IMG/VR virus record: IMGVR_UViG_2627853983_000003
Length of the DNA: 44,347 nucleotides
Reading direction: 5' to 3' (one strand)
Source of the DNA: a virus
Lineage: Duplodnaviria > Heunggongvirae > Uroviricota > Caudoviricetes
Shown here: positions 1 to 44,347 of the stretch, piece after piece
Position numbering within the stretch: position 1 is the first letter of the stretch
How the letters are laid out: each line of letters opens with the position of its first letter
Notes under the pieces: model-generated
What the model saw: only the letters and a program-made list of their open reading frames with translations
Database searches by the model: none
What the model was told of the DNA's origin: nothing
Program-made: the position numbers and the translations under genes

Positions 1-59
1 GAGTTCTCGTAAACCGAGGTTTTAGATAATGGCGGTTTCTGGCCTGCATGGCATGATTT

Positions 60-266
60 GTGCTTTTGGACGGGAGATTCAGCGTGCTGATTGGCTATGT
101 AAGGGTATCAACAAATGACCAGAATACAGATCTGCAACGAAACGCTCTTGTTTGTGCAGGATATGAACAAATATTTGAAGATAAATTAAGCGGAACAAGG
201 ACAGGCCGACCTGGATTAAAACGTGCTTTAAAGCGCCTTCAAAAAGGTGACGCACTGGTTGTCTGA
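60..266 (+). pseudogene. pin-like serine recombinase (DNA invertase) N-terminal fragment, truncated after 68 codons
   Basis: Seen: translation GYVRVSTNDQNTDLQRNALV...KRALKRLQKGD matches the catalytic N-terminus of Pin/Hin-type invertases and ends at a stop where these proteins continue. The following ~400 bp read like decayed invertase sequence in shifted frames. No search run. Confidence 0.55.
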
Positions 267-791
267 AAACTGGACTGACTGGTTCACTGTATGCGGCATC
301 TTGTCGTGCTGGTGGTGGAAGCCTAGAAAAAGTATCGGGTGTTACTGAACCGTGTTGATACATCAACTGCACCTGATATTGAGTGGCCTGCAAATCCTGT
401 CAGGGAGTAATCATTGGGATTATGCCGCAGACACGTCGTATGCAGGAACGTGCTGCGGTTAGTTTGTGAGCTTTCGATAGTGGTTGTTATTTTTGCCCTT
501 ATTTGTTCCGGAGGCCATGGTTCAATGGTCCGTCTGCCCCCTGTGGTGATGTCAGCAAAATCAGCCACTGCGCGAACCACAATAGCCCGGGAAGATGCTG
601 AAGATCACCAGGTAAAGCTGTCAGCGCAGAAACTGGAAGAACTGCTCGCATCAATGGTTAAGGATGAGGTTGATCGCAATGATGGGATTTATTGACGTCA
701 GCGAGAGCAGAAGGAAGAACTGAATAACCTGAATGATTTACGCTCAATCAGAGCGATGGCGATTAGCGGCAATCACGCTCGATAAAATTAA

Positions 792-814
792 CCCCGGTGA
801 TCATCCGGGGTTTT
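792..814. terminator. Putative bidirectional intrinsic terminator between the pin remnant and the rha-like gene
   Basis: Seen: inverted repeat CCCCGGTGATCATCCGGGG followed by TTTT on the + strand and flanked by an A/T run on the other side; sits just 3' of the minus-strand gene ending at 822. Confidence 0.4.
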
Positions 815-821
815 GCATTCA

Positions 822-1379
822 TTAAAACCGCATCAACCTTTCCACCAATTGTTCTTTACGGGCAACGATCCACCCATGTTGCTCCAGATAAAATTTAAAC
901 CGTTCCAGCGTGCATACCATCGCATCGGCGGGGACTTTTTCTGTGAACTCGACCTGACCGTGTTTATCGAAGTGGATCAGTAATGCGCATCCATTATTTG
1001 GGGCGGGGGAGTTTTGTGCTGCAGGAGGACGTTTGTGGAGTTCTTCTTCCATTGCGTTAAATTTTTCAATGTAAGCTTCTTTTAGTCTGGCTGCTTTTTT
1101 GCCAGTAAATCCCATTACGAGGAACATGAAGCCGTCTTTTGTGATCAGGTAGCATCGTGATTCACGTTCTGCGCCGTTGCCAATTTCGACAGTCTGAACA
1201 TCGGCCGAAAAGTTGGCTGATGTAAATTCGGGAGAGCAGTCGAGTGTGTCAATCTTAGCTAAAACGTGTTTATGTTGTTTATCGAAGTAGTCGGCAACAG
1301 CTTGAGAGGTGGTAACCAGGCGACCATCTTTGAAAAAGACTTTTGGTGACTCGTTAGAAAAAGTTATAGCTGTATTCAT
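822..1379 (-). CDS. Rha-family phage regulatory protein
   Basis: Seen: N-terminal region LVTTSQAVADYFDKQHKHVLAKIDTL...ITKDGFMFLVMGFTGKKAARLKEAYIEKFNAMEEEL has the Rha-domain pattern. ATG at 1379 (MNTAITF) is preceded by a GGAG Shine-Dalgarno; the ORF-track start at 1394 is a TTG. Confidence 0.55.
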   Translation of the reverse strand: MNTAITFSNESPKVFFKDGRLVTTSQAVADYFDKQHKHVLAKIDTLDCSPEFTSANFSADVQTVEIGNGAERESRCYLITKDGFMFLVMGFTGKKAARLKEAYIEKFNAMEEELHKRPPAAQNSPAPNNGCALLIHFDKHGQVEFTEKVPADAMVCTLERFKFYLEQHGWIVARKEQLVERLMRF

Positions 1380-1965
1380 ATGTGATGACTCCAATTAATT
1401 GGATGATCACCACCTCTGACGCCAATCAGGGAGGTGGTGAGACGTACAGGGTTGGCGTAACCGGTCATCACAAAACCCGGCGCGGATTTCTCCGCCCCTG
1501 CACGCCCCACCATAATGCGAATGTGGCAATGCTTAACGCAAAAAAAACCGCAAACGCGGCTATGCGTTGTGATGTTATCCGAGACGCCAATCCCGACAAC
1601 CGATTTTGCGGTTGTGTGAGGAATATAGCCCCGGAGAACAAAAACTGTCAACGGGCAAAAAAATTTCCGTTATCAGGAATGTATAAAATTAAAGCGATCG
1701 AGCAAAAAATCCTTTCTGCAAAACTAAAAAAGATTTCAATAAAATCAGGCAGTTAAAAACACGGAAAAACGGTATAAAAAAGCGCCTCAAATCCTGTTTT
1801 TTCTTTCAGATACAATGTCTTATTGCATTTTTTAAAACATGTCGGTCTGGTACATGGATATCGATACCACGGCTAAGTACAAATCTGGTGTTACTACCGT
1901 AAAAGACTCGGTACGACTGGATCCGTGGGTGTTTATGTTCTCCGCAGGATATCGTTTTTAATTTT

Positions 1966-2000
1966 CTCTGCAAAACCTCTGCAAAACCCCTCTGCAAAAC
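1966..2000. repeat. Three tandem 11-bp direct repeats CTCTGCAAAAC just 3' of int; candidate integrase arm-type sites within the att region
   Basis: Seen: CTCTGCAAAAC at 1966-1976, 1977-1987 and 1990-2000, with a fourth partial copy TCTGCAAAAC near 1715-1724. Inference: their position next to int suggests arm-type Int binding sites; the core site and exact prophage end cannot be fixed without the empty-site sequence. Confidence 0.35.
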
Positions 2001-2025
2001 TGGTCATCAAATGACCAGTTTTTTC
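2000..2025. terminator. Hairpin plus T-run overlapping the int stop codon (putative terminator)
   Basis: Seen: perfect 8-bp inverted repeat CTGGTCAT-caa-ATGACCAG followed by TTTTTT; the int stop codon lies inside the stem. Confidence 0.4.
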
Positions 2026-3137
2026 CATTCCTTACCGCGTGCGTCGTTGTAAATATCGGTCATTTTTTGATTCGAATGGCCCAGCAAAATTTTGGTATCA
2101 ACCCCCTGCTCTCTGAACAATCGCTCTGATAAAGATCTCTGCTCATGGAAAGAGGGTGGGGTGCCATTAGCACGCCAGTTGTAATCCACAGAATCCCGGG
2201 CTTTTTTAAATGCAACGGTTAATGTTGCTGGCTTAACCATCCCGCCGCGCTTAGCTGTCCCTTTCGCGTGATGGTGGTGCAATAGCCACGGACTAAGAAC
2301 GCAATCGCGGCAGGATGACACCACATCATCTAGGGTGAGATTTAATTTATCGCAACGCAGAGCCAGAGGGATGGCAATCCGGGTTCCTGTTTTTTGCTGT
2401 TCGACATGAAGATAACCATCCCGGATATCCGAAAATTGCATTTTGCAAATATCTGAAAGGCGCTGGCCTGTCATCAGTGCCAGCAGCATACCGCGCTGTA
2501 AAAAGTAACCATCCTTTTCCGCTGCGTTATAAATCATCATCCACTCATCAAAAGTCAGTCGCTGTCTTGATATCCGCACCTGCGGTTTTTTTGCCGATTC
2601 TGCAGGGTTAAAGCCTGGCGGGACATCGCCCGTTTGCTGAGCTTCCCGGAAAACATCGATCAGTACCTTCCTGAAAATTTGTCCCATTCTGTTATGTCCT
2701 CTGGCCTTGTACTCTTCCAGTACTGATACCACATCTTTTACGGTTATGGCATCTAACGGTCTGGTGCCAAAACGTTCATCAAATACCCTGAGAGGGGCCG
2801 CTTTCTGTTTCAGCGTGTTGAGTTTGATCTCGCCGTTTTCATATCTTTCCTGTTGAATTTTTCTGTAATTATTCAGAAAAATGGTAACGGTTGATGAACC
2901 GCCGGTATCACTAATAATTTTCTCCTGCAGACTGAGCATTTGTTCCATTTGCTGCCGGGCAAGACGGCTGTTCGCTTCTGCTGCAATAGTTTCTGCCAGT
3001 TTCTGGTCAATACTGCCGAGACCGTGATTTTTGCCTGTTATGGGATGCCTGTAACGCCAGTAAACTTTGTTATTTCTTTTGTCAAAATACGGAGATAATC
3101 CCGGAACATTGGTTTTATATTTTCGCGGGCGCGCCAT
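2007..3137 (-). CDS. int: Phage integrase, tyrosine recombinase (lambda Int family)
   Basis: Seen: 376 aa with lambda-Int-like layout and C-terminal catalytic region (DGYLHVEQQKTGTRIAIPLAL...PPSFHEQRSLSERL...LLGHSNQKMTDIYNDARGKEWKKLVI). Overlapped at its 5' end by a small excisionase-like gene. Confidence 0.9.
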   Translation of the reverse strand: MARPRKYKTNVPGLSPYFDKRNNKVYWRYRHPITGKNHGLGSIDQKLAETIAAEANSRLARQQMEQMLSLQEKIISDTGGSSTVTIFLNNYRKIQQERYENGEIKLNTLKQKAAPLRVFDERFGTRPLDAITVKDVVSVLEEYKARGHNRMGQIFRKVLIDVFREAQQTGDVPPGFNPAESAKKPQVRISRQRLTFDEWMMIYNAAEKDGYFLQRGMLLALMTGQRLSDICKMQFSDIRDGYLHVEQQKTGTRIAIPLALRCDKLNLTLDDVVSSCRDCVLSPWLLHHHHAKGTAKRGGMVKPATLTVAFKKARDSVDYNWRANGTPPSFHEQRSLSERLFREQGVDTKILLGHSNQKMTDIYNDARGKEWKKLVI

Positions 3138-3363
3138 CTTCCAGTATCCTCTTCAAAGCAGGGTGATCTGTGGCGATCACCTCCGGCTTGTTTACCATTC
3201 CGACAAAGCGAGCTTGCGGATCCACTCGCCAGCGTCTTCCAACTTTTTTGGGGAGAGGAAATATCATTCCGGCTTTAGCGTATTTACTTAACGTACTCGG
3301 AGTTGGGACCGGTTCACTGAATTCCTCTTTTGCCCACTCAGTGAGCAGAATAAGTCTTGCCAT
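3115..3363 (-). CDS. xis: Excisionase (Xis-like)
   Basis: Seen: 82-aa basic protein directly upstream of int and overlapping its start by 23 nt; motif EWAK...AGMIFPLPKKVGRRWRVDPQA is typical of excisionase/Xis winged-helix proteins. Confidence 0.7.
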   Translation of the reverse strand: MARLILLTEWAKEEFSEPVPTPSTLSKYAKAGMIFPLPKKVGRRWRVDPQARFVGMVNKPEVIATDHPALKRILEDGAPAKI

Positions 3364-3427
3364 GAGCGTCGTTCGCTAATCATGGTCGCCGCCACTATAG
3401 CTGGTGGGCAACGACCGGGGTTGAACA

Positions 3428-5899
3428 TTAAAAATCAGCCTGATTCGGGATCAGTTTTTGCCAGATAACTGAAACGTATTTTGCCTGGTAACGGGCGTCA
3501 TCAAGTGCATTATGGCGCTCACCTTCGAATGGAATAGCCGTTCTGGCATCGAAGTCTATGGCTTTCCCCAGCTCAACGATTGTGCGTACATCGCGATCGT
3601 TGTAGTAACGCCATGGGCAGGGGATCCCCTGCCGTTCGTATGAACGGCGCAAAATCGTGTTTTCGAAGTTGGCTCCATTTCCCCAGACCTGAACAAAAAA
3701 TTCACCGGAGTTTTCGTCGATAAATTCCCGCAATTGTAACAGTGCATCATCTAACGGGATTTCATCGGTCATAATGGCAGACTGCGCTTCACGTGATTGC
3801 TTCAGCCACCTTTTAATGACGTCACGATCAATGACTCCGCCAGCAGTTTCCAGATCGATAGTCTTACTAAATTCCGGTCCCATATCTCCGGTTTGCGGAT
3901 CGAAAAATATTGCATCTATTGAGATAATCGGGGCATCAGGATTTTTTCCCATGGTTTCAAGGTCAATCATCAGATGGTGCCACAACCTGCTGGTGGATGT
4001 GCTTTTACGATGACTGTTCACCTTAATTAAGGGATTTGCTGTCTCGCCTATTTCATTATTGTCATTGGCATGTTGATCGCCTTCGGTGCACTCCTTGTTC
4101 GGGAGTCCGGCATTTTCTATTTCCTCTGGATCTTTTTCCCGGGCTTCATCCTGGCTTTCTTCGTTGAATGTCTCCTGGTAGGTTGCGTCACCCATCACTG
4201 CGCCACAATCAGGGCAGTTACCACCACCAGTCTGATTGCATGCGGTACAAACTTTTTCCTCTTCCTGTTGCACGACTGGTTCAGGTTGTTTCGTTTCTGG
4301 CTCGTTTTGTAACGCATTTTGGCTGTTTTGTTCCGCTTTTTGGTCGTACTGTTCCGTTTCTGACTGGTTCTGGTGCACAGAATCGCGGGTTTCAATCCCC
4401 TTCACCCATTTCGGATCATTCGGGTCGCTAATCCCTTCAACAAATTCACCACGTGATGCAGCGAGCAACTTATTAGCGTCAGGCTGGCTGATACTGGCTG
4501 CCTGCATAATTTTGTTTACTTCGTCAGCGGTAACTTTTACCAGGTCTGGTTGTGCGGTCGTGTCAGATGCATCAGTATTTTGTTGTGAACCTGTGTATGT
4601 GCCGTTTTTGCGGGCAAAATATTCTTCTTTCGTGATTTCAGTTGCCCCGGCAGCCAGCGCCTTATCCAGACCAGAAAGTTTGTTTGCGCGACCGTATTTT
4701 TCGCCATCCTTGTCGGTGAAGAGGAAGTAGAACGGCCCCTCACGCTCTACAGATGGTTCGACTTCCACTTTGCATTCGGTTTTTTCGTTGTCCGGAATTG
4801 CCGTTTCCACTGCATCAGTTTCTGGTACTGGCGACGAGAGAGTATCAGTTGCGCTCTGATTTCTTCCTTCATCTTCAAACACGCCCTTTGTAGTCAGGTA
4901 TTCAGTAATGTATTTGTTCAGTGCCACAGGGTCTTTGTGAATGTCGATCGGACGTTCACGGACAAGGCCAAAAATAGTCTGGCGGTCGTAGCGAAGGGCA
5001 TCAGGCTGTTTGCGCATTGATGCCGAGATACGCTTCCAGTCTTCGCGGTCGTTGTCGATAACTTCATTTTTTGCCCAGCGATGGATGCTGCCGTCAATGT
5101 TTCCGGCATCCACATCACCAGGCCAGAGAGCGTAGGCCAGTTCGTCATCCAGTGTTTTCCATGTCTGCTTGTATTCGCGATGAATGGCAGCAATGACCGG
5201 GCTGATTTTTCCTGTTGAATTTTCAGTGTACTGTTGATTGGCTCTGGCGCGGGCGAGATCAACAACAGACGTGTATTTTCCGGTTTCCTTGCGTTCACCT
5301 TCACGACGTTTTTTCCAGATGCGCATCTCTGCCTGAATTTCGGGCCATTTGGCACCAGGCTTACATTTATGCTTAACCCACCCGATGGCATGCAGCTTAA
5401 GCTCCGGATACATGGCGTTAACTTCTGGCATTTTCATCAACGCTTCAACGATATGTCCGTCGAATGTTGCCATGTCTTCCTGCAACAATTCCTGTGCGCT
5501 AATAACCATATCAACGGTGATGTTTTCACATGTGTCGAACTTAACCATGACAGCGTTCTGTACTTCAGGGGCCAGCTTGTCAAAAGTGACGTTCATCGGA
5601 TCGGATTCAGTCTCAACCGGGACAAAGGAAGCAGACTCCTCATCCCAGCGGTTTTCCTGCATATATTCAGCATCCCAGGAATCGAGGGCAGGGCGGGGTA
5701 TACCGGGTTTATCCTCGCAGACAAGAAATTTATAAGCGCAGTCCTGAGCAGCCGGATAATGTTCCAGGAATTGCCAGTGAAATTTTGCGCGGGCGCGACG
5801 TTCATCACCGGCTTCAATGGCAGTGGCTACAGCGACGGCACCTTCTTCCTTTATTGCCTGTTCGTCCGGAATGGCGGCGCAAATAAAGACTTTACTCAT
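3428..5899 (-). CDS. Large phage exonuclease with C-terminal DnaQ-like (DEDDh) 3'-5' exonuclease domain; intact counterpart of the K-12 ydfE fragment
   Basis: Seen: 823 aa. C-terminal ~180 aa carry DEDDh motifs (MIDLETMG; WGNGANFENTILRR; HNALDDARYQAKY). The central region is acidic and Q-rich with a Cys4 ribbon (CTACNQTGGGNCPDCG). Sits immediately before xis/int, where lambdoid phages encode recombination nucleases. Confidence 0.7.
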   Translation of the reverse strand: MSKVFICAAIPDEQAIKEEGAVAVATAIEAGDERRARAKFHWQFLEHYPAAQDCAYKFLVCEDKPGIPRPALDSWDAEYMQENRWDEESASFVPVETESDPMNVTFDKLAPEVQNAVMVKFDTCENITVDMVISAQELLQEDMATFDGHIVEALMKMPEVNAMYPELKLHAIGWVKHKCKPGAKWPEIQAEMRIWKKRREGERKETGKYTSVVDLARARANQQYTENSTGKISPVIAAIHREYKQTWKTLDDELAYALWPGDVDAGNIDGSIHRWAKNEVIDNDREDWKRISASMRKQPDALRYDRQTIFGLVRERPIDIHKDPVALNKYITEYLTTKGVFEDEGRNQSATDTLSSPVPETDAVETAIPDNEKTECKVEVEPSVEREGPFYFLFTDKDGEKYGRANKLSGLDKALAAGATEITKEEYFARKNGTYTGSQQNTDASDTTAQPDLVKVTADEVNKIMQAASISQPDANKLLAASRGEFVEGISDPNDPKWVKGIETRDSVHQNQSETEQYDQKAEQNSQNALQNEPETKQPEPVVQQEEEKVCTACNQTGGGNCPDCGAVMGDATYQETFNEESQDEAREKDPEEIENAGLPNKECTEGDQHANDNNEIGETANPLIKVNSHRKSTSTSRLWHHLMIDLETMGKNPDAPIISIDAIFFDPQTGDMGPEFSKTIDLETAGGVIDRDVIKRWLKQSREAQSAIMTDEIPLDDALLQLREFIDENSGEFFVQVWGNGANFENTILRRSYERQGIPCPWRYYNDRDVRTIVELGKAIDFDARTAIPFEGERHNALDDARYQAKYVSVIWQKLIPNQADF

Positions 5900-5991
5900 T
5901 TTGTTTTACCTCATTACAGATTTAAGGGTGAACAAATCCCTGCCATTGCTGGCATATAAGAATGAAACCGGATATTTATTACGGAACTGTT

Positions 5992-6183
5992 TTAAAGACC
6001 TGCCGGGATTTCGTTATTATCCTGGTGAATAACTTTATCGACCGGGTAACAGTTACCGGGAATTTTCTGTTCGGTTGCTGCAGTCACACACTCCTGCATT
6101 GTCCTGTGAACACTGACTGCAATATCAACTGGCTCTCCGGAAACAAGAAAAACTGTCAGAACAAGTGCAAATGCTGTATTCAT
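5992..6183 (-). CDS. ydfD: YdfD-like small protein (63 aa) with N-terminal hydrophobic segment
   Basis: Seen: MNTAFALVLTVFLVSGEPVDIAVSVHRTMQECVTAATEQKIPGNCYPVDKVIHQDNNEIPAGL; AGGA Shine-Dalgarno before the ATG at 6183, which overlaps the dicB stop (ATGA coupling). Established: same size and position as K-12 Qin ydfD, the last gene of the dicB operon. Identity is from memory, no alignment run. Confidence 0.6.
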   Translation of the reverse strand: MNTAFALVLTVFLVSGEPVDIAVSVHRTMQECVTAATEQKIPGNCYPVDKVIHQDNNEIPAGL

Positions 6184-6368
6184 TGCCAGCATCCTTTTTG
6201 TATCGGACGTAAACGGGCCAGCATTGAAAGAATGCATATTTTATTTAATAGCTCCCGTTCGTGTTTTCTCTTGTTAATGGCATCTTCAGTAAATACAGGG
6301 TTACTGATATTGACACCAATTTCAAAACAACCTTCAGACGTATTAACGTTTGGTAATAACGTTTCCAT
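6180..6368 (-). CDS. dicB: DicB-like cell-division inhibitor (62 aa)
   Basis: Seen: METLLPNVNTSEGCFEIGVNISNPVFTEDAINKRKHERELLNKICILSMLARLRPIQKGCWQ; GAGGA Shine-Dalgarno 9 nt upstream of the ATG at 6368. Established: DicB is 62 aa and follows dicF in the Qin dicB operon. Identity is from memory. Confidence 0.7.
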   Translation of the reverse strand: METLLPNVNTSEGCFEIGVNISNPVFTEDAINKRKHERELLNKICILSMLARLRPIQKGCWQ

Positions 6369-6537
6369 TATCGCGTCCTCAACAATGAATTTTGTGATGC
6401 GGTGCCTGGTGCCTCCAGGTGACGTTAACCAGTTAACAATTAACGCCGGATACAGAGAATCCACCCATAACACTGTTTTTGGTTTTAACTGTTCCGCGTG
6501 CGCTCAGCCGCATTCACCACATCACAAAATTCACTTT

Positions 6538-6595
6538 AAAAAGGGCGGCAGAGCAGTCACGGAGTAAAACTGATACCGCCAAACGTCACCAGAAA
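6538..6595 (-). ncRNA. dicF: DicF small RNA (ftsZ-targeting, Hfq-dependent), processed from the dicB-operon transcript
   Basis: Seen: minus strand reads TTTCTGGTGACGTTTGGCGGTATCAGTTTTACTCCGTGACTGCTCTGCCGCCCTTTTT, ending in a GC stem plus U-run. This matches my recollection of E. coli DicF and sits in the ~460-bp ORF-free, hairpin-rich gap between ydfC and dicB. Ends approximate because DicF is cut from a precursor. Confidence 0.7.
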
Positions 6596-6933
6596 ATTGA
6601 TAACAGAGGGCGTTGCAGCGGAGTTGTCACTTAAGCGTATGGTCAACCTGACAACCCGGTGTCCTCAACGGAGGAAGGAATAACCCCGCCATACTTACCG
6701 CCGCGCCATTTCGCGGAGTGCCACAACCGGAAGCGCACGGTCGAACTAAATTTAACGACACCGTACAGAGAGACCAATTTCGCCGTGCGCTTTCGCTTTA
6801 TGCCCTGACTTTTCAGGGACATATCCTTTCAGTAAACTGTCAGTGCCGGATGTTCACCCGTGTCCGGCGCACGCACTCCACCTGACCCGTGGAGAACTCC
6901 TTAATTACCAACCTTAGCTTCGTTGGTTAGCTA

Positions 6934-7152
6934 TTAACGCGGGTATGTAACCATTCTGGCAATGCTTAATGCCGCTGCTTTTTCCAGCCTGGTGATATCC
7001 TGCTCCAGAGCGGACAGATTTTCAGCCTGCTTAGTCCTGGCTTCATTGGCCCATTTCAGATCCTGCGCTGCATTAATTTTCTGGCGCATCCACTCATAAA
7101 GTTCATCATCGGTATAGTCTGGCGCGATGATGACGGGTTCTCGTTTCTGCAT
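6934..7152 (-). CDS. ydfC: YdfC-like protein (72 aa), dicB operon
   Basis: Seen: 72-aa ORF MQKREPVIIAPDYTDDELYEWMRQKINAAQDLKWANEARTKQAENLSALEQDITRLEKAAALSIARMVTYPR, third gene of the leftward operon. Size and order match K-12 ydfC (from memory). Confidence 0.55.
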   Translation of the reverse strand: MQKREPVIIAPDYTDDELYEWMRQKINAAQDLKWANEARTKQAENLSALEQDITRLEKAAALSIARMVTYPR

Positions 7153-7181
7153 ACTGATTCCTCGCGGTGCTGCTTCGCTTA

Positions 7182-7310
7182 TCAGCCGTTAGATTTTGCC
7201 GAGCTGGAAAGCGCCTGTTTAAACTCACTGAAGCTGAGAGCTTCTTCGCCTTCGGCAAGGCCTTCGAAGTATTCTTCGTAAGCCTTTTCCATGATTGTGT
7301 CGAAATCCAT
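7182..7310 (-). CDS. ydfB: YdfB-like acidic mini-protein (42 aa), dicB operon
   Basis: Seen: hand-translated ORF MDFDTIMEKAYEEYFEGLAEGEEALSFSEFKQALSSSAKSNG, below the 60-aa cutoff of the ORF track. Its ATG lies 1 nt after the upstream gene's stop. Size and position match K-12 ydfB (from memory). Confidence 0.5.
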   Translation of the reverse strand: MDFDTIMEKAYEEYFEGLAEGEEALSFSEFKQALSSSAKSNG

Positions 7311-7311
7311 A

Positions 7312-7467
7312 TCACTCACCTGAGTTTCTTTCCAGCCAGCGACGGGCACCATTTTCGGTTTTAAACGTTTTGCTTTTGGTATACGTCATTGCGGTGAACG
7401 TGCCGTCCTGGTTGGGGAACACGCCACATACCAGAGATTCGCTGTTGCCAAGATCGATAGTATCCAT
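7312..7467 (-). CDS. ydfA: YdfA-like protein (51 aa), first gene of the dicB operon
   Basis: Seen: MDTIDLGNSESLVCGVFPNQDGTFTAMTYTKSKTFKTENGARRWLERNSGE with a GAGGT Shine-Dalgarno 4 nt before the ATG at 7467; the ORF-track start at 7548 is a non-ATG upstream extension. Size and position match K-12 ydfA (from memory). Confidence 0.5.
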   Translation of the reverse strand: MDTIDLGNSESLVCGVFPNQDGTFTAMTYTKSKTFKTENGARRWLERNSGE

Positions 7468-7650
7468 GCTGACCTCATTTCCCCTTAACGCCGGGGGAGC
7501 GGAACAAAAACCTGCTGCATAGTTATTAAAGTTGAACCCTGCCGTCATGTTCTTACGCCTCGGGCTGGCTACTTACCCCCTGACCACTGCTTGGTAACTC
7601 GAAGTATTGCCCGGCGTTCTGTGGGGCGGGGTGGGTTGGTATGTTGTTAA

Positions 7651-7668
7651 GGTAACAAGAGTTACCTT
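7651..7668. promoter_or_regulatory. Operator-like palindrome AGGTAACaagaGTTACCT in the leftward promoter region
   Basis: Seen: 7+7 inverted repeat with 4-bp spacer, same GTAAC-N4-GTTAC core as two sites between the repressor and cro genes. A TTGACT -35-like hexamer on the minus strand lies just upstream. Inference: repressor binding site controlling the dicB operon. Confidence 0.45.
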
Positions 7669-7704
7669 TCGAGTCAATACAATGTTGCAAAAGGTACATT
7701 TGAG

Positions 7705-7737
7705 GGCATAAAAAACCCGCAATGAATGCGGGTTCTG
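7705..7737 (-). terminator. Intrinsic terminator downstream of the repressor gene
   Basis: Seen: minus strand reads AACCCGCATTCATTGCGGGTT followed by TTTTTTAT, immediately 3' of the repressor stop at 7740. Confidence 0.5.
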
Positions 7738-7739
7738 AC

Positions 7740-8414
7740 TCAGTCTAAGTATTGATGTATTTGTGAAACTTTACCTTTAATGGTGTAACCACCATTCAGT
7801 TCGATGGGTTTGTAAAGCGGATTCAGTGACAACAGATAGATGTTTGGTCCGTCAATCGCAACTTTTTTTAGTGTTACGTTTGGCGTTCCTTCCAATTGGA
7901 TTAAGATTATTTTTCCCACCAGTTCTCTAATGTTACTTGAGCATGGTGTGATCAGCACGGTAGATCCGTCGGGGATGGTTGGGAGGCCGTTAGAGTTTGT
8001 CATCGCATCTCCCTCAACATGCAATAAAAAAGAGTTTTCAGCGGTTTTTGTCATGACATCAACCCAGTTCTTAATACCAGGAATCTTGGTTACTGGACAA
8101 CTCATATCCCAATAACCAGCCTGTTCCCACGTTAAAACGGGCAACCGGGCGATGTTGTCACTAATGTAAGGGTACTGATTCAGACGCAGATCATCGGTTT
8201 TATCGTGACCGTCCTTTCCATAAAGAATCCATTCAGGAGATTTGGAAAGCAATTTTGACAGTAGATACAAATTCTCACCGTCAGGTTTTGAAGAGCCATT
8301 TTCCCATTTTGTTACGGATACACGAGATATGCCGATTGCTTTCGCAACCTGCTGTTGGGTTAATCCAACGTCTTTTCGACGATTCCGAATACGTTCGCTG
8401 ATAGTGTTTTTCAT
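7740..8414 (-). CDS. cI-like phage repressor (N-terminal HTH, C-terminal LexA/S24-type autopeptidase domain)
   Basis: Seen: HTH segment GLTQQQVAKAIGISRVSVTKWENG and a C-terminal region with S24-like features. Start set at ATG 8414 (MKNTISERIRNRRKD); alternatives are ATG 8456 or the TTG at 8513 used by the ORF track. Divergent from a cro-like gene. Confidence 0.8.
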   Translation of the reverse strand: MKNTISERIRNRRKDVGLTQQQVAKAIGISRVSVTKWENGSSKPDGENLYLLSKLLSKSPEWILYGKDGHDKTDDLRLNQYPYISDNIARLPVLTWEQAGYWDMSCPVTKIPGIKNWVDVMTKTAENSFLLHVEGDAMTNSNGLPTIPDGSTVLITPCSSNIRELVGKIILIQLEGTPNVTLKKVAIDGPNIYLLSLNPLYKPIELNGGYTIKGKVSQIHQYLD

Positions 8415-8476
8415 GTAACCAATGTTACTACCAAGTGATGTTGCTATGGTTGACATTGTTATGTAACTATTGTTAC
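8415..8476. promoter_or_regulatory. Right-operator region: two GTAAC-N4-GTTAC palindromes flanking a TTGACA -35 hexamer
   Basis: Seen: GTAACcaatGTTAC at 8415-8428 and GTAACtattGTTAC at 8463-8476; TTGACA at 8450-8455 with a weak -10 about 18 bp downstream overlapping the second palindrome, pointing toward cro at 8506. Inference: divergent repressor/cro promoters under operator control. Confidence 0.5.
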
Positions 8477-8505
8477 CCTTCTGCTCGAAATAACAGGAGA
8501 GTTTT

Positions 8506-8721
8506 ATGTTCAAAGATGATGTTCTGCGCTATTTCAAAAAAAAGCGACTAGTAGCTGAGGCTCTTGGAATTTCACATGTGGCTGTTGTGCGGTGGAAAGC
8601 AGTTATTCCCAAACTTCGCGCAATGGAACTGGATGAAATTACTAACGGTGAATTGAAATACAACCCAGAACTTTACAAGAAGCAGGATAGCACCTCGAAC
8701 GAAGGAAAGAATGATTCATGA
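8506..8721 (+). CDS. Cro/DicC-like small DNA-binding regulator
   Basis: Seen: 71 aa, divergent from the repressor, AGGAGA Shine-Dalgarno upstream; LRYFKKKRLVAEALGISHVAVVRWK resembles DicC/YdaS-type Cro proteins (from memory). Confidence 0.7.
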   Translation: MFKDDVLRYFKKKRLVAEALGISHVAVVRWKAVIPKLRAMELDEITNGELKYNPELYKKQDSTSNEGKNDS

Positions 8722-9143
8722 AAATCAAGCATGAACACATCCGCATGGCGATGAATGCCTGGGCGCATCCGGACGGCGAAAAAGTGCCGGCTGCGAAAAT
8801 TACCAAAGCGTATTTCGAGCTGGGAATGACGTTCCCGGAACTGTATGACGACAGCCATCCGGAAGCCCTGGCCCGTAATACCCAGAAAATTTTCCGTTGG
8901 CTGGATAAAGACACCCCTGATGCTGTTGAAAAAATGCAGGCTCTGTTACCGGCGATCGAAAAGGCGATGCCGCCTTTGCTGGTGGCCCGTATGCGCAGCC
9001 ACAGTTCTGAATATTACCGTGAGATCGTCGAACGGCGGGATCGGCTGGTGAAGGATGTCGATGATTTTGTTGCGTCAGCGGTTGTTTTGTATGACCAGAT
9101 GAATCGCGGCGGCCCGGCAGGGAATGCTGTGGTGATGCACTAA
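8718..9143 (+). CDS. YdaT-family protein (sits where lambda has cII)
   Basis: Seen: 141 aa beginning MKIKHEHI..., overlapping the cro stop. The N-terminus and length match my recollection of Rac YdaT. Confidence 0.6.
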   Translation: MKIKHEHIRMAMNAWAHPDGEKVPAAKITKAYFELGMTFPELYDDSHPEALARNTQKIFRWLDKDTPDAVEKMQALLPAIEKAMPPLLVARMRSHSSEYYREIVERRDRLVKDVDDFVASAVVLYDQMNRGGPAGNAVVMH

Positions 9144-9165
9144 AAGCACGGTGTTCGGGGGTTTT

Positions 9166-10128
9166 ATGAGCAGCAAGCTTCATGGTCTTGTCTGGGAAGG
9201 GTGCGCCTTCACCGGCATGATCTTATCCAGGGTGGCGGTTATGGCCCGTCTTGCAGACTACAGCAATGACGAGGGCGTGTCATGGCCTGCCATTGAAACT
9301 ATCCGGCGTCAGATCGGTGCAAGAAGTGAATCCACAGTGAAATCGGCTATTGCAGAACTGGCGAAAGAGGGCTGGCTGACGAAGGAAGAGCGTAAGGTCG
9401 GTGGGCGTAATGTAAGCAATATCTATCGGCTTAATGTGGAAAAACTCGAAGCAGCTGCGGCGGCGGCGCGTGAGTCATATAAACCGAAAAGAAAAATTAG
9501 CCCGGCAAAAAATGACCCGTTAACAGTTGACCCGTCAAATATTGACCCCTCAACGGTTGACCCGTCAAATTTTGATGGATCAACTGTTGATAAAAAACTG
9601 CCGATTAGGGGGCCGATGATTGACCCCGATCCGTCAGTATTAAAACCTGATCCGTCAGATAAAAGATCTTCTTGTCCGGACGCTTCGCAACCGGACCCGC
9701 AGACGGCTGAACAGGATTTTTTAACCCGACACCCTGACGCGGTTGTGTTCAGTGCGAAAAAACGCCAGTGGGGAAGTCAGGAAGATTTGGTGTGCGCACA
9801 GTGGATCTGGGGACGAATCGTGAGTCTTTACGAGCAGGCGGCCAGCTATGATGGCGAGATCACTAGACCGAAAGAACCCAACTGGACAGCATGGGCCAAT
9901 GACGTTCGCACAATGCGGATGCTGGATGGCAGAACTCACAGACAAATTTGTGAAATGTTTGGGCGTCTCCAGCGGGATTCGTTCTGGGTAAAAAACATCA
10001 TGAGTCCGGCAAAACTCCGGGAAAAATGGGATGAACTGGTTATCCGCCTGGGGCGTTCGCCTGCGCAGCGTTGCGTGAATCACATTTCTGAACCGGACAC
10101 TGAAATACCGCCGGGATTCAGGGGGTGA
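9166..10128 (+). CDS. Replication initiator (lambda O-like; N-terminal winged-helix domain, iterons inside the gene)
   Basis: Seen: N-terminal HTH-type replication domain (LADYSNDEGVSWPAIETIRRQIGARSESTVKSAIAELAKEGWL) and DNA iterons within the coding sequence. ATG at 9166 has a G-rich Shine-Dalgarno; the ORF track starts at a GTG at 9151. Confidence 0.75.
   Translation: MSSKLHGLVWEGCAFTGMILSRVAVMARLADYSNDEGVSWPAIETIRRQIGARSESTVKSAIAELAKEGWLTKEERKVGGRNVSNIYRLNVEKLEAAAAAARESYKPKRKISPAKNDPLTVDPSNIDPSTVDPSNFDGSTVDKKLPIRGPMIDPDPSVLKPDPSDKRSSCPDASQPDPQTAEQDFLTRHPDAVVFSAKKRQWGSQEDLVCAQWIWGRIVSLYEQAASYDGEITRPKEPNWTAWANDVRTMRMLDGRTHRQICEMFGRLQRDSFWVKNIMSPAKLREKWDELVIRLGRSPAQRCVNHISEPDTEIPPGFRG
9513..9660. 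repeat. Putative replication origin iterons (TTGACCCGTCAAAT-like direct repeats) inside the initiator gene, followed by an A/T-rich stretch
   Basis: Seen: at least four direct repeats (GACCCGTTAACAGTTGACCCGTCAAATATTGACCCCTCAACGGTTGACCCGTCAAATTTTGA...TGACCCCGATCCGTCAG...TGATCCGTCAGAT), encoded as the DPSxxDPS peptide repeats. Established: lambda ori iterons lie inside gene O. Confidence 0.5.
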
Positions 10129-10134
10129 CGTGTC

Positions 10135-10881
10135 ATGAAAAACATTGCGGCAGTTGGGGTTCTTGAACGTATTCGCAGACTTGCACCACAGGGGTCGGTT
10201 CCACCGTACCGGACGGTGGAGGAGTGGCGGGAATGGCAACTTGCTGAAGGACGAAAACGCAGCGAGGAGATTAACCGCCAGAATCGCCAGTTGCGGGTGG
10301 AAAAAATCCTGAATCGTTCGGGCATCCAGCCTCTGCACAGCAAATGCTCGTTTGCAAATTATCAGGTGCAGAACGACGGGCAAAAATACGCGCTGAGCCA
10401 GGCCAAATCCATAGCTGACGAACTGATGACCGGGTGCACGAATTTTGTGTTCAGCGGTAAAACCGGCACCGGGAAAAATCACCTTGCAGCGGCGATGGGC
10501 AACCGGCTGATGGTGAAGGGGCGCAGCGTGATTATCGTCACCGTGTCTGACGTCATGAGCGTGTTGCATGACAGCTACGACAACGGCAAATCCGGGGAAA
10601 AATTTTTACAGGAGCTTTGCGGGGTTGATTTGCTGGTCCTGGATGAAATAGGCGTTCAGCGGGAGACGAAAAACGAGCAGGTGGTATTGCACCAGATAAT
10701 TGATCGCCGGACAGCATCACTGTGCAGTGTCGGGATGTTAACAAACCTGAATCATGCCGCAATGAGTACGCTTCTTGGTGAGAGGATTATGGACCGCATG
10801 ACCATGAACGGTGGTCGATGGGTGACGTTTAACTGGGATAGCTGGCGTCCAAATGTCAGCAATATGAGGGTTGTGAAGTAA
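10135..10881 (+). CDS. DnaC-like helicase loader (AAA+ ATPase)
   Basis: Seen: Walker A FSGKTGTGKNHLAAAMG, Walker B LLVLDEIG, and NRSGIQPLHSKCSFANYQ; near-collinear with my recollection of E. coli DnaC. Confidence 0.85.
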   Translation: MKNIAAVGVLERIRRLAPQGSVPPYRTVEEWREWQLAEGRKRSEEINRQNRQLRVEKILNRSGIQPLHSKCSFANYQVQNDGQKYALSQAKSIADELMTGCTNFVFSGKTGTGKNHLAAAMGNRLMVKGRSVIIVTVSDVMSVLHDSYDNGKSGEKFLQELCGVDLLVLDEIGVQRETKNEQVVLHQIIDRRTASLCSVGMLTNLNHAAMSTLLGERIMDRMTMNGGRWVTFNWDSWRPNVSNMRVVK

Positions 10882-10902
10882 TTTTGTCCGGAGGAAATTT
10901 TA

Positions 10903-11673
10903 ATGGAAACCGTATCTGACGCACTGAAAGCACTGAAAAAAGCCTCTTCACATGTGGTGGCAGCTCGCCTTGGAATCAGTCGTGAAGAGGCTGTCAACGA
11001 GCTGTGGGAACTCAAAAGAAAAGGCGTCGTTGATAAAACTGGTCACACCTGGTTTCTGGCTGGCGAAGGTGAATCCCGGGTAACCGAAGAGCGGCCAGTA
11101 AAATCTGAAGCACAGGATATGCTGACCGGGGAGGTCGAACAAAAAGTTACCGCAGACATGATGATTGAGTTTATCGGTCAGGATGGGGCTAAAACGTGTG
11201 AGGAACTGGCGGGTAAGTTCGGTGTCAGTACTCGCAAGGTTGCTTCCACGCTGGCGGTGGTAACCGCAACGGGGCGGCTGGCACGCGTTAATCAGAACGG
11301 TAAATTTCGTTACTGCATGCCGGGCGATAATTTACCAGCAGAGCCGAAAGCCGCGCTGGTAACGGAAAGTGATGGTAAGGCCTTTCCTCAGCCAGCAGGT
11401 GCTGCGTTACCAGTCCGGGAAGCCGCAACACAGGAAGAAATTAAAACAGAAACTGTGGCGGACATTGTGCAGCCGTTGCCATCGTTTACCGAAACGCAAG
11501 CAGATGAGCTGATTTTTCCGTCCCTTCGCAGGGCAAACCTGGCGCTGCGCAGGGCGAAAAGTGATGTTCAGAAGTGGGAGCGAGTCTGCGCCGCGCTGCG
11601 GGAGCTGAACAAGCACCGGGATATTGTTCGACAGATTACTGATTCTTCCCGCCGTGTTGTATCGGAAAAGTGA
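10903..11673 (+). CDS. Hypothetical protein with two predicted winged-helix-like segments
   Basis: Seen: 256 aa, GGAGG Shine-Dalgarno upstream; two regions resembling wHTH DNA-binding folds; no recognisable catalytic motif. Confidence 0.5.
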   Translation: METVSDALKALKKASSHVVAARLGISREEAVNELWELKRKGVVDKTGHTWFLAGEGESRVTEERPVKSEAQDMLTGEVEQKVTADMMIEFIGQDGAKTCEELAGKFGVSTRKVASTLAVVTATGRLARVNQNGKFRYCMPGDNLPAEPKAALVTESDGKAFPQPAGAALPVREAATQEEIKTETVADIVQPLPSFTETQADELIFPSLRRANLALRRAKSDVQKWERVCAALRELNKHRDIVRQITDSSRRVVSEK

Positions 11674-11688
11674 TTGCCGGAGGCGCTT

Positions 11689-12114
11689 ATGGCAAAAGTA
11701 TTTACACAAGAAGAGCGGGAAAAAATTAAAGGGCAGGTTGTTGAACTTGTACGTCTGAGCGGTCGCGAGACGTTGCGGCAACTGGAAGCCAAGACAGGTG
11801 CGACAAGATATCTGATGAGTGTTCTCGCCAGAGAGCTGGTTGCCAGTGGCGATGTATACAACTCTGGTTACGGGTTATTCCCGTCTGAACAGGCGCGTAA
11901 GGACTGGCAAAATGCTCGCAAAAAACTCTCAAGGGCAAAGGTGAAGAAACCTGCAGTGGTTGATCCGGACCTTATCTGGTCGTTACCAGACGGCGAAATA
12001 CGCCGCTACGACAGGCGCCTGAATATAATCTGTCGCGAGTGCCGGAAGAGCGAAGCTATGCAGCGTGTACTGGCATTTTATCAAGGAAATGTTAGGTATT
12101 TTAGACGTTACTAG
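11689..12114 (+). CDS. Hypothetical protein (141 aa)
   Basis: Seen: ATG at 11689 with GGAGG Shine-Dalgarno; the ORF-track start at 11674 is upstream and in frame. Basic C-terminus with one CxxC; no family recognised. Confidence 0.45.
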   Translation: MAKVFTQEEREKIKGQVVELVRLSGRETLRQLEAKTGATRYLMSVLARELVASGDVYNSGYGLFPSEQARKDWQNARKKLSRAKVKKPAVVDPDLIWSLPDGEIRRYDRRLNIICRECRKSEAMQRVLAFYQGNVRYFRRY

Positions 12115-12267
12115 ATTAAAGAGCATTAGTTCAGATGTGAATTGACATTTTCATGGCGCAGGGTAGAGCCAGCGTGGTTGTCCGCTTTGCGTCAAAACCA
12201 GATATTACCAGATTTAGACATATATTCCCGATAGCCCTGCTCTGATGCTACACTCTGTGCTATTTTC

Positions 12268-12954
12268 ATGACCCCAATAAAAATATTTATGACTATTGCT
12301 GATTTCAAACGGCCTAAATTGGAGCTCCCAAACGGGGCAAACAAACTACTACTGCACTCTTGCTGTGCTCCATGTTCCGGTGAAGTGATGGAGGCGCTTC
12401 AGGCCTCGGGAATCGACTACACCATCTTTTTCTACAACCCGAACATTCATCCTCAGAAAGAGTATTTAATTCGTAAGGATGAAAATATTCGCTTTGCTGA
12501 ACAACACGGCGTGCCGTTTATCGATGCTGATTACGACACCGACAACTGGTTTGAACGTGCCAAAGGAATGGAATGGGAGCCTGAGAGGGGGATCCGTTGT
12601 ACCATGTGTTTTGACATGCGTTTTGAGCGGACAGCGTTGTACGCTGCTGAAAATGGTTTCAGTGTGATCAGCAGTTCACTGGGCATTTCACGCTGGAAAA
12701 ATATGCAGCAGGTTAACGAGTGTGGGCGGCGAGCTGTTGCGCATTATCCGGGTATGGTGTACTGGGATTATAACTGGCGCAAGCAGGGCGGCTCGTCCCG
12801 TATGATTGAAATCAGCAAGCGCGAAAAATTCTATCAGCAGGAATATTGTGGCTGTGTGTATTCTCTGCGCGATACCAATCTACACCGCAAATCTCAGGGA
12901 CGCCCTCTTATCAAAATTGGCCAACTCCACTACGGAAAAGAAGAGAAGGAGTGA
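12268..12954 (+). CDS. queH: QueH-like protein (DUF208 family; putative epoxyqueuosine reductase), moron
   Basis: Seen: N-terminal [11 protein letters not shown] motif that I recall as the hallmark of QueH/DUF208 Fe-S enzymes, plus further conserved Cys (CTMC, CGC). Preceded by a 150-bp ORF-free region with TTGACA-like hexamers, suggesting its own promoter. Assignment is motif-based only. Confidence 0.55.
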
Positions 12955-13079
12955 TTTTATGGATCACCTTTCTGATTGATTTCATATTGGCGAGGTGACG
13001 TGAGTTAAGTAGAATGGCTGCGGGTGCTTGAGGCTATCTGTCTCAGGCATGAACACTGAAAGGCAGATAGAGAAAAGCC

Positions 13080-13150
13080 CCAGTTAACATTTCGCGTCCT
13101 GCAAGACGCTTAACATTAATCTGAGGCCCAATCTATGTCTCACAAATGTA
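13080..13150 (-). ncRNA. Putative Sok-like antisense RNA of the hok/mok locus
   Basis: Inference from locus architecture: hok loci carry a short antisense RNA across the mok translation start. Seen: candidate minus-strand promoter (TTGCCT-17-TAACCT) around 13155-13185 firing across the mok start. Boundaries are approximate. Confidence 0.3.
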
Positions 13151-13191
13151 GGTTAGCCTCTTACGTGCCGAAAGGCAAGGGGAAGCAGGCT

Positions 13192-13347
13192 ATGAAGCAG
13201 CAAAAGGCGATGTTAATCGCCCTGATCGTCATCTGTTTAACCGTCATAGTGACGGCACTGGTAACGAGGAAAGACCTCTGCGAGGTACGACTCCGAACCG
13301 GCCAGACGGAGGTCGCTGTCTTCACAGCTTACGAACCTGAGGAGTAA
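13192..13347 (+). CDS. hok: Hok-family type I toxin (51 aa); the in-frame upstream extension from ATG 13135 is the mok reading frame
   Basis: Seen: MKQQKAMLIALIVICLTVIVTALVTRKDLCEVRLRTGQTEVAVFTAYEPEE, a Hok/Gef-family sequence as I recall it; the 70-codon mok-like ORF (13135-13347) contains it in the same frame. Confidence 0.8.
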   Translation: MKQQKAMLIALIVICLTVIVTALVTRKDLCEVRLRTGQTEVAVFTAYEPEE

Positions 13348-13415
13348 GAGACCCGGCGGGGGAGAAATCCCTCGCCACCTCTGATGTGTCAGGCATCCTC
13401 AACGCACCCGCACTT

Positions 13416-13447
13416 AACCCGGTTCGGCGGGTTTTGTTTTTTTCTGG
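13416..13447 (+). terminator. Intrinsic terminator of the hok mRNA
   Basis: Seen: AACCCGgttcggCGGGTT hairpin followed by TTTGTTTTTTT. Confidence 0.5.
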
Positions 13448-13514
13448 CATTCTGGTTTACAATTCGCACGTCAGCCTGAACACCTGACACCTGCTGCGCC
13501 AGCAGAGAAAACAG

Positions 13515-13787
13515 ATGGCGCACAAAACCAAATTTCACAATTCTGATACCGACCTTGCCATCCGGCATGGGCGGCGTTCACACGCATTTAAAACCGACTG
13601 GTACCAACACCCACCATGTACTGAAGAACAGGCCGAATGGCTAATTCATAACTACCGCAGACGCGGATACGAGATTAAGAAAGCCCTCAGCCTCGATTAT
13701 CGTCACTGGATAATCTCCGTCAGGCTTCCTTACTCTGAACGCCCACCGCGTCCGTCCCGCACATTCCAGCAACGCATCTGGAGGTAA
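13515..13787 (+). CDS. Hypothetical small basic protein (sits where Qin has rem)
   Basis: Seen: 90-aa ORF between hok and the YdfU-like gene with a weak Shine-Dalgarno; no family recognised. Confidence 0.4.
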   Translation: MAHKTKFHNSDTDLAIRHGRRSHAFKTDWYQHPPCTEEQAEWLIHNYRRRGYEIKKALSLDYRHWIISVRLPYSERPPRPSRTFQQRIWR

Positions 13788-13788
13788 C

Positions 13789-14844
13789 GTGCGGGTATTA
13801 CTTCGACCTGTTCTGGTACCGGAACTCGGGCTGGTGATCGTTAAGCCGGGCCGTGAATCCATGCCGGTATTCCACAATACCCGGGTACTGGTGGAGCCGG
13901 AACCGAAAAGCATGCGTAATCTGCCGTCCGGGGTCGTTCCTGCCGTTCGCCAGCCGCTGGCGGAGGATAAATCATTACTGCCATTTTTCAGCGACGAACG
14001 AGTGATTCGTGCTGCTGGTGGCGCTGGCGCATTGTCTGACTGGTTACTGCGCCATGTTAAATCCTGCCAGTGGCCACACGGCGATTATCACCACAGTGAA
14101 ACCGTCATTCACCGTTATGGTACCGGCGCAATGGTGTTGTGCTGGCACTGCGACAACCAGCTGCGCGACCAGACCTCCGAATCACTCGGGCAACTTGCTC
14201 ACCAAAACCTGTTTGCATGGATGATTGACGTCATACGCCATGCAATGAATGGCTCGCAGGAACGGGAATTATCGCTGGCTGAATTATCCTGGTGGGCGGT
14301 CCGCAATCAGGTGGCGGACGCGCTACCGGAAGCGGTATTACGTCGTTCGCTGGGGTTGCGTGCGGAAAAAATCCGCTCAATGTACCGTGAAAGCGACATC
14401 GTACCGGGAGAGCAGACCGCCACCAGCATACTGAAGCAGCGCACAAAAAATCTTGCGCCGCTGCCTCACGCCCACCAGCAAAACCCGCCACAGGAAAAGA
14501 CGGTGGTCAGCATTGCCGTTGATCCGGAGTCACCGGCTCAGTATCTCCAGCGCCAGAAATCACAACGGGAAGAGATGCCTGTATACACGCGTTGGGTAAA
14601 AACGCAGAAATGCATGACGTGTGGCAATCAGGCAGATGATCCGCATCACATCATTGGTCATGGACTGGGAGGGATGGGAACAAAGGCTGATGATTTGTTT
14701 GTTATTCCGCTGTGCCGTAAATGCCATAGCGAACTACACGCCGGGGTAAAAGATTTTGAAGAAAAACACGGCAGCCAGCTGTTGTTGCTGATTCGTTTTT
14801 TAATGCACGCGAGAAATTCGGGTGTTCTGAAGTGGAAAGCATAA
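13789..14844 (+). CDS. YdfU-like protein (DUF968 family) with C-terminal HNH-like Cys/His cluster
   Basis: Seen: 351 aa starting MRVLLRPVLVPELGLV..., matching my recollection of K-12 Qin YdfU; C-terminal CMTCGNQADDPHHIIGHGLGG...CRKCHSELH. GTG start with GGAGG Shine-Dalgarno. Confidence 0.7.
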   Translation: MRVLLRPVLVPELGLVIVKPGRESMPVFHNTRVLVEPEPKSMRNLPSGVVPAVRQPLAEDKSLLPFFSDERVIRAAGGAGALSDWLLRHVKSCQWPHGDYHHSETVIHRYGTGAMVLCWHCDNQLRDQTSESLGQLAHQNLFAWMIDVIRHAMNGSQERELSLAELSWWAVRNQVADALPEAVLRRSLGLRAEKIRSMYRESDIVPGEQTATSILKQRTKNLAPLPHAHQQNPPQEKTVVSIAVDPESPAQYLQRQKSQREEMPVYTRWVKTQKCMTCGNQADDPHHIIGHGLGGMGTKADDLFVIPLCRKCHSELHAGVKDFEEKHGSQLLLLIRFLMHARNSGVLKWKA

Positions 14845-15225
14845 ATGACTGAACGCATAGAATTTGTTTTGCCTTACCCGCCAACGGTGAACACTTACTG
14901 GCGTCGTCGTGGCAGCACATATTTTGTATCAAAAGCCGGGGAGCGTTATCGCCGGGCAGTGGCGCTTATTGTTCGCCAGCAGCGGCTGAAATTAAGCCTG
15001 TCCGGAAGGTTGGCAATAAAAATTATTGCAGAACCACCGGATAAGCGCCGCCGTGATCTGGACAATATTCTGAAAGCGCCGCTGGATGCGCTGACGCATG
15101 CGGGGTTGCTAATGGACGATGAGCAGTTTGATGAAATCAATATCGTTCGTGGTCAGCCAGTATCTGGTGGACGTCTGGGGGTGAAGATTTACCCCATAAT
15201 GCATGAAGAGCAGGTCAAAAAATGA
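14845..15225 (+). CDS. rusA: RusA Holliday-junction resolvase
   Basis: Seen: 126 aa with PDKRRRDLDNILKAPLDALTHAGLLMDDEQF, consistent with the RusA family; directly upstream of Q. Confidence 0.85.
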   Translation: MTERIEFVLPYPPTVNTYWRRRGSTYFVSKAGERYRRAVALIVRQQRLKLSLSGRLAIKIIAEPPDKRRRDLDNILKAPLDALTHAGLLMDDEQFDEINIVRGQPVSGGRLGVKIYPIMHEEQVKK

Positions 15226-16043
15226 AACTGGAAGATTTACCGAAATACTACTCCCCAAAATCCCCCGGCCTGACTGATGCATCGGCCTCAACGTCGAAAG
15301 ATGCGCTGAGTATCACTGATGTGATGGCCGCGCAGGGCATGACACAGAATCGGGCTGAGATGGGGTTTTCTGCGTTCCTGGGGAAAATGGGCATCAGTAT
15401 GAATGACAGGGCGCGGGCAACAGAATTACTGGCAGATTATGCACTCAGTCGGTGCGATCGTGTGGCGGCGTTGAGAAAACTTCCGGCAGAAATAAAACCG
15501 GTAGTGATGCGCATTATGGCTTCGTACGCTTTTGAGGATTATGCCCGCAGCGCAGCGAGTAAAAAGCAGTGCCCCTGTTGCCGAGGGGAAAAATTTATTG
15601 AAGGCGAAGTTTTTACAAACAAGGTTCAGTATCCGGATGGCAAGCCGCCAGTATGGGCAAAGTGTACGAAAGGTGTGTATCCGTCTTACTGGGAAGAATG
15701 GAAAAAAATTCGGGAGGTGGTGAAAGTTTCTTGTCCTGAATGTAAAGGGAAGGGGGAGATTTCCACTGCCTGTAAAGACTGCCGTGGGCGTGGTGTCGCC
15801 ATTCATCGTGAAGAGTCGGTAAAACGTGGTATGCCTGTTATCAGAGACTGCCAGCGTTGTGGTGGTCGTGGCTGTGAAAGACTACCATCAACGGAGGCAT
15901 TTAATGCCATATGCAAAGTGACGAGTGCTATCACGCTTGATACGTGGAAAAAATCAGTGAAACGCTTTTACGATACGTTGGTGGTTCGGTTTGACATTGA
16001 AGAGGCATGGGCGGAGCGGCAGTTAAAGAGGGTAACGCGATAG
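15222..16043 (+). CDS. Late-gene antiterminator Q (zinc-ribbon-rich, QuuQ-like)
   Basis: Seen: 273 aa with several CxxC pairs (CPCCRGEKF, CPECKGKGE, CKDCRGRG, CQRCGGRG); overlaps the rusA stop and is followed by a promoter and terminator arrangement. The N-terminus resembles my recollection of K-12 QuuQ. Confidence 0.75.
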   Translation: MKLEDLPKYYSPKSPGLTDASASTSKDALSITDVMAAQGMTQNRAEMGFSAFLGKMGISMNDRARATELLADYALSRCDRVAALRKLPAEIKPVVMRIMASYAFEDYARSAASKKQCPCCRGEKFIEGEVFTNKVQYPDGKPPVWAKCTKGVYPSYWEEWKKIREVVKVSCPECKGKGEISTACKDCRGRGVAIHREESVKRGMPVIRDCQRCGGRGCERLPSTEAFNAICKVTSAITLDTWKKSVKRFYDTLVVRFDIEEAWAERQLKRVTR

Positions 16044-16124
16044 TGTTGTTGATTTTTCCCGAATCTGTGGTAAATTTGCTCTAACGATGGGCGTTTTATG
16101 CCTGACGTTAGAAGATTTTTTACA

Positions 16125-16148
16125 CCCCGCCGCCTGGCGGGTTTTTTA
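16125..16148 (+). terminator. tR'-like intrinsic terminator downstream of a putative late promoter
   Basis: Seen: CCCGCCgcctGGCGGG hairpin followed by TTTTTT, about 80 bp after the Q stop. A candidate extended -10 (TGgTAAATT) lies at about 16070-16078. Inference: the late promoter/terminator pair on which Q acts. Confidence 0.55.
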
Positions 16149-16269
16149 TGACTGAAATCGCGTCAGTACAGTAAACGCGCTGGTGGCGGTGAATACCTGT
16201 CTTTCAGCTTGCTGGCTTTTTCGACAAGAGTTATTGGTGTGTCACGTTAACCGGAAAAGGGAAAAAGAC

Positions 16270-16467
16270 ATGCTGAAACAGCAGGATATGACAGAAACCG
16301 CCAGAGTGGTGTTTAATGAATTAAGCGTCACCGAACCGGCGACAGCCGGGGAGATTGCGCAGAATACTTACCTTTCACGCGAACGCTGCCAGTTAATACT
16401 GACCCAGCTGGTTATGGCGGGTCTGGCAGACTATCAGTTCGGTTGTTACAGACGCCTTCCGCAGTGA
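16270..16467 (+). CDS. Small HTH-like hypothetical protein (65 aa)
   Basis: Seen: ATG at 16270 with AAGGGA Shine-Dalgarno; MLKQQDMTETARVVFNELSVTEPATAGEIAQNTYLSRERCQLILTQLVMAGLADYQ resembles a winged-helix fold. The ORF-track start at 16183 is upstream and in frame. Confidence 0.4.
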   Translation: MLKQQDMTETARVVFNELSVTEPATAGEIAQNTYLSRERCQLILTQLVMAGLADYQFGCYRRLPQ

Positions 16468-16618
16468 AGGCTTTTTTATTTGTGGTAAATGGGCGGCTGG
16501 TGGGTGTTAGGGGCACCCACCAGCCATCTGCTCATGCGTTGGGGTCACAAGCAAACCTCAGGCCCATCTGCTTTGCGCAAAAGCGGTATGAGCCTATCAG
16601 AGAAGTGCTTATTGATCT

Positions 16619-17668
16619 ATGGCTAATACTGTAAAAATATCCAGTTGTGAGTTAATCAACGCCGACTGCCTGGAATTTATCCGGTCGTTACCCGAAAATT
16701 CTGTTGACCTGATAGTCACGGACCCGCCGTACTTTAAAGTGAAGCCTGAGGGCTGGGATAACCAGTGGAAGGGCGACGATGATTACCTGAAGTGGCTGGA
16801 CCAGTGTCTGGCGCAGTTCTGGCGGGTGCTGAAACCTGCCGGAAGTCTTTACCTGTTCTGTGGTCATCGCCTGGCATCTGATATCGAAATCATGATGCGT
16901 GAACGCTTCAGTGTGCTGAACCATATTATCTGGGCGAAGCCGTCCGGACGCTGGAACGGATGCAACAAGGAAAGCCTGCGGGCGTATTTCCCCGCCACAG
17001 AGCGCATTCTGTTCGCGGAACATTATCAGGGGCCGTATCGTCCGAAAGATGCCGGGTATGCGGCGAAGGGCAGTGCACTGAAACAGCATGTGATGGCCCC
17101 GCTGATTTCTTACTTTCGTGATGCGCGCGCGGCCCTGGGGATAACGGCAAAACAGATTGCAGATGCCACAGGAAAGAAAAACATGGTGTCGCACTGGTTC
17201 AGTGCCAGTCAGTGGCAGCTACCGAACGAAAGCGATTATCTGAAATTACAGTCGCTGTTTGCCCGGGTGGCAGAAGAGAAACATCAGCGCGGTGAACTGG
17301 AAAAGCCCCACCACCAGCTGGTGGATACGTATACGTCACTGAACCGGCAGTATGTGGAGCTGCAGAGTGAATATAAGCATCTGCGGCGGTATTTTGGTGT
17401 GACGGCGCAGGTGCCGTACACGGATGTGTGGACACATAAACCGGTGCAGTTCTATCCCGGGAAACATCCGTGCGAAAAACCGGCAGAAATGCTGCAGCAG
17501 ATAATCAGCGCAAGCAGTCGTCCGGGTGACCTGGTTGCAGATTTTTTTATGGGCTCAGGTTCAACGGTAAAAGCGGCACTGGCGCTCGGGCGTCGTGCGA
17601 TTGGCGTTGAGCTGGAGACCGGACGTTTTGAGCAGACAGTCAGGGAAGTTCAGGGTTTAATCGTTTGA
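16619..17668 (+). CDS. DNA methyltransferase (N6-adenine or N4-cytosine; beta-class motif order), orphan
   Basis: Seen: motif IV DPPY (LIVTDPPYF) near the N-terminus and motif I (FFMGSGST) near the C-terminus, the permuted order of beta-class amino-MTases. No restriction endonuclease gene adjacent. Confidence 0.85.
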   Translation: MANTVKISSCELINADCLEFIRSLPENSVDLIVTDPPYFKVKPEGWDNQWKGDDDYLKWLDQCLAQFWRVLKPAGSLYLFCGHRLASDIEIMMRERFSVLNHIIWAKPSGRWNGCNKESLRAYFPATERILFAEHYQGPYRPKDAGYAAKGSALKQHVMAPLISYFRDARAALGITAKQIADATGKKNMVSHWFSASQWQLPNESDYLKLQSLFARVAEEKHQRGELEKPHHQLVDTYTSLNRQYVELQSEYKHLRRYFGVTAQVPYTDVWTHKPVQFYPGKHPCEKPAEMLQQIISASSRPGDLVADFFMGSGSTVKAALALGRRAIGVELETGRFEQTVREVQGLIV

Positions 17669-17716
17669 AACGGATGAGATTGCAGAATTAATTACGCACC
17701 ATTATTATTCTGCTCC

Positions 17717-17792
17717 CGGCCCTTTAGCTCAGTGGTGAGAGCGAGCGACTCATAATCGCCAGGTCGCTGGTTCAAATCCAGCAAGGGCCACC
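17717..17792 (+). tRNA. tRNA with CAU anticodon (Met, or Ile2 if lysidine-modified)
   Basis: Seen: hand-folded cloverleaf with 7-bp acceptor stem GGCCCTT/AAGGGCC, D-arm GCTC-AGTGGTGA-GAGC, anticodon loop CTCATAA (anticodon CAT), T-arm GCTGG-TTCAAAT-CCAGC, encoded CCA. Confidence 0.85.
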
Positions 17793-17893
17793 ATCACAAA
17801 CCGCCATTAGCTTATCAGGAAGAGCAGACGACACGATAACAGGGTTGTTGGTGCGGGGGCGGGTCCCCGATGGCGGTCCATTATCGGTATTCA

Positions 17894-17970
17894 GCGTTGT
17901 TAGCTCAGCCGGACAGAGCAATTGCCTTCTAAGCAATCGGTCACTGGTTCGAATCCAGTACAGCGCGCCA
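17894..17970 (+). tRNA. tRNA-Arg (anticodon UCU)
   Basis: Seen: hand-folded cloverleaf with acceptor GCGTTGT/ACAGCGC (one G-U pair), anticodon arm ATTGC-CTTCTAA-GCAAT (anticodon TCT), T-arm ACTGG-TTCGAAT-CCAGT, encoded CCA. Confidence 0.85.
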
Positions 17971-18107
17971 TATTCATTCTTCCAGATTCCTTCCGGCAGA
18001 GCCTTATACTGAAATATACCTGGCTCAGGATATTGTTGAAAATATTATATGTTTGTCAAAAATAAAAGTTCTGTTAAGTGTTGATTGAGTGTTTGTTATA
18101 CGGTCTA

Positions 18108-18434
18108 ATGGTTTTTTCAGCATTAAATATTTATCATTCATATGGTGTGGGTAGAGTGAATATTGATGAGGCGTCGGGGTGTTTCATCCTTAGGCAGCGT
18201 ATTGATATAGTCAATGCAGCACGAGCAAAGGCCTTCAGCCGTTTGACAGTTTTGTTCTGTACTCCTGATCGTCTTTCGGGAAGAGACGTTATTATTCTGA
18301 ATAGTGATGCTATACAGAGGGTTTGCGATGAGTTCATGGTGGCTAATTCAGAATTATTTACTCTTGTTCAGGAGTACAACAGAATAGCCAGGACCTGTGG
18401 TATGGATGAACTTCGGATTACTCATCTGGGGTAG
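18108..18434 (+). CDS. Hypothetical protein in the AT-rich cargo island (about 108 aa from the first ATG)
   Basis: Seen: ORF in the low-GC region at the stx position; start uncertain (ORF track begins at a GTG at 18078, first ATG near 18108, no clear Shine-Dalgarno). No family recognised. Confidence 0.3.
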   Translation: MVFSALNIYHSYGVGRVNIDEASGCFILRQRIDIVNAARAKAFSRLTVLFCTPDRLSGRDVIILNSDAIQRVCDEFMVANSELFTLVQEYNRIARTCGMDELRITHLG

Positions 18435-18825
18435 ATACATATCTGGATTATCACCGGTTACGGTAAAAAGTGATTGCTTACTGTTTTTGTGAATGGCATT
18501 GCTGCAGCCGGATAATGTCAGTGCTGGCTGACGGTGTGCTGGTGGCGGGTGTGGTGGTTGTTGCTTTCCCGTTGCTGAAAAAGAAAACGCCAGACTGTTA
18601 GCCGGGTATCAGTTAGCGGGAGAAATTTTTAAATACTTCACAATTCAGGCGGTTGATTGTTGTCTGGTTTGCGGGGAGTTTGTTAAAAGAAACTGGCATG
18701 GTGAATCCCCCTGTGCGGAGGGGCAATCAGCGAGTAGGTATATGGGATAATCGCGGATTCAGGTGCTGGTACTGAATTCACCGGGAGGCACCCGGCACCA
18801 TGCAATGGCACATAGCGCCACTCTC

Positions 18826-18854
18826 CAGCCCCTCTCCGGAGGGGCTGTTTATAT
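18826..18854 (+). terminator. Intrinsic terminator inside the cargo island
   Basis: Seen: CAGCCCCTC-tccg-GAGGGGCTG 9-bp stem followed by TTTATATTGATTTT. Confidence 0.5.
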
Positions 18855-18881
18855 TGATTTTGTCAGATGTGAGTAAACTCC

Positions 18882-19217
18882 TTATGGACTTTGTTGTTTT
18901 AGTCCATAAGGACATATTTGCAGAGTGCAACGGTTATTAAAGCATTCATTCAATACGTTATCTGTATTTGTAGGGCATTCCTGGCTGTTTTTGATTAAAT
19001 TCCAGAATGTTTTATTGAATGGTACTACGTTGTAAATGGTTACAGGTAGCACTTTGTTATTGAGCATGATGCCTGTGTGAGTCAGTGTAAATATACTTTC
19101 AGGAGGTAAGAAAGCATCCGATTGATACCAGATTATTAATTTTATTTTACTCCATATGACTGAAAAAGATATTCCGCATGATGGCTGGATAACTGTATCA
19201 ATCACAATCCACTTCAT
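18882..19217 (-). CDS. Hypothetical Cys-containing protein (111 aa), reverse-oriented low-GC moron
   Basis: Seen: ATG at 19217 preceded by AGGAAA Shine-Dalgarno; AT-rich upstream region (19220-19460) with promoter-like hexamers. Oriented against late transcription; about 33% GC versus about 50% for the prophage backbone. No family recognised. Confidence 0.4.
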
Positions 19218-19477
19218 TTAGTTTCCTTGTTTATGCCTTGCTGGTGATGTTCTGAAAAGTATAAATGATATTTTTGATTGTAAACCATAGAGCAGAATTA
19301 TTTTTCTGATGTTGTTTATTGTTTATTTAAATGCAGGGTGGTTTATATCTCGTCTTGTAGTTTATCCATGCATATCTGCTTGATGATGAGGTTTTTATTT
19401 AAGGTATGGTTTTGTGTTTTTTCTGTATTACATGTCAGGTATTTTAAAGAATCATTTTTCAGATGGTGGAAAGAACC

Positions 19478-21331
19478 ATGGCATTTAAACACTATGATGT
19501 TGTCAGGGCGGCGTCGCCGTCAGATCTTGCGGAAAAGCTGACACATAAACTGAAAGAGGGCTGGCAGCCGTTTGGTAGTCCGGTGGCCATAACCCCTTAT
19601 ACCCTGATGCAGGCGATTGCAGCAGAAGGTGATGTGGTCGTCAGTGGTGCAACTGAGCCGGAGTGGTACTACGTCATCGTACTGGCCGGGCAATCCAATG
19701 CCATGGCTTACGGTGAAGGGCTTCCGCTTCCGGATTCATACGATGCGCCCCATCCGCGCATTAAGCAACTGGCCCGTCGTAACACAGTGACTCCCGGTGG
19801 TGAAGTATGCGTATTTAACGACATCATTCCTGCTGACCATTGTCTGCATGATGTTCAGGATATGAGTACGATTAACCATCCCCGGGCTGACCTGAGCAAA
19901 GGGCAGTACGGCTGTGTCGGACAGGGCTTACATATTGCCAAAAAACTGCTTCCGTATATCCCTAATAATGCGGGGATCCTGCTGGTACCATGCTGTCGTG
20001 GTGGTTCGGCATTCACCCAGGGCACGGAGGGGACATTCAGCGAGTCCACGGGGGCCAGTCAGGATTCGGCTCGCTGGGGAGTGGGTAAGCCGTTATATCA
20101 GGATCTGCTTTTCCGCACGAAGGCAGCATTGCAGAAAAACCCGAAAAACGTTTTGCTGGCGATATGCTGGATGCAGGGGGAATTCGATATGACGAATGCC
20201 AGTTACGCCCAGCAGCCAGCAGCATTTCTTGCAATGGTACAGCAGTTCCGTGCTGACCTTGCCGGGCTGGCGGCGCAGTGTCACGGTGGAAGTCCGGCAT
20301 CAGTCCCCTGGATTTGTGGCGACACGACATACGCGTGGAAACAAGAACACGGTACGCAATATGAAGTGGTATATGGTGCATATAAAGGTAAAGAATCCCA
20401 GCAGATTTATTTTGTTCCCTTTATGACCGATGGTAGCGGAGTTAATACACCGACAAACAACCCGTCAGAAGATCCTGATATTGCCGGGTCTGGTTATTAC
20501 GGTTCGGCATCCCGAACGAACAAAAACTGGGTATCATCAAATCGCCCGACGCATTTCAGCTCATGGGCGCGTCGTGGCATTATTCCCGATCGTATGGCAA
20601 CTGCTATTCTGAACGTAGCCGGTCGCACCTTAGCCTTCATTAGTGGTAAGGCACCGGAAATCAAACCCTCGCCCGGCGGCGACACGCCATCGGGGCCGTC
20701 TGAAGATGCATCCGTACGCACAATCTCCCTGTTGCCGACAGCCGGAGATGCTGCTGCGCAGGGCTGGAGCATTAAGAATGGCGGAATTCAGTTGTCAGAT
20801 GGTGTATTTAAGATCACCAAGCAGAGCAATAAAGCCTGGTCCCTGACGCGCCCGGTGGATGACGCAGTCTCCCTGCTGACACGGGGTGGCAGACTGAGCT
20901 GTAAGTTTCGACTGTCAGGCGCACTGACCAACAATCAGTTCGGTCTGGGAATTTATCTGTATACCGATGTAGCGTTACCTGACGTCGTGGCGATGACCGG
21001 GACTGGTAACCCGTTCCTGATGTCGTTCTTCACCCAGACCACAGACGGCAAACTGAATCTGATGCATCACAAGAAAGCAGGAAACACAAAGTTGGGCGAG
21101 TTCGGGAATTACAGTAACGACTGGCAGACGCTGGAGCTGGTGTTCACCGCCGGCAGTGCCACGGTTACTCCGAAACTGAATGGAGTGGCTGGCCCGGCAT
21201 TCCAGGTCATAAAAGACAGTCTGACACTGGGGCTGAATGCGCTGACGCTGACGGATATTACCAAAAATGCAACGTATGGCGTTGAGATAGAAAGTCTGGT
21301 GCTGGAGATAAATGCACCGGCATCATCATAA
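19478..21331 (+). CDS. nanS: Prophage sialate O-acetylesterase NanS-p (N-terminal DUF1737, SGNH-type esterase domain)
   Basis: Seen: N-terminus MAFKHYDVVRAASPSDLAEKL... and esterase motif VLAGQSNAMAY. Established: Stx and related lambdoid phages carry nanS-p between the stx position and the lysis genes. ATG at 19478 has a GGTGGA Shine-Dalgarno; 19463 is an alternative start. Confidence 0.8.
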   Translation: MAFKHYDVVRAASPSDLAEKLTHKLKEGWQPFGSPVAITPYTLMQAIAAEGDVVVSGATEPEWYYVIVLAGQSNAMAYGEGLPLPDSYDAPHPRIKQLARRNTVTPGGEVCVFNDIIPADHCLHDVQDMSTINHPRADLSKGQYGCVGQGLHIAKKLLPYIPNNAGILLVPCCRGGSAFTQGTEGTFSESTGASQDSARWGVGKPLYQDLLFRTKAALQKNPKNVLLAICWMQGEFDMTNASYAQQPAAFLAMVQQFRADLAGLAAQCHGGSPASVPWICGDTTYAWKQEHGTQYEVVYGAYKGKESQQIYFVPFMTDGSGVNTPTNNPSEDPDIAGSGYYGSASRTNKNWVSSNRPTHFSSWARRGIIPDRMATAILNVAGRTLAFISGKAPEIKPSPGGDTPSGPSEDASVRTISLLPTAGDAAAQGWSIKNGGIQLSDGVFKITKQSNKAWSLTRPVDDAVSLLTRGGRLSCKFRLSGALTNNQFGLGIYLYTDVALPDVVAMTGTGNPFLMSFFTQTTDGKLNLMHHKKAGNTKLGEFGNYSNDWQTLELVFTAGSATVTPKLNGVAGPAFQVIKDSLTLGLNALTLTDITKNATYGVEIESLVLEINAPASS

Positions 21332-21481
21332 AAAGTGAGCCAGTCAAATGGAAGGTATCGTTAAACTCACCGGTAGTGTCAGTGGGTCGTCTGAGATGCC
21401 TGCATGAGTTATCAGAGCCATCAGTACTTAACTGGTGGCTTTTTTTATTGTTGTCAGCTTCCGGATAACGGGAGACGGGGT

Positions 21482-21697
21482 ATGTACCAGATGGAAAAAA
21501 TCACAACAGGTGTGTCATACACCACGTCAGCGGTGGGAACGGGCTACTGGTTCCTGCAGTTGCTGGACAGGGTTTCCCCGTCTCAGTGGGCGGCAATAGG
21601 CGTGCTGGGGAGTCTGCTGTTTGGGCTGCTGACATATCTGACTAACCTGTATTTCAAAATCAGAGAGGACCGTCGTAAGGCGGCACGGGGAGAGTAA
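21482..21697 (+). CDS. Holin, phage-21 S-type pinholin with dual-start motif
   Basis: Seen: [71 protein letters not shown] closely resembles my recollection of the S21 pinholin; two in-frame Met codons at codons 1 and 4. Confidence 0.8.
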
Positions 21698-21701
21698 TTC
21701 A

Positions 21702-22046
21702 ATGACTCAAAACTATGAACTGATTGTGAAAGGGATCCGCAATTTTGAGAATAAAGTTACGGTAACTTTAGCGTTACGGGACAAAAAACGCTTTGACGGT
21801 GAAATTTTTGACCTGGACATCTCGCTGGACCGTGTTGAAGGTGCCGCGCTGGAGTTTTATGAGGCAGCAGCCAGAAGGAGCATCAGACAGGTCTTCCTGG
21901 ATGTTGCTGCCGGGTTATGTGAAGGGGATGAGCAGTCGCCGGAAAAGCGCCCCGTAATTTTAGAGGCGCAGGATGTGTTGATAACCTACAGAGGAAAACT
22001 ACCGGGAATAATTACGGGTTCTCTGAAGAGTCCGCCGAAATGGTAA
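21702..22046 (+). CDS. Hypothetical acidic protein between holin and endolysin (possibly YdfR-like)
   Basis: Seen: 114-aa ORF starting 5 nt after the holin stop with a G-rich Shine-Dalgarno. Inference: Qin carries ydfR in this slot, but I cannot confirm sequence identity from memory. Confidence 0.45.
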   Translation: MTQNYELIVKGIRNFENKVTVTLALRDKKRFDGEIFDLDISLDRVEGAALEFYEAAARRSIRQVFLDVAAGLCEGDEQSPEKRPVILEAQDVLITYRGKLPGIITGSLKSPPKW

Positions 22047-22284
22047 TTTTACCAGCATATTTTTCATCCAGTAATACAGCAAGCCGCCTGAAAGAGTCTT
22101 GTTGTTCCTGAGACCATTTGGGATTGCATGATTCAAACTGGATTGATGCCAGCGTTGATTGCATCTGTTCCCTTGGAATTGAGAATGCCAGATATGAGAA
22201 GGCGACGGTAAGGGTATTCACGTCTTCCCGAAGCCTGGAAATGCTGTCGAGCAACTCCTGTAGAGAAATGGTGTTATTGTCCAT
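22012..22284 (-). CDS. Hypothetical protein (90 aa) encoded antisense within the lysis cassette
   Basis: Seen: minus-strand ORF with GAGGA Shine-Dalgarno 7 nt before the ATG at 22284; its 3' end overlaps the 114-aa gene by 35 bp; inverted repeat CAGCCTG-N6-CAGGCTG about 40 bp upstream. No family recognised. Confidence 0.4.
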   Translation of the reverse strand: MDNNTISLQELLDSISRLREDVNTLTVAFSYLAFSIPREQMQSTLASIQFESCNPKWSQEQQDSFRRLAVLLDEKYAGKITISADSSENP

Positions 22285-22389
22285 AAATAATCCTCATGAT
22301 TGTATTGACCTGTTAGCAGCCTGAGGCAACAGGCTGGAACTGATAAACATATCCAGGGCTCAGAAACCGATAAATCCTGATAAATATCC

Positions 22390-22923
22390 ATGAACGCAAA
22401 AATCAGATACGGCCTGTCGGCTGCCGTTCTGGCGCTGATTGCCGCTGGTGCGCCTGCGCCTGACATTCTCGACCAGTTTCTGGATGAAAAGGAAGGTAAC
22501 CACACCACGGCATACCGTGATGGCGCGGGTATCTGGACCATCTGCCGCGGTGCCATCCTGGTGGATGGCAAACCTGTCGTTCCGGGCATGAAGTTGTCGA
22601 AGGAAAAATGCGACCGGGTTAACGCCATTGAGCGTGATAAGGCGCTGGCATGGGTGGAGAAAAACATCAAAGTGCCATTGACCGAACCCCAGAAAGCGGG
22701 GATCGCGTCATTCTGTCCGTACAACATTGGTCCCGGTAAGTGTTTCCCGTCGACGTTTTACAGACGAATTAATGCAGGTGATCGCAGGGGAGCATGCGAA
22801 GCGATTCGCTGGTGGATTAAGGACGGTGGCAGAGACTGCCGTATTCGCTCAAATAACTGTTACGGTCAGGTATTCCGTCGTGACCAGGAGAGCGCGCTGG
22901 CGTGCTGGGGAATCGACAGATAA
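22390..22923 (+). CDS. SAR endolysin (T4-lysozyme-like muramidase with N-terminal signal-anchor-release segment)
   Basis: Seen: Gly/Ala-rich weakly hydrophobic N-terminus (YGLSAAVLALIAAGAPA) followed by an E-x8-D-x5-T catalytic pattern (EGNHTTAYRDGAGIWT); pairs with the pinholin upstream. Confidence 0.85.
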   Translation: MNAKIRYGLSAAVLALIAAGAPAPDILDQFLDEKEGNHTTAYRDGAGIWTICRGAILVDGKPVVPGMKLSKEKCDRVNAIERDKALAWVEKNIKVPLTEPQKAGIASFCPYNIGPGKCFPSTFYRRINAGDRRGACEAIRWWIKDGGRDCRIRSNNCYGQVFRRDQESALACWGIDR

Positions 22924-23014
22924 GCAGAATATTTTGCTGAAAAATGAGGTTGGCCAACGCGGGCGGATAACACGAAGTCCTGTGAACTGGCAAAACCTAA
23001 GTGAATAAAAGTAA

Positions 23015-23052
23015 AAACCCCGTTTGTTGGCAGCAAGCGGGGTTTTGTTTTT
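23015..23052 (+). terminator. Intrinsic terminator downstream of the endolysin gene
   Basis: Seen: AAACCCCG...CGGGGTTT stem followed by TGTTTTT. Confidence 0.5.
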
Positions 23053-23117
23053 ATGGCAGTAAGCTATGGGAGGCTGCCTTGATTGATTTTAGCAAACTGA
23101 TTAGGGAGTTGCGACTC

Positions 23118-23213
23118 ATGATTAGTCAATTACCAAACTGGAAATTTTTGCTGGTCTGGAGCATCCCTTTTTTATGGGTAGTATCCCAGTTAATTGTGGC
23201 AATTAAGGGGTAG
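23118..23213 (+). CDS. Mini-ORF 1 (31 aa), predicted single-pass membrane peptide
   Basis: Seen: MISQLPNWKFLLVWSIPFLWVVSQLIVAIKG with GGGAG Shine-Dalgarno 11 nt upstream; its stop is 2 nt before the next ATG. Confidence 0.35.
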   Translation: MISQLPNWKFLLVWSIPFLWVVSQLIVAIKG

Positions 23214-23215
23214 CT

Positions 23216-23347
23216 ATGTCAGACAAACTCATAACGCCGGCAAAGGTCCTGTGTGTGATTGTCGGTATTTCATTTTCACTAATGCTGGTTGCTCTTTTTC
23301 TGTCCCTCGCCTGGGTGATGTTGTCTTCGTCGGGGCTGCTGGGGTGA
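23216..23347 (+). CDS. Mini-ORF 2 (43 aa), predicted membrane peptide
   Basis: Seen: MSDKLITPAKVLCVIVGISFSLMLVALFLSLAWVMLSSSGLLG with AAGGGG Shine-Dalgarno; its stop overlaps the next start (GTGA). Confidence 0.4.
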   Translation: MSDKLITPAKVLCVIVGISFSLMLVALFLSLAWVMLSSSGLLG

Positions 23348-23466
23348 CAGTGACTGATGACATCAGCAGAGCGCTGGCTTTTGCTATTAAGTGGGTGGCT
23401 GTTGGTATTGCTGTGTCTCCGATGCTGTATGGGCTGGCAAAACTGGTCATTGCGCTGAAATCGTGA
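23344..23466 (+). CDS. Mini-ORF 3 (40 aa, GTG start), predicted membrane peptide
   Basis: Seen: (M)TVTDDISRALAFAIKWVAVGIAVSPMLYGLAKLVIALKS, coupled to ORF 2 via GTGA overlap; shares the motif A-(L/M)-AFAI-(K/R)-x-VA-(V/I) with mini-ORF 4. Confidence 0.35.
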   Translation: MTVTDDISRALAFAIKWVAVGIAVSPMLYGLAKLVIALKS

Positions 23467-23477
23467 ACTTTAAAAAG

Positions 23478-23564
23478 ATGAGTGCTGAACTTATTCGGGC
23501 AATGGCATTTGCCATTCGTATTGTGGCCATTGCTGTTCTGGTCTGGGCAATCCGTTGGTGGTGA
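23478..23564 (+). CDS. Mini-ORF 4 (28 aa), predicted membrane peptide
   Basis: Seen: [28 protein letters not shown]; its stop is 1 nt before the Rz ATG. Confidence 0.35.
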
Positions 23565-23565
23565 T

Positions 23566-24060
23566 ATGAACCGTGTTCTGTGTGTGGTGATTATTGTCAT
23601 GCTGGTAGCCTGTGGTGTGCTTAGTCTGGGGCTGAATCATTACCGCGATAACGCCATCACCTACAAAGCGCAGCGCGATAAAAAAGTCAGTGAGCTGAAA
23701 CTGGCGAATGCCACTATTACTGACATGCAGCAGCGCCAGCGAGATGTCGCTGCGCTTGATGCCAGATACACGAAGGAATTAGCCGATGCGAGAGCTGAAA
23801 ATGAAACTCTGCGCGCTGATGTTGCCGCTGGTCGTAAGCGCCTGCGGGTCAACGCCACCTGCCCCGGTACCGTGCGTGAAGCCACCGGCACCTCCAGCGT
23901 GGATAATGCAACCGGCCCCCGACTGGCAGACACCGCTGAACGGGATTATTTCATCCTCAGAGAACGGTTGATGACAATGCAGAAGCAGCTGGAAGGGGCG
24001 CAGGAATATATCCGCACTCAGTGCACTAAGCTGGCTTTTTATTATCCGGAGGATACATGA
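23566..24060 (+). CDS. Rz i-spanin
   Basis: Seen: N-terminal TM segment ([23 protein letters not shown]), coiled-coil-like body, and an embedded +1-frame lipoprotein gene. The ORF-track start at 23482 is upstream and in frame. Confidence 0.8.
23801..23971 (+). CDS. Rz1 o-spanin (lipoprotein embedded in Rz in the +1 frame)
   Basis: Seen: [34 protein letters not shown]..., a lipobox (VVSAC) followed by a proline-rich sequence, entirely inside Rz. Confidence 0.7.
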
Positions 24061-24272
24061 AGAAATTACGGGTAACCGTAGAACCTTTTCAGGGAACAAT
24101 TCCGTTCCGTATTTTGCAGCGTGGTCGTGTTCTTGTTGAAGGTTCGTTCAGTGGTAAATGTACGCAATTACACTCCCGGACCTTTCAGGTGAATGCCACG
24201 AATGAAGAGCTAACCGTGGAGTGTACGATGAATGCCGCTAAATGCCGCATGGTATTACAGCCAGTGTGTTGA
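24057..24272 (+). CDS. Hypothetical protein (71 aa) translationally coupled to Rz
   Basis: Seen: ATG overlaps the Rz stop (ATGA) and has a GGAGG Shine-Dalgarno; no family recognised. Confidence 0.4.
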
Positions 24273-24470
24273 GCGACCTTATTATCCATGCGCGGTATTG
24301 TCGCCGTATTCCTGCATTAACAGAGACCGCAGCCCGACAGGGAGACTCCTCTGCGCGAGTGTGCGGGGATAATCAAAAACGATACACACCGGGGTTTACC
24401 GCGTTAACGGAGCGCGGCGTTGTCCCCTCATAGTCGCCTGTCCGGTGCGATGGTGGAAGAAACCGAACGT

Positions 24471-24671
24471 TCATTTCTCGTTATTTGTCATGCTGGCCGG
24501 GCGCAGATGCGTTGCATCTGTTGCCAGCCTTCTCCTGCAGGCTTCAATAACCCACGCTGAAAAGTTACCGGACCCTTTATGCTCAAGGGCGATGTTGATC
24601 TGTTCAATTATGTGATTGGGGAAACGGATATTGCGGGTTGTGGTTCTGCGGGTCCGGTTTTTCGATGACAT
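24471..24671 (-). CDS. Small ribbon-helix-helix-like protein (YlcI/YnfO-like, 66 aa)
   Basis: Seen: MSSKNRTRRTTTRNIRFPNHIIEQINIALEHKGSGNFSAWVIEACRRRL with AAGGA Shine-Dalgarno. Inference: resembles the small proteins found between lysis and terminase genes in DLP12/Qin; family assignment is from memory. Confidence 0.45.
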   Translation of the reverse strand: MSSKNRTRRTTTRNIRFPNHIIEQINIALEHKGSGNFSAWVIEACRRRLATDATHLRPASMTNNEK

Positions 24672-24712
24672 ATTTATTTCCTTTACTGATTGCCATATGA
24701 CGGGGATTTTAC

Positions 24713-33921: not shown

Positions 33922-34638
33922 ATGTCTGCTTTGTATGAACGCTCACAGCTGACGCAGGTGATGATTTCATCTGCCCCGGCGACTGCTGAAACTATGGATA
34001 AGGCGGAATATCTGCGCCTGGACTGCACCATCAAGGAAGTCCAGTTCACCGCTGGTCAGAAACAGGATATTGATGTGACCACGCTCTGCTCCACCGAGCA
34101 GGAGAACATCAACGGTCTGGGGGCGTCGTCTGAGATTTCCATGTCGGGTAATTTTTATCTGAATCAGGCCCAGAACGCCCTGCGTGATGCCTATGACAAT
34201 GACGCGTTGTATGCGTTTAAGGTGCTGTTTCCGTCCGGTAAGGGCTTTAAGTTCCTGGCGGAAGTGCGTCAGCACACCTGGTCATCCGGTACCAACGGCG
34301 TGGTGGCAGCAACGTTTTCACTGCGTATGAAAGGCAAACCGGTGTCCTTTGTGGTACCGCTGGCGTTTGTGAAAAATCTGGATAAAACACTTACCGTGAA
34401 TACAGGTGCGCTGCTGACAATGTCAGTCAGTGCCAACGGGGGAACGCCGCCGTATAAATACGCCTGGAAGAAGGATGGTCAGCCGGTTGACGGGCAGACG
34501 ACAGACACCTTCAGTAAGCCAGGTGCGCAGTCCGCTGATGCGGGGAAATATACCTGCGTGGTGACCGATTCGGCAGAGAAAGCACAGAGTGTGACGTCTG
34601 TTGAATGCACCGTGACAGTGAGCGCAGCCGCCGGATAA
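33922..34638 (+). CDS. Major tail protein with C-terminal Ig-like domain
   Basis: Seen: AGGAGG Shine-Dalgarno; C-terminal ~90 aa (TVNTGALLTMSVSANGGTPPYKYAWKKDGQPVDGQTTDTFSKPGAQSADAGKYTCVVTD) resemble Big_2-type Ig domains common on major tail proteins. A hairpin plus T-run (CCCGCCGCGTGCGGGTTTTTT) lies upstream. Confidence 0.75.
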   Translation: MSALYERSQLTQVMISSAPATAETMDKAEYLRLDCTIKEVQFTAGQKQDIDVTTLCSTEQENINGLGASSEISMSGNFYLNQAQNALRDAYDNDALYAFKVLFPSGKGFKFLAEVRQHTWSSGTNGVVAATFSLRMKGKPVSFVVPLAFVKNLDKTLTVNTGALLTMSVSANGGTPPYKYAWKKDGQPVDGQTTDTFSKPGAQSADAGKYTCVVTDSAEKAQSVTSVECTVTVSAAAG

Positions 34639-34652
34639 GGGGATGGGTCATC

Positions 34653-35027
34653 ATGAAAAAGGATCTGAAAACGCTGGCGCTGGCCAGACTGTCAGGGTTT
34701 CGTCATAAAACGGTGAAGGTGCCGGAATGGGGTAATGTCAGCGTGGTGCTGCGGGAGCCTTCGGCAGAGGCCTGGTATCTGTGGCAGGAAGTGCTCAATG
34801 GTGATGGAGAGGATGACGATACCCTGTCGGTGGTGGCGAAAACCCGCCGTAACCTAGAAGCGGATGTGACGCTGTTCTGCGATGTCCTGTGTGATACGGA
34901 TCTGCAGCGGGTGTTCGCTCCGGACGACCGTGAGCAGGTGCTGGCCGTCTATGGTCCGGTACATGCCCGGTTGCTGCGTCAGGCACTGGAACTGATCGCT
35001 GATGCAGAGTCGGCCAGAAAAAAGTAG
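34653..35027 (+). CDS. Tail assembly chaperone G
   Basis: Seen: ATG at 34653 with AAGGGGA Shine-Dalgarno; ends at a TAG immediately after the slippery heptamer A AAA AAG; located between the major tail and tape-measure genes. Confidence 0.7.
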   Translation: MKKDLKTLALARLSGFRHKTVKVPEWGNVSVVLREPSAEAWYLWQEVLNGDGEDDDTLSVVAKTRRNLEADVTLFCDVLCDTDLQRVFAPDDREQVLAVYGPVHARLLRQALELIADAESARKK

Positions 35028-35332
35028 CCCGCCCGGAAATTCGCTTTCTGATGCGACTTGCGCTCCGTCTGGGGCGCACCTTATCCGAACTGCGGCACAG
35101 CCTGAGTGTGAGCGAGGCGATGATGTGGATGGAGTTCGACAGGGTATCCCCGCTGGGTGATGAGCGCGGGGATATCCGTAATGCACAGATCGTGAAAGCG
35201 GTTTTTGGGGCACAGGGGATGAATGTTGCACTGAAGGACGCCATGCTCTGCTGGGGCGAGGATGAGGATAAGCCGGAGGTGGATCCGTTTGCGGCGCTGG
35301 AAGACGCGCTGAGCTTCGCAGCACAGTCATGA
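35018..35332 (+). CDS. GT extension produced by programmed -1 frameshift at A AAA AAG (35018-35024)
   Basis: Seen: slippery heptamer A AAA AAG at the end of G; the -1 frame continues open to 35332 (ORF-track ORF 35051-35332 is in that frame). Established: the conserved G/GT frameshift of long-tailed phages. Confidence 0.6.
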   Translation, partial: KKVARPEIRFLMRLALRLGRTLSELRHSLSVSEAMMWMEFDRVSPLGDERGDIRNAQIVKAVFGAQGMNVALKDAMLCWGEDEDKPEVDPFAALEDALSFAAQS

Positions 35333-35379
35333 ATGATGAGAACCGCTGAGGCGGTTTTTTTACGCCCGGAGAAAGGTGA

Positions 35380-38300
35380 ATGGCGACGTTACGTGAACTG
35401 ATTATCAAAATTTCGGCAAATTCGCAGTCATTCCAGTCGGAGATCCAGCGGGCTTCCCGCATGGGCAGTGAATATTACCGGACCCTGCAGAATGGCGGGC
35501 GTCAGGCTGCCGCAGTCGCCCGGGTGCAGCGACGCGCCCTGGCTGAGCTGAACAGCCAGTTGACGGAAATCCGCGCTTCAGCTGCCGGAACGGCGGGGGC
35601 ATTTGCAGGTGCCTTTGCCACCGGACACCTGATTTCTCTGGCCGATGAATGGAGTTCCGTGAATGCCCGACTGAAACAGGCGTCGCAGTCATCCGATGAA
35701 TTTTCGTCATCACAGAAAGTGCTGATGGATATCAGCCAGCGGACGGGCACGGCATTTTCAGATAATGCGGCCCTGTTTGCCCGCTCGGCAGCCTCAATGC
35801 GTGAATATGGTTACAGTGCTGATGATGTGCTGAAGGTGACGGAGGCCATTTCCACGGGGCTGAAAATCTCCGGTGCCAGTACGGCAGAGGCGGGCTCGGT
35901 GATCACCCAGTTCAGCCAGGCGCTGGCACAGGGTGTGTTACGCGGTGAGGAATTTAATTCGGTCAATGAAAGCGGAGACCGGATCGTACGTGCACTGGCT
36001 GCGGGTATGGGCGTGGCCCGTAAAGACCTTAAGGCGATGGCGGACGACGGCAAACTGACGGCGGATAAAGTCGTTCCTGCGTTAATCAGCCAGCTGGGGG
36101 TATTGCGTGATGAATATGCCGCCATGCCGGAAACGGTCTCTGACGGGATCACAAAGGTGGAAAACGCCTTTATGGCCTGGGTGGGTGGCGCGAATGAAGC
36201 CAGCGGAGCGACGAAAACGCTCTCCGGCGTGCTGAACGGTGTTGCCGGTAATATTGATAATGTGGCAACAGCCGCGGGGGCGCTGGTTGCCGTCGGGGTT
36301 GCCCGGTACTTTGGCAATATGGCCTCCGGAGCGGTGTCTGCCACGGCAGGACTTGTGACGGCAGCACGTAATGAAGTGGCACTGGCGGAAGCACAGCTCA
36401 GGGGGACGCAGATTGCCACGGCGCGGGCAAGGGCAGCCGTGTACCGTGCACAGCAGGCTGTGGCGGCAGCCCGCGGGACGGAGATGCAGATTGCTGCAGA
36501 AGCCCGTCTGGCGGCCACACAGGAACGCCTGAACAGAAATATTGCTGCCAGAACCGCAGCCCAGAATGAGCTGAACAGTACAACGGCGGTGGGCTCACGT
36601 CTGATGACTGGTGCGTTGGGACTGGTTGGTGGCGTACCCGGACTGGTGATGCTGGGGGCAGCAGCATGGTATACGCTGTACCAGAATCAGGAGCAGGCCA
36701 GGGAGTCAGCGCGCCAGTATGCACTGACGATAGATGAAATCGCGCATAAAACGCCGTCAATGTCTTTGCCTGAAGCCTCAGATAATGAAGGACGAACACG
36801 GGCGGCGCTGGCAGAGCAGAACCGGCTGATTGATGAACAGGCCAGCCGGGTGAAATCCCTGCAGGAAAAAATCGCTGGATATCAGTATGTTCTGGCTAAC
36901 CCTGGCTGGACAACCGGTGACGGATTCATGATAAACCATCTGACATCGGTGAAGACCGTGACGGAAGGGCTTTCTCAGGCAACAGAGCAGCTTGCCGTTG
37001 AGCAGTCCCGTCTGGCACAGATGCAGGAAAAAGCGCAGTCCATTCAGGATGTGCTTGCCGGGCTGGAAGACCGTCGTGTGGCGTTAATTCGTCAGCAGGC
37101 GGCAGAGCAGAATAAGGTGTACCAGTCCATGCTGGTTATGAACGGTCAGCATACGGAATTCAACCGTCTGCTGGGGCTGGGGAATGAACTGCTTCAGCAG
37201 CGTCAGGGACTGGTGAATGTACCGTTACGGCTGCCGCAGGCCACCCTGGATGATAAACAGCAGAGCGCCCTGACAAAAACAGAACGTGAGCTGGCCCTGT
37301 CCCGACTGAAGGGGGAGGAAAAAGAGCGTGCCCGGCTGGGGTATGCGGCGGATGACCTTGGTTTTGTGGGGGATTCGTATCAGGAGGCGAGACAGCGTTA
37401 TATCAGTAATGCTCTGGAAGCCTGGCGTAATAACGAGGCGAACAAACCTAAATCCCGGGGTGGAAAATCAGAGACGGAAAAAGCGGAAGACAGTTTTTCC
37501 CGGCTACTGAAGCAGCAGAAAGAGCAACTGGCACTGGCGGGTCAGAATACAGAGCTGGCGAAGCTGAAGTACCAGACTGCGCAGGGCGAACTGAAAACCC
37601 TGACGGAGATGCAGAAGCAGGAACTGCTGCGTAACGCGGCCCTGATTGACCAGCAAAAAATCCGGGAACAGTTGCGATCCCGGGAAGAGACCCTGAAGAA
37701 TGATAATGTGGCTGCGCGTGCATCAAATGAAGCCGAACTGCTGGGATACGGGCAGGGAGAACGAGCCAGGGAACGCATGCGGGAGTTGCAGCAGATCCGT
37801 GACAGCTTCCGCCAGAAGGATGCGGACCTTCAGTCTCAGTATCAGACCGGGGATATCAGTGAGGATTTTTACAGACAGGCACGGGCACAGAACGCGCAGT
37901 ATCTGAGCGAACGCCTTAAGGACCAGGCAGCCTTTTATGCCGAATCGGATGCGCAGCGTGCGGACTGGCAGAAAGGCTTGCAGGAGGGGCTCAGTAACTG
38001 GGTGGACAATGCATCCGATTACGCCTCACAGGCAGCACAGCTTGCGACGGAGGGTATCTCAGGGATGGTGAATAACATCACGGAGATGCTGAACGGAAAC
38101 AAAGTGGAATGGCGCAACTGGGCCTCATCCGTACTGCAGGAAATCTCAAAAGTTCTTATGAATGCTGCGATTGTCAACGGAATTAAGACGGCGGCAAACG
38201 GTATGTCCGGTGCGGGAGGATTTATTGGCAGCATTGGTGACTGGCTGGGCGGTGCGGTGGCCAATGCAAAAGGCGGCGTGTATACCTCGGCAAACCTGAG

Positions 38301-38622
38301 TGCGTACAGCAACAGCATTGTGGACACGCCCACGTACTTTGCGTTTGCAAAAGGGGCCGGGCTGATGGGGGAAGCCGGACCTGAAGCCATTATGCCCCTG
38401 ACCCGGGCGGCGGATGGCTCGCTGGGCGTACGCGCGGTGGGCAGTATGAACGGCAGTGCCGGTCTGGTGTATTCCCCGGTCTACCACATCGCCATTCAGA
38501 ATGACGGGGCTAACGGACAGATAGGGGCGGAGGCGGCAGGCAGTCTTGTGCAGCTGATTGACCAGCGGGTGCAGGCGGTGATGCTGTCCATGCGACGTGA
38601 CGGAGGAATGCTGAGTGGCTGA
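35380..38622 (+). CDS. Tail tape-measure protein
   Basis: Seen: 1080 aa, Ala/Gln-rich coiled-coil-like composition, located after G/GT and before gpM-like. Confidence 0.9.
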   Translation: MATLRELIIKISANSQSFQSEIQRASRMGSEYYRTLQNGGRQAAAVARVQRRALAELNSQLTEIRASAAGTAGAFAGAFATGHLISLADEWSSVNARLKQASQSSDEFSSSQKVLMDISQRTGTAFSDNAALFARSAASMREYGYSADDVLKVTEAISTGLKISGASTAEAGSVITQFSQALAQGVLRGEEFNSVNESGDRIVRALAAGMGVARKDLKAMADDGKLTADKVVPALISQLGVLRDEYAAMPETVSDGITKVENAFMAWVGGANEASGATKTLSGVLNGVAGNIDNVATAAGALVAVGVARYFGNMASGAVSATAGLVTAARNEVALAEAQLRGTQIATARARAAVYRAQQAVAAARGTEMQIAAEARLAATQERLNRNIAARTAAQNELNSTTAVGSRLMTGALGLVGGVPGLVMLGAAAWYTLYQNQEQARESARQYALTIDEIAHKTPSMSLPEASDNEGRTRAALAEQNRLIDEQASRVKSLQEKIAGYQYVLANPGWTTGDGFMINHLTSVKTVTEGLSQATEQLAVEQSRLAQMQEKAQSIQDVLAGLEDRRVALIRQQAAEQNKVYQSMLVMNGQHTEFNRLLGLGNELLQQRQGLVNVPLRLPQATLDDKQQSALTKTERELALSRLKGEEKERARLGYAADDLGFVGDSYQEARQRYISNALEAWRNNEANKPKSRGGKSETEKAEDSFSRLLKQQKEQLALAGQNTELAKLKYQTAQGELKTLTEMQKQELLRNAALIDQQKIREQLRSREETLKNDNVAARASNEAELLGYGQGERARERMRELQQIRDSFRQKDADLQSQYQTGDISEDFYRQARAQNAQYLSERLKDQAAFYAESDAQRADWQKGLQEGLSNWVDNASDYASQAAQLATEGISGMVNNITEMLNGNKVEWRNWASSVLQEISKVLMNAAIVNGIKTAANGMSGAGGFIGSIGDWLGGAVANAKGGVYTSANLSAYSNSIVDTPTYFAFAKGAGLMGEAGPEAIMPLTRAADGSLGVRAVGSMNGSAGLVYSPVYHIAIQNDGANGQIGAEAAGSLVQLIDQRVQAVMLSMRRDGGMLSG

Positions 38623-38956
38623 GATAAAAACGCTGCATCTGGTCCCGCGTGAAGGGATGCAGGTGAGTGAGAAACCGTCGGTGGTGAGGGTTCGGTTTGG
38701 TGACGGTTATGAACAGCGCCGACCGACGGGACTTAATGCCAGACTGAAGACGTTTCAGGCGGTGTTCCGGGTGACGGATGAACCAACCCGGCGCTGGCTG
38801 GATGAATTTTTATCGTGGCATGGTGGTTACCGTGCCTTTTTGTGGCGACCGCCGAAACATAACCTGACGGTGAGGGTGGTGTGCCGGGAGTGGAGCGTCA
38901 CAGATAACGCCAGGCACAGTGATTTCAGTTGTACGATTGAGCAGGTGGTGAACTGA
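38615..38956 (+). CDS. Minor tail protein M
   Basis: Seen: RVRFGDGYEQRRPTGLNARLKTF...FLWRPPKHNLTVRVVCREWS aligns with my recollection of lambda gpM (RKVRFGDGYSQRAPAGLNANLKTY...). Confidence 0.85.
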   Translation: MAEIKTLHLVPREGMQVSEKPSVVRVRFGDGYEQRRPTGLNARLKTFQAVFRVTDEPTRRWLDEFLSWHGGYRAFLWRPPKHNLTVRVVCREWSVTDNARHSDFSCTIEQVVN

Positions 38957-39654
38957 TGCAGGATATTCGCGAAGAAAGTCTGAACGAGTCGGTTAAGTCA
39001 GAGCAGTCACCGCGGGTGGTACTCTGGGAAATCGACCTGACGGTACAGGGCGGTGAGCGGTATTTTTTCTGTAATGAGCTGAATGAAAAAGGGGAGCCGG
39101 TCACCTGGCAGGGGCGGCAATATCAGGCATACCCGATTGACGGCAGCGGTTTTGAGATGAGCGGGAAGGGCAGCAGTGCCAGACCGTCGCTGACGGTGTC
39201 CAATCTGTTCGGTCTGGTCACCGGGATGGCGGAAGACCTGCAGAGTCTGGTGGGGGCCACGGTGGTCCGCCGCCGGGTGTATGCCCGTTTTCTGGATGCG
39301 GTGAATTTCGTTGCGGGCAATCCGGAGGCGGACCCGGAGCAGGAGCTGAGTGACCGCTGGGTGGTGGAGCAGATGTCGCAGCTGACAGCCATGACGGCCT
39401 CGTTTGTGCTGGCTACACCGACCGAGACGGATGGGGCGCTGTTTCCCGGTCGCATCATGCTGGCGAACACCTGTATGTGGGATTACCGGGGAGATGAATG
39501 CGGGTATAACGGTCCTGCGGTGGCGGATGAGTTCGACAACCCCACCACGGATATCCGTAAGGACAGATGCAGCAAGTGCATGCGCGGGTGTGAACTGCGC
39601 AGGAATGTCGGCAATTTTGGCGGTTTCCTTTCCATTAATAAACTTTCGCAGTAA
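38956..39654 (+). CDS. Minor tail protein L
   Basis: Seen: 232 aa following M with ATGA overlap; C-terminal Cys cluster (CMWDYRGDECGYNG...CSKCMRGCELR) as in lambda gpL. Confidence 0.85.
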   Translation: MQDIREESLNESVKSEQSPRVVLWEIDLTVQGGERYFFCNELNEKGEPVTWQGRQYQAYPIDGSGFEMSGKGSSARPSLTVSNLFGLVTGMAEDLQSLVGATVVRRRVYARFLDAVNFVAGNPEADPEQELSDRWVVEQMSQLTAMTASFVLATPTETDGALFPGRIMLANTCMWDYRGDECGYNGPAVADEFDNPTTDIRKDRCSKCMRGCELRRNVGNFGGFLSINKLSQ

Positions 39655-39664
39655 ATCCCGGTTT

Positions 39665-40408
39665 ATGACACAGACTGAATCAGCGATTCTGGCGCATGCC
39701 CGGCGGTGTGCGCCTGCGGAGTCGTGCGGCTTCGTGATAAGCACGTCGGAGGGGGAGTGGTATATCCCTTGTGTGAATATTTCTGCAGAGCCGGAGGCGT
39801 ATTTTCGTATCGCACCGGAAGACTGGCTGCGGGCAGAGATGCAGGGGGAGATTGTGGCACTGGTCCACAGTCATCCCGGTGGGCTGCCCTGGCTGAGCGA
39901 GGCTGACCGGCGGCTGCAGATAAAAAGCGCACTGCCCTGGTGGCTGGTCTGCCGGGGTGACATTCACAAATTCCGCTGTGTGCCACATCTGACAGGACGG
40001 CGCTTTGAGCACGGGGTGACGGACTGTTACACGCTGTTCCGGGATGCTTATCATCTGGCGGGGACTGAAATGCCGGATTTTCATCGCGAGGATGACTGGT
40101 GGCGCAACGGTCAGAACCTTTACCTGGACAATATGGCGGTCACCGGCTTTTACCGGGTGCCCCTGTCCTCTGCACAGGCGGGCGATATTCTGCTGTGCTG
40201 CTTTGGTGCTTCGGTACCGAACCATGCCGCCATTTACTGCGGCAACGGTGAGCTGCTTCACCATCTGCCTGAACAACTGAGTAAACGGGAGAGGTATTCC
40301 GAAAAATGGCAACGACGAACGCATTCTGTCTGGCGTCACCGCCACTGGCACGCATCTGCCTTCACGGGGATTTACAACGATTTGGCCGCCGCCTCAGCCT
40401 GTATGTGA
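39665..40408 (+). CDS. Tail assembly protein K (MPN/JAB plus NlpC/P60-like domains)
   Basis: Seen: MTQTESAILAHARRCAPAESCGFV...HSHPGG (JAB-like) and a C-terminal Cys/His region; the ORF-track start at 39404 is an upstream in-frame extension overlapping L. Confidence 0.85.
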   Translation: MTQTESAILAHARRCAPAESCGFVISTSEGEWYIPCVNISAEPEAYFRIAPEDWLRAEMQGEIVALVHSHPGGLPWLSEADRRLQIKSALPWWLVCRGDIHKFRCVPHLTGRRFEHGVTDCYTLFRDAYHLAGTEMPDFHREDDWWRNGQNLYLDNMAVTGFYRVPLSSAQAGDILLCCFGASVPNHAAIYCGNGELLHHLPEQLSKRERYSEKWQRRTHSVWRHRHWHASAFTGIYNDLAAASACM

Positions 40409-40986
40409 ACACGGCAGCGGAAGCCATCCGGGCGCTGTCGTTACAGGTGCCGGGCTTTCGCCGTCAGATGAACGAAGGCTGGTACCAGATACGTATTGCC
40501 GGTTATGACACGGCACCGGAGGCGGTGTACGCCCGTCTTCACGAACAGCTGGGTGAGGGAACGGTCATCCATATTGTGCCGCGACTGGCCGGGGCCGGAA
40601 AGGGTGGACTGCAGATTGTGCTGGGGGCGGCAGCCATCGTGGGCTCTTTCTTCACTGCCGGGGCATCAATGGCGTTATGGGGTTCAGCCCTGGCAGCCGG
40701 TGGTTTTTCTGCCACCACGATGCTGTTTTCACTTGGAGCCAGCATGATTCTGGGCGGTGTGGCCCAGATGCTGGCCCCGAAGGCAAAAACACCGGATTAC
40801 CGCGCAACGGATAACGGCAGACAGAACACGTACTTTTCCTCGCTGGATAACATGATTGCCCAGGGGAACCCGATGCCGGTGCCTTACGGGGAAATGCTGG
40901 TTGGCTCCCGCCGTATATCCCAGGACATCAGCACCCGTGATGAAGGCGGGGGCGGAACGGTCGTGGTTATCGGGCGACAGGGATAA
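40306..40986 (+). CDS. Tail assembly protein I
   Basis: Seen: 226 aa with ubiquitin-like N-terminus and Gly/Ala-rich hydrophobic C-terminus, typical of lambda gpI; overlaps the K 3' end. Confidence 0.85.
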   Translation: MATTNAFCLASPPLARICLHGDLQRFGRRLSLYVNTAAEAIRALSLQVPGFRRQMNEGWYQIRIAGYDTAPEAVYARLHEQLGEGTVIHIVPRLAGAGKGGLQIVLGAAAIVGSFFTAGASMALWGSALAAGGFSATTMLFSLGASMILGGVAQMLAPKAKTPDYRATDNGRQNTYFSSLDNMIAQGNPMPVPYGEMLVGSRRISQDISTRDEGGGGTVVVIGRQG

Positions 40987-40990
40987 AACA

Positions 40991-41024
40991 TAAAAAAATC
41001 CCGCAGTGATCGCGGAGCTGCGGG
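40991..41024 (-). terminator. Intrinsic terminator (minus strand) in the I-J intergenic insert
   Basis: Seen: minus strand reads CCCGCAG-cuccgcgauca-CUGCGGG followed by AUUUUUUU. Confidence 0.55.
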
Positions 41025-41098
41025 GACAGACAAATGAAGATCAATGTTAAGGAGTTGTTTTTGTTACTCGGGCAAAAAAACACTAACGCAGCGAAATT
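40992..41098 (-). ncRNA. Candidate small RNA (about 105 nt) with its own promoter and terminator, between tail genes I and J
   Basis: Seen: minus-strand near-consensus promoter TTCACA-16-TATAAT (-10 at about 41105-41110) and an intrinsic terminator ending near 40992, with no SD-preceded ORF between. The transcript contains GUAACAAAAACAACUCC. All inference from sequence. Confidence 0.35.
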
Positions 41099-41195
41099 AT
41101 AAGCGCCACAGTCAGTGTGTGAAAATGTGAAGATATTCAGAATTTTTATGCCATTACCGGTTTTAACCAACAGGATTATCGGTGGGCATGAAAGA

Positions 41196-41231
41196 AAACC
41201 CCGGTATCTGCTGATACCGGGGTTTCTCTTT
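41196..41231. terminator. Bidirectional stem-loop (10-bp perfect stem) flanked by A-run and T-run, upstream of J
   Basis: Seen: AAA-CCCCGGTATC-tgct-GATACCGGGG-TTTCTCTTT. Confidence 0.5.
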
Positions 41232-41328
41232 AGCATGGCAGAAATGTGTTTCATGCTTTTCGGGCGAAGGATATCCGACTTCTGTACGGAATGGCAAGTG
41301 GCGGTTAATTTATTCAGGGGAAGGCTGT

Positions 41329-44300
41329 ATGGGAAAAGGTGGCGGTAAGGCACACACGCCTCGTGAGGCGAAGGATAATCTCAAATCCACGCAGATGATG
41401 AGCGTGATTGATGCGATTGGTGAGGGACCGATAGAAGGTCCGGTGAAGGGACTGCAGAGTATTCTGGTGAACAAAACCCCACTGACGGACACGGACGGCA
41501 ATCCCGTGATACACGGTGTGACGGCGGTCTGGCGCGCCGGGGAGCAGGAGCAGACACCACCGGAAGGCTTTGAGTCCTCCGGAGCTGAAACCGGACTGGG
41601 CGTGGAAGTGACGAAGGCAAAACCGGTGACGCGCACCATTACGTCCGCGAACATTGACCGCCTGCGGGTTACCTTCGGGGTGCAGTCACTGGTGGAGACC
41701 ACCTCAAAGGGTGACCGTAACCCGGCATCCGTCCGCCTGCTGATTCAGTTACAGCGTAACGGTAACTGGGTGACAGAAAAGGACGTCACCATTAACGGCA
41801 AGACCACCTCACAGTTCCTGGCCTCGGTGATTCTGGATAATCTGCCTCCCCGGCCCTTTAACATCCGGATGGTCAGGGAGACGGCGGACAGCACCACGGA
41901 CCAGCTGCAGAATAAGACGCTGTGGTCGTCATACACCGAAATCATCGATGTGAAACAGTGCTACCCGAACACGGCCATTGTGGGGCTGCAGGTGGATGCG
42001 GAGCAGTTCGGCGGCCAGCAGATGACGGTGAACTACCATATCCGCGGTCGCATCATCCAGGTGCCGTCAAACTATGACCCGGAAAAACGCACGTATAGTG
42101 GTATCTGGGACGGCAGTCTGAAACCGGCATACAGCAACAACCCGGCCTGGTGTCTGTGGGACATGCTGACTCACCCGCGCTACGGCATGGGAAAACGTCT
42201 GGGGGCGGCGGATGTGGACAAGTGGGCGCTGTATGCCATCGGGCAGTACTGCGACCAGACGGTCCCGGATGGTTTCGGGGGGACCGAGCCGCGGATGACC
42301 TTTAATGCGTACCTGGCACAACAGCGTAAGGCGTGGGACGTTCTCAGTGATTTCTGCTCTGCGATGCGCTGTATGCCGGTATGGAACGGTCAGACGCTGA
42401 CGTTCGTTCAGGACCGCCCGTCGGATGTGGTGTGGCCGTACACCAACAGCGATGTGGTGGTGGATGATAACGGCGTGGGATTCCGCTACAGCTTCAGTGC
42501 CCTGAAGGACCGGCACACGGCGGTGGAGGTGAATTACACCGACCCGCAGAACGGCTGGCAGACCTCCACGGAACTGGTGGAAGACCCGGAAGCCATACTG
42601 CGCTACGGACGCAACCTGCTGAAGATGGACGCGTTCGGCTGTACCAGCCGCGGTCAGGCCCACCGTGCCGGACTGTGGGTGATAAAGACCGAACTGCTGG
42701 AAACGCAGACGGTGGATTTCACGCTCGGGTCTCAGGGGCTGCGGCACACACCCGGTGACATTATTGAAATCTGTGATAATGACTATGCCGGGACCCTGAC
42801 CGGCGGACGTGTCCTGTCCATTGATGCTGCCACCCGCACCCTGACGCTGGACCGTGAGGTTACCCTGCCGGAGACAGGTACATCGGCGGTGAACCTGATT
42901 AACGGCAGCGGTAAGCCGGTGAGTGTGGACATCACCGCACACCCCGCGCCGGACCGGATACAGGTCAGTACCCTGCCTGATGGTGTGGAGACATACGGGG
43001 TGTGGGGACTCTCCCTGCCGTCACTGCGCCGTCGCCTGTTCCGCTGTGTCTCCATCCGGGAAAACACGGACGGCACCTTTGCCATCACGGCGGTGCAGCA
43101 CGTACCGGAAAAAGAAGCCATCGTGGATAACGGTGCCCGCTTTGAGCCGCAGTCAGGTTCCCTGAACAGCGTCATCCCACCGGCAGTGCAGCACCTGACG
43201 GTGGAGGTGAGCGCAGCTGACGGCCAGTATCTGGCGCAGGCGAAATGGGACACGCCGCGGGTGGTGAAGGGTGTGCGCTTCAGTCTGCGCCTGACCAGTG
43301 GTAAGGGAACGGATGCCAGACTGGTGACCACCGCCATCACCGCAGACACGGAGCACCGTTTCAGCGGCCTGCCGCTCGGGGAATACACCCTGACGGTGCG
43401 GGCGATAAACAGCTATGGCCAGCAGGGTGAACCTGCCACCACCACCTTCCGGATTGCCGCACCGGCAGCACCGTCGCGGATTGAGCTGACGCCGGGCTAT
43501 TTTCAGATAACCGCAACGCCACATCTTGCCGTTTATGACCCGACGGTACAGTTTGAGTTCTGGTTCTCGGAAAAGCGGATTGCGGATATCAGGCAGGTTG
43601 AAGCCAGCGCGCGTTATCTTGGTACGGCGCTGTACTGGATAGCCGCCAGTATCAATATCAAACCGGGCCATGATTATTATTTTTACATTCGCAGTGTGAA
43701 CACCGTTGGCAAATCGGCATTTGTGGAGGCTGTTGGCCAGCCGAGTGATGATGCATCCGGCTATCTGGATTTTTTCAAAGGAGAGATAGGGAAAACCCAT
43801 CTGGCTCAGGAGTTGTGGACGCAGATTGATAACGGTCAGCTTGCGCCTGACCTGGCTGAAATCAGGACGTCCATTACGGATGTCAGCAATGAAATCACGC
43901 AGACCGTCAATAAGAAACTGGAAGACCAGAGTGCAGCGATCCAGCAGATACAGAAGGTTCAGGTTGATACAAATAATAACCTGAACAGCATGTGGGCTGT
44001 GAAGCTGCAGCAGATGCAGGACGGACGCCTTTATATCGCGGGTATTGGTGCCGGTATTGAGAATACCCCTGACGGTATGCAGAGTCAGGTGCTGCTGGCG
44101 GCGGACAGGATTGCGATGATTAATCCTGCGAATGGCAATACAAAGCCGATGTTTGTTGGGCAGGGCGATCAGATATTCATGAACGAAGTGTTCCTGAAAT
44201 ATCTGACGGCTCCCACCATTACCAGCGGTGGCAATCCCCCAACGTTTTCACTGACACCTGATGGTCGACTTTCTGCGAGAAATGCGGATATCAGCGGTAA

Positions 44301-44347
44301 CGTGAATGCGAACTCCGGGACGCTCAATAATGTCACGATTAAAGAAC
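41329..44347 (+). CDS. Host specificity / central tail fibre protein J (partial, continues beyond the window)
   Basis: Seen: [39 protein letters not shown]... is near-collinear with my recollection of lambda J over about 1000 aa; no stop before the window end. GGGGAAGG Shine-Dalgarno upstream. Confidence 0.9.

Follow-up and report, generated by a model that had tools for sequence, protein, structure and literature searches.

The closest described counterpart of the locus analysed here is the dicBF operon carried by the Qin prophage of Escherichia coli K-12, which is controlled by DicA and DicC. In K-12, the small RNA DicF is processed by RNase III as well as RNase E (PMC10448788) and has been shown experimentally to repress ftsZ and other mRNAs by an Hfq-dependent antisense mechanism (PMC5069750), and division inhibition by K-12 DicB is MinC-dependent (PMC6832061, PMC10448788). 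mEp460_evo81 has been named as a functional phage with dicB, dicF, dicAC and rem (Ragunathan et al. 2023). The functional temperate Escherichia phages Tritos, PhiR42_1, mEp460_ev081, vB_EcoS-689R5 and HannyBb carry the whole operon at the same early-left site, with 95–97% identity to the copy described here; DicF is annotated in Tritos and was detected by Rfam in both Tritos and PhiR42_1. RefSeq annotates each of the operon's genes, and the literature covers several prophages as well as a functional phage; the dicBF operon itself is already known, and the present copy adds nothing new to it.

The window (the whole stretch of DNA analysed, 44,347 nt) carries the gene order ydfA-ydfB-ydfC-dicF-dicB-ydfD on a single strand, directly downstream of an immunity repressor gene (Table 1). 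We are confident that this locus is the early-left (PL-type) dicBF operon of a Qin-like lambdoid E. coli prophage, an ordinary orthologue of the K-12 operon with a switch that is most likely not SOS-driven. Alignment with the K-12 Qin dicBF operon gave 95.6% nucleotide identity across 1610 nt, with all six elements in equal order and of equal length in the two prophages, and in both the operon lies downstream of the repressor gene and runs away from cro/dicC toward exo-int. The encoded proteins were identical to those of K-12 at 49/51 (YdfA), 42/42 (YdfB), 69/72 (YdfC), 54/62 (DicB) and 59/63 (YdfD) residues. DicB matched Pfam PF05358 along the entire profile (1–62 of 62; 4e-36, 123 bits against a cut-off of 27), and the dicB and ydfD reading frames share 4 nt. 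K-12 YdfD bears the RefSeq label ‘lysis protein YdfD’. The operon stretch was 100% identical to annotated RefSeq genomes and its genes contained no frameshifts or internal stops, dicB and ydfD both being open. A sequence-only reading of the window had proposed a complete six-element dicB-type operon in the early-left (PL-like) position: all six elements were found on the minus strand in the places and with the lengths it gave, and gene order, annotation and the K-12 comparison agree on the position. Its right-hand limit at 7548 needs qualification, as a longer version of ydfA, of 78 aa, begins there; K-12 lacks the extension, since homology to it begins only at 7505.

Table 1. Features of the dicBF locus and its surroundings; positions are those of the window.
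Feature	Position	Strand	Description and basis
Downstream same-direction genes	2007..5899	minus	exonuclease, 823 aa, 3428-5899; excisionase, 3115-3363; integrase, 2007-3137
ydfD, 63 aa	6183..5992	minus	DUF1482; Pfam 7.8e-25
dicB, 62 aa	6368..6180	minus	cell-division inhibitor; Pfam PF05358; PGAP name DicB
Structured untranslated spacer, ydfC-dicB, 565 nt	6369..6933	minus	putative source of DicF by processing
Long hairpin, DicF to dicB ribosome-binding site	6385..6534	minus	present in MFE and centroid structures
DicF with terminator	6538..6595	minus	53-nt body 6595..6543; hairpin GGCGG.../...CCGCC; U5 tail 6542..6538
DicF sRNA	6595..6543	minus	RF00039 (Rfam match 6594..6543)
ydfC, 72 aa	7152..6934	minus	phrog_1744
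ydfB, 42 aa	7310..7182	minus	accession WP_000344964.1, same as K-12 YdfB
ydfA, 51 aa	7467..7312	minus	DUF1391; Pfam 2.9e-27; PGAP; phrog_751
Predicted early-left promoter (dicBp/PL equivalent)	7649..7677	minus	TTGACT, 17-nt spacer, TACCTT
Operator GTAACTCTTGTTAC (minus-strand reading)	7652..7665		exact match; over spacer and -10 of early-left promoter, OL-like
Predicted intrinsic terminator after repressor gene	7708..7734	minus	AACCCGCA, loop TTCAT, TGCGGGTT, T run
Immunity repressor	7740..8414	minus	N-terminal HTH, C-terminal S24 (LexA/lambda cI) fold; Pfam
Ala codon GCG at catalytic-serine position	8004..8006	minus	alignment to lambda cI
Operator-like palindrome GTAACCAATGTTAC	8415..8428		exact match; adjoins repressor start codon, OR3-like
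Predicted PR-like promoter	8450..8479	plus	TTGACA, 18-nt spacer, TACCCT; read directly
Operator-like palindrome GTAACTATTGTTAC	8463..8476		over -10 of rightward (cro) promoter
Cro-like regulator, 71 aa, DicC counterpart	8506..8721	plus	Pfam P22_Cro 2.9e-16; 39% identity to K-12 DicC

The DicF core was identical at 52/52 positions to K-12 DicF and to that of phage PhiR42_1, and the Rfam model RF00039 was matched over its full length (1–52 of 52; 76.7 bits against a gathering score of 48, E 2.5e-15), in agreement with the sequence-only reading. DicF lies 339 nt past the ydfC stop and 174 nt ahead of the dicB start, in a spacer with a minimum free energy (MFE) of -214.6 kcal/mol (z = -4.92; 0/100 shuffles folded as well) that differs from K-12 at 34 positions, none of them within DicF. 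The strong structure that had been proposed for a region of ~460 bp is thus real, and the length is to be corrected to 565 nt. Directly 3' of DicF, a long hairpin is closed by a 20-bp stem in which GUGAAUUUUGUGAUGUGGUG is paired with CACCGCAUCACAAAAUUCAU; by analogy with K-12 work (PMC10448788) it is likely to act as an RNase III substrate. In a permissive Rfam search this hairpin scored below threshold against STnc100 (38.7 bits, E 2e-6), it has motifs in common with a full STnc100 copy at 18667-18856, and at the sequence level it is a distant STnc100 relative. The same search, aimed at other operon RNAs as well (antitermination elements, for example), returned just DicF, the STnc100-like match below threshold and a Trp-leader hit due to chance. 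From the 52/52 identity and the K-12 experiments we infer that the present DicF would repress ftsZ and other mRNAs. MinC-dependent inhibition by the present DicB is putative, by analogy with K-12, from whose protein it differs at 8 of 62 residues, chiefly towards the C-terminus.

Similarity to Qin does not extend to the immunity module, which differs, the K-12 homology ending at 7505, and homology to other dicBF prophages and phages begins at 7631-7643, at the predicted transcription start. As the promoter lies upstream of the points where these homologies start, the immunity module, with promoter and operator, was evidently exchanged as a unit. A search for GTAAC-N4-GTTAC with up to one mismatch gave 5 matches against 0.64 expected, a number reached by 0/100 shuffles, and the three exact palindromes were confined to the two promoter regions; the corresponding K-12 Qin operators read TTAGY-N4-RCTAA. 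The predicted PL-like and PR-like promoters and K-12 dicBp agree in promoter and operator geometry (TTGACC-17-TAATCT in K-12, where the spacer contains a separate palindrome). The early-left -10 is weak, with 3/6 consensus positions. Both promoters and the repressor terminator were read by eye and by K-12 analogy, and none of the three appeared in a consensus promoter and terminator scan of 5850-8750, where the PR-like promoter went unlisted because its -10 is weak and the terminator probably because its T run can in part extend the stem by pairing. One OL-type operator was detected, against the two or three that are usual in lambdoid phages. Since the operon and the repressor/cro switch have GTAAC-N4-GTTAC in common, control by the adjacent repressor is supported, and the predicted operators, the excess over shuffles and the K-12 dicBp layout point to the HTH and S24-fold protein as the candidate regulator of dicBF. 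This agrees with the earlier proposal that a cI-like, S24-type repressor is in control and not a short DicA.

Short repressors of the DicA type are about 135 aa long and consist of an HTH and a short helical tail, with neither an S24 domain nor an Ala-Gly site. The present repressor falls outside this class: it is 224 aa long from the ATG at 8414 or 238 aa from 8456 as annotated by PGAP (both versions occur in its protein cluster), compared with 135 aa for K-12 DicA and 135–139 aa for the short DicA-type repressors of Tritos and PhiR42_1, and it matches both HTH_3 (4e-17) and Peptidase_S24 (1e-16) in Pfam. It aligned to lambda repressor (3bdn) over residues 11–217 (207 residues) and to the P22 C2 N-terminal domain, and its HTH showed 54% identity to K-12 DicA over 70 aa. 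Like lambda cI, P22 C2 and LexA, it has the two-domain architecture, an Ala-Gly scissile bond in a lambda-like context (EQAGYW against VQAGMF in lambda) and the catalytic lysine (TLKKV against TFKKL; lambda K192, LexA K156), and the divergent repressor/cro pair with palindromic operators at both early promoters recalls lambda cI-type switches. Unlike the lambda type, the leftward operon has no N-like gene in first position. Unlike lambda cI, P22 C2 and LexA, moreover, the repressor has alanine in place of the catalytic serine (lambda cI S149, LexA S119), reading VEGDAMT where lambda has VEGNSMT in the HMMER alignment.

At the nucleophile position, G[DE]SM is the motif in most of the 45 homologues found, and among 106 family representatives serine was present in 90 and absent in 16, with lysine in 97. 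The alanine allele was exact in 681/683 E. coli genomes with the segment and the TCG (serine) version in none; all 15 inspected members of the repressor's own cluster have alanine, and all 15 of a sister cluster with 88% identity have serine. On account of these genomes and cluster members, a sequencing error or strain-specific mutation was rejected as the origin of the alanine codon, and on sequence grounds the alanine is a fixed allele of the repressor lineage, with a frequency of about 12.6% among complete genomes. A literature search for prophage S24 repressors that naturally lack the serine returned nothing relevant. At the sister locus L010 the serine-bearing repressor, 88% identical, is accompanied by the same three operators, with GTAACTCTTGTTAC identical and equally placed downstream of the repressor gene, and by ydfA downstream. 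No DicF was found at L010 at the Rfam gathering score, with ydfA and 77%-identical spacer sequence present, and we therefore do not claim that DicF occurs under a cleavable S24 repressor.

The exact repressor-ydfA junction was found in 702/5426 complete E. coli genomes, and the dicBF operon, at least in part, in 4770/5426. Rarity of the arrangement, as the sequence-only reading implied, is not supported, given the number of genomes with the junction and the functional phages with dicBF already deposited and discussed. Among 50,697 deposited phage records, no repressor exceeded 43% identity to the present one, which is weak negative evidence on the immunity type.

The rest of the prophage, including exonuclease, xis and int, looks intact within the window, whereas Qin is truncated. 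All 44 checked coding sequences, transferred from an annotated prophage with 99.8% identity, were open, and they span integrase, excisionase, exonuclease, repressor/cro, replication, Q, lysis, terminase, capsid, portal and tail functions. The exonuclease matched phrog_2082, and the exonuclease, excisionase and integrase names come from the PGAP annotation of that prophage. The description ‘apparently intact prophage’ fits the genes checked, but the window stops inside gpJ and the right end lies beyond it. In strain 4/1-1, an ISEc12 copy interrupts lom, and there are remnants in the tail-fibre region. The attP-like junction in the window, which means that the prophage is in tandem copies or in circular form, implies that integrase was recently active. 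Intact genes and 99.8% identity between strains suggest that the prophage spread as a phage not long ago, and so that some induction route works.

In the lysogen, the repressor would bind GTAAC-N4-GTTAC, with one copy over the -10 of the operon promoter and two in the divergent repressor/cro region. Once repression is lost, a single polycistronic RNA would be made; RNase E and RNase III would release DicF from the 565-nt spacer, with the hairpin and U5 tail of DicF serving as an intrinsic terminator, steps that the K-12 literature describes and that sequence identity suggests for this locus. The dicB and ydfD genes would then be borne on read-through transcripts. As K-12 results indicate, DicF would pair with ftsZ mRNA and other mRNAs, and DicB would block the division ring via MinC and also impair ManYZ. 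Derepression would most likely follow a non-SOS route, either a stochastic or stress-driven flip between repressor and Cro, as for DicA/DicC, or an antirepressor. Routes that can be named are an IsrK/C4-RNA-controlled antirepressor of the Rha type, trans cleavage by a related serine-bearing repressor, and stochastic or stress-driven flipping.

The sequence-only reading had reasoned from the S24-type repressor that the operon ‘should be SOS-inducible’. Under such a model the repressor would be a working autopeptidase of the lambda cI type, cleaving itself under RecA stimulation after DNA damage, and both dicBF and the prophage would be SOS-inducible. Its HTH and Peptidase_S24 fold, the retained Ala-Gly and lysine and the intact prophage within the window speak for it, and the model may suit the serine-bearing sister lineage. 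In LexA (S119A) and lambda cI, however, serine-to-alanine exchange is known to end cleavage. With alanine in place of the nucleophile, RecA-stimulated self-cleavage is therefore not expected, and by analogy with the equivalent LexA and lambda cI substitutions the allele seen in 681/683 genomes and in all inspected cluster members would abolish it. The model is further weakened by the want of any deposited phage of the present immunity type, and we consider it very improbable. No LexA box (CTGT-N8-ACAG) occurred in the 44 kb window, and no homologue of K-12 Rem turned up there by tblastn; this sets the locus apart from Qin, which has the rem antirepressor gene. Judged by sequence, DNA-damage inducibility as predicted from the S24 fold probably does not hold. 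Conservation of Ala-Gly and lysine would be odd had cleavage long been irrelevant, and it may permit trans cleavage by a related serine-bearing repressor. A 90-aa ORF after hokD, considered as a Rem-type antirepressor, had no similarity to Rem.

Two other accounts accept a non-cleavable repressor. Precedents for relief by an antirepressor include the Gifsy antirepressors, acting on GfoR, and Ant, acting on P1 C1. In Gifsy GfoR/GftR, Qin DicA-Rem, P1 C1-Ant (with C4 RNA) and Gifsy-1 IsrK-AnrP the repressor is not self-cleaving, as is predicted here, although those repressors have no S24 domain at all and the present repressor keeps the fold. As in antirepressor-relieved systems, the prophage type found here has an IsrK/C4-RNA-led gene of the Rha family, and a copy of this IsrK/C4-Rha module lies within the window at 822-1651. 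A Rha-family product from the right end, whose gene lies behind a strong promoter, an IsrK-like RNA and a C4-like RNA, could inactivate the repressor. Immediately upstream of the Phage_pRha protein, encoded at 1379..822, are IsrK (72 bits) and C4 (76 bits) RNAs, at 1615..1430; the protein also matches PHROG families labelled ‘anti-repressor’, and in strain 4/1-1 this module likewise forms the right end of the same prophage. The antirepressor-like AnrP of Gifsy-1 is under IsrK control (PMC4825925), and in K-12 it is the antirepressor Rem that relieves DicA (PMC10448788). Against this, the top PHROG matches of the Rha protein are ‘transcriptional regulator’, the Rha promoter has no LexA box, and no resemblance to Rem was found in the protein, which leaves this candidate route unlikely. 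Alternatively, the prophage could be locked, a natural ind- allele nearing domestication, with low or stochastic operon expression retained for host benefit as in cryptic Qin, through phage exclusion via DicB/ManYZ and metabolic control by DicF. The fixed serine-to-alanine allele, the absence of the immunity type from the phage records, the K-12 precedent of spontaneous or stress-driven, RecA-independent dicBp induction, and the interrupted lom and tail-fibre remnants of 4/1-1 are consistent with locking, but the 44 open genes, the 99.8% identity between strains and the attP-like junction count against it, and we regard it as possible but somewhat doubtful.

The favoured reading is a non-SOS switch, on whichever of the routes named above it may operate. 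There is in our judgement about an even chance that a widespread lambdoid lineage (~13% of complete E. coli genomes) possesses an S24 pseudo-peptidase repressor, with serine changed to alanine and Ala-Gly and lysine kept, which would uncouple DicF/DicB and the lytic genes from direct RecA-mediated cleavage and leave another route to turn them on. The natural non-cleavable S24-fold repressor is a modest side lead, for which the 88%-identical serine-bearing sister lineage with the same operators provides a natural matched control. A useful correction also follows for annotation: the label ‘S24/LexA family’ is insufficient for predicting SOS inducibility, because the nucleophile is missing here and 16/106 family representatives lack the serine. 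If the alanine allele blocks cleavage, about one in eight E. coli genomes would carry an apparently intact prophage whose toxic DicF/DicB module and lytic genes are driven by something else than direct RecA-mediated cleavage, and this bears on a question raised by the K-12 work, namely which natural signal switches dicBF on.

Every sequence criterion tested assigns the locus to the DicF, DicB and dicBF-operon families. Rfam, Pfam and PGAP place all six elements on the minus strand within 5992-7548, in the order and with the lengths listed in the sequence-only reading, and PHROG phage-protein families take in all five small operon proteins. The proposed match to E. coli K-12 DicF was confirmed, with an identical 52-nt core and a score of 76.7 bits (gathering score 48) across the whole RF00039 model, as was alignment with the operon of the cryptic K-12 prophage Qin, at 95.6% identity over 1610 nt (protein identities: ydfA 49/51, ydfB 42/42, ydfC 69/72, dicB 54/62, ydfD 59/63). 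The spacer around dicF, described earlier as hairpin-rich and ~460 bp long, does fold far more stably than shuffled controls (-214.6 kcal/mol, z = -4.9) but measures 565 nt; its 34 differences from K-12 all lie outside the DicF core. Just 3' of the DicF terminator, a 20-bp stem forms the base of a 150-nt hairpin, which ends 5 nt upstream of the dicB Shine-Dalgarno sequence. The operon bound at 5992 stood, while 7548 is the start of an extended ydfA reading that is not common to K-12.

Features of the operon, the immunity region and the candidate antirepressor module (window positions)
Feature	Position	Strand	Details
Phage_pRha protein	1379..822	minus	185 aa
C4-like antisense RNA	1517..1430	minus	76 bits
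IsrK-like RNA	1615..1541	minus	72 bits
Near-consensus promoter	1651..1620	minus	TTGACA-17-TATATT
ydfD	6183..5992	minus	63 aa; Pfam DUF1482 7.8e-25; 4-nt overlap with dicB
dicB	6368..6180	minus	62 aa; Pfam DicB 4e-36
DicF	6594..6543	minus	Rfam RF00039
Untranslated spacer	6933..6369	minus	565 nt
ydfC	7152..6934	minus	72 aa
ydfB	7310..7182	minus	42 aa
ydfA	7467..7312	minus	51 aa; Pfam DUF1391 2.9e-27
Leftward early promoter, predicted	7677..7649	minus	TTGACT-17-TACCTT, by-eye reading
Palindrome GTAAC-N4-GTTAC	7652-7665		between repressor terminator and ydfA
Repressor gene	7740..8414 or 8456	minus	HTH_3 + Peptidase_S24 (Pfam)
Palindrome GTAAC-N4-GTTAC	8415-8428		repressor/cro intergenic
Rightward early promoter, predicted	8450..8479	plus	TTGACA-18-TACCCT, by-eye reading
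Palindrome GTAAC-N4-GTTAC	8463-8476		repressor/cro intergenic
P22-Cro-like gene	8506-8721	divergent from repressor	Pfam

Immediately 3' of DicF, the hairpin region (6336-6545, minus) also gave a sub-threshold Rfam match to STnc100 (38.7 bits, E 2e-6), a full copy of which lies in the late region (18667-18856, plus; 132 bits); TGGTGAAT and TCACCnGGAGGCACCnGGCACC are common to both. The STnc100-like element alone, without the other operon parts, is conserved at the early-left position in Rac-like and Stx phages.

A match to the 1851-nt operon query was found in 4770 of 5426 complete E. coli genomes; coverage reached 80% or more in 2137 of these, and identity was 100% in several, in which every gene is named by PGAP. 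Within the phage collection, the complete operon was present in the isolated phages Tritos (DicF annotated), PhiR42_1, vB_EcoS-689R5 and mEp460_ev081. Balasubramanian et al. 2016 (PMC5069750) found no DicB or DicF among ~2000 phage genomes, and Ragunathan et al. 2023 (PMC10448788) already pointed out the functional phage mEp460_evo81 with dicB, dicF, dicAC and rem.

The proposal of an S24-type cI-like repressor rather than the short DicA was borne out by its HTH_3 and Peptidase_S24 domains and its alignment with lambda cI over 207 residues; the HTH is 54% identical to that of DicA, and the Cro-like protein 39% identical to DicC. The exact palindrome occurs three times in the whole 44 kb, and both predicted early promoters share one geometry, in which the final three operator bases are the first three of the -10; K-12 dicBp has a like layout built around its own palindrome. 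Control of the operon by the adjacent S24-fold repressor is a well-supported inference. With the PGAP repressor start at 8456 (238 aa), the coding sequence takes in the likely promoter region and one of the operators, and with the ATG at 8414 (224 aa) both operators fall between the genes, in 91 nt of intergenic sequence; database entries of either length exist.

Homology begins, at sharp mosaic joints, only at 7505 for K-12 (38 nt ahead of the ydfA start codon) and at 7631-7643, where operon transcription is predicted to start, for Tritos-type loci; the immunity module has therefore been swapped as a unit, promoter and operator included. Judged from these alignments, the transcribed operon is the common part and the immunity module is what is exchanged. 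Across genomes the operon is joined to four or more distinct immunity regions, and the repressor-ydfA junction occurs in its exact form in 702/5426. In some genomes a RelE/ParE toxin-antitoxin pair sits between repressor and operon.

The repressor resembles the self-cleaving S24 family in architecture, retaining the scissile Ala-Gly (EQAGYW; VQAGMF in lambda cI) and the catalytic Lys (TLKKV; TFKKL), but lacks the key defining feature, the Ser nucleophile: where lambda cI has Ser149 (VEGNSMT), it reads VEGDAMT, with Ala encoded by GCG at 8006..8004. Among the 45 homologues found, most read G[DE]SM here. Ala was present in the cluster to which the query belongs (499 members, 98% identity), an 89% cluster and a 70%-identical Salmonella cluster, and Ser in the clusters with 88% and 66% identity. 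The listed members, 15 in each case, all had Ala in the query cluster and Ser in the 88% sister cluster. A 57-nt probe centred on the Ala codon found 683 genomes, of which 681 carried exactly the Ala allele and none was an exact match to an engineered TCG (Ser) counterpart. These results mark Ala as real and as fixed within the lineage. In the wider family, 106 full-length representatives (Ser 90, Thr 6, Ala 5) show that Ser-less S24-fold repressors are a recurrent minority that includes this one. On a Logan contig (SRR25418695, 3405-5793), a Ser-bearing sister repressor (88% amino acid identity) shares all three operators and is accompanied by ydfA; other genes replace ydfB and ydfC in its leftward operon, and DicF was not found in the contig at the Rfam gathering score.

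LexA and lambda cI lose self-cleavage when this Ser is replaced by Ala. The earlier expectation of SOS inducibility is the part of the sequence-only reading that fails: direct RecA-mediated induction is improbable because the nucleophile is replaced by Ala, the window has neither a LexA box nor a Rem homologue, and no repressor more than 43% identical occurs among 50,697 phage genome records. Induction may instead come from the repressor/Cro switch flipping stochastically or under stress, as shown for DicA/DicC independently of RecA and Rem. An antirepressor is another possible route: this prophage type ends in a candidate immI/antirepressor-like module, a copy of which lies at 822-1651. In it, IsrK-like and C4-like RNAs follow a near-consensus promoter and precede the gene for a Phage_pRha protein, which has matches to 'anti-repressor' PHROGs as well, an arrangement resembling P1 immI and Gifsy-1 isrK-anrP. 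The PGAP 'ash family protein' ORF (1651..1376) overlying the two RNAs may not be a real gene. Alternatively, there may be no induction at all, the prophage heading to domestication.

Positions 1836 to 44342 are 99.83% identical to the annotated prophage at ompW in strain 4/1-1, and all 44 coding sequences transferred from this twin, integrase through tail genes, are open; up to the right edge of the window, which falls within gpJ, the description 'apparently intact' is therefore upheld. In the 4/1-1 right arm, lom is split by ISEc12 and tail-fibre remnants are present. Within 1-2006, the left 1835 nt are not ompW flank but the right end of a same-type prophage (SAM methyltransferase, DUF4376 remnant, Rha and 'ash', the set that closes the 4/1-1 prophage), followed by a 126-nt ompW 3' fragment and the integrase gene. 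The window therefore contains an attP-like junction, which means that the prophage is either circular or, as in strain EC15, present in tandem at ompW. Other contents include sok antisense RNA (120.5 bits) with the hokD toxin gene in the nin-like region (13022-13347), as in Qin; two tRNA genes (Ile and Arg by PGAP; 17718-17970) between a DNA methyltransferase gene and the lysis region; and, as cargo, IraM (18882-19217, minus) and the epoxyqueuosine reductase QueH (12289-12954). At 31329-31922, the twin matches in BLAST at a 162-nt offset (identities 91% and 89%), indicating 3-4 tandem copies of a 162-nt unit within an 861-aa gene that carries a portal protein annotation.

One modest lead is that DicF/DicB in ~13% of E. 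coli genomes may be governed by a natural cI-type pseudo-peptidase repressor; the Ser-bearing sister lineage, with its common operators, would provide a ready-made control.

Follow-up and report, generated by a model that had tools for sequence, protein, structure and literature searches.

A QueH family gene, predicted to encode a cobalamin-independent epoxyqueuosine reductase, as accessory cargo of Escherichia coli lambdoid prophages

Our analysis of a lambdoid prophage shows that it carries queH, a gene of the QueH family of epoxyqueuosine reductases, in a variable slot between a DUF977 gene and the hok/sok locus. The sequence analyzed, referred to below as the window, is the whole 44,347-nucleotide stretch of the Caudoviricetes record IMGVR_UViG_2627853983_000003 in IMG/VR. 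The explanation that we favor, and consider probable as a whole, is that this gene encodes a genuine QueH that was captured together with its own promoter, is carried as a moron, and would be expressed in the lysogen as a back-up to the host enzyme QueG in converting epoxyqueuosine (oQ) to queuosine (Q), with independence from vitamin B12 as the benefit.

Queuosine affects the speed and accuracy of decoding at Asp, Asn, His, and Tyr codons. QueH is an iron-sulfur enzyme that converts oQ to Q, acting at position 34 of the tRNAs for Asp, Asn, His, and Tyr. In E. coli, oQ-tRNA is made by Tgt and QueA (the pathway is summarized in PMC9508795 and PMC5372724), and QueG, which acts on it, is cobalamin-dependent (PMC5615194; PMC13443448). 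The step from oQ to Q in E. coli and Salmonella was shown to need cobamide by Frey et al. (1988), according to the passage of PMC4646009 that cites that work. QueH has been described as the cobalamin-independent, iron-dependent replacement for QueG (PMC5372724; PMC5615194; PMC13443448). In Staphylococcus aureus, which has QueG and QueH alike, the two differ in expression, and this has been interpreted in terms of cofactor availability (PMC13443448). QueG (YjeS) and the phage protein share a predicted reaction on tRNA, and both are found in every queH-carrying E. coli, but they are unrelated in fold and cofactor, as QueG needs cobalamin and an Fe-S center whereas QueH works without cobalamin.

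The gene and its immediate surroundings in the window comprise the following features:

11674..12114, + strand: DUF977 gene, which bounds the cargo slot on the left (Pfam PF06163, E 7e-28)
12115..12288, + strand: AT-rich intergenic leader between DUF977 and queH (from sequence and composition)
12246..12254, + strand: TGcTACACT, a putative sigma-70 element of the extended -10 type (from conservation in alignment)
12289..12954, + strand: queH coding sequence, 221 aa plus stop (from the ORF list, Pfam, PDB match, fold match, RefSeq CDS, and start-codon conservation)
13022..13347, + strand: type I toxin-antitoxin locus hok/sok, which bounds the slot on the right (Rfam RF01794, 120.5 bits; RefSeq hokD)

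Membership of the QueH family (also called DUF208, PF02677, or IPR003828), which an initial annotation of this DNA had proposed from a short N-terminal motif, is borne out by a full-length profile match. The Pfam QueH model PF02677 aligns over positions 1–174 of 175 with 221.5 bits (E 1.1e-65), against a gathering cut-off of 23.5 bits. In a sequence search of the PDB, the only relatives with solved structures were entries for Thermotoga maritima QueH (7lc5, 7lc7, 9deu, 9dco, and 9d86; E ~8e-22), and the phage protein is ~31–33% identical to the crystallized enzyme. The family itself is large, with 4775 members at E ≤ 1e-3 among 1.84 billion cluster representatives. Other resources are less informative: PHROGs places the protein in phrog_3217, ‘unknown function’, no NCBIfam model matches it, and PADLOC gives no match to any defense-system protein model. 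An alignment-based scan of IMG/VR for diverse viral QueH brought back 100%-identical E. coli prophage copies, and the diversity examined below was drawn from the cluster representatives.

Six cysteines of the phage protein, C25, C26, C104, C107, C187, and C189 in the 221-residue numbering, align with cysteines of T. maritima QueH. They are laid out as a CC pair near the N-terminus, a CxxC motif in the middle of the protein, and a CGC motif near the C-terminus, and we take them to hold the metal center. Together with N52, R103, K137, and G188, they are invariant in all 63 aligned family members, a set made up of the 61 full-length matches among the best 150 representatives, the query, and the T. 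maritima enzyme. With this alignment to a solved QueH, both a significant family match and the complete set of conserved cysteines are in place. One position differs: where T. maritima has Asp13, the residue changed in the D13N mutant structure 9dco, the phage protein has a cysteine (C29). Of the 63 aligned members, 59 have Cys at this site and 4 have Asp, in a sample that is skewed toward relatives of the query because it was drawn from the 150 best-scoring representatives. On this query-leaning sample, CCAPC, as in the phage protein, is the common form, and the CCAPD of T. maritima is the minority one.

The predicted structure agrees with this assignment. An AF2 model built from 18 homologues, of moderate confidence (pLDDT 77.3, pTM 0.78), has a nucleotide alpha-hydrolase-like core as in 7LC5. 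All of its top five Foldseek matches are T. maritima QueH (TM by target 0.81–0.82, probability 1.0), and the next matches are the sulfur transferases TtuA and LarE, at E ~1e-4. The likeness to the T. maritima enzyme thus takes in the full-length profile, the six cysteines, the invariant H/N/R/K positions, and the predicted fold (TM 0.81). The differences are that the phage QueH is phage-encoded, has CCAPC instead of CCAPD, and carries extensions of ~20 residues at the N-terminus and ~25 residues at the C-terminus, both of which are common to other gammaproteobacterial QueH proteins. Sequence and model together support the reading of the ORF at 12289..12954 as encoding a genuine QueH family protein, and from homology we strongly infer that this protein is an oQ reductase.

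The length of the protein needs a correction. The longest ORF, 12268..12954 on the + strand, opens with an ATG 21 nt before position 12289 and would encode the 228 aa reported in the initial annotation. In an alignment with other prophage copies and the closest chromosomal homologues, however, ATG 12268 is not kept in the nearest chromosomal homologues, whereas the second ATG, at 12289 (ATGACTATTGCTGA...), is conserved across prophage and nearest chromosomal queH when their upstream regions are aligned. The RefSeq CDS WP_000150294.1, ‘epoxyqueuosine reductase QueH’, also begins at the second ATG and has 221 aa. Because the second ATG is the conserved one and the RefSeq start agrees with it, the true start is most probably 12289 and the product 221 rather than 228 aa. 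The ORF and its HSCCAPCS motif region, as first described, both hold; only the length probably does not.

Pfam scans of the neighbors and the annotation of an identical prophage place queH within a complete lambdoid prophage. Its gene order begins with integrase, excisionase, exonuclease, dicB/DicF, a LexA-family repressor, a cro-like gene, and YdaT, and continues with an HTH replication initiator, a DnaC/IstB-like ATPase, DUF1627, DUF977, queH, hokD, DUF968, and RusA. It ends with the Q antiterminator, a DNA methyltransferase, tRNA-Ile(CAU), tRNA-Arg(UCU), a SASA-family esterase, and the lysis, terminase, capsid, and portal genes. The hokD name comes from the RefSeq annotation of the identical prophage; within the hok/sok locus, the sok RNA model covers 13022–13197 and the mok/hok ORF runs from 13135 to 13347. 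The position between the replication module and hok is thus as the initial annotation had it.

Its suggestion that queH lies next to phage tRNA genes did not survive closer inspection. The tRNA-Ile2(CAU) and tRNA-Arg(UCU) genes are ~4.8 kb downstream of queH, and sister prophages carry the sets Ile/Lys/Thr/Gly or Ile/Arg/Thr/Gly. Queuosine is found only on tRNAs with GUN anticodons, those for Asp, Asn, His, and Tyr. None of the phage tRNAs, in the window or in the sister prophages, is a queuosine substrate, and we reject the idea that queH serves them; since their anticodons are not GUN, a functional link between queH and the phage tRNA genes is not supported.

The interval between DUF977 and hok/sok is a variable one. 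In E. coli DA33133 it holds a SMEK-domain gene, a SAM-dependent methyltransferase, and a hypothetical gene in place of queH; in strain Z22-6, queH is followed by a complete Kiwa system (PADLOC E values of 1e-101 for KwaA and 3e-159 for KwaB); and in FDAARGOS_943 an additional small gene lies ahead of queH. Many prophages of the same type lack queH. Among 80 IMG/VR loci, the DUF977 gene adjoins queH at a fixed distance of 157 nt in 75, and a few have insertions on either side of queH. Among divergent prophages, homology of the queH cassette starts at ~12218–12225, some 45–70 nt upstream of the start codon. These observations support the view of queH as a ‘moron’, an accessory gene in an interval whose contents vary. 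The moron label in the initial annotation is supported by the location of the gene in a lambdoid prophage between the replication genes and hok, by the other cargo that related prophages have in the slot, and by a -10 element that queH has in common with chromosomal copies. Like lambdoid morons, queH is an extra gene between conserved modules, absent from or replaced in sister prophages, with a putative promoter of its own. It differs from them in that no terminator was detected and in that its cargo is a tRNA-modification enzyme rather than a defense, virulence, or exclusion function.

The region ahead of queH bears on how the gene may be expressed. Described at first as an ORF-free, promoter-like stretch, the 153-nt gap in front of the longest ORF indeed carries only short ORFs of at most 30 aa, and the leader has a GC content of ~43–46%, compared to 50–56% in the flanking phage genes. 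A scan for promoters with two consensus hexamers called no + strand promoter in the gap, which reflects the want of a good -35. The candidate promoter is indicated by sequence conservation. The prophage copies and the nearest chromosomal queH genes have TGCTACAnT ~42–44 nt before the start codon, which fits the extended -10 sigma-70 form TGnTAnnnT. TGCTAC..T is invariant in the prophage and the chromosomal Enterobacter and Scandinavium copies, and the sequence farther upstream is unrelated. A -10-like hexamer lies 35–45 nt before the ATG of chromosomal queH in many genera; the more distant ones have other good -10 hexamers at an equal distance, and Erwinia has GTGACA-17-TACACT. Transcription is predicted to start near 12261, leaving a leader of ~28 nt to ATG 12289.

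Because the extended -10 is common to the prophage and nearest chromosomal copies, the prophage queH probably has its own promoter. From the same alignments, we further infer that queH forms an independent transcription unit on bacterial chromosomes, promoter included, and that this whole unit was what the phage took up. Downstream, no terminator-like site was found in 12955–13134, and the predicted fold of 12940–13030 is no better than those of shuffled sequences (z = -0.93). With no promoter called by the scan and no terminator, the textbook promoter-gene-terminator anatomy of a moron is only partly present; and, as no terminator was found upstream or downstream of queH, read-through from the early-right operon is also to be expected. 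An Rfam search of the sequence ahead of queH turned up no riboswitch, of the preQ1 class or any other.

Carriage of queH is common. We found it in 995 of 5426 complete E. coli genomes (about 18%), at up to two copies per carrier genome, in lineages that include O157:H7, O121, and the ExPEC strain IHE3034. Other hosts are E. albertii and Shigella, and queH occurs in at least 190 IMG/VR viral contigs. The isolated phage HannyBb (45,272 bp) also carries it, annotated as ‘hypothetical protein’. The initial annotation had E. coli normally using QueG, and queG is indeed present in all 5426 genomes and hence in all 995 carriers, so that phage QueH is always a second predicted oQ reductase. The gene is also less unexpected than was first held, since the RefSeq annotation of about 1000 E. 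coli genomes already calls this very protein QueH.

Comparison with chromosomal relatives provides a potential origin for the phage gene. In a scan of one genome per species, which gave 80 queH loci, phage neighbors (DUF977-hok) were found at Escherichia/Shigella loci only. Chromosomal synteny is conserved within genera in Erwinia, Pectobacterium, Serratia, Rahnella/Ewingella, Sodalis/Acerihabitans, and Proteus, where neighbors include, for example, a Dus-like tRNA-dihydrouridine synthase, transporters, and dehydrogenases. Enterobacter, Kluyvera, Scandinavium, and Kosakonia have queH at varied non-phage chromosomal sites. The nearest chromosomal proteins, from Enterobacter hormaechei, Scandinavium, and Kluyvera, are 89–93% identical to the phage QueH, and the rest 78–86%. 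Overall, the phage gene resembles chromosomal Enterobacterales queH (compared in Enterobacter, Kluyvera, Scandinavium, Erwinia, Serratia, Proteus, Providencia, and Photorhabdus) in amino acid identity (~80–93%), equal length, monocistronic arrangement, and a -10 ~40 nt upstream; it differs in that the chromosomal copies sit among ordinary genes, whereas the Escherichia/Shigella copies have the lambdoid DUF977-hok setting.

The phage-borne gene is under strong purifying selection while on phages. Pairwise comparison of the copies in the window, IHE3034, Z22-6, FDAARGOS_943, Shigella flexneri, and phage HannyBb gives dN/dS values of 0.035–0.065 with dS up to 0.30 and just 2–7 amino acid differences. 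Against chromosomal queH, dN is 0.04–0.14 and dN/dS is 0.02–0.05, although dS is saturated in these comparisons.

On our preferred explanation, a lambdoid phage lineage of Escherichia/Shigella would have captured an Enterobacterales chromosomal queH with its extended -10 promoter and kept it as moron cargo in the DUF977-hok/sok slot. The gene would be expressed in the lysogen from its own promoter, and in lytic growth transcription reading through from the early-right operon would probably contribute as well. Phage QueH would then reduce the host oQ-tRNA made by QueA to Q-tRNA without cobalamin and, in acting on that proposed substrate, would duplicate host QueG. E. coli imports B12 and does not make it. 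Since QueG requires a cofactor that the host has to take up, what would likely be gained is Q-tRNA maturation freed from external B12; that this phage-encoded step gives E. coli a selective advantage is our conjecture.

Three other explanations would account for parts of these data. A role as an auxiliary metabolic gene of the lytic phase, with QueH transcribed as a delayed-early gene and keeping GUN-anticodon tRNAs fully modified during late protein synthesis, fits the location of queH after the replication genes and ahead of the Q antiterminator, with all of them on one strand. It also fits the read-through expected where no terminator lies up- or downstream, and the retention of queH in the free-living isolate HannyBb. 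However, the conserved -10 of a stand-alone chromosomal queH leads one to expect expression before any induction of the phage, QueG is present in the host in every case, tRNA modification pools probably turn over little within one lytic cycle, and the slot otherwise holds cargo of benefit to the lysogen, such as Kiwa; we consider a primarily lytic role unlikely. That queH is a neutral passenger, a bacterial gene gained by illegitimate recombination and persisting because the prophage is common, would sit well with its full redundancy with queG, the lack of a terminator or a tidy cassette boundary, and the many prophages of the same type without it. The selection data contradict such hitch-hiking: copies that have diverged to dS 0.30 retain an intact frame with 2–7 amino acid changes, at least 80% of queH is kept in 985 of the 995 carrier genomes, and the promoter element is conserved too. 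Neutral carriage is accordingly improbable.

The initial annotation also raised a different substrate. A broader version of this is that a repurposed QueH would act on something other than oQ in tRNA, such as a 7-deazaguanine derivative in DNA, or would serve in defense or counter-defense, which its location in a defense-gene hotspot might suggest. Related prophages do carry KwaA/KwaB, or a SMEK-domain protein and a methyltransferase, in this slot, and DNA modification by 7-deazaguanine chemistry is known from phages (PMC6884629). The phage QueH belongs to the same queuosine/7-deazaguanine metabolic family as phage clusters of DpdA with FolE/QueD/QueE/QueC. In contrast to those DNA-modification clusters, the queH prophage has no DpdA/TGT or preQ0-synthesis genes: neither the annotated genes of the identical prophage nor Pfam scans of the neighbors include tgt/dpdA, queC/D/E, or folE, and we reject a role in DNA modification. 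The protein is ~80–93% identical to housekeeping-type chromosomal QueH with all invariant residues kept, its dN/dS of ~0.04 does not point to selection that is relaxed or diversifying, and it lacks a PADLOC match. We likewise rejected the shielding of Q-tRNAs from colicin E5, which cleaves exactly those tRNAs, as E5 does not distinguish G from Q (PMC1635277). The identity to chromosomal QueH and the low dN/dS make a different substrate unlikely, and repurposing as a whole is the least credible of the three alternatives, with very little to be said for its probability.

The molecular identity of this protein is not new, as RefSeq names it QueH, but its phage location appears to have gone undiscussed: our literature searches found no prior description of a phage- or prophage-borne QueH in E. 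coli. In a 2019 survey of 7-deazaguanine genes in phages, none of the viruses analyzed was reported to have a homologue of QueA, QueG, or QueH (PMC6884629). The queH prophages correct the published impression that viruses are without these Q-specific genes. The enzyme itself is ordinary, a known enzyme in an under-noticed place.

A farther-reaching reading is that prophage queH acts as a lysogenic-conversion gene, uncoupling Q-tRNA maturation from cobalamin and so altering NAU/NAC decoding and host fitness. We put this forward tentatively, as possible but somewhat doubtful. If it is true, the gene would matter under B12 shortage or after loss of the B12 receptor BtuB, and about one in five E. 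coli would be affected, including O157:H7 and ExPEC lineages. Were the B12 dependence indeed removed, this would offer a clear case in which a temperate phage reshapes the tRNA modification of its host, and hence translation, instead of supplying a toxin or a defense system. The statement that ‘E. coli uses QueG’ would then be untrue for ~18% of strains, which is relevant to studies of oQ and Q levels, to B12 ecology, and to work with queG mutants in non-K-12 backgrounds.

The slot bounded by the DUF977 gene and hokD (window 12115-13134), within which queH lies, is a cargo hotspot across the window's prophage family. In the related prophage of E. coli strain Z22-6, a complete Kiwa system (KwaA plus KwaB) lies directly 3' of queH, and in that of strain DA33133 queH is replaced by genes for a SMEK-domain protein, a SAM methyltransferase and a hypothetical protein (compared slot stretches, L084:6062-7701 and L082:917-3492). 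In the window itself a hok/sok-type locus borders the slot and is listed here with the other accessory features.

Accessory genes and RNAs in the window (window coordinates)
1430-1517 (-) and 1541-1615 (-): matches to C4 antisense RNA and to the Hfq-binding RNA isrK, at the left end of the window
6543-6594 (-): DicF antisense sRNA (76.7 bits), within the dicB/cell-division-inhibition region
13022-13347: hok/sok-type type I toxin-antitoxin locus, directly 3' of queH (120.5 bits for Rfam sok; annotated as hokD by RefSeq)
16619-17668 (+): N6/N4 DNA methyltransferase gene, upstream of the phage tRNA genes
17718-17793 and 17894-17970: phage tRNA genes, which ARAGORN reads as Met(CAT) and Arg(TCT)
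18667-18856 (+): STnc100, a gammaproteobacterial sRNA (strong match, 132 bits)
19463-21331 (+): 622-aa NanS-p-like protein with DUF1737, a SASA sialate-O-acetylesterase domain and DUF6645

Both the NanS-p-like gene and the methyltransferase gene belong to the accessory repertoire typical of EHEC-type lambdoid prophages. The first phage tRNA gene, Met(CAT) according to ARAGORN, is instead annotated in RefSeq as tRNA-Ile, which makes it an Ile2 tRNA of the lysidine-dependent kind. The tRNA sets of sister prophages are different ones (Ile/Lys/Thr/Gly and Ile/Arg/Thr/Gly). The STnc100 match has the phage tRNA genes on one side and, on the other, an iraM-like gene that is encoded on the opposite strand.

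At the left end, window 1-2000 matches phage-type genes (a Rha regulator, DUF4376, the ash family and a recombinase). In strain 4/1-1, ompW adjoins an otherwise identical prophage at this position. It may thus be that the prophage in the window borders on a second phage element or occupies a different site.

Within GenBank's phage collection, several "phage" records with QueH homologues appear to be host chromosome (our handles H23/H24, which are CAKLQH020000001.1 and CAKLQF020000001.1, and H41-H45). These host-like records include entries of 328-378 kb named "Acinetobacter phage MD-2021a", as well as unannotated Staphylococcus and Listeria "phage" contigs. QueH counts from this collection exceed the real extent of carriage by phages outside the E. 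coli lineage.

Among chromosomal copies of queH the closest, at about 93% identity, is found in Enterobacter hormaechei (L004:7181-7885). Directly upstream of it lies a short tyrosine-recombinase-like ORF, and about 25 nt 5' of the putative -10 element are common to this locus and the prophage copies. Together, the recombinase-like ORF and the common upstream stretch hint that a small mobile island was a possible intermediate in queH capture.

Follow-up and report, generated by a model that had tools for sequence, protein, structure and literature searches.

The low-GC DNA between the tRNA genes and the sialate esterase gene nanS-p of a lambdoid E. coli prophage is very probably a moron site. 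It carries iraL, which encodes an RssB anti-adaptor of the IraM family, together with a small RNA (sRNA) of the STnc100 family, a 92-aa gene of the family phrog_2873 and a TciB-like DUF3927 peptide. The region was analyzed within the IMG/VR record IMGVR_UViG_2627853983_000003, whose complete stretch of 44,347 nucleotides is referred to here as the window. The principal gene, the sRNA and the DUF family have all been described before, and the locus occurs frequently; the finding as such is already known and mostly ordinary. The coordinates of all features are compiled in Table 1.

Table 1. Features of the region between the tRNA genes and the esterase gene, with positions in the window
Feature	Position	Strand	Evidence and remarks
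Prophage tRNA pair, left backbone boundary	17718-17970	+	ARAGORN, Rfam tRNA matches, RefSeq
tRNA(CAT)	17718-17793	+	Met by ARAGORN; Ile (ileZ-type) in RefSeq
tRNA-Arg(TCT)	17894-17970	+	ARAGORN
Insertion A	17979-18628	+	GC 0.42; phrog_2873 gene and DUF3927 ORF, with an AT-rich leader in front
92-aa phrog_2873 protein gene	18156-18434	+	Conservation, dN/dS, phrog match; no RefSeq/PGAP call
43-aa DUF3927/TciB-like small membrane protein	18470-18601	+	Pfam PF13064; RefSeq CDS WP_023142244.1
STnc100-family sRNA, relative of PasD and EcOnc27	18667-18856	+	Rfam RF02076
Insertion B, iraL cassette (gene, own promoter, AT-rich upstream region)	18857-19476	-	GC 0.327
iraL CDS, 111 aa, RssB anti-adaptor, IraM family	18882-19217	-	Identity to the CFT073 protein; NCBIfam NF007393
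iraL 5′UTR and sigma-70-type promoter	19218-19284	-	Published 5′-RACE sequence, alignment with CFT073
iraL -10 element TATACT	19258-19263	-	Identical in CFT073
iraL candidate -35 element TTTACA	19279-19284	-	Identical in CFT073
nanS-p-type esterase, right backbone boundary	19463-21331	+	Pfam DUF1737, SASA, DUF6645; RefSeq

Genomic Setting and Base Composition

The window represents a lambdoid prophage of E. coli. Positions 1836-44342 share 99.8% identity with the ompW-adjacent prophage of E. coli strain 4/1-1 (NZ_CP023844.1). An assignment of the whole window to this sequence was rejected, because positions 1-1835 do not fit. The 1492-bp stretch 17971-19462 was found as 100% identical copies in many ST131-type genomes.

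With a GC content of 0.395, the stretch 17971-19462 is the lowest among 858 sliding windows of 1492 bp taken across the whole sequence (median 0.526). The values of its parts differ and amount to 0.345 for iraL, 0.294 for the intergenic region between iraL and nanS-p, and 0.55 for STnc100.

The gene order comprises a Q-type antiterminator, a DNA methylase (16619-17668), tRNA(CAT), tRNA-Arg(TCT), the low-GC stretch, nanS-p, holin and lysozyme. In phage 933W, the same slot is occupied in the order tRNAs, stx2A, stx2B, esterase and holin, and by this synteny the low-GC stretch lies at the stx-equivalent position. Thus, both the unusual composition and the location given in the preliminary description were confirmed. 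The likeness to the stx2AB locus of 933W extends to the complete succession of Q, tRNAs, cargo, an STnc100-like element, esterase and holin. The cargo itself, in contrast, is unrelated to that of 933W and contains no toxin gene, and iraL is located beyond STnc100 in opposite orientation.

The location between the tRNAs and nanS-p/holin, the atypical GC content (0.33-0.42 vs. 0.526) and the variable occupancy of the site support its classification as moron (accessory) DNA in the stx-equivalent hotspot of a lambdoid prophage. The earlier view of horizontally acquired cargo holds in this sense, with the exception of the STnc100 part, which is assigned to the backbone.

Two Insertions Flanking a Backbone sRNA

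A single island of about 1.5 kb had been proposed for this site. On the basis of the backbone comparison with LC645427.1 and 933W, however, the cargo is resolved into two separate insertions, designated A and B in Table 1, which flank the conserved STnc100 element. Backbone homology to both phages stops at position 17978. Insertion A is missing from the ‘empty-site’ phage LC645427.1, in which the tRNAs are followed by ~57 nt and then directly by STnc100, with ~220 nt between STnc100 and the esterase gene. The interval from STnc100 to the start of nanS-p is not homologous to the backbone of either LC645427.1 or 933W. With the 933W esterase, homology sets in again at 19477, and the nanS-p start in RefSeq is 19478.

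Insertion B is the lowest-GC stretch of 620 bp in the window. Both insertions are widespread: insertion A was detected at a coverage of at least 80% in 1183 of 5426 complete E. coli genomes, and the iraL cassette in 1446 of these 5426 genomes at an identity of at least 90%. The leader of insertion A (17971-18077) has a GC content of 0.32 and contains a promoter-like site at 18036-18063; the counts of promoter-like and terminator-like sites in the region do not exceed those in shuffled sequence.

Identification of iraL

The reverse-oriented gene is identified as iraL by the sequence of its product, a protein that has already been characterized experimentally in identical form. This protein agrees at 111 of 111 residues with the IraM family member encoded by the potB prophage of uropathogenic E. 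coli CFT073, and both share the accession WP_000871291.1. The iraL gene of CFT073 carries the locus tag c1429 (PMC12890032); its earlier name is YcgW. In RefSeq, the 111-aa gene is annotated as anti-adapter protein IraM, and the NCBIfam model NF007393 ‘anti-adapter protein IraM’ matches residues 1-110 with 162 bits, above its cut-off of 121.

The comparison with IraM of K-12 (b1160), which belongs to the same NF007393 family, yielded 66 identities, i.e., 62% over 107 aa without gaps. The same 66 identities correspond to 58.9% of a 112-column alignment, which equals the published value for IraL and IraM (58.9%; PMC4045071) and thereby supports the identification as IraL. The protein also matches the IraM chain 8TWD_A of the IraM-RssB crystal structure (PDB 8TWD; PMC10844676) at E = 9e-32. 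Of the 14 RssB-contact residues of IraM, 10 are identical in IraL and the remaining four show conservative changes (T13S, L75I, H63N, I64V). Flanks homologous to the iraL locus were considered for iraM of K-12 and rejected: homology is restricted to the coding region (70.6% DNA identity), and flanks and promoter are unrelated.

IraM is an RssB anti-adaptor stabilizing RpoS, and the same role is described for IraL in the literature. Hryckowian et al. (2014, mBio) reported that IraL raises the level and the stability of RpoS in logarithmic growth (PMC4045071). For the identical CFT073 protein, binding to RssB was demonstrated by two-hybrid and pulldown assays, and the level and half-life of RpoS were measured (PMC4045071). 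According to the literature, Mg2+ starvation induces IraM, and both domains of RssB are contacted by it. IraL is active in log phase, and its contact with RssB was limited to the N-terminal domain in the two-hybrid assay (PMC4045071). The gene is common in UPEC and Shigella and absent from laboratory strains (PMC4045071).

The iraL copy of CFT073 resembles the one described here beyond the identical protein. Common to both are the cassette of DUF3927, STnc100, reversed iraL and AT-rich promoter, the site between tRNA and esterase genes in a lambdoid prophage, and the sequence of the transcription start. The CFT073 copy differs in its location in the potB prophage, where the tRNAs number three, an IS200 lies upstream and the esterase gene is truncated. 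Unlike that prophage, the present one has its integrase end in common with an ompW-site prophage and carries an intact nanS-p.

Transcription Start, Promoter and 3′ End of iraL

The sequence of the iraL transcription start published from 5′-RACE (PMC4045071) agrees with the minus strand at 31 of 32 positions (19219-19250), which places the transcription start at 19250. The one deviating base is a true SNP when compared with CFT073. The resulting 5′UTR (19218-19250) contains an AAGGAA Shine-Dalgarno sequence upstream of the ATG. The reverse-oriented gene with Shine-Dalgarno sequence and AT-rich promoter region, as initially described, was verified as a real gene with a promoter of its own.

In the region from -100 to +33, three of 133 positions differ from CFT073, namely position -1, one position in the spacer and one located 3 nt before the ATG. 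Judged from their location in promoter and 5′UTR, these three SNPs could change expression. Across all iraL strains, the promoter identity is at least 96% (PMC4045071).

A canonical terminator of its own was not found for iraL, and the gene runs into the STnc100 hairpin. A bidirectional terminator serving both iraL and STnc100 was considered and rejected, since on the minus strand the hairpin lacks a U-tract.

The STnc100-Family sRNA

The Rfam model RF02076 is matched over its full length (model positions 1-206) with 132.4 bits, the gathering score being 47. A terminator scan detected a Rho-independent terminator whose stem at 18826-18847 consists of 9 pairs, including 7 G-C pairs, and leads into a T-rich tail. 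The minimum free energy (MFE) fold reproduces the closing stem of the model, three hairpins and the terminator; the gain in stability of this fold over shuffled sequence is only modest (z = -1.9). An intrinsic terminator had been noted before at 18826-18854. The hairpin is indeed present; it forms the 3′ end of the 190-nt STnc100 RNA and is not a bare terminator. A promoter of STnc100 was not identified.

STnc100 is the only part of 17971-19462 that is common to most related phages. Matches were obtained for 107 phage records, of which the large majority match only around query positions 652-882. In 933W a homologue follows stx2B, in LC645427.1 one stands by itself, and L007 has two copies. 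Given this distribution, STnc100 is to be regarded as conserved phage backbone, not cargo.

STnc100/EcOnc27 was reported 75 nt downstream of stx2, and STnc100 is related to PasD sRNAs upstream of the esterase gene (PMC12370729; PMC12711010; bioRxiv 10.64898/2026.05.13.724894). EcOnc27 downstream of stx2B, a related copy and not the variant found here, was reported to be a discrete Hfq-associated RNA (PMC12711010). With the STnc100/PasD/EcOnc27 sRNAs, the present element shares the full-length model match and the position directly after cargo and directly before a sialate esterase gene. Compared to the copies of 933W and LC645427.1, it shows 70-77% identity and a deletion in the second hairpin region, and unlike these copies it converges on iraL. 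On the minus strand, antisense to STnc100, PGAP places a pseudo-CDS of doubtful validity at 18686-18811.

Protein-Coding Genes of Insertion A

For the plus-strand ORF of insertion A, previously noted as a possible gene of 108 aa, several starts come into question: 18078/18081 (118 aa, the longest ORF starting at 18078), ATG at 18108 (108 aa) and GTG at 18156 (92 aa). Homologues of 115-122 aa with 55-60% identity occur in other prophages, and the match to phrog_2873 reaches 193 bits. A profile search in 1.84 billion cluster representatives resulted in 20 relatives only. The distant relatives (21-40% identity) have a length of 91-106 aa and most of them (91-95 aa) start near GTG 18156, a few residues off. 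These starts indicate a conserved protein of ~92 aa with a weakly conserved N-terminal extension. The ORF is hence longer at its maximum (118 aa) and shorter in its conserved core than the 108 aa initially given.

In a gapless alignment of 92 codons to one copy (67.8% DNA identity), a dN/dS of 0.285 was determined. The third-position identity is 54% in this alignment, as compared to 74-75% at positions 1 and 2, and the other two frames contain 3-11 stops. The substitution pattern identifies the 108/118-aa ORF as a real protein-coding gene under purifying selection. A RefSeq annotation is absent in every genome inspected.

No match of the 92-aa protein was found in Pfam, NCBIfam, PADLOC or the PDB sequence search. 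AlphaFold2 modeled two long antiparallel helices (pLDDT 85.5), and the fold is accordingly predicted to be a helical hairpin. A Foldseek search of this model against the PDB returned generic coiled-coil and helical hairpins only, none at E <= 0.001.

The neighboring ORF begins 35 nt downstream of the 92-aa gene and matches PF13064 (DUF3927) with 93.2 bits against a gathering score of 25. A match to phrog_1470 ‘TciB-like’, category ‘moron/host takeover’, was obtained at E = 1e-12. With TciB of phage JLK-2012, the 43-aa ORF shares 96% identity over residues 12-39, and the N-terminus differs. The hydrophobic mini-ORF of 28 codons described earlier (18515-18601) is present as the C-terminal part of this longer ORF. 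A literature search on DUF3927 and TciB returned only irrelevant papers, and no experimental work on the family was found.

According to its annotation, JLK-2012 carries a tciA-tciB pair. The TciB-like DUF3927 peptide is common to both phages, as is its place just upstream of STnc100. In JLK-2012, tciB overlaps the upstream TerB-domain gene tciA; here, tciA is absent and the upstream neighbor is the phrog_2873 gene. A TolA-like protein of related prophages was tested as a candidate for TciA, which it is not.

A search for related loci with P0026 revealed two loci that were used for the synteny analysis; none was found for P0027 in genome contigs and none for P0030 in viral contigs. A divergent copy of the 92-aa gene is located downstream of an AraC-type regulator in EHEC-like prophages. 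A distant phage encodes a 38%-identical homologue, downstream of which lie a TerB-domain gene, a DUF3927 gene and the lysis genes; this order indicates that the 92-aa gene and the DUF3927 gene travel together.

Alternative Explanations

The products of the region had initially not been recognized. With the 111-aa protein identified as IraL and the mini-ORF as part of a DUF3927/TciB-like peptide, it is scarcely credible that the frames are merely chance ORFs in an AT-rich spacer or in decayed DNA. The AT-richness, the 118-aa ORF that has no PGAP call, the dubious pseudo-CDS and the promoter-like and terminator-like counts at the level of shuffled sequence would fit such an explanation. For iraL, however, it is already refuted by the experimentally characterized identical protein. 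For the 92-aa ORF it is excluded by the dN/dS value and by homologues down to 21% identity, and the scores of DUF3927 and STnc100 are far above the curated thresholds. The ORFs are thus neither unconserved, a possibility that the preliminary description had raised itself, nor common phage genes of housekeeping function. The preliminary description had further hinted at virulence or defence, and the slot is the one where Stx phages carry toxin genes. Two products have no assigned function, and phrog_1470 belongs to the category ‘moron/host takeover’. Nevertheless, a toxin, an effector or an anti-phage defence system of a new kind is very improbable, as no such signal was obtained. PADLOC gave no match for the three proteins at E <= 0.01, Pfam and NCBIfam revealed neither an enzymatic nor a toxin domain, the 92-aa protein is predicted to form a simple helical hairpin and has no significant structural match, and the main gene regulates proteolysis of the host RpoS.

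It may also be asked whether iraL is a silent passenger, either silenced by H-NS or impaired by SNPs, that plays no role for RpoS in this host. The low GC content of the promoter region (0.29) and the SNPs relative to CFT073, including those at -1 and 3 nt before the ATG, could be taken in this sense. On the other hand, the -10 and -35 elements, the Shine-Dalgarno sequence and the coding sequence are intact and identical, the promoter is conserved in all iraL strains as stated above, and the iraL module is kept at an identity of at least 95% in about a quarter of the complete E. coli genomes. Due to the conserved promoter elements, a silent copy of iraL is considered unlikely.

Proposed Expression and Function of the Locus

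For the moron site with iraL, STnc100, the phrog_2873 gene and the DUF3927 peptide, the following mode of action is proposed. Transcription of iraL would proceed leftwards, against the late operon, from its own sigma-70-type promoter. Because the gene points against late transcription, it would be expressed from this promoter in the lysogen. According to the literature on the identical CFT073 protein, IraL would bind RssB at the N-terminal domain and block the delivery of RpoS to ClpXP by RssB. The level of RpoS would then rise in exponential growth and the host would be pre-armed against stress.

The 92-aa gene and the DUF3927 gene are probably co-transcribed from the AT-rich leader, with the transcript ending at the STnc100 terminator. 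STnc100 belongs to an Hfq-associated sRNA family, and its intrinsic terminator would close the rightward cargo transcript. Upon induction, Q-modified late transcription would be expected to cross the whole region, antisense to iraL.

Three further readings go beyond this and, taken jointly, are rather doubtful. STnc100-family elements may serve as a shared ‘cassette end’ for the exchange of late-operon cargo by recombination, and this cargo may include stx2AB, AraC-type regulators, a TolA-like gene, phrog_2873 with DUF3927, and iraL. Because iraL runs towards STnc100 and lacks its own terminator, a read-through transcript from iraL would be antisense to STnc100 and could link RpoS stabilization to the activity of the sRNA. 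The phrog_2873 protein and the DUF3927 peptide could form a functional pair expressed in the lysogen, in view of their co-occurrence even in a distant phage.

Significance

The current understanding of the families involved is not changed by these results. With respect to annotation, they reveal a gap, namely a conserved 92-aa gene that is absent from the inspected RefSeq entries although the module is present in ~1200 complete E. coli genomes, and in addition a pseudo-CDS called antisense to an sRNA. Modest leads for further work concern what phrog_2873 and DUF3927 do, a role for STnc100 as a recurring cassette boundary, and the fact that iraL, which lacks a canonical terminator, converges with STnc100. 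Above all, an identity is given to anonymous low-GC DNA: a prophage of the ST131 type supplies its host with IraL, a stabilizer of RpoS that has been suggested to help extraintestinal E. coli tolerate stress and adapt to niches.

STnc100-like elements and possible cargo exchange

Different cargo cassettes, namely stx2B, a TolA-like gene and a cassette of AraC, IS and phrog_2873, end at their 3' side in an element resembling the small RNA STnc100 (RF02076), and one such element stands alone in an empty site. In the comparison of the window with phage mEp460_ev081, the homology stops at 18804, within the STnc100 sRNA. The recurrence at cassette 3' ends and this break suggest that the STnc100 element is a recombination boundary for the exchange of cargo.

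Features located in the window and in the compared loci
Feature	Sequence	Position	Strand	Remark
STnc100-like element	window	18667-18856	+
STnc100-like elements	L007	2344-2556 and 5650-5839
STnc100-like element	L006	3697-3887
STnc100-like element	L013	about 4749-4926
phrog_2873 homologue (38% identical), then TerB-domain gene, DUF3927 gene, holin and M15 endolysin	L014	3001-5193
sok antitoxin RNA and hokD toxin gene	window	13022-13347		nin region
DicF sRNA	window	6543-6594		adjoins dicB
Rha-family regulator ORF	window	822-1394	-	left end
C4 antisense RNA	window	1430-1517	-	left end
isrK	window	1541-1615	-	left end

The phrog_2873 gene

The conserved phage gene phrog_2873 (18156-18434; longest ORF from 18078) has a dN/dS of 0.285. 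It carries no PGAP annotation in the RefSeq genomes inspected, and the module containing it is present in about 1,200 complete E. coli genomes. In the distant phage L014 (IMGVR_UViG_2922305957_000001), the block from phrog_2873 to the endolysin lies downstream of tRNAs; from this gene order, phrog_2873 and DUF3927 are found together across divergent phages.

Further features of the prophage

The pairs sok/hokD and DicF/dicB are ordinary lambdoid or Qin-like features, and queH (epoxyqueuosine reductase; 12289-12954), located in the early-right region, is a further accessory gene. The tRNA at 17718-17793 was assigned to Met (anticodon CAT) by ARAGORN, whereas RefSeq lists a tRNA-Ile, which is the ileZ-type, lysidine-dependent reading. 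Such tRNAs are typical of Stx-phage tRNA clusters. The long CDS at 29803-32388, annotated as portal protein, contains an internal tandem repeat (31329-31922) with a period of 162 bp (54 codons) and copies that are approximately 88-91% identical.

Positions 1-1835 of the window differ from the ompW/yciC flank of the otherwise near-identical prophage region in E. coli NZ_CP023844.1. Due to the Rha-family ORF, the C4 antisense RNA and isrK encoded there, the integrase end of the prophage is assigned to a junction with another mobile element, which is shared by only one of 5,426 complete genomes.

The strand opposite STnc100

RefSeq contains a pseudo-CDS ("incomplete hypothetical protein", 18686-18811, minus strand) that is wholly antisense to the STnc100 sRNA and is probably a spurious call. 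The STnc100 terminator is separated by 26 nt from the end of iraL, the RssB anti-adaptor gene, and no U-tract terminator for iraL itself was found on the minus strand in this region (18826-18885). A transcript running past the iraL end would be antisense to STnc100.

Follow-up and report, generated by a model that had tools for sequence, protein, structure and literature searches.

The lysis cassette of a lambdoid Escherichia coli prophage contains, between its holin and endolysin genes, a pair of convergent, overlapping genes that we read, at a probability of roughly 40%, as a small two-gene cargo module within the late operon, in which a 90-aa protein encoded on the antisense strand would restrain its YdfR-type partner or the target of that partner. 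Comparison with related loci supports the view that the pair is a moron-type convergent module: the 90-aa gene is variably present among related cassettes, deviates from its surroundings in base composition, and is oriented against the late strand.

Organization of the lysis cassette

The window, by which we mean the whole 44,347-nucleotide stretch of IMG/VR record IMGVR_UViG_2627853983_000003, carries a lysis cassette with the gene order holin, ydfR, 90-aa antisense gene, and lysozyme. The first of these encodes a class II holin of the phage 21 S type at 21482..21697 on the + strand; the gene has two early Met codons (MYQM...), and the ATG at 21482 was read from the sequence. The holin stretch tested (21485-21697) matched PF04971 (8.6e-33) and phrog_9876/phrog_20 ('holin'), and the identical phage record ON470626 carries a holin annotation at this gene. 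The ydfR homolog follows at 21702..22046 (+) and encodes a 114-aa protein of the DUF1327 type (PF07041, phrog_406). The 90-aa antisense gene, a full-length match to the profile phrog_2411, lies at 22012..22284 on the − strand, so that the 3' ends of the two ORFs overlap by 35 bp (22012-22046). This pair of ORFs and its overlap had been proposed in a sequence-only reading of the same DNA, and the coordinates were reproduced here. The lysozyme-type endolysin is encoded at 22390..22923 (+) based on its matches to PF00959 (9.3e-24) and phrog_7 ('endolysin'); its weakly hydrophobic N-terminus (MNAKIRYGLSAAVLALIAAGAPAP) suggests an enzyme of the signal-anchor-release type. The same region occurs with 100% identity in Escherichia phage vB_EcoS-783R2 and in prophages of many E. 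coli chromosomes, including ST131; RefSeq annotates the four genes of the identical region as class II holin, YdfR family protein, hypothetical protein, and lysozyme.

The forward gene encodes a YdfR homolog by profile analysis

The 114-aa protein matched PF07041 (DUF1327) over residues 1-111 with an E-value of 7.3e-43 and a score of 145.2 bits (cutoff 25), and matched phrog_406 with an E-value of 4.3e-68; the ORF is annotated as 'YdfR family protein' in both RefSeq and GenBank. On the basis of these profiles it is an ordinary YdfR/DUF1327 homolog. The AlphaFold2 model (pLDDT 65) contains three strands, a long helix at residues 50-73, and a beta tail modeled with low confidence, giving a predicted beta-beta-beta-alpha core that is followed by the C-terminal tail 'ITGSLKSPPKW'. 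All YdfR variants have residues 1-111 in common and diverge exactly after ...GSLKxPP. The protein lacks a hydrophobic segment and has a pI of 5.5 and a net charge of -1.5. It had been described as acidic in the sequence-only reading, a description that holds only mildly for this protein and applies to the 90-aa protein (pI 4.5), which is the acidic member of the pair. When the YdfR model was compared to known structures with Foldseek, the top matches were PUR-repeat nucleic-acid-binding proteins at a non-significant E-value of 0.1; these matches to a predicted model provide a weak lead that is consistent with RNA binding by YdfR.

The best-studied comparison is the Qin prophage of K-12, which like the window has YdfR between an S21-type holin and a lysozyme, in the order essQ-ydfR-rrrQ. 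Qin YdfR differs from the window protein in that it is 103 aa in length and has another C-terminus, without the ...ITGSLKSPPKW tail; the Qin gene also runs directly into rrrQ, with which it overlaps, and no antisense gene separates the two. Qin YdfR binds the catalytic N-terminal half of RNase E (Rne 1-597/598), and two-hybrid analysis indicates that residues 1-72 of YdfR suffice for this interaction (PMC13232886). Both Rne 1-598 and a DNase-resistant nucleic acid (RNA) co-purify with Qin YdfR, which is hardly expressed under standard growth and whose overproduction results in no growth defect, indicating that it is not toxic (PMC13232886). Binding to RNase E and to RNA is reported for Qin YdfR only (PMC13232886). 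The Qin interaction residues 1-72 are conserved in the 114-aa protein of the window, and by analogy the window YdfR probably binds RNase E and RNA as a late protein.

The antisense ORF has the properties of a protein-coding gene

The 90-aa protein matched phrog_2411 with an E-value of 1.1e-58, its residues 1-90 aligning to positions 1-90 of the 90 in the profile. We identified 62 homologs, all conserving a length of approximately 90 aa, with identities down to 58%. When 1.84 billion representatives were searched exhaustively with a profile, only 20 clusters of the family were recovered, which include distant members at 24-42% identity, and the family is confined to the Enterobacterales. Over the 78 codons that do not overlap ydfR, dN/dS values were 0.08-0.40. 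The frame of the 90-aa gene is the only one of the six that is stop-free in all 10 DNA homologs, and an AGGA-type Shine-Dalgarno sequence is kept 5-9 nt upstream in the homologs from E. coli, Citrobacter, Sodalis, Serratia, and the locus L012. The distant homologs (24-42%), although located in unrelated loci, preserve the frame, the length, and the Shine-Dalgarno sequence. From this conservation we conclude that the 90-aa ORF truly encodes a protein and that purifying selection acts on it.

A shadow ORF that arose by chance and has no function might be suspected, given that the databases hold no functional annotation for the protein, that no promoter was found by scan, and that the frame on the opposite strand shows a similarly low pN/pS. 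The last of these is expected because the complementary frame shares its wobble positions with the 90-aa frame, and this complementary frame is interrupted by stops in most of the 10 homologs. Together with the retention of the coding features in the distant homologs, this essentially excludes a spurious ORF. The sequence-only reading had named, as outcomes that would speak against it, an ordinary YdfR homolog in the forward position and an antisense ORF that lacked conservation or expression; the forward protein is such a homolog, but the antisense ORF is conserved and under purifying selection.

The AlphaFold2 model of the 90-aa protein (pLDDT 74) consists of three helices (residues 8-34, 38-52, and 59-77). 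The protein has a pI of 4.5, a net charge of -5.5, and no transmembrane segment, the maximum Kyte-Doolittle value over a 19-residue window being 0.75. The product is thus predicted to be a soluble, acidic, three-helical protein of the cytoplasm. Scans of this protein and its distant relatives against Pfam, NCBIfam, and PADLOC gave nothing significant, a sequence search of the PDB came back empty, and structural comparison of the model returned a generic helical bundle with no informative fold match. Every database name for the family is either 'hypothetical protein' or 'Ybl58', and our literature search found no paper that mentions the gene. Neither member of the pair had been recognized from the sequence alone; the 114-aa protein is now identified as YdfR by Pfam, and the 90-aa protein is assigned to phrog_2411, which is uncharacterized. 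The structure search recommended in that reading was thus uninformative for the 90-aa protein and gave non-significant top matches for YdfR. The topology of a membrane-bound antiholin or lysis-inhibition factor was considered for the 90-aa protein and rejected based on the lack of a hydrophobic segment and the all-helical, soluble model; a cytoplasmic mode of action is conceivable.

Control sequences upstream of the antisense gene

The Shine-Dalgarno sequence GAGGA of the 90-aa gene is located at 22291..22295 (TCCTC on the + strand), 6 nt before the ATG, in agreement with the sequence-only reading. A candidate -10-like hexamer, TACAAT, was identified by eye at 22299..22304 on the same (−) strand. 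The pattern TAnnAT is kept in the window, in Chlobot/BL21, and in the loci L008 and L018, and it is replaced by GACAAT in L019. The best -35-like hexamer, TTGCCT (22324-22329), is 19 nt from TACAAT, a poor spacing. A simple consensus scan for the 90-aa antisense gene detected neither a sigma-70 promoter nor an intrinsic terminator; the TACAAT candidate was not reported by the promoter scan. Inspection by eye revealed no LexA box upstream of the 90-aa gene of the window or upstream of the Serratia orthologs that are adjacent to dinI. Since no terminator was detected and the genes overlap by 35 bp, a transcript of the 90-aa gene would continue into ydfR and the holin gene as antisense RNA.

The inverted repeat CAGCCTG-N6-CAGGCTG upstream of the 90-aa gene had been suggested to be an operator. 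The repeat is present at 22317..22336, and the hairpin that it could form has a stability of about -13 to -14 kcal/mol when its flanks are included. Perfect 7-bp inverted repeats with a loop of 3-8 nt occur 44 times in the window, whereas dinucleotide shuffles contained 19 on average and at most 34, and with 44 such repeats the presence of the one at 22317-22336 is uninformative. Approximately 5 bp of its stem are kept in homologs, and no compensatory changes were found. A role as an operator was therefore rejected based on the frequency of such repeats and the poor conservation of this one; the repeat itself exists but is statistically unremarkable.

The ydfR-endolysin junction accommodates different antisense ORFs

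Alignment of the window with BP-4795 reveals an indel at approximately 22037-22343, and comparison with BP-4795, Chlobot, and Stx2 phage 86 defines this as a cargo segment of about 307 bp (22037..22343) that is absent from BP-4795-type cassettes. The segment contains the 90-aa gene except for its last ~25 nt, along with the Shine-Dalgarno sequence, the -10-like TACAAT, and the hairpin, so that the gene travels together with roughly 59 bp of upstream DNA of its own. It is flanked on one side by the conserved 3' end of ydfR (...ITGSLK-PP) and on the other by the conserved leader of the endolysin gene. Nothing occupies the slot in BP-4795, Qin, the common cassettes with a 116-aa 'ESQP' form, or the loci encoding P0091, and the 90-aa antisense gene thus represents a presence/absence polymorphism among lysis cassettes that are otherwise collinear. 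The sequence-only reading had called for a comparison of related prophages, and the antisense segment of the pair indeed proved to be absent from some of these (BP-4795 and Qin) and present in others. The G+C content of the cargo is 44%, as compared to 54% for the holin gene and 55% for the lysozyme gene. Of 5426 complete E. coli genomes, 1221 contain the cargo DNA and 4408 match the cassette, and the cargo is carried by the BL21 lineage; among phage records, only 3 of 50,697 contain it.

In other prophages and phages the same slot is filled differently. In Stx2 phage 86 it holds a phrog_1853 antisense ORF (gp06) in combination with a 268-aa YdfR, and elsewhere it holds antisense ORFs of phrog_2572 or phrog_18136, each with a different 176-aa YdfR. 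Like the 90-aa gene, these alternative ORFs are antisense, converge upon ydfR, and encode proteins of 86-104 aa. The phrog_2572 and phrog_18136 ORFs overlap the variant C-terminus of YdfR, whereas gp06 begins 10 bp past the end of ydfR. They differ from the ORF of the window in that they accompany YdfR variants of 176 to 268 aa, which have extra C-terminal helices. Homology among the four antisense ORFs of the slot was examined and rejected; neither sequence nor profile comparison detected any similarity between the alternative ORFs and the 90-aa protein. A search of PADLOC-DB v2 (E <= 1) found no match for the 114-aa YdfR, the 90-aa protein, the 268-aa YdfR of Stx2 phage 86, or gp06. Because the segment is either absent or replaced by three unrelated antisense ORFs, these sequence comparisons mark the site between ydfR and the endolysin gene as a hotspot for cargo, where at least four mutually unrelated antisense ORFs occur.

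The convergent pair and its members at other loci

At every phage-borne locus that we examined, the homolog of the 90-aa gene converges on and overlaps an ORF of the late strand. The partner in Citrobacter meridianamericanus is 238 aa in length and lies upstream of genes for another holin (PF05106) and for a CHAP endolysin. A Citrobacter MAG encodes a partner of 77 aa on a short contig, the Klebsiella partner (62 aa) is found near terminase genes, the Atlantibacter hermannii partner (71 aa) is found between tail genes M and L, and the short contigs L012/L013 encode a partner of 85 aa. All of these late-strand partners share the N-terminal helix motif (S/T)LExRVxxLE, and all except those of L012/L013 have the C-terminal tail K-x-G-x-I-x4-ITGSL(K/R)xP. 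Alignment of the partner profile with the YdfR tail was moderately significant only (hhalign E 2.9e-4, probability 41%); the similarity spans approximately 36 residues, as compared to an overlap of 11 codons. In addition, the Citrobacter partner at locus L007 matches the C-terminal extension, with its extra helix, of the 176-aa YdfR (E 2e-8). The recurrence of the convergent pair and the alignment of the partner tail with YdfR indicate that the moving unit is the convergent pair, with YdfR as its forward member in E. coli. Part of the similarity between the partner tails could also represent hitch-hiking of overlapping DNA.

Each gene was also found without the other, and strict co-occurrence of ydfR with the 90-aa gene does not hold. 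In six species of Serratia, a 92-98-aa ortholog is found at a syntenic position between dinI and bssS on at least 1000 contigs. This ortholog belongs to the same family based on the motif ...AFSYLAFS...ES.., and like the 90-aa gene it has its own Shine-Dalgarno sequence and upstream region, located after the dinI terminator; it differs in being solo, with no convergent partner, in residing in the core genome rather than in a prophage, and in being only ~28-39% identical. Sodalis ligni also has a solo copy, and further solo copies lie in islands. Copies with 60-80% identity (64% for the ones listed) are carried by 73 E. coli plasmids, F plasmids among them, and 70 of the 75 matching plasmid records are conjugative. 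One plasmid copy that we inspected adjoins an autotransporter gene; one copy of the 90-aa gene adjoins iha and is accompanied by what is left of the endolysin leader. One E. coli lineage (L008) retains an intact 90-aa gene next to a degraded partner. Conversely, a ydfR gene with the same tail is often found where the 90-aa gene is missing. The solo persistence of the 90-aa gene in Serratia, Sodalis, plasmids, the iha locus, and L008 runs counter to a partner model, as do the frequent absence of the 90-aa gene beside a ydfR with this tail, the generic fold, and the moderate similarity of the tails.

Models for the function of the pair

The moron layout suggested in the sequence-only reading is supported by the indel polymorphism, the G+C content of 44%, the purifying selection, and the recurrence of the pair in other genera. 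None of the specific functions put forward in that reading, namely superinfection exclusion, regulation of lysis timing, and a toxin-antitoxin-like pair, gained support from the analyses made here. The morons of lambdoid phages, a concept of Hendrix and Juhala, are exemplified by bor of phage lambda, which is located downstream of Rz, has its own promoter, and encodes a lipoprotein with a serum-resistance phenotype. Like bor and the other lambdoid morons, the 90-aa gene is an extra gene at the late region in the opposite orientation, and like the morons it varies among related phages and has a deviant base composition. It is unlike bor in that its product is predicted to be a cytoplasmic three-helix protein, in that it has a candidate promoter only, and in that it forms a convergent, 3'-overlapping pair with a gene of the late strand.

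In the mechanism that we propose, ydfR would be read on the late transcript along with the holin and endolysin genes, and the 90-aa gene would be transcribed independently in the lysogen in the manner of a moron. The 90-aa protein would bind and restrain either the YdfR-type partner or whatever the partner targets. Mutual antisense or transcriptional interference could result from the 3' overlap, with the 90-aa gene prevailing during lysogeny and ydfR prevailing once Q-antiterminated late transcription starts. A broader version of this mechanism, which we consider unlikely, is that the slot, together with the equivalent slots near tail and terminase genes, holds diversifying cognate pairs, each composed of a late effector of RNA decay and a neutralizer expressed in lysogeny. 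The effector would be a late protein with a helix-plus-tail structure that targets host RNA decay, as the binding of YdfR to RNase E and RNA might suggest; the unrelated antisense ORFs found with different C-terminal extensions of YdfR would represent alternative specificities; and the neutralizer of a lysogen could also disarm YdfR-type proteins of superinfecting relatives.

The main rival to the partner model treats the 90-aa gene as a self-sufficient moron of one gene that has no functional link to YdfR: the partner would be co-transferred overlapping DNA, and expression from the prophage would benefit the host through defense, exclusion, or a stress or regulatory role that the Serratia orthologs would share. 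We regard this as quite possible. The solo, syntenic Serratia orthologs are readily explained in this way, as are the solo copies on F-type plasmids and next to iha and the retention of an intact 90-aa gene beside a degraded partner; morons typically have an antisense orientation and a low G+C content, and the three unrelated antisense ORFs found in the slot suggest a generic cargo site. What an autonomous moron accounts for less well is that the similarity among partners extends far past the overlap and that partners from at least five contexts share the helix motif, and no known defense protein was matched in PADLOC.

Two other explanations are less probable. The function could reside in the RNA, with convergent transcription or an antisense RNA dampening leaky or late expression of ydfR, holin, and endolysin and so affecting lysis timing or prophage stability, the protein being secondary. 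The antisense transcript expected to extend into ydfR and the holin gene from a gene with a 35-bp 3' overlap and no terminator seen would fit such a role, as would the antisense orientation of all the alternative cargos of the slot. A purely RNA-level role is nevertheless disfavored because strong purifying selection acts on the 90-aa protein; the family also persists outside of phages, and an Rfam scan of 21300-23300 found no RNA family, so that we consider this role very unlikely. Less likely still is that YdfR and the 90-aa protein form a toxin-antitoxin or abortive-infection pair, a possibility raised in the sequence-only reading. The pair is tight, convergent, and kept across genera, and the 90-aa protein is small and acidic like many antitoxins, but cells overproducing Qin YdfR grow without a defect (PMC13232886), ydfR is frequent without the 90-aa gene and the 90-aa gene is found without ydfR, and no toxin or antitoxin was matched in PADLOC or Pfam. 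The non-toxic character of Qin YdfR and the lack of strict co-occurrence both argue against such a pair.

Significance

YdfR was already known as a poorly understood family, and the 90-aa gene was already catalogued as a hypothetical protein and PHROG. In the literature that we searched, we found no description of a mobile convergent pair that includes the 90-aa gene, nor of the ydfR-endolysin junction as a hotspot for antisense ORFs. The overall advance made by these comparisons appears modest and at the level of annotation. If the 90-aa gene is merely an ordinary moron, then the outcome is a tidy annotation in which the forward gene is a plain ydfR and the operator is unsupported. If instead the 90-aa gene is expressed and acts on YdfR, then a function would be provided for a gene found in approximately one-fifth of complete E. 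coli genomes, including the ST131 and BL21 lineages, and this function would extend to its core-genome orthologs in Serratia. The ydfR-endolysin junction would then be a cargo hotspot worth mining, and, should the antisense proteins prove to be cognate neutralizers, they would represent a new principle of exclusion or immunity that acts upon the hijacking of RNase E. Restraint of YdfR by the 90-aa protein would also help to explain the presence of an RNase E-binding protein in the lysis cassettes of lambdoid phages.

Relatives of the 90-aa gene at other loci

Orthologs of the protein encoded by the 90-aa antisense gene (22012-22284, minus strand) are found in Serratia spp. and in one Enterobacterales MAG as a syntenic chromosomal gene placed between dinI and bssS (compared loci L030:2956-3237, L014:4001-4279 and L035:2962-3258), where their sole annotation is 'hypothetical'. 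A homologous convergent pair is also present in an Atlantibacter hermannii prophage (L047:3001-3518), where it is inserted between two tail genes, M and L, that are normally neighbours in lambda. This pair consists of an 88-aa antisense gene and a 71-aa late-strand ORF, the C-terminal end of the latter reading FGDLKKPPSY.

In ST131 and related chromosomes, the interval from the 90-aa gene to the endolysin gene contains an IS3-family element, ISEc52; the insertion point is approximately 30 bp upstream of the start codon (ATG) of the 90-aa gene (window position ~22314; counterpart in compared locus L044:2475-3800). The element splits the endolysin from holin and ydfR, and replaces the region containing the inverted repeat (22317-22336) and the -35-like TTGCCT (22324-22329). 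The 90-aa gene is still 100% identical in the ISEc52-carrying chromosomes.

Opposite the 90-aa gene lies a 68-aa ORF (22118-22324, plus strand), which is partly open in several homologs and is interrupted by stops in most sequences. The low pN/pS of this ORF is an expected artefact, because its complementary frame shares wobble positions with the 90-aa gene.

Predicted core of YdfR

Residues 1-73 of YdfR (21702-21920) are predicted to form a beta-beta-beta-alpha core. A Foldseek search with this core returned no significant match; the best were PUR-repeat (ssDNA/RNA-binding) proteins, with non-significant scores. These weak hits may fit the reported co-purification of Qin YdfR with RNA.

Elements flanking the lysis cassette and elsewhere in the prophage

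The gene preceding holin encodes a 622-aa esterase of the SASA/NanS type; between it and the holin start is a hairpin with a T-run after it (21414-21442), resembling a terminator. The endolysin stop is directly followed by a strong hairpin (23014-23046), rich in G+C and flanked by a T-run on either side, which looks like a bidirectional intrinsic terminator within the late operon.

Outside the lysis region, matches at the Rfam gathering score were obtained on the minus strand for C4 antisense RNA (1430-1517), isrK (1541-1615) and DicF (6543-6594), and on the plus strand for sok of hok/sok (13022-13197), STnc100 (18667-18856) and two tRNAs (17718-17790 and 17894-17967).

A related prophage (L008/L009:1589-2123) carries a ParE-like/ParD-like toxin-antitoxin pair shortly after the endolysin gene. 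The post-endolysin position in this prophage is a further cargo slot of the same lysis region.

Follow-up and report, generated by a model that had tools for sequence, protein, structure and literature searches.

The segment between the endolysin and Rz genes of the lysis cassette in this E. coli prophage encodes four genuine small proteins belonging to three families. It occupies positions 23079-23564 of the window, that is, of the whole 44,347-nucleotide stretch of Caudoviricetes DNA that was analysed (IMG/VR record IMGVR_UViG_2627853983_000003). That the four open reading frames (ORF1-4) are real, selected genes for membrane peptides is, in our assessment, highly probable. They are part of a mobile pool of modules that recombine at ORF boundaries and that fill the place between endolysin and Rz in the P21-type cassettes of lambdoid prophages of Escherichia and Salmonella. 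Our best guess at their role, made from position only, is that they are non-essential inner-membrane modulators of pinholin/SAR-endolysin/spanin lysis.

The identity of the cassette follows from its Pfam matches, which give a P21-type pinholin, an endolysin and an Rz-Rz1 spanin pair (Table 1). The N-terminus of the endolysin is Gly/Ala-rich and weakly hydrophobic (GLSAAVLALIAAGAPAP), and its sequence suggests an enzyme of the SAR type. No Rfam family matched the non-coding segment that begins directly after the endolysin stop. The mini-ORFs are separate genes lying 1.4-1.9 kb downstream of the holin gene, and their chain leads into Rz, whose ATG stands 1 nt past the ORF4 stop. Rz1 is missing from the annotation of the RefSeq record.

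Table 1. Positions of the lysis cassette, the mini-ORFs and associated features in the window.
Feature	Position	Strand	Evidence and remarks
hokD/sok locus, same prophage	13022-13347		
Pinholin (P21-type class II holin), first gene of the lysis cassette	21482..21697	+	Pfam PF04971 Phage_holin_2_1, E 9e-33; RefSeq 'class II holin family protein'
Endolysin (phage lysozyme), putatively SAR-type	22390..22923	+	Pfam PF00959, E 9e-24; RefSeq gene name rrrQ
Non-coding segment, starting right after the endolysin stop	22924..23013	+	Motif GGCGGATAACACGAAATCC; conserved from E. coli to Salmonella (two alignments)
Intrinsic terminator, apparently bidirectional, between endolysin and mini-ORFs	23014..23052	+	15-bp stem, 6 GC pairs, T-run
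ORF1	23079..23213	+	phrog_6632 family; start at TTG 23079 preferred (44 aa), ATG 23118 as alternative (31 aa); single TM-like helix (LLVWSIPFLWVVSQLIVAI)
ORF2	23216..23347	+	43 aa; phrog_4906, E 4.5e-21; RefSeq WP_001280935.1; Shine-Dalgarno AAGGGG
ORF3, short form	23344..23466	+	phrog_1115/3246/4493 family, E 6.4e-25; 40 aa from GTG 23344 or 38 aa from GTG 23350
ORF4	23478..23564	+	28 aa, C-terminus RWW; phrog_4493, E 3.8e-6; RefSeq WP_032140280.1
Rz (i-spanin)	23566..24060	+	Pfam PF03245, E 4e-51
Rz1 (o-spanin lipoprotein), inside Rz in another frame	23786..23971	+	Pfam PF06085, E 1.7e-21

A sequence-only reading of this DNA had described four consecutive mini-ORFs of 31, 43, 40 and 28 codons between endolysin and Rz, and all four are found on the plus strand as described, each with a TM-like stretch. 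The proposed lengths hold for ORF2, ORF4 and ORF3 (which may also be read as 38 residues), while ORF1 needs to be extended, its true start most likely being the TTG at 23079. This codon is preceded at 5 nt by the Shine-Dalgarno sequence GGGAGG (AGGGAG for the ATG at 23118), and a homolog in Escherichia sp. MOD1 has a GTG in its place, with a Shine-Dalgarno sequence of its own and synonymous or conservative changes in the extension. Furthermore, the 44-residue form covers positions 1-43 of the 45 in the phrog_6632 profile (E 1.4e-13), as against E 6e-5 for the 31-residue form. The same reading had every ORF chained to the next by overlapping or adjacent stop and start codons, which is true of ORF1-ORF2 and of ORF2-ORF3, where GTG 23344 overlaps the ORF2 stop as GTGA, but not of ORF3-ORF4, which are separated by 11 nt unless ORF4 starts at GTG 23463 and so overlaps the ORF3 stop. 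The ATG of ORF4 is kept in strain E70, with a 4-nt overlap onto the ORF before it, and the 1-nt gap between the ORF4 stop and the Rz start agrees with the coordinates.

The peptides have a simple and common design. Their best 19-residue Kyte-Doolittle windows reach 2.19 (ORF1), 2.87 (ORF2), 1.90 (ORF3) and 2.21 (ORF4), and their C-termini (KG, SSSGLLG, KS and RWW, respectively) carry no charged tail. In ORF2, for instance, a basic N-terminus (MSDKLITPAK) is followed by the TM helix. As each peptide amounts to little more than a hydrophobic helix preceded by a short N-terminus that is mostly basic, they are probably inner-membrane proteins whose N-terminus lies inside.

Several lines of evidence indicate that the four ORFs are genes. 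The region holds five TM-like ORFs on the plus strand (the four and one alternative-frame by-product); at least four were reached in 3 of 5000 dinucleotide shuffles and five in none of 5000, and no 566-nt window outside the ORF1-4 region has three or more. For all four ORFs the annotated frame has the lowest pN/pS of the six. The ratio is 0.09 for ORF3 (14 alleles), of which eight DNA alleles encode the same peptide and many synonymous differences separate E. coli from Salmonella. Purifying selection is only moderate for ORF4 (0.40, 7 alleles), ORF1 (0.46, 5 alleles) and ORF2 (0.55, 23 alleles, without internal stops but with its variable sites falling evenly on all three codon positions), and alleles are few; for ORF1 and ORF4 allele diversity is small because their sets come from the best 80 loci, which are mostly identical copies. 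The homologs of ORF2 form 103 protein clusters, of which those with a named source are all from E. coli and 42 measure exactly 43 residues, a length that stays constant down to ~65% identity. Retention of the frames in homologous prophages, on which the sequence-only reading had staked its proposal, was observed as far as Salmonella.

Database entries point the same way. All four peptides have significant profile-HMM matches, extending over most of the profile, to PHROG families without an assigned function, and the suggestion that the ORF track had missed them does not hold in general, since three of the four are RefSeq proteins: ORF2, ORF3 (in a 51-residue form) and ORF4 are each listed as "hypothetical protein" in identical prophages, with ORF1 unannotated there. 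The record of phage PhiR5_1, which was submitted as a complete genome and names E. coli C as the host, contains the array and annotates ORF1-3; the array is also present in an intact-looking prophage. Damaged copies occur in some prophages, with an 11-nt deletion in ORF2 or a stop in ORF1. Other open frames in the region were rejected as by-products, namely an antisense ORF of 123 residues (23229-23600), in which pN/pS is higher and which the reshuffling of modules elsewhere would destroy, and an alternative-frame ORF of 33 residues (23357-23458), in which pN/pS is also higher, at ~0.9. Long mechanical ORFs of 70, 90 and 57 residues are merely ORF1, ORF3 and ORF4 read in frame from upstream alternative starts.

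Two of the four peptides are related. ORF3 and ORF4 share a motif (RALAFAIKWVAV in ORF3 and a 12-residue counterpart in ORF4), they align in hhalign with a probability of 86% (E 4.8e-6), and they have PHROG matches in common as well as natural intermediates (P0214 and P0215). The duplication that had been suspected from the motif is therefore borne out, and by their sequences the two are paralogs. Sequence comparison also makes the ORF3 of the window a 5'-shortened copy of a 60-residue form known from O157 and Salmonella prophages, having lost its native start and N-terminus and become joined to the ORF2 stop. Kinship between ORF1 and ORF4 (hhalign probability 42%) or between ORF2 and ORF3 (8%) is unsupported. 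An origin of ORF2 as a duplicated Rz TM segment was likewise rejected, the VLCV...MLVA...LSL pattern being suggestive but the scores poor (BLASTP E 0.28, hhalign E 0.27). Similarly, a comparison of the type of the last mini-ORF with the N-terminal helix of Rz gave linkage only, without a clear pattern of co-variation.

The modular nature of the region becomes apparent from its distribution. Prophages of Escherichia and Salmonella show 11 different arrangements of the modules between R and Rz, and BLAST breakpoints coincide with ORF borders. In Salmonella, with another holin and another endolysin, the modules still lie between a SAR-type endolysin and Rz. At least one module is found in ~36-38% of complete E. 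coli genomes and the full four-gene array in ~11%; among the carriers are Stx-converting phages and prophages of O157 and ST131, and genomes with several lambdoid prophages have up to 12 copies. The copies in E. coli number roughly 5300. The endolysin overlaps or abuts Rz, with no insert, in the Qin prophage of K-12, and abuts it in ~27 of 36 loci examined in other Enterobacterales; because such relatives exist, the modules are accessory. Moreover, the variation in copy number and order argues against a fixed stoichiometric partner. The same slot also accepts an antirepressor gene.

Expression of the mini-ORFs is probably late, through Q antitermination, together with the spanins. This follows from the terminator conserved upstream of them and from the lack of any sigma-70-like promoter on the plus strand between terminator and ORFs, either in the window or in the arrangement seen in O157 (sigma-70 consensus scan only). 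The terminator, which the sequence-only reading had noticed, is a strong one, with stem and T-run at 23014-23046, and keeps its stem through compensatory changes across loci, Salmonella included. In O157, only ~40 nt separate it from the first start codon.

We propose that ORF1-4 would be transcribed only by the Q-antiterminated late RNA polymerase, along with S, R, Rz and Rz1, and translated as a coupled chain whose final stop falls 1 nt before the Rz start. At lysis, the peptides may enter the inner membrane and tune the lysis programme through helix-helix contacts; candidate targets are the i-spanin, the triggering of the pinholin, or the step that frees the SAR endolysin from its membrane tether. 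Translation of the mini-ORFs could also feed ribosomes into Rz/Rz1. This explanation as a whole, with genuine modules, late expression and lysis tuning, is plausible but tentative, and lysis modulation itself, suggested by position and timing only, is a possible rather than a probable job of the peptides. The families are already catalogued in PHROG and RefSeq, and an accessory lysis role is the most likely assignment.

The searches did not link the peptides to a known functional class. None of the four has a meaningful match in Pfam, NCBIfam, PADLOC or PDB sequence searches, and none falls in a holin-annotated PHROG. Compared with the holin architecture of a TMD and a highly charged hydrophilic C-terminal domain, they have the TMD and lack the charged tail; they are not N-terminally extended holin isoforms, as dual-start antiholins are (S21 71, S107). 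There is no match to the releasin family (DUF2730), the peptides being 28-44 residues long (at most 60 in the long ORF3 form), and with neither a periplasmic domain nor a lipobox they do not resemble spanins. As such, the earlier proposal of antiholin-like modulators or small membrane toxins found no backing from any holin, antiholin, releasin, type I toxin or defence match, and a charged tail, an antisense RNA and a promoter of their own went undetected. Searches of the literature by accession, peptide string and topic returned nothing on the ORF1-4 genes and no published function; a survey of Stx-phage cassettes and a spanin census do not mention the mini-genes, and supplements of EHEC ribosome profiling have no relevant entry. 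The ORF2 homolog of 933W (EDL933_1392) appears only in a PredictProtein property table, as a predicted inner-membrane helix.

Alternatively, the peptides could be made in the lysogen for lysogenic conversion or superinfection exclusion and shield the host or the prophage, for example by blocking DNA entry by other phages or altering a host membrane protein, with the lysis cassette as a convenient slot. The block is an insert between genes that are adjacent in related phages, as in a moron; it is missing from many relatives, it is modular and shuffled like morons, the GC content of ORF1 deviates from that of the whole window (0.39 vs 0.53), and both the antirepressor gene in the same slot and the high copy numbers in genomes with several lambdoid prophages fit such a role. 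However, a moron has its own promoter upstream and a terminator downstream, whereas here the terminator lies upstream, no sigma-70-like promoter follows it in the window or in O157, where the distance to the first start is so short, and the ORFs are chained into Rz. PADLOC defence models also matched no family at E up to 1. We consider conversion unlikely.

One point in favour of a membrane-damaging action is that phage 21 lysis, by a pinholin/SAR system, is triggered by depolarisation. Holin-like or type-I-toxin-like mini-toxins could depolarise the inner membrane and so help to trigger the pinholin and free the SAR endolysin. The peptides fall within the type I toxin size range (<60 aa, hydrophobic), at 28-44 residues with a best hydropathy of 1.9-2.9 in the window and up to 60 residues elsewhere, each with a single helix, much like minimal holins too; type I toxin loci typically contain tandem paralogs, and a neighbouring peptide in strain E70 faintly matches a holin PHROG (E 0.036). 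Nevertheless, no match was found to Hok, Ldr, Ibs, ShoB, Zor or holin families, and the peptides have neither a promoter of their own nor a long structured leader nor a charged C-terminal tail. The Rfam gathering scan of the whole window gave nothing in 22850-23650 and a lenient scan gave chance-level matches only, the sole antitoxin RNA candidate being ohsC at 19.9 bits against a cut-off of 50. The only antisense (minus-strand) promoter-like site is within chance expectation (by a consensus scan, which weak or novel elements could escape), and many relatives with the same holin and endolysin dispense with the genes, which leaves direct membrane damage distinctly improbable.

It is similarly improbable that the ORFs are cis-acting translated spacers, in which translation carries ribosomes over the insert to the Rz/Rz1 start and the peptides themselves matter little. 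Such a function would account for the tight chaining of stops and starts, for a last ORF that always ends 1-12 nt before Rz, and for C-terminal codons that double as a Shine-Dalgarno sequence for Rz, in ORF4 and ORF1b (TGGTGGTGA) and in ORF2 (GGGGTGA); the weak amino-acid constraint on ORF2 is also in keeping with it. It would leave unexplained the presence of a membrane helix in every module, and it is at odds with the strong constraint on ORF3, kept between genera despite many synonymous changes, and with a hydrophobic helix and fixed length retained in all families.

The R-Rz junction might, very improbably, be a combinatorial and rapidly reshuffled toolbox of single-helix micro-proteins that serve as weapons or shields in prophage-prophage conflict. 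In E. coli strains with as many as a dozen lambdoid prophages, such peptides would bind the TM helices of pinholins, SAR domains or i-spanins, and could thereby synchronise, hijack or veto lysis of co-resident or superinfecting relatives. If true, this would account for the large variation in copy number, order and allele alongside continued selection on each helix. Finally, non-functional recombination debris (a mosaic junction with frames open by chance, or a leader of Rz that is not translated) would fit the truncated ORF3 fused to the ORF2 stop, the frameshifted or stopped copies and the long alternative-frame and antisense ORFs that stay open too, but it is largely refuted by pN/pS, Salmonella conservation and the shuffles, and is extremely improbable given that the pN/pS minimum is frame-specific in all four, that starts and Shine-Dalgarno sites are conserved, that conservation extends across genera and that the peptides are members of PHROG families.

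For the preferred reading of lysis modulation, known systems offer partial precedents. In phage 21, which has the same type of cassette, the antiholin S21 71 and the pinholin S21 68 (PF04971) illustrate how one TMD restrains another within the membrane, and TMD-TMD regulation is the kind of mechanism proposed here; however, S21 71 is an alternative-start product of the holin gene, whereas the window peptides are encoded by separate genes downstream of the endolysin and have no similarity to S21. The lysA gene of P2 sits between the endolysin and spanin genes, the slot used by the mini-ORFs. Phage P1 has multiple holin-like proteins, LydA, LydC and LydD, besides the antiholin LydB (PMC9025707). 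The Lyd proteins, like P2 LysA, show that several non-essential small membrane proteins can act together with a SAR endolysin and adapt lysis to the host and the conditions, but the P1 and P2 proteins, which have 2-4 TMDs or charged tails, exceed the window peptides in size, are unrelated to them in sequence and do not form shuffled tandem arrays of single-helix micro-ORFs. Similarly, gp25 of Mu (releasin, DUF2730) is a small accessory inner-membrane protein whose cassette also includes a SAR endolysin and a two-component spanin, and it acts on the membrane-tethered endolysin rather than by making holes (PMC9239132). It is a precedent for the recruitment of extra single-TMD helpers by SAR systems, but gp25 combines an N-terminal TMD with a cytoplasmic domain, whereas the window peptides (28-60 residues) are barely more than a helix and have no Pfam match, and Mu, unlike this cassette with its P21-type pinholin, lacks a holin.

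Type I toxins (Hok, Ldr, Ibs, ShoB and Zor) resemble the window peptides in having fewer than 60 residues and one hydrophobic helix, and in being often tandem paralogs and often prophage-borne, but such toxins come with a promoter of their own, an antisense RNA and a structured leader, all undetected for the window ORFs, which sit in a coupled late-operon chain. The profiles of PHROG 6632, 4906, 1115, 3246 and 4493 include the window peptides as members, yet these entries give no function, context or mutual link, and proteins of the ORF3 and ORF4 types are split over several families despite their paralogy. If the mini-genes tune lysis timing or endolysin release, phage burst would be affected and, in Stx phages, toxin release too, and minimal transmembrane-helix regulators would have a natural repertoire in them; if the mini-genes have no lysis role, they would be a clean case of micro-gene modules hitch-hiking in a late operon. 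The lysis cassettes of lambda and phage 21 are the textbook model of phage lysis by holin, endolysin and spanin, and natural relatives of this textbook cassette carry extra conserved single-helix membrane genes between endolysin and spanin.

The lambdoid prophage in the window has a counterpart in E. coli strain 4/1-1, with 100% identity at 4001-24000 and 32001-40000 and 99.97% or more at 24001-32000. The first 4-kb bin reaches only ~66% identity, and the left end of the window and the annotation of that end therefore differ from the 4/1-1 RefSeq prophage. Its endolysin can be assigned to the SAR type because the N-terminus is hydrophobic and Gly/Ala-rich. A 642-nt spacer separates this gene from Rz, and all four mini-ORFs that the sequence-only reading had placed between the post-endolysin terminator and Rz were found there. 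Each peptide also has the expected hydrophobic helix, with a TM-like best 19-residue window of mean Kyte-Doolittle hydropathy 1.9-2.9, and the Rz ATG lies 1 nt beyond the ORF4 stop. In the chain of stop and start codons, the GTGA overlap joins ORF2 to ORF3 if GTG 23344 is the start, and ORF4 overlaps the ORF3 stop only if GTG 23463 is used as an alternative to its ATG. In strain E70 the ORF4 ATG is kept and has a 4-nt overlap with the preceding ORF. Between holin and endolysin, a DUF1327/YdfR gene and a 90-aa ORF are further uncharacterised passengers of the cassette. Rz1 and ORF1 both lack annotation in the identical RefSeq record.

Features of the window, with strand and supporting matches
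Feature	Position	Strand	Remarks
C4 antisense RNA + isrK	1430-1615	-	Rfam
DicF	6543-6594	-	Rfam; beside dicB
hokD/sok type I toxin-antitoxin locus	13022-13347		Rfam sok, 120 bits; hokD annotated
Two tRNA genes, Ile and Arg	17718-17970	+	Rfam
STnc100	18667-18856	+	Rfam; downstream of Q gene
P21-type holin	21482-21697	+	PF04971
DUF1327/YdfR gene	within 21702-22284
Short convergent ORF	within 21702-22284	-	90 aa; no family match
Phage lysozyme (endolysin)	22390-22923	+	PF00959
Conserved segment	22924-23013		~90 nt, opens spacer after endolysin stop; motif GGCGGATAACACGAAATCC
Canonical intrinsic terminator	23014-23046		15-bp stem + T-run
ORF1	23118-23213	+	31 aa; SD AGGGAG
ORF2	23216-23347	+	43 aa; SD AAGGGG
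Antisense ORF	23229-23600	-	123 aa; spans ORF2-4
ORF3	GTG 23344 or 23350 to 23466	+	40 or 38 aa; GTG 23344 overlaps ORF2 stop (GTGA)
Alternative-frame ORF	23357-23458	+	33 aa, hydrophobic; inside ORF3
ORF4	23478-23564	+	28 aa; weak SD
Rz	23566-24060	+	PF03245
Rz1 (o-spanin), embedded in Rz	23786-23971	+	PF06085, E 1.7e-21

The clustering of TM-like ORFs in the spacer is more than chance. A count of + strand ORFs with 25 codons or more and a TM-like window gave five in the region (ORF1-ORF4 and one alternative-frame by-product), and among 5000 dinucleotide-preserving shuffles three reached four such ORFs and none reached five. On either strand of the 44 kb, no 566-nt window outside this region holds three or more. 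Homologous endolysin-Rz (R-Rz) spacers were drawn from annotated E. coli genomes and phages, IMG/VR viral contigs and one Salmonella chromosome. In a dN/dS-type comparison, run as pN/pS, the annotated frame was the lowest of six in each family: 0.09 for ORF3 (14 alleles), 0.40 for ORF4 (7), 0.46 for ORF1 (5) and 0.55 for ORF2 (23). One identical ORF3 peptide is encoded by 8 distinct DNA alleles, and its differences between E. coli and Salmonella are mainly synonymous in the helix. The signal is weaker in ORF2 because variable sites are evenly distributed over the three codon positions; none of its 23 alleles contains an internal stop, and its family forms 103 clusters in a 5.8-billion-protein collection (42 exactly 43 aa, identity down to ~65%), with conservative substitutions and a nearly invariant Trp. 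The remark that the ORF track had missed these ORFs or placed them in another frame does not apply to annotation in general, as three of the four (ORF2-4) are already RefSeq hypothetical proteins in identical prophages and ORF1-3 are annotated in the PhiR5_1 phage record (complete genome, host given as E. coli C). All four families are also in PHROGs, as families of unknown function (ORF1, phrog_6632; ORF2, phrog_4906; ORF3 and ORF4, phrog_1115/3246/4493). Taken together, the pN/pS, allele, PHROG and annotation evidence gives coding good support for ORF3 and reasonable support for ORF1, ORF2 and ORF4. The antisense and alternative-frame ORFs stay open in many alleles, but neither frame shows purifying selection, and both seem to arise as by-products of the hydrophobic codon composition.

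ORF1 probably starts at TTG 23079, 13 codons upstream, which would give a 44-aa form. This codon is placed 5 nt downstream of GGGAGG; in ORF1b, the divergent homolog of Escherichia sp. MOD1, the equivalent codon is GTG preceded by AAGGAG, and the two N-terminal extensions differ by three conservative substitutions and one synonymous change, AGG to CGG. The longer form matches phrog_6632 at E 1.4e-13 over profile positions 1-43 of 45, against E 6e-5 for the 31-aa form. ORF3 of the window is, on sequence comparison, a shortened copy of a longer gene, whose product has 60 aa in O157:H7, ATCC 25922 and Salmonella (MGKYKRILLRLTMKNGLELKAPVTDD...) and a strongly basic N-terminus. Homology to this long form (3L) begins at VTDD, the upstream portion being the ORF2 3' end instead, and the start of the short form (3s) is a formerly internal Val codon, GTG, which overlaps the ORF2 stop or lies 3 nt past it behind GGGG. 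ORF4 is, by protein comparison, a paralog of ORF3 that is 11 residues shorter, and the duplication suggested in the sequence-only reading is backed by alignment (A4), by hhalign (probability 86%, E 4.8e-6) and by the natural intermediates P0214 and P0215.

BLAST breakpoints against further E. coli genomes fall on ORF borders (query positions 157, ORF2 start; 288, ORF2 end; 291, ORF3 start; 408, ORF3 end). Eleven module orders were seen among distinct R-Rz spacers: 3L-2 (30 spacers), 1-2-3s-4 (25), 3L alone (7), 1-2 and 3L-4 (3 each), ant-1-2-3s-4 and 3L-2-3s-4 (2 each), and 3s-4, ant-1-2, ant-2 (933W type) and 3L-1b (1 each), where ant is an antirepressor gene. The block 2-3s-4 recurs after ORF1 and after full-length ORF3. 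Throughout this sample ORF1 is upstream of ORF2, the long ORF3 is the first module past the terminator, and the RWW-ending peptides (ORF4, ORF1b) always close the array, with TGGTGGTGA, their last codons, forming the Rz Shine-Dalgarno sequence. In the same slot E70 carries two more ORFs for unrelated single-helix peptides (50 aa at L007 1314-1466 and 49 aa at 1631-1780), interleaved with ORF3- and ORF4-type genes, and the module pool therefore exceeds the three families of the window.

Other loci hold further variants. In some phages, including 933W-type Stx phages, ant occupies the R-Rz slot upstream of the mini-ORFs (L002 1790-2485, L008 790-1485, L009 1217-1786), which places an antirepressor within the late operon. 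In E. coli CNREC_004-43 (L011 1377-1782), where the holin differs and the endolysin is an M15 metallopeptidase, an ORF4-like peptide (...AFAIRLVAIAVLILAVRWW) is followed by the first Rz codons (ATGAACCG). In place of normal Rz, these codons continue in frame into a 63-aa ORF that is annotated there; the LVGC motif of this ORF is possibly a lipoprotein signal, and the junction could be recombinant or decayed. In two distant loci (L253 2708-2812, Salmonella; L312 2310-2504) a small hydrophobic ORF with a common GWGWF(L/V)(L/F)VG motif overlaps the endolysin 3' end; its sole PHROG match is weak (phrog_14810, E 0.003), and it may represent one more family of mini-membrane genes in this cassette.

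At least one module is present in 1944-2068 of 5426 complete E. coli genomes, in up to 12 places per genome, and the full array in 587-589. The ORF3/4 superfamily was found in Escherichia (including E. marmotae) and Salmonella, and ORF2 was found only in E. coli. In Salmonella the long ORF3 lies in the same slot, past the same conserved segment and terminator, with a different holin (Phage_holin_2_3) and an endolysin that differs yet is also SAR-type. The ~90-nt segment and terminator hairpin (22924-23052) are kept from E. coli to Salmonella even beside an endolysin gene of different type, with compensatory changes that preserve stem pairing. The hairpin is apparently bidirectional, and the conserved stretch, for which Rfam has no matching family, could yield a small RNA derived from the 3' UTR or have a regulatory or insulating role. 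In the K-12 prophage Qin rrrQ overlaps rzpQ, and at ~27 of 36 non-lambda loci examined in other Enterobacterales, endolysin and Rz abut or overlap (gap -10 to +17 nt); as such, the arrays do not belong to the core lysis machinery but are an accessory insert restricted by lineage.

No sigma-70-like promoter was found on the + strand between terminator and ORFs in the window or the O157 arrangement, where the first start codon is only ~40 nt from the terminator. Given the conserved terminator, the lack of a promoter-like site and a chain that runs up to Rz, the simplest interpretation is that only Q-modified, terminator-resistant polymerase from the late promoter would transcribe the mini-ORFs, which would then be expressed together with holin, endolysin and spanins, with translation coupled along the chain. 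This putative late co-expression, the constant slot between SAR-type endolysin and i-spanin, the single helix with its N-terminus probably inside and the dispensability of the peptides point, tentatively and at less than even confidence, to non-essential inner-membrane modulators: helix-helix contacts would modulate the pinholin/SAR-endolysin/spanin programme, and translation would in addition deliver ribosomes to Rz/Rz1. Exclusion or conversion peptides, which would be expressed in the lysogen, are an unlikely alternative. Depolarising mini-toxins acting by themselves are more doubtful still; the peptides fail membership tests for holins and for type I toxins, and the hokD/sok locus, which lies in the early region here, serves as an internal contrast. 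Translated spacers with a mainly cis-acting role, for which the passage of ribosomes into Rz would count and the peptides themselves would do little, are improbable to the same degree. Decayed copies exist (one spacer type has an 11-nt deletion in ORF2, and one strain has a premature stop in ORF1), and debris is a very improbable account of arrays under purifying selection.

Searches of Pfam, NCBIfam, PADLOC and PDB gave no relatives of the four peptides, Rfam has no element at the mini-ORF region, and the searchable literature yielded nothing on these genes. The one mention is of the 933W ORF2 homolog EDL933_1392, for which an EHEC translatome paper (PMC4765031, supplementary file 1) lists a predicted inner-membrane helix in a table of PredictProtein properties. 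Four aspects were not found described in the sources searchable: a shuffled pool of single-helix micro-genes bound to the endolysin-Rz junction of P21-type cassettes, the union of ORF3-type and ORF4-type peptides in one superfamily, cross-genus purifying selection on the peptides, and their promoterless position downstream of a conserved terminator. The observation is real, widespread, cheap to test and set in a textbook system; the role in lysis is a proposed one. As a kind, the peptides can be placed among the small accessory membrane proteins that phage lysis cassettes carry. For additional membrane helpers in SAR systems there are precedents in Mu (the releasin gp25; PMC9239132) and in P1 (several holin-like proteins; PMC9025707), and the window peptides fail the membership tests of either family.

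Follow-up and report, generated by a model that had tools for sequence, protein, structure and literature searches.

An I-J tail gene insert in E. coli lambdoid prophages

In the window (the whole 44,347-nt stretch of viral DNA analyzed here), the tail assembly gene I (40405..40986, plus strand) and the tail tip or host specificity gene J (41330..44347, plus strand, running off the window end) flank a spacer in which the RefSeq annotation of an identical locus records no feature. Both gene assignments follow that annotation, that of gene I together with our list of open reading frames (ORFs). Because the I-J gap measures just 18 to 60 bp in distant lambda-like prophages, the spacer of 342 to 348 bp found here represents an insert, as had been proposed in a preliminary description of this DNA. 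Spacers of the window type were present in 1,612 of 5,426 complete E. coli genomes (~30%) and were located between I and J in every record inspected. Comparison of records revealed that the J-proximal segment of this spacer (41152..41329 in the window) is specific to the long type; it was at least 99% identical in 1,442 of 1,451 E. coli records and always adjoined J.

We extracted I-J spacers from 91 loci, which provided 36 distinct sequences for comparison. This allele set was derived from a scan of viral contigs, with a species-wide genome scan giving few useful loci. The conservation of the elements described below shows that the unit is more than a chance occurrence.

A minus-strand promoter and an invariant terminator within the insert

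The preliminary description had interpreted the spacer as a free-standing small-RNA gene with its own near-consensus minus-strand promoter (TTCACA-16-TATAAT) and an intrinsic terminator about 105 nt past it. We observed both signals. The -35 hexamer TTCACA (41123..41118, minus strand) and the -10 hexamer TATAAT (41101..41096, minus strand) are separated by a 16-nt spacer and together match 11 of 12 consensus positions, with the -10 hexamer lying at a fixed distance from the conserved sequence CTGCGTTA. Promoter-like sites numbered 3 in a 1.3-kb region around the locus, against 0.8 ± 0.9 in shuffled sequences. Among the 36 distinct spacers, the -10 hexamer reads TATAAT in 26, AATAAT in 4, TATCAT in 3, GATAAT in 2, and GATAAA in 1. 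The Sakai and D alleles have a different sequence in place of the TTCACA -35 hexamer, and a second TTCACA located 8 nt upstream is invariant. From the position of the -10 hexamer, transcription is predicted to start at about 41089 (a G).

Conservation across the spacer is highest in a block upstream of the -35 hexamer (41123..41144), which contains a CRP-like site, TGTGA-N6-TCAGA (41126-41141, centered at 41133.5). This site matches 9 of 10 core positions, and no other sequence in the 44-kb window comes within one mismatch of TGTGA-N6-TCACA. None of the 36 distinct spacers differs in either half-site, and the 6 nt between the half-sites take four forms. The center of the site falls at -44.5 relative to the predicted start, a noncanonical position for activation.

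Spacer comparison and the sequence itself place the intrinsic terminator at 40993..41024 (minus strand; stem, 41000-41024), ~100 nt downstream of the promoter. It consists of a CCCGCAG/CTGCGGG stem with an 11-nt loop, followed by seven U residues in the RNA (a run of seven T on the minus strand). All 36 distinct spacers retain an intact stem and T-run, with only the loop varying, and the terminator alone was predicted as a structure shared across alleles. We found no covariation in the terminator stem in the allele alignment, a comparison that is uninformative for a stem that never varies. A 5' hairpin between a U-run and an A-run was not predicted consistently across alleles, and the RNA as a whole did not fold more stably than shuffled sequence (z = -1.2).

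A second hairpin with a perfect 13-bp stem and a 4-nt loop (41196-41208 and 41213-41225; z = -6.2) lies between the promoter and J. The preliminary description had recorded this element as a 10-bp bidirectional hairpin; its presence and bidirectional character stand, and the length is corrected to 13 bp. Since A/T-rich runs occupy both of its flanks, termination is possible in both directions, and the hairpin may insulate the sRNA promoter from J. Spacers of a short type carry a different hairpin at the equivalent place that terminates plus-strand transcription, such that both kinds of J-proximal segment bear a hairpin of this polarity just before J.

The insert carries pasB in a form fitting PasB-2

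PasB was found by RIL-seq in enteropathogenic E. coli (EPEC) E2348/69 (Pearl Mizrahi et al. 2021, PMC8550237), in which it is an 83-nt RNA encoded on the minus strand of prophage PP6 (NC_011601 1466343..1466261; PMC8550237, Table S6). Alignment to this RNA defined a mature PasB-type sRNA of 83 nt in the window (40992..41074, minus strand) that is identical to PasB at 82 of 83 positions, the sole difference being an A instead of a C at position 27 (window 41048). The published Northern probe for PasB, AATCCCGCAGTGATCGCGGAGCT (PMC8550237), matches the window plus strand exactly at 40998-41020. Furthermore, the E2348/69 gene is flanked by a tail assembly gene and gpJ and, as in the window, is antisense to them. 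The 82/83 match, the exact probe match, and the common locus and strand together indicate that the window carries a one-base variant of pasB. PasB and PasB-2 are distinguished by a single change at position 27, and the E2348/69 form of PasB is not the commonest one (Zhu, Shabalina and Storz, bioRxiv 10.64898/2026.05.13.724894); as judged from its sequence, the window copy fits the PasB-2 variant.

The two copies agree in I-J locus, strand, and terminator but differ in their surroundings. The E2348/69 gene resides in a short spacer of 240 bp with a different J-adjacent hairpin, whereas the window gene resides in the long spacer of 342 to 348 bp with the 13-bp bidirectional hairpin. The small-RNA gene foreseen in the preliminary description is thus identified as a feature already described, pasB in a form that fits PasB-2, homologous to EcOnc22-24 of enterohemorrhagic E. 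coli (EHEC). The gene is cargo (a "moron") on the strand opposite the tail genes in a subgroup of E. coli lambdoid prophages. We consider it very probable that the I-J insert is the pasB gene in the form fitting PasB-2 and that its product is an sRNA that depends on Hfq and acts in trans by base pairing. No new explanation is required for the locus, which should be annotated as pasB (variant PasB-2).

Other routes to an identity did not lead to this gene. The Rfam check for a known EHEC sRNA family that had been suggested in the preliminary description gave no match at the locus when the whole window was scanned at gathering thresholds, and a permissive scan of 40900-41400 gave nothing at the locus, the best matches being weak and limited to the hairpin. 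Literature searches with sequence strings and tail-gene keywords did not find the locus. This widespread gene, present in ~30% of complete E. coli genomes, is neither in Rfam nor annotated in any of the RefSeq and phage records that we inspected.

According to published data, mature PasB begins at the equivalent of window 41074, 15 nt downstream of the predicted transcription start, and the 5'-most read of PasB in the RIL-seq rows consulted starts at 1466344, equivalent to window 41075. This offset suggests one of two possibilities: the RNA is processed, or our assignment of the start from the promoter is off. With the promoter geometry as a guide, 41075..41089 (minus strand) would be a possible 5' extension of the primary transcript.

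EcOnc22, EcOnc23, and EcOnc24 are EHEC homologues of PasB

EcOnc22 (Sp15), EcOnc23 (Sp14), and EcOnc24 (Sp11) were reported as homologous Hfq-crosslinked sRNA candidates in EHEC Sakai (Tree et al. 2014, PMC4104026, Table S2), with EcOnc22 detected at ~85 nt on a Northern blot and destabilized without hfq (PMC4104026). Because that work used an older version of the Sakai genome, we calibrated the coordinate offset in two ways. An RNase E CLASH read assigned to EcOnc23, GCCTGAAAAATAACTCCATAACGTTAATCTTCA (PMC5286369, Table EV7), matches the Sakai I-J antisense RNA within its body and sets the shift between genome versions at +137, and a shift of about +136 is required to bring the StxS/EcOnc15 peak into register with the tR' terminator. 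With this correction, the Hfq-CRAC peaks of EcOnc22, EcOnc23, and EcOnc24 fall in J-I gaps of the current Sakai record on the strand opposite the tail genes. Therefore, EcOnc22-24 are RNA from the Sakai version of the I-J promoter-terminator unit.

The window RNA and the Sakai EcOnc22 allele are 74% identical, as homologous alleles rather than the same RNA. EcOnc22-24 have in common with the window gene the I-J position, the strand, the terminator stem, and the block upstream of the promoter, and the RNAs of both carry the motifs AACUCC and UUAAUCUUCAU. In contrast, they differ just 5' of the terminator (CAUCGUUCUCUCC against CAUUUGUCUGUCC), so their targets probably differ as well, and the -35 hexamer of EcOnc22-24 is weaker than that of the window. 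The PasB entry in the table of new sRNAs gives no EHEC homologue (PMC8550237, Table S6), and a 2021 review still listed the targets of EcOnc22-24 as unknown. On the sequence comparison, PasB and EcOnc22-24 are alleles of one family, a link newly drawn in the present analysis. As one family, the EPEC data on PasB and the EHEC data on EcOnc22-24, which come from two literatures, can be pooled. The RNA thus belongs, with PasB and EcOnc22-24, to the prophage sRNAs of EHEC and EPEC that bind Hfq. In placing it with prophage sRNAs known from EHEC the preliminary description was correct, but its choice of family and partner was not.

CLASH chimeras of EcOnc22-24 with yjbJ and ECs5349 were set aside as too weak (1 to 2 reads; p ~0.04 to 0.34), and we found no complementarity of the alleles to RNAs of the AgvB region of Sakai Sp10. 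Three other sRNAs proved to be unrelated: EcOnc54 (Sakai Sp6) occupies a different gap of the tail region, EsrF is an sRNA of the glnA 3' UTR, and HnrS (EcOnc10-12) is a different sRNA of the late region.

PasB is unlike AgvB in sequence, position, length, and predicted GcvB pairing

A more specific proposal in the preliminary description was that the RNA could be an AgvB-like anti-sRNA. Such an RNA would mimic a GcvB target, sequester the R1 seed, and derepress amino acid and peptide transporters. The sequences on which this proposal was built do exist. The RNA contains the A/C-rich motif ACAAAAACAAC (41064..41054, minus strand), and the R1 sequence given there, GUUGUGUUUG, is present in K-12 gcvB. 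Like AgvB, the RNA is a prophage-encoded Hfq binder, and the main PasB partner in the RIL-seq rows is another small prophage RNA, indicating that some interplay between sRNAs is real.

However, the pairing itself was at chance level. The duplex of the RNA body with R1, proposed to form with one mismatch, has a predicted energy of -15.4 kcal/mol that was equalled or beaten by 30% of dinucleotide shuffles, against -22.3 kcal/mol for the AgvB-GcvB R1 duplex, which was reached by 3.4% of shuffles. Moreover, ACAAAAACAAC is predicted to pair within the RNA itself with a U7 tract (41076-41082) and is not conserved among alleles, and the GcvB target motif CACAACA is absent from the RNA. E2348/69 PasB bears an identical ACAAAAACAAC motif. 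In the sRNA-sRNA rows consulted for both conditions of the EPEC RIL-seq data, no GcvB-PasB pair occurs, GcvB being paired only with SroC and PasB only with prophage intergenic RNAs (PMC8550237).

The AgvB family also differs from the window RNA in its organization. AgvB and AsxR (RF02702, RF02703) resemble the window RNA as prophage-encoded Hfq binders of pathogenic E. coli that end in an intrinsic terminator and vary in their 5' part, but their sequences are unrelated to it. AgvB, AsxR, and EcOnc03 are 51 to 60 nt long, have a common 3' domain of ~42 nt, and are encoded as convergent pairs downstream of PR'/Q, whereas the window RNA is 83 to 98 nt long and is encoded between I and J. A search of the window for the conserved AgvB/AsxR 3' domain (GUAUCUCAUGC..UUGCCCGAACCCA...) with 3 mismatches allowed returned 0 matches. 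With no similarity to AgvB or AsxR, no Rfam match, and the wrong position and length for the family, the AgvB-like anti-GcvB reading is largely refuted and in our estimation highly improbable. The proposed GcvB link can be dropped.

PasB as an Hfq-dependent, probably trans-acting sRNA

The expression, size, Hfq dependence, and partners described for PasB come from the E2348/69 copy, which is 1 nt different from that of the window. This PasB was validated by Northern blot, and loss of hfq lowered its level by log2 values of -6.8 in the activating and -2.4 in the nonactivating condition (PMC8550237). The level was higher in the nonactivating condition, overnight static LB, than in DMEM (PMC8550237). 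Considering that the CRP-like site is conserved and that PasB is more abundant in LB than in glucose-rich DMEM, the sequence suggests that cAMP-CRP may control the PasB promoter through TGTGA-N6-TCAGA; this control stays a lead because the site, centered at -44.5, is at no canonical activating position.

RIL-seq assigned 37 partners to PasB (PMC8550237), and in the chimera rows of Table S3 that we consulted, PasB occupies the RNA2 position typical of sRNAs (PMC8550237). In these tables, the dominant partner is a plus-strand RNA, pasA.E2348C_0689.IGR (743482-743611), with 774 chimeras in three libraries of the nonactivating condition and 19 in the activating condition (PMC8550237). The next partner listed, pasC.E2348C_1247.IGR (54 chimeras), is the analogous RNA of prophage PP5, and partners from the core genome in the same rows include yhhX (57 chimeras), ygeV, yibT, yhiD, the ydbJ 5' UTR, and yrdD-smg (PMC8550237). 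We located pasA.E2348C_0689.IGR between a sialate esterase gene and a class II holin gene of prophage PP2, where it partially overlaps the 5' end of PasA in antisense orientation and has its own terminator before the holin gene.

The best local pairing between PasB and this dominant partner is a perfect 9-bp helix formed by PasB positions 42-50 (UUGUCUGUC) with GACAGACAG in pasA.E2348C_0689.IGR, which is extended by pairing of PasB positions 17-29 with GUGACGGAUGUUGU. The stretch UUGUCUGUC (41025..41033, minus strand) is single-stranded, lies just 5' of the terminator, and is our candidate seed. Its predicted position agrees with the seed proposed just 5' of the terminator by Zhu et al. (bioRxiv 10.64898/2026.05.13.724894). 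The candidate seed stretch differs between alleles. No homologue of the top RIL-seq partner is present in the window prophage, which has just 160 nt between a 622-amino-acid ORF and the holin gene; this interaction would therefore require that the host harbor another prophage as well.

The best-supported mechanism is that PasB would function as an Hfq-dependent, trans-acting, base-pairing sRNA with its own promoter that is expressed in the lysogen. PasB would be transcribed from its own σ70 promoter independently of the Q-antiterminated late operon, and the transcript would stop at the invariant terminator, whose U-tail may serve as the Hfq handle. The mostly unstructured body of PasB would then pair with other RNAs on Hfq, with likely contacts in the AACUCC region and in UUGUCUGUC, the C/U-rich stretch that adjoins the terminator on its 5' side.

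An antisense location raises a different mode of action, in which the RNA would act in cis by pairing perfectly with the late tail mRNA at the I-J junction and triggering its cleavage or decay. As a result, J expression would be trimmed, or PasB would be titrated away upon prophage induction, and such effects could add to a trans role. Three observations are consistent with action in cis: a perfect complement of the RNA occurs nowhere in the window except in the I-J spacer of the late strand, where it extends over 66 nt; the gene invariably lies on the strand opposite the tail operon; and the EHEC homologue crosslinks to RNase E. However, the paired region is located ~240 nt upstream of the J ribosome-binding site in the window, which makes a direct block of J translation impossible. 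The RIL-seq rows, moreover, give partners in trans, and late mRNA should be scarce in a lysogen while PasB is expressed. On balance, we regard a cis-acting antisense RNA as unlikely and favor PasB pairing in trans.

A small plus-strand ORF is not conserved

According to the preliminary description, the insert holds no credible ORF. A plus-strand ORF that starts at ATGAAGAT does exist, consisting of 22 codons in the window, where it is cut by a TAA, and of 39 to 41 codons in some alleles; the earlier judgment nevertheless stands insofar as this ORF is not conserved. We weighed whether it could be a gene for a small protein, possibly one whose antisense regulator is the minus-strand RNA, as in a type I toxin-antitoxin pair. 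The ORF of 39 to 41 codons (MKINVKELF...NVKIFRNFIPS) is found in four alleles, including the Sakai EcOnc22 locus, where it has a ribosome-binding site of the GGAG type and its stop codon falls immediately ahead of the plus-strand terminator. Its dN/dS was 0.51 in the ORF frame compared with 1.37 and 0.71 in the other two frames, but these values are derived from few sites, and the ORF frame itself guided the alignment.

Of the 36 distinct spacers, 17 lack the ATG, and variation in the length of poly-A runs causes the ORF to end in different frames and at different lengths between near-identical alleles. A search of 5.8 billion proteins returned just 4 tiny clusters, all from E. coli, and no distant relatives. 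We found no plus-strand promoter, and the peptide is without the membrane-spanning segment typical of type I toxins. With the start codon lost in 17/36 spacers, inconsistent frames, and no protein family, we rejected membership in a type I toxin-antitoxin system. It is unlikely that the plus-strand ORF is a real gene, and we consider a small-protein gene very improbable as the explanation of the insert.

Allelic diversity of the I-J unit and its disruption by sodC

The alleles of the RNA body are just 59 to 75% identical to each other. They share AAYUCC and UUAAUCUUC and diverge in the terminator-adjacent stretch. These bodies combine freely with the two kinds of J-proximal segment, with the junction in the conserved block. 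In a broader reading, the I-J gap would house a modular "seed cassette" sRNA gene, with a fixed promoter, CRP-like operator, and terminator and with divergent bodies serving different sets of targets, the main partner of the PasB allele being a small RNA from the leader of the lysis genes in other resident prophages. We put this forward tentatively and regard it as possible but rather doubtful. If true, it would amount to RNA cross-talk between prophages that is tuned by carbon status and affects lysis or late-gene leakiness. The family offers leads in its allele-specific candidate seeds and its conserved CRP-like site. Our own additions to what was described for pasB are minor and comprise the link between PasB and EcOnc22-24, the divergent bodies behind an invariant terminator, the CRP-like site, and the disruption of the unit by sodC in Sp10.

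Sakai Sp10 and one further locus of the allele set (L024) carry sodC on the minus strand between I and J, as a cassette equipped with a promoter and a terminator of its own. These loci bear on a last alternative, that the I-J unit is a nonfunctional relic consisting of a promoter and terminator left behind after loss of a cargo gene such as sodC. The I-J gap is indeed an insertion site for cargo, and both loci hold sodC there on the minus strand, in line with such a history. However, the promoter and terminator of sodC are unrelated to those of PasB. In addition, the cassette replaced the PasB-type promoter in Sp10 and L024, and the 3' part of the sRNA remains downstream, which identifies the sRNA gene as the disrupted party rather than a leftover of this cassette. 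In published data, the PasB/EcOnc22-24 RNA is expressed, bound to Hfq, and engaged with specific partners, and all 36 distinct spacers have retained the promoter and the terminator. We find a relic scarcely conceivable and retain the reading of the unit as a pasB gene. The prophage sodC cargo (Sakai Sp10 ECs_1989) nonetheless parallels pasB as minus-strand I-J cargo that has its own promoter and terminator and is expressed independently of the late operon, differing in that it is protein-coding and has control signals unrelated to those of PasB.

Conservation and rearrangement in the I-J spacer

The spacer between tail genes I and J, which carries the PasB-type sRNA gene, contains two segments with different levels of conservation. 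Across 1442 E. coli records, the J-proximal 178 bp (window 41152-41329) showed an identity of 99% or more, and alleles of the neighboring sRNA body (window 40992-41090) shared only about 70% identity. The recombination junction between the sRNA body and the J-proximal segment lies inside the conserved promoter block. We also observed a sodC cassette on the minus strand of the I-J gap in EHEC Sakai prophage Sp10 (L109:5485-6335) and in the short contig L024 (L024:130-987). In both, the cassette has taken the place of the promoter in a PasB-family gene (B-type allele), and the promoterless 3' part of this gene remains downstream of the sodC terminator.

Within the J-proximal segment, the minus-strand interval 41186-41262 folded much more stably than its shuffles (z = -6.2) and contained a weak promoter-like site, TTGCCA-18-TATCCT (9/12 matches; minus strand), upstream of the 13-bp bidirectional hairpin, with a predicted RNA of about 75 nt. 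This interval could produce a second small transcript or could be just the terminator.

Opposite the sRNA, we detected a plus-strand ORF beginning MKINVKELF (window 41035-41103), which has 22 codons in the window and reaches 39 to 41 codons in a few alleles (L005, L088, L091, and L104). The coding signal in this frame was weak, and the start codon was missing in 17 of the 36 distinct spacer alleles.

Main RNA partner of PasB

Among the rows examined in the published RIL-seq tables (PMC8550237), the main partner of PasB is an unnamed plus-strand RNA, which we located immediately upstream of the holin gene of E2348/69 prophage PP2 (NC_011601 743482-743611, plus strand; locus L112). This RNA has a terminator of its own, overlaps the PasA 5' end in antisense, and seems to correspond to the "dyad" sRNAs EcOnc06 and EcOnc27 of EHEC.

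Related records and other small-RNA elements

The I-J spacer of the window was 100% identical to those of "Enterobacteria phage PPompW" records, including LC567822, and the window is probably an ompW-integrated prophage of an EHEC-type strain. Tail assembly protein I was 90 to 97% identical between this E. coli prophage and three short contigs (L015, L017, and L024) labeled Streptomyces flavalbus, Parendozoicomonas haliclonae, and a Clostridiales MAG, all of which most likely represent contamination within their labeled assemblies.

Elsewhere in the prophage, two plus-strand tRNA genes (17718-17790 and 17894-17967) are closely followed by a full-length Rfam match to STnc100 (18667-18856, plus strand; 132 bits), an RNA related to PasD sRNAs, which are located near Q (Zhu et al., bioRxiv 10.64898/2026.05.13.724894). 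A full-length match to the sok antitoxin RNA (13022-13197, plus strand; 120 bits) implies a putative hok/sok-type module within the prophage. Full-length Rfam matches on the minus strand to DicF (6543-6594), C4 antisense RNA (1430-1517), and IsrK (1541-1615), added to the matches above and to PasB, therefore place at least six known small-RNA elements in one prophage.
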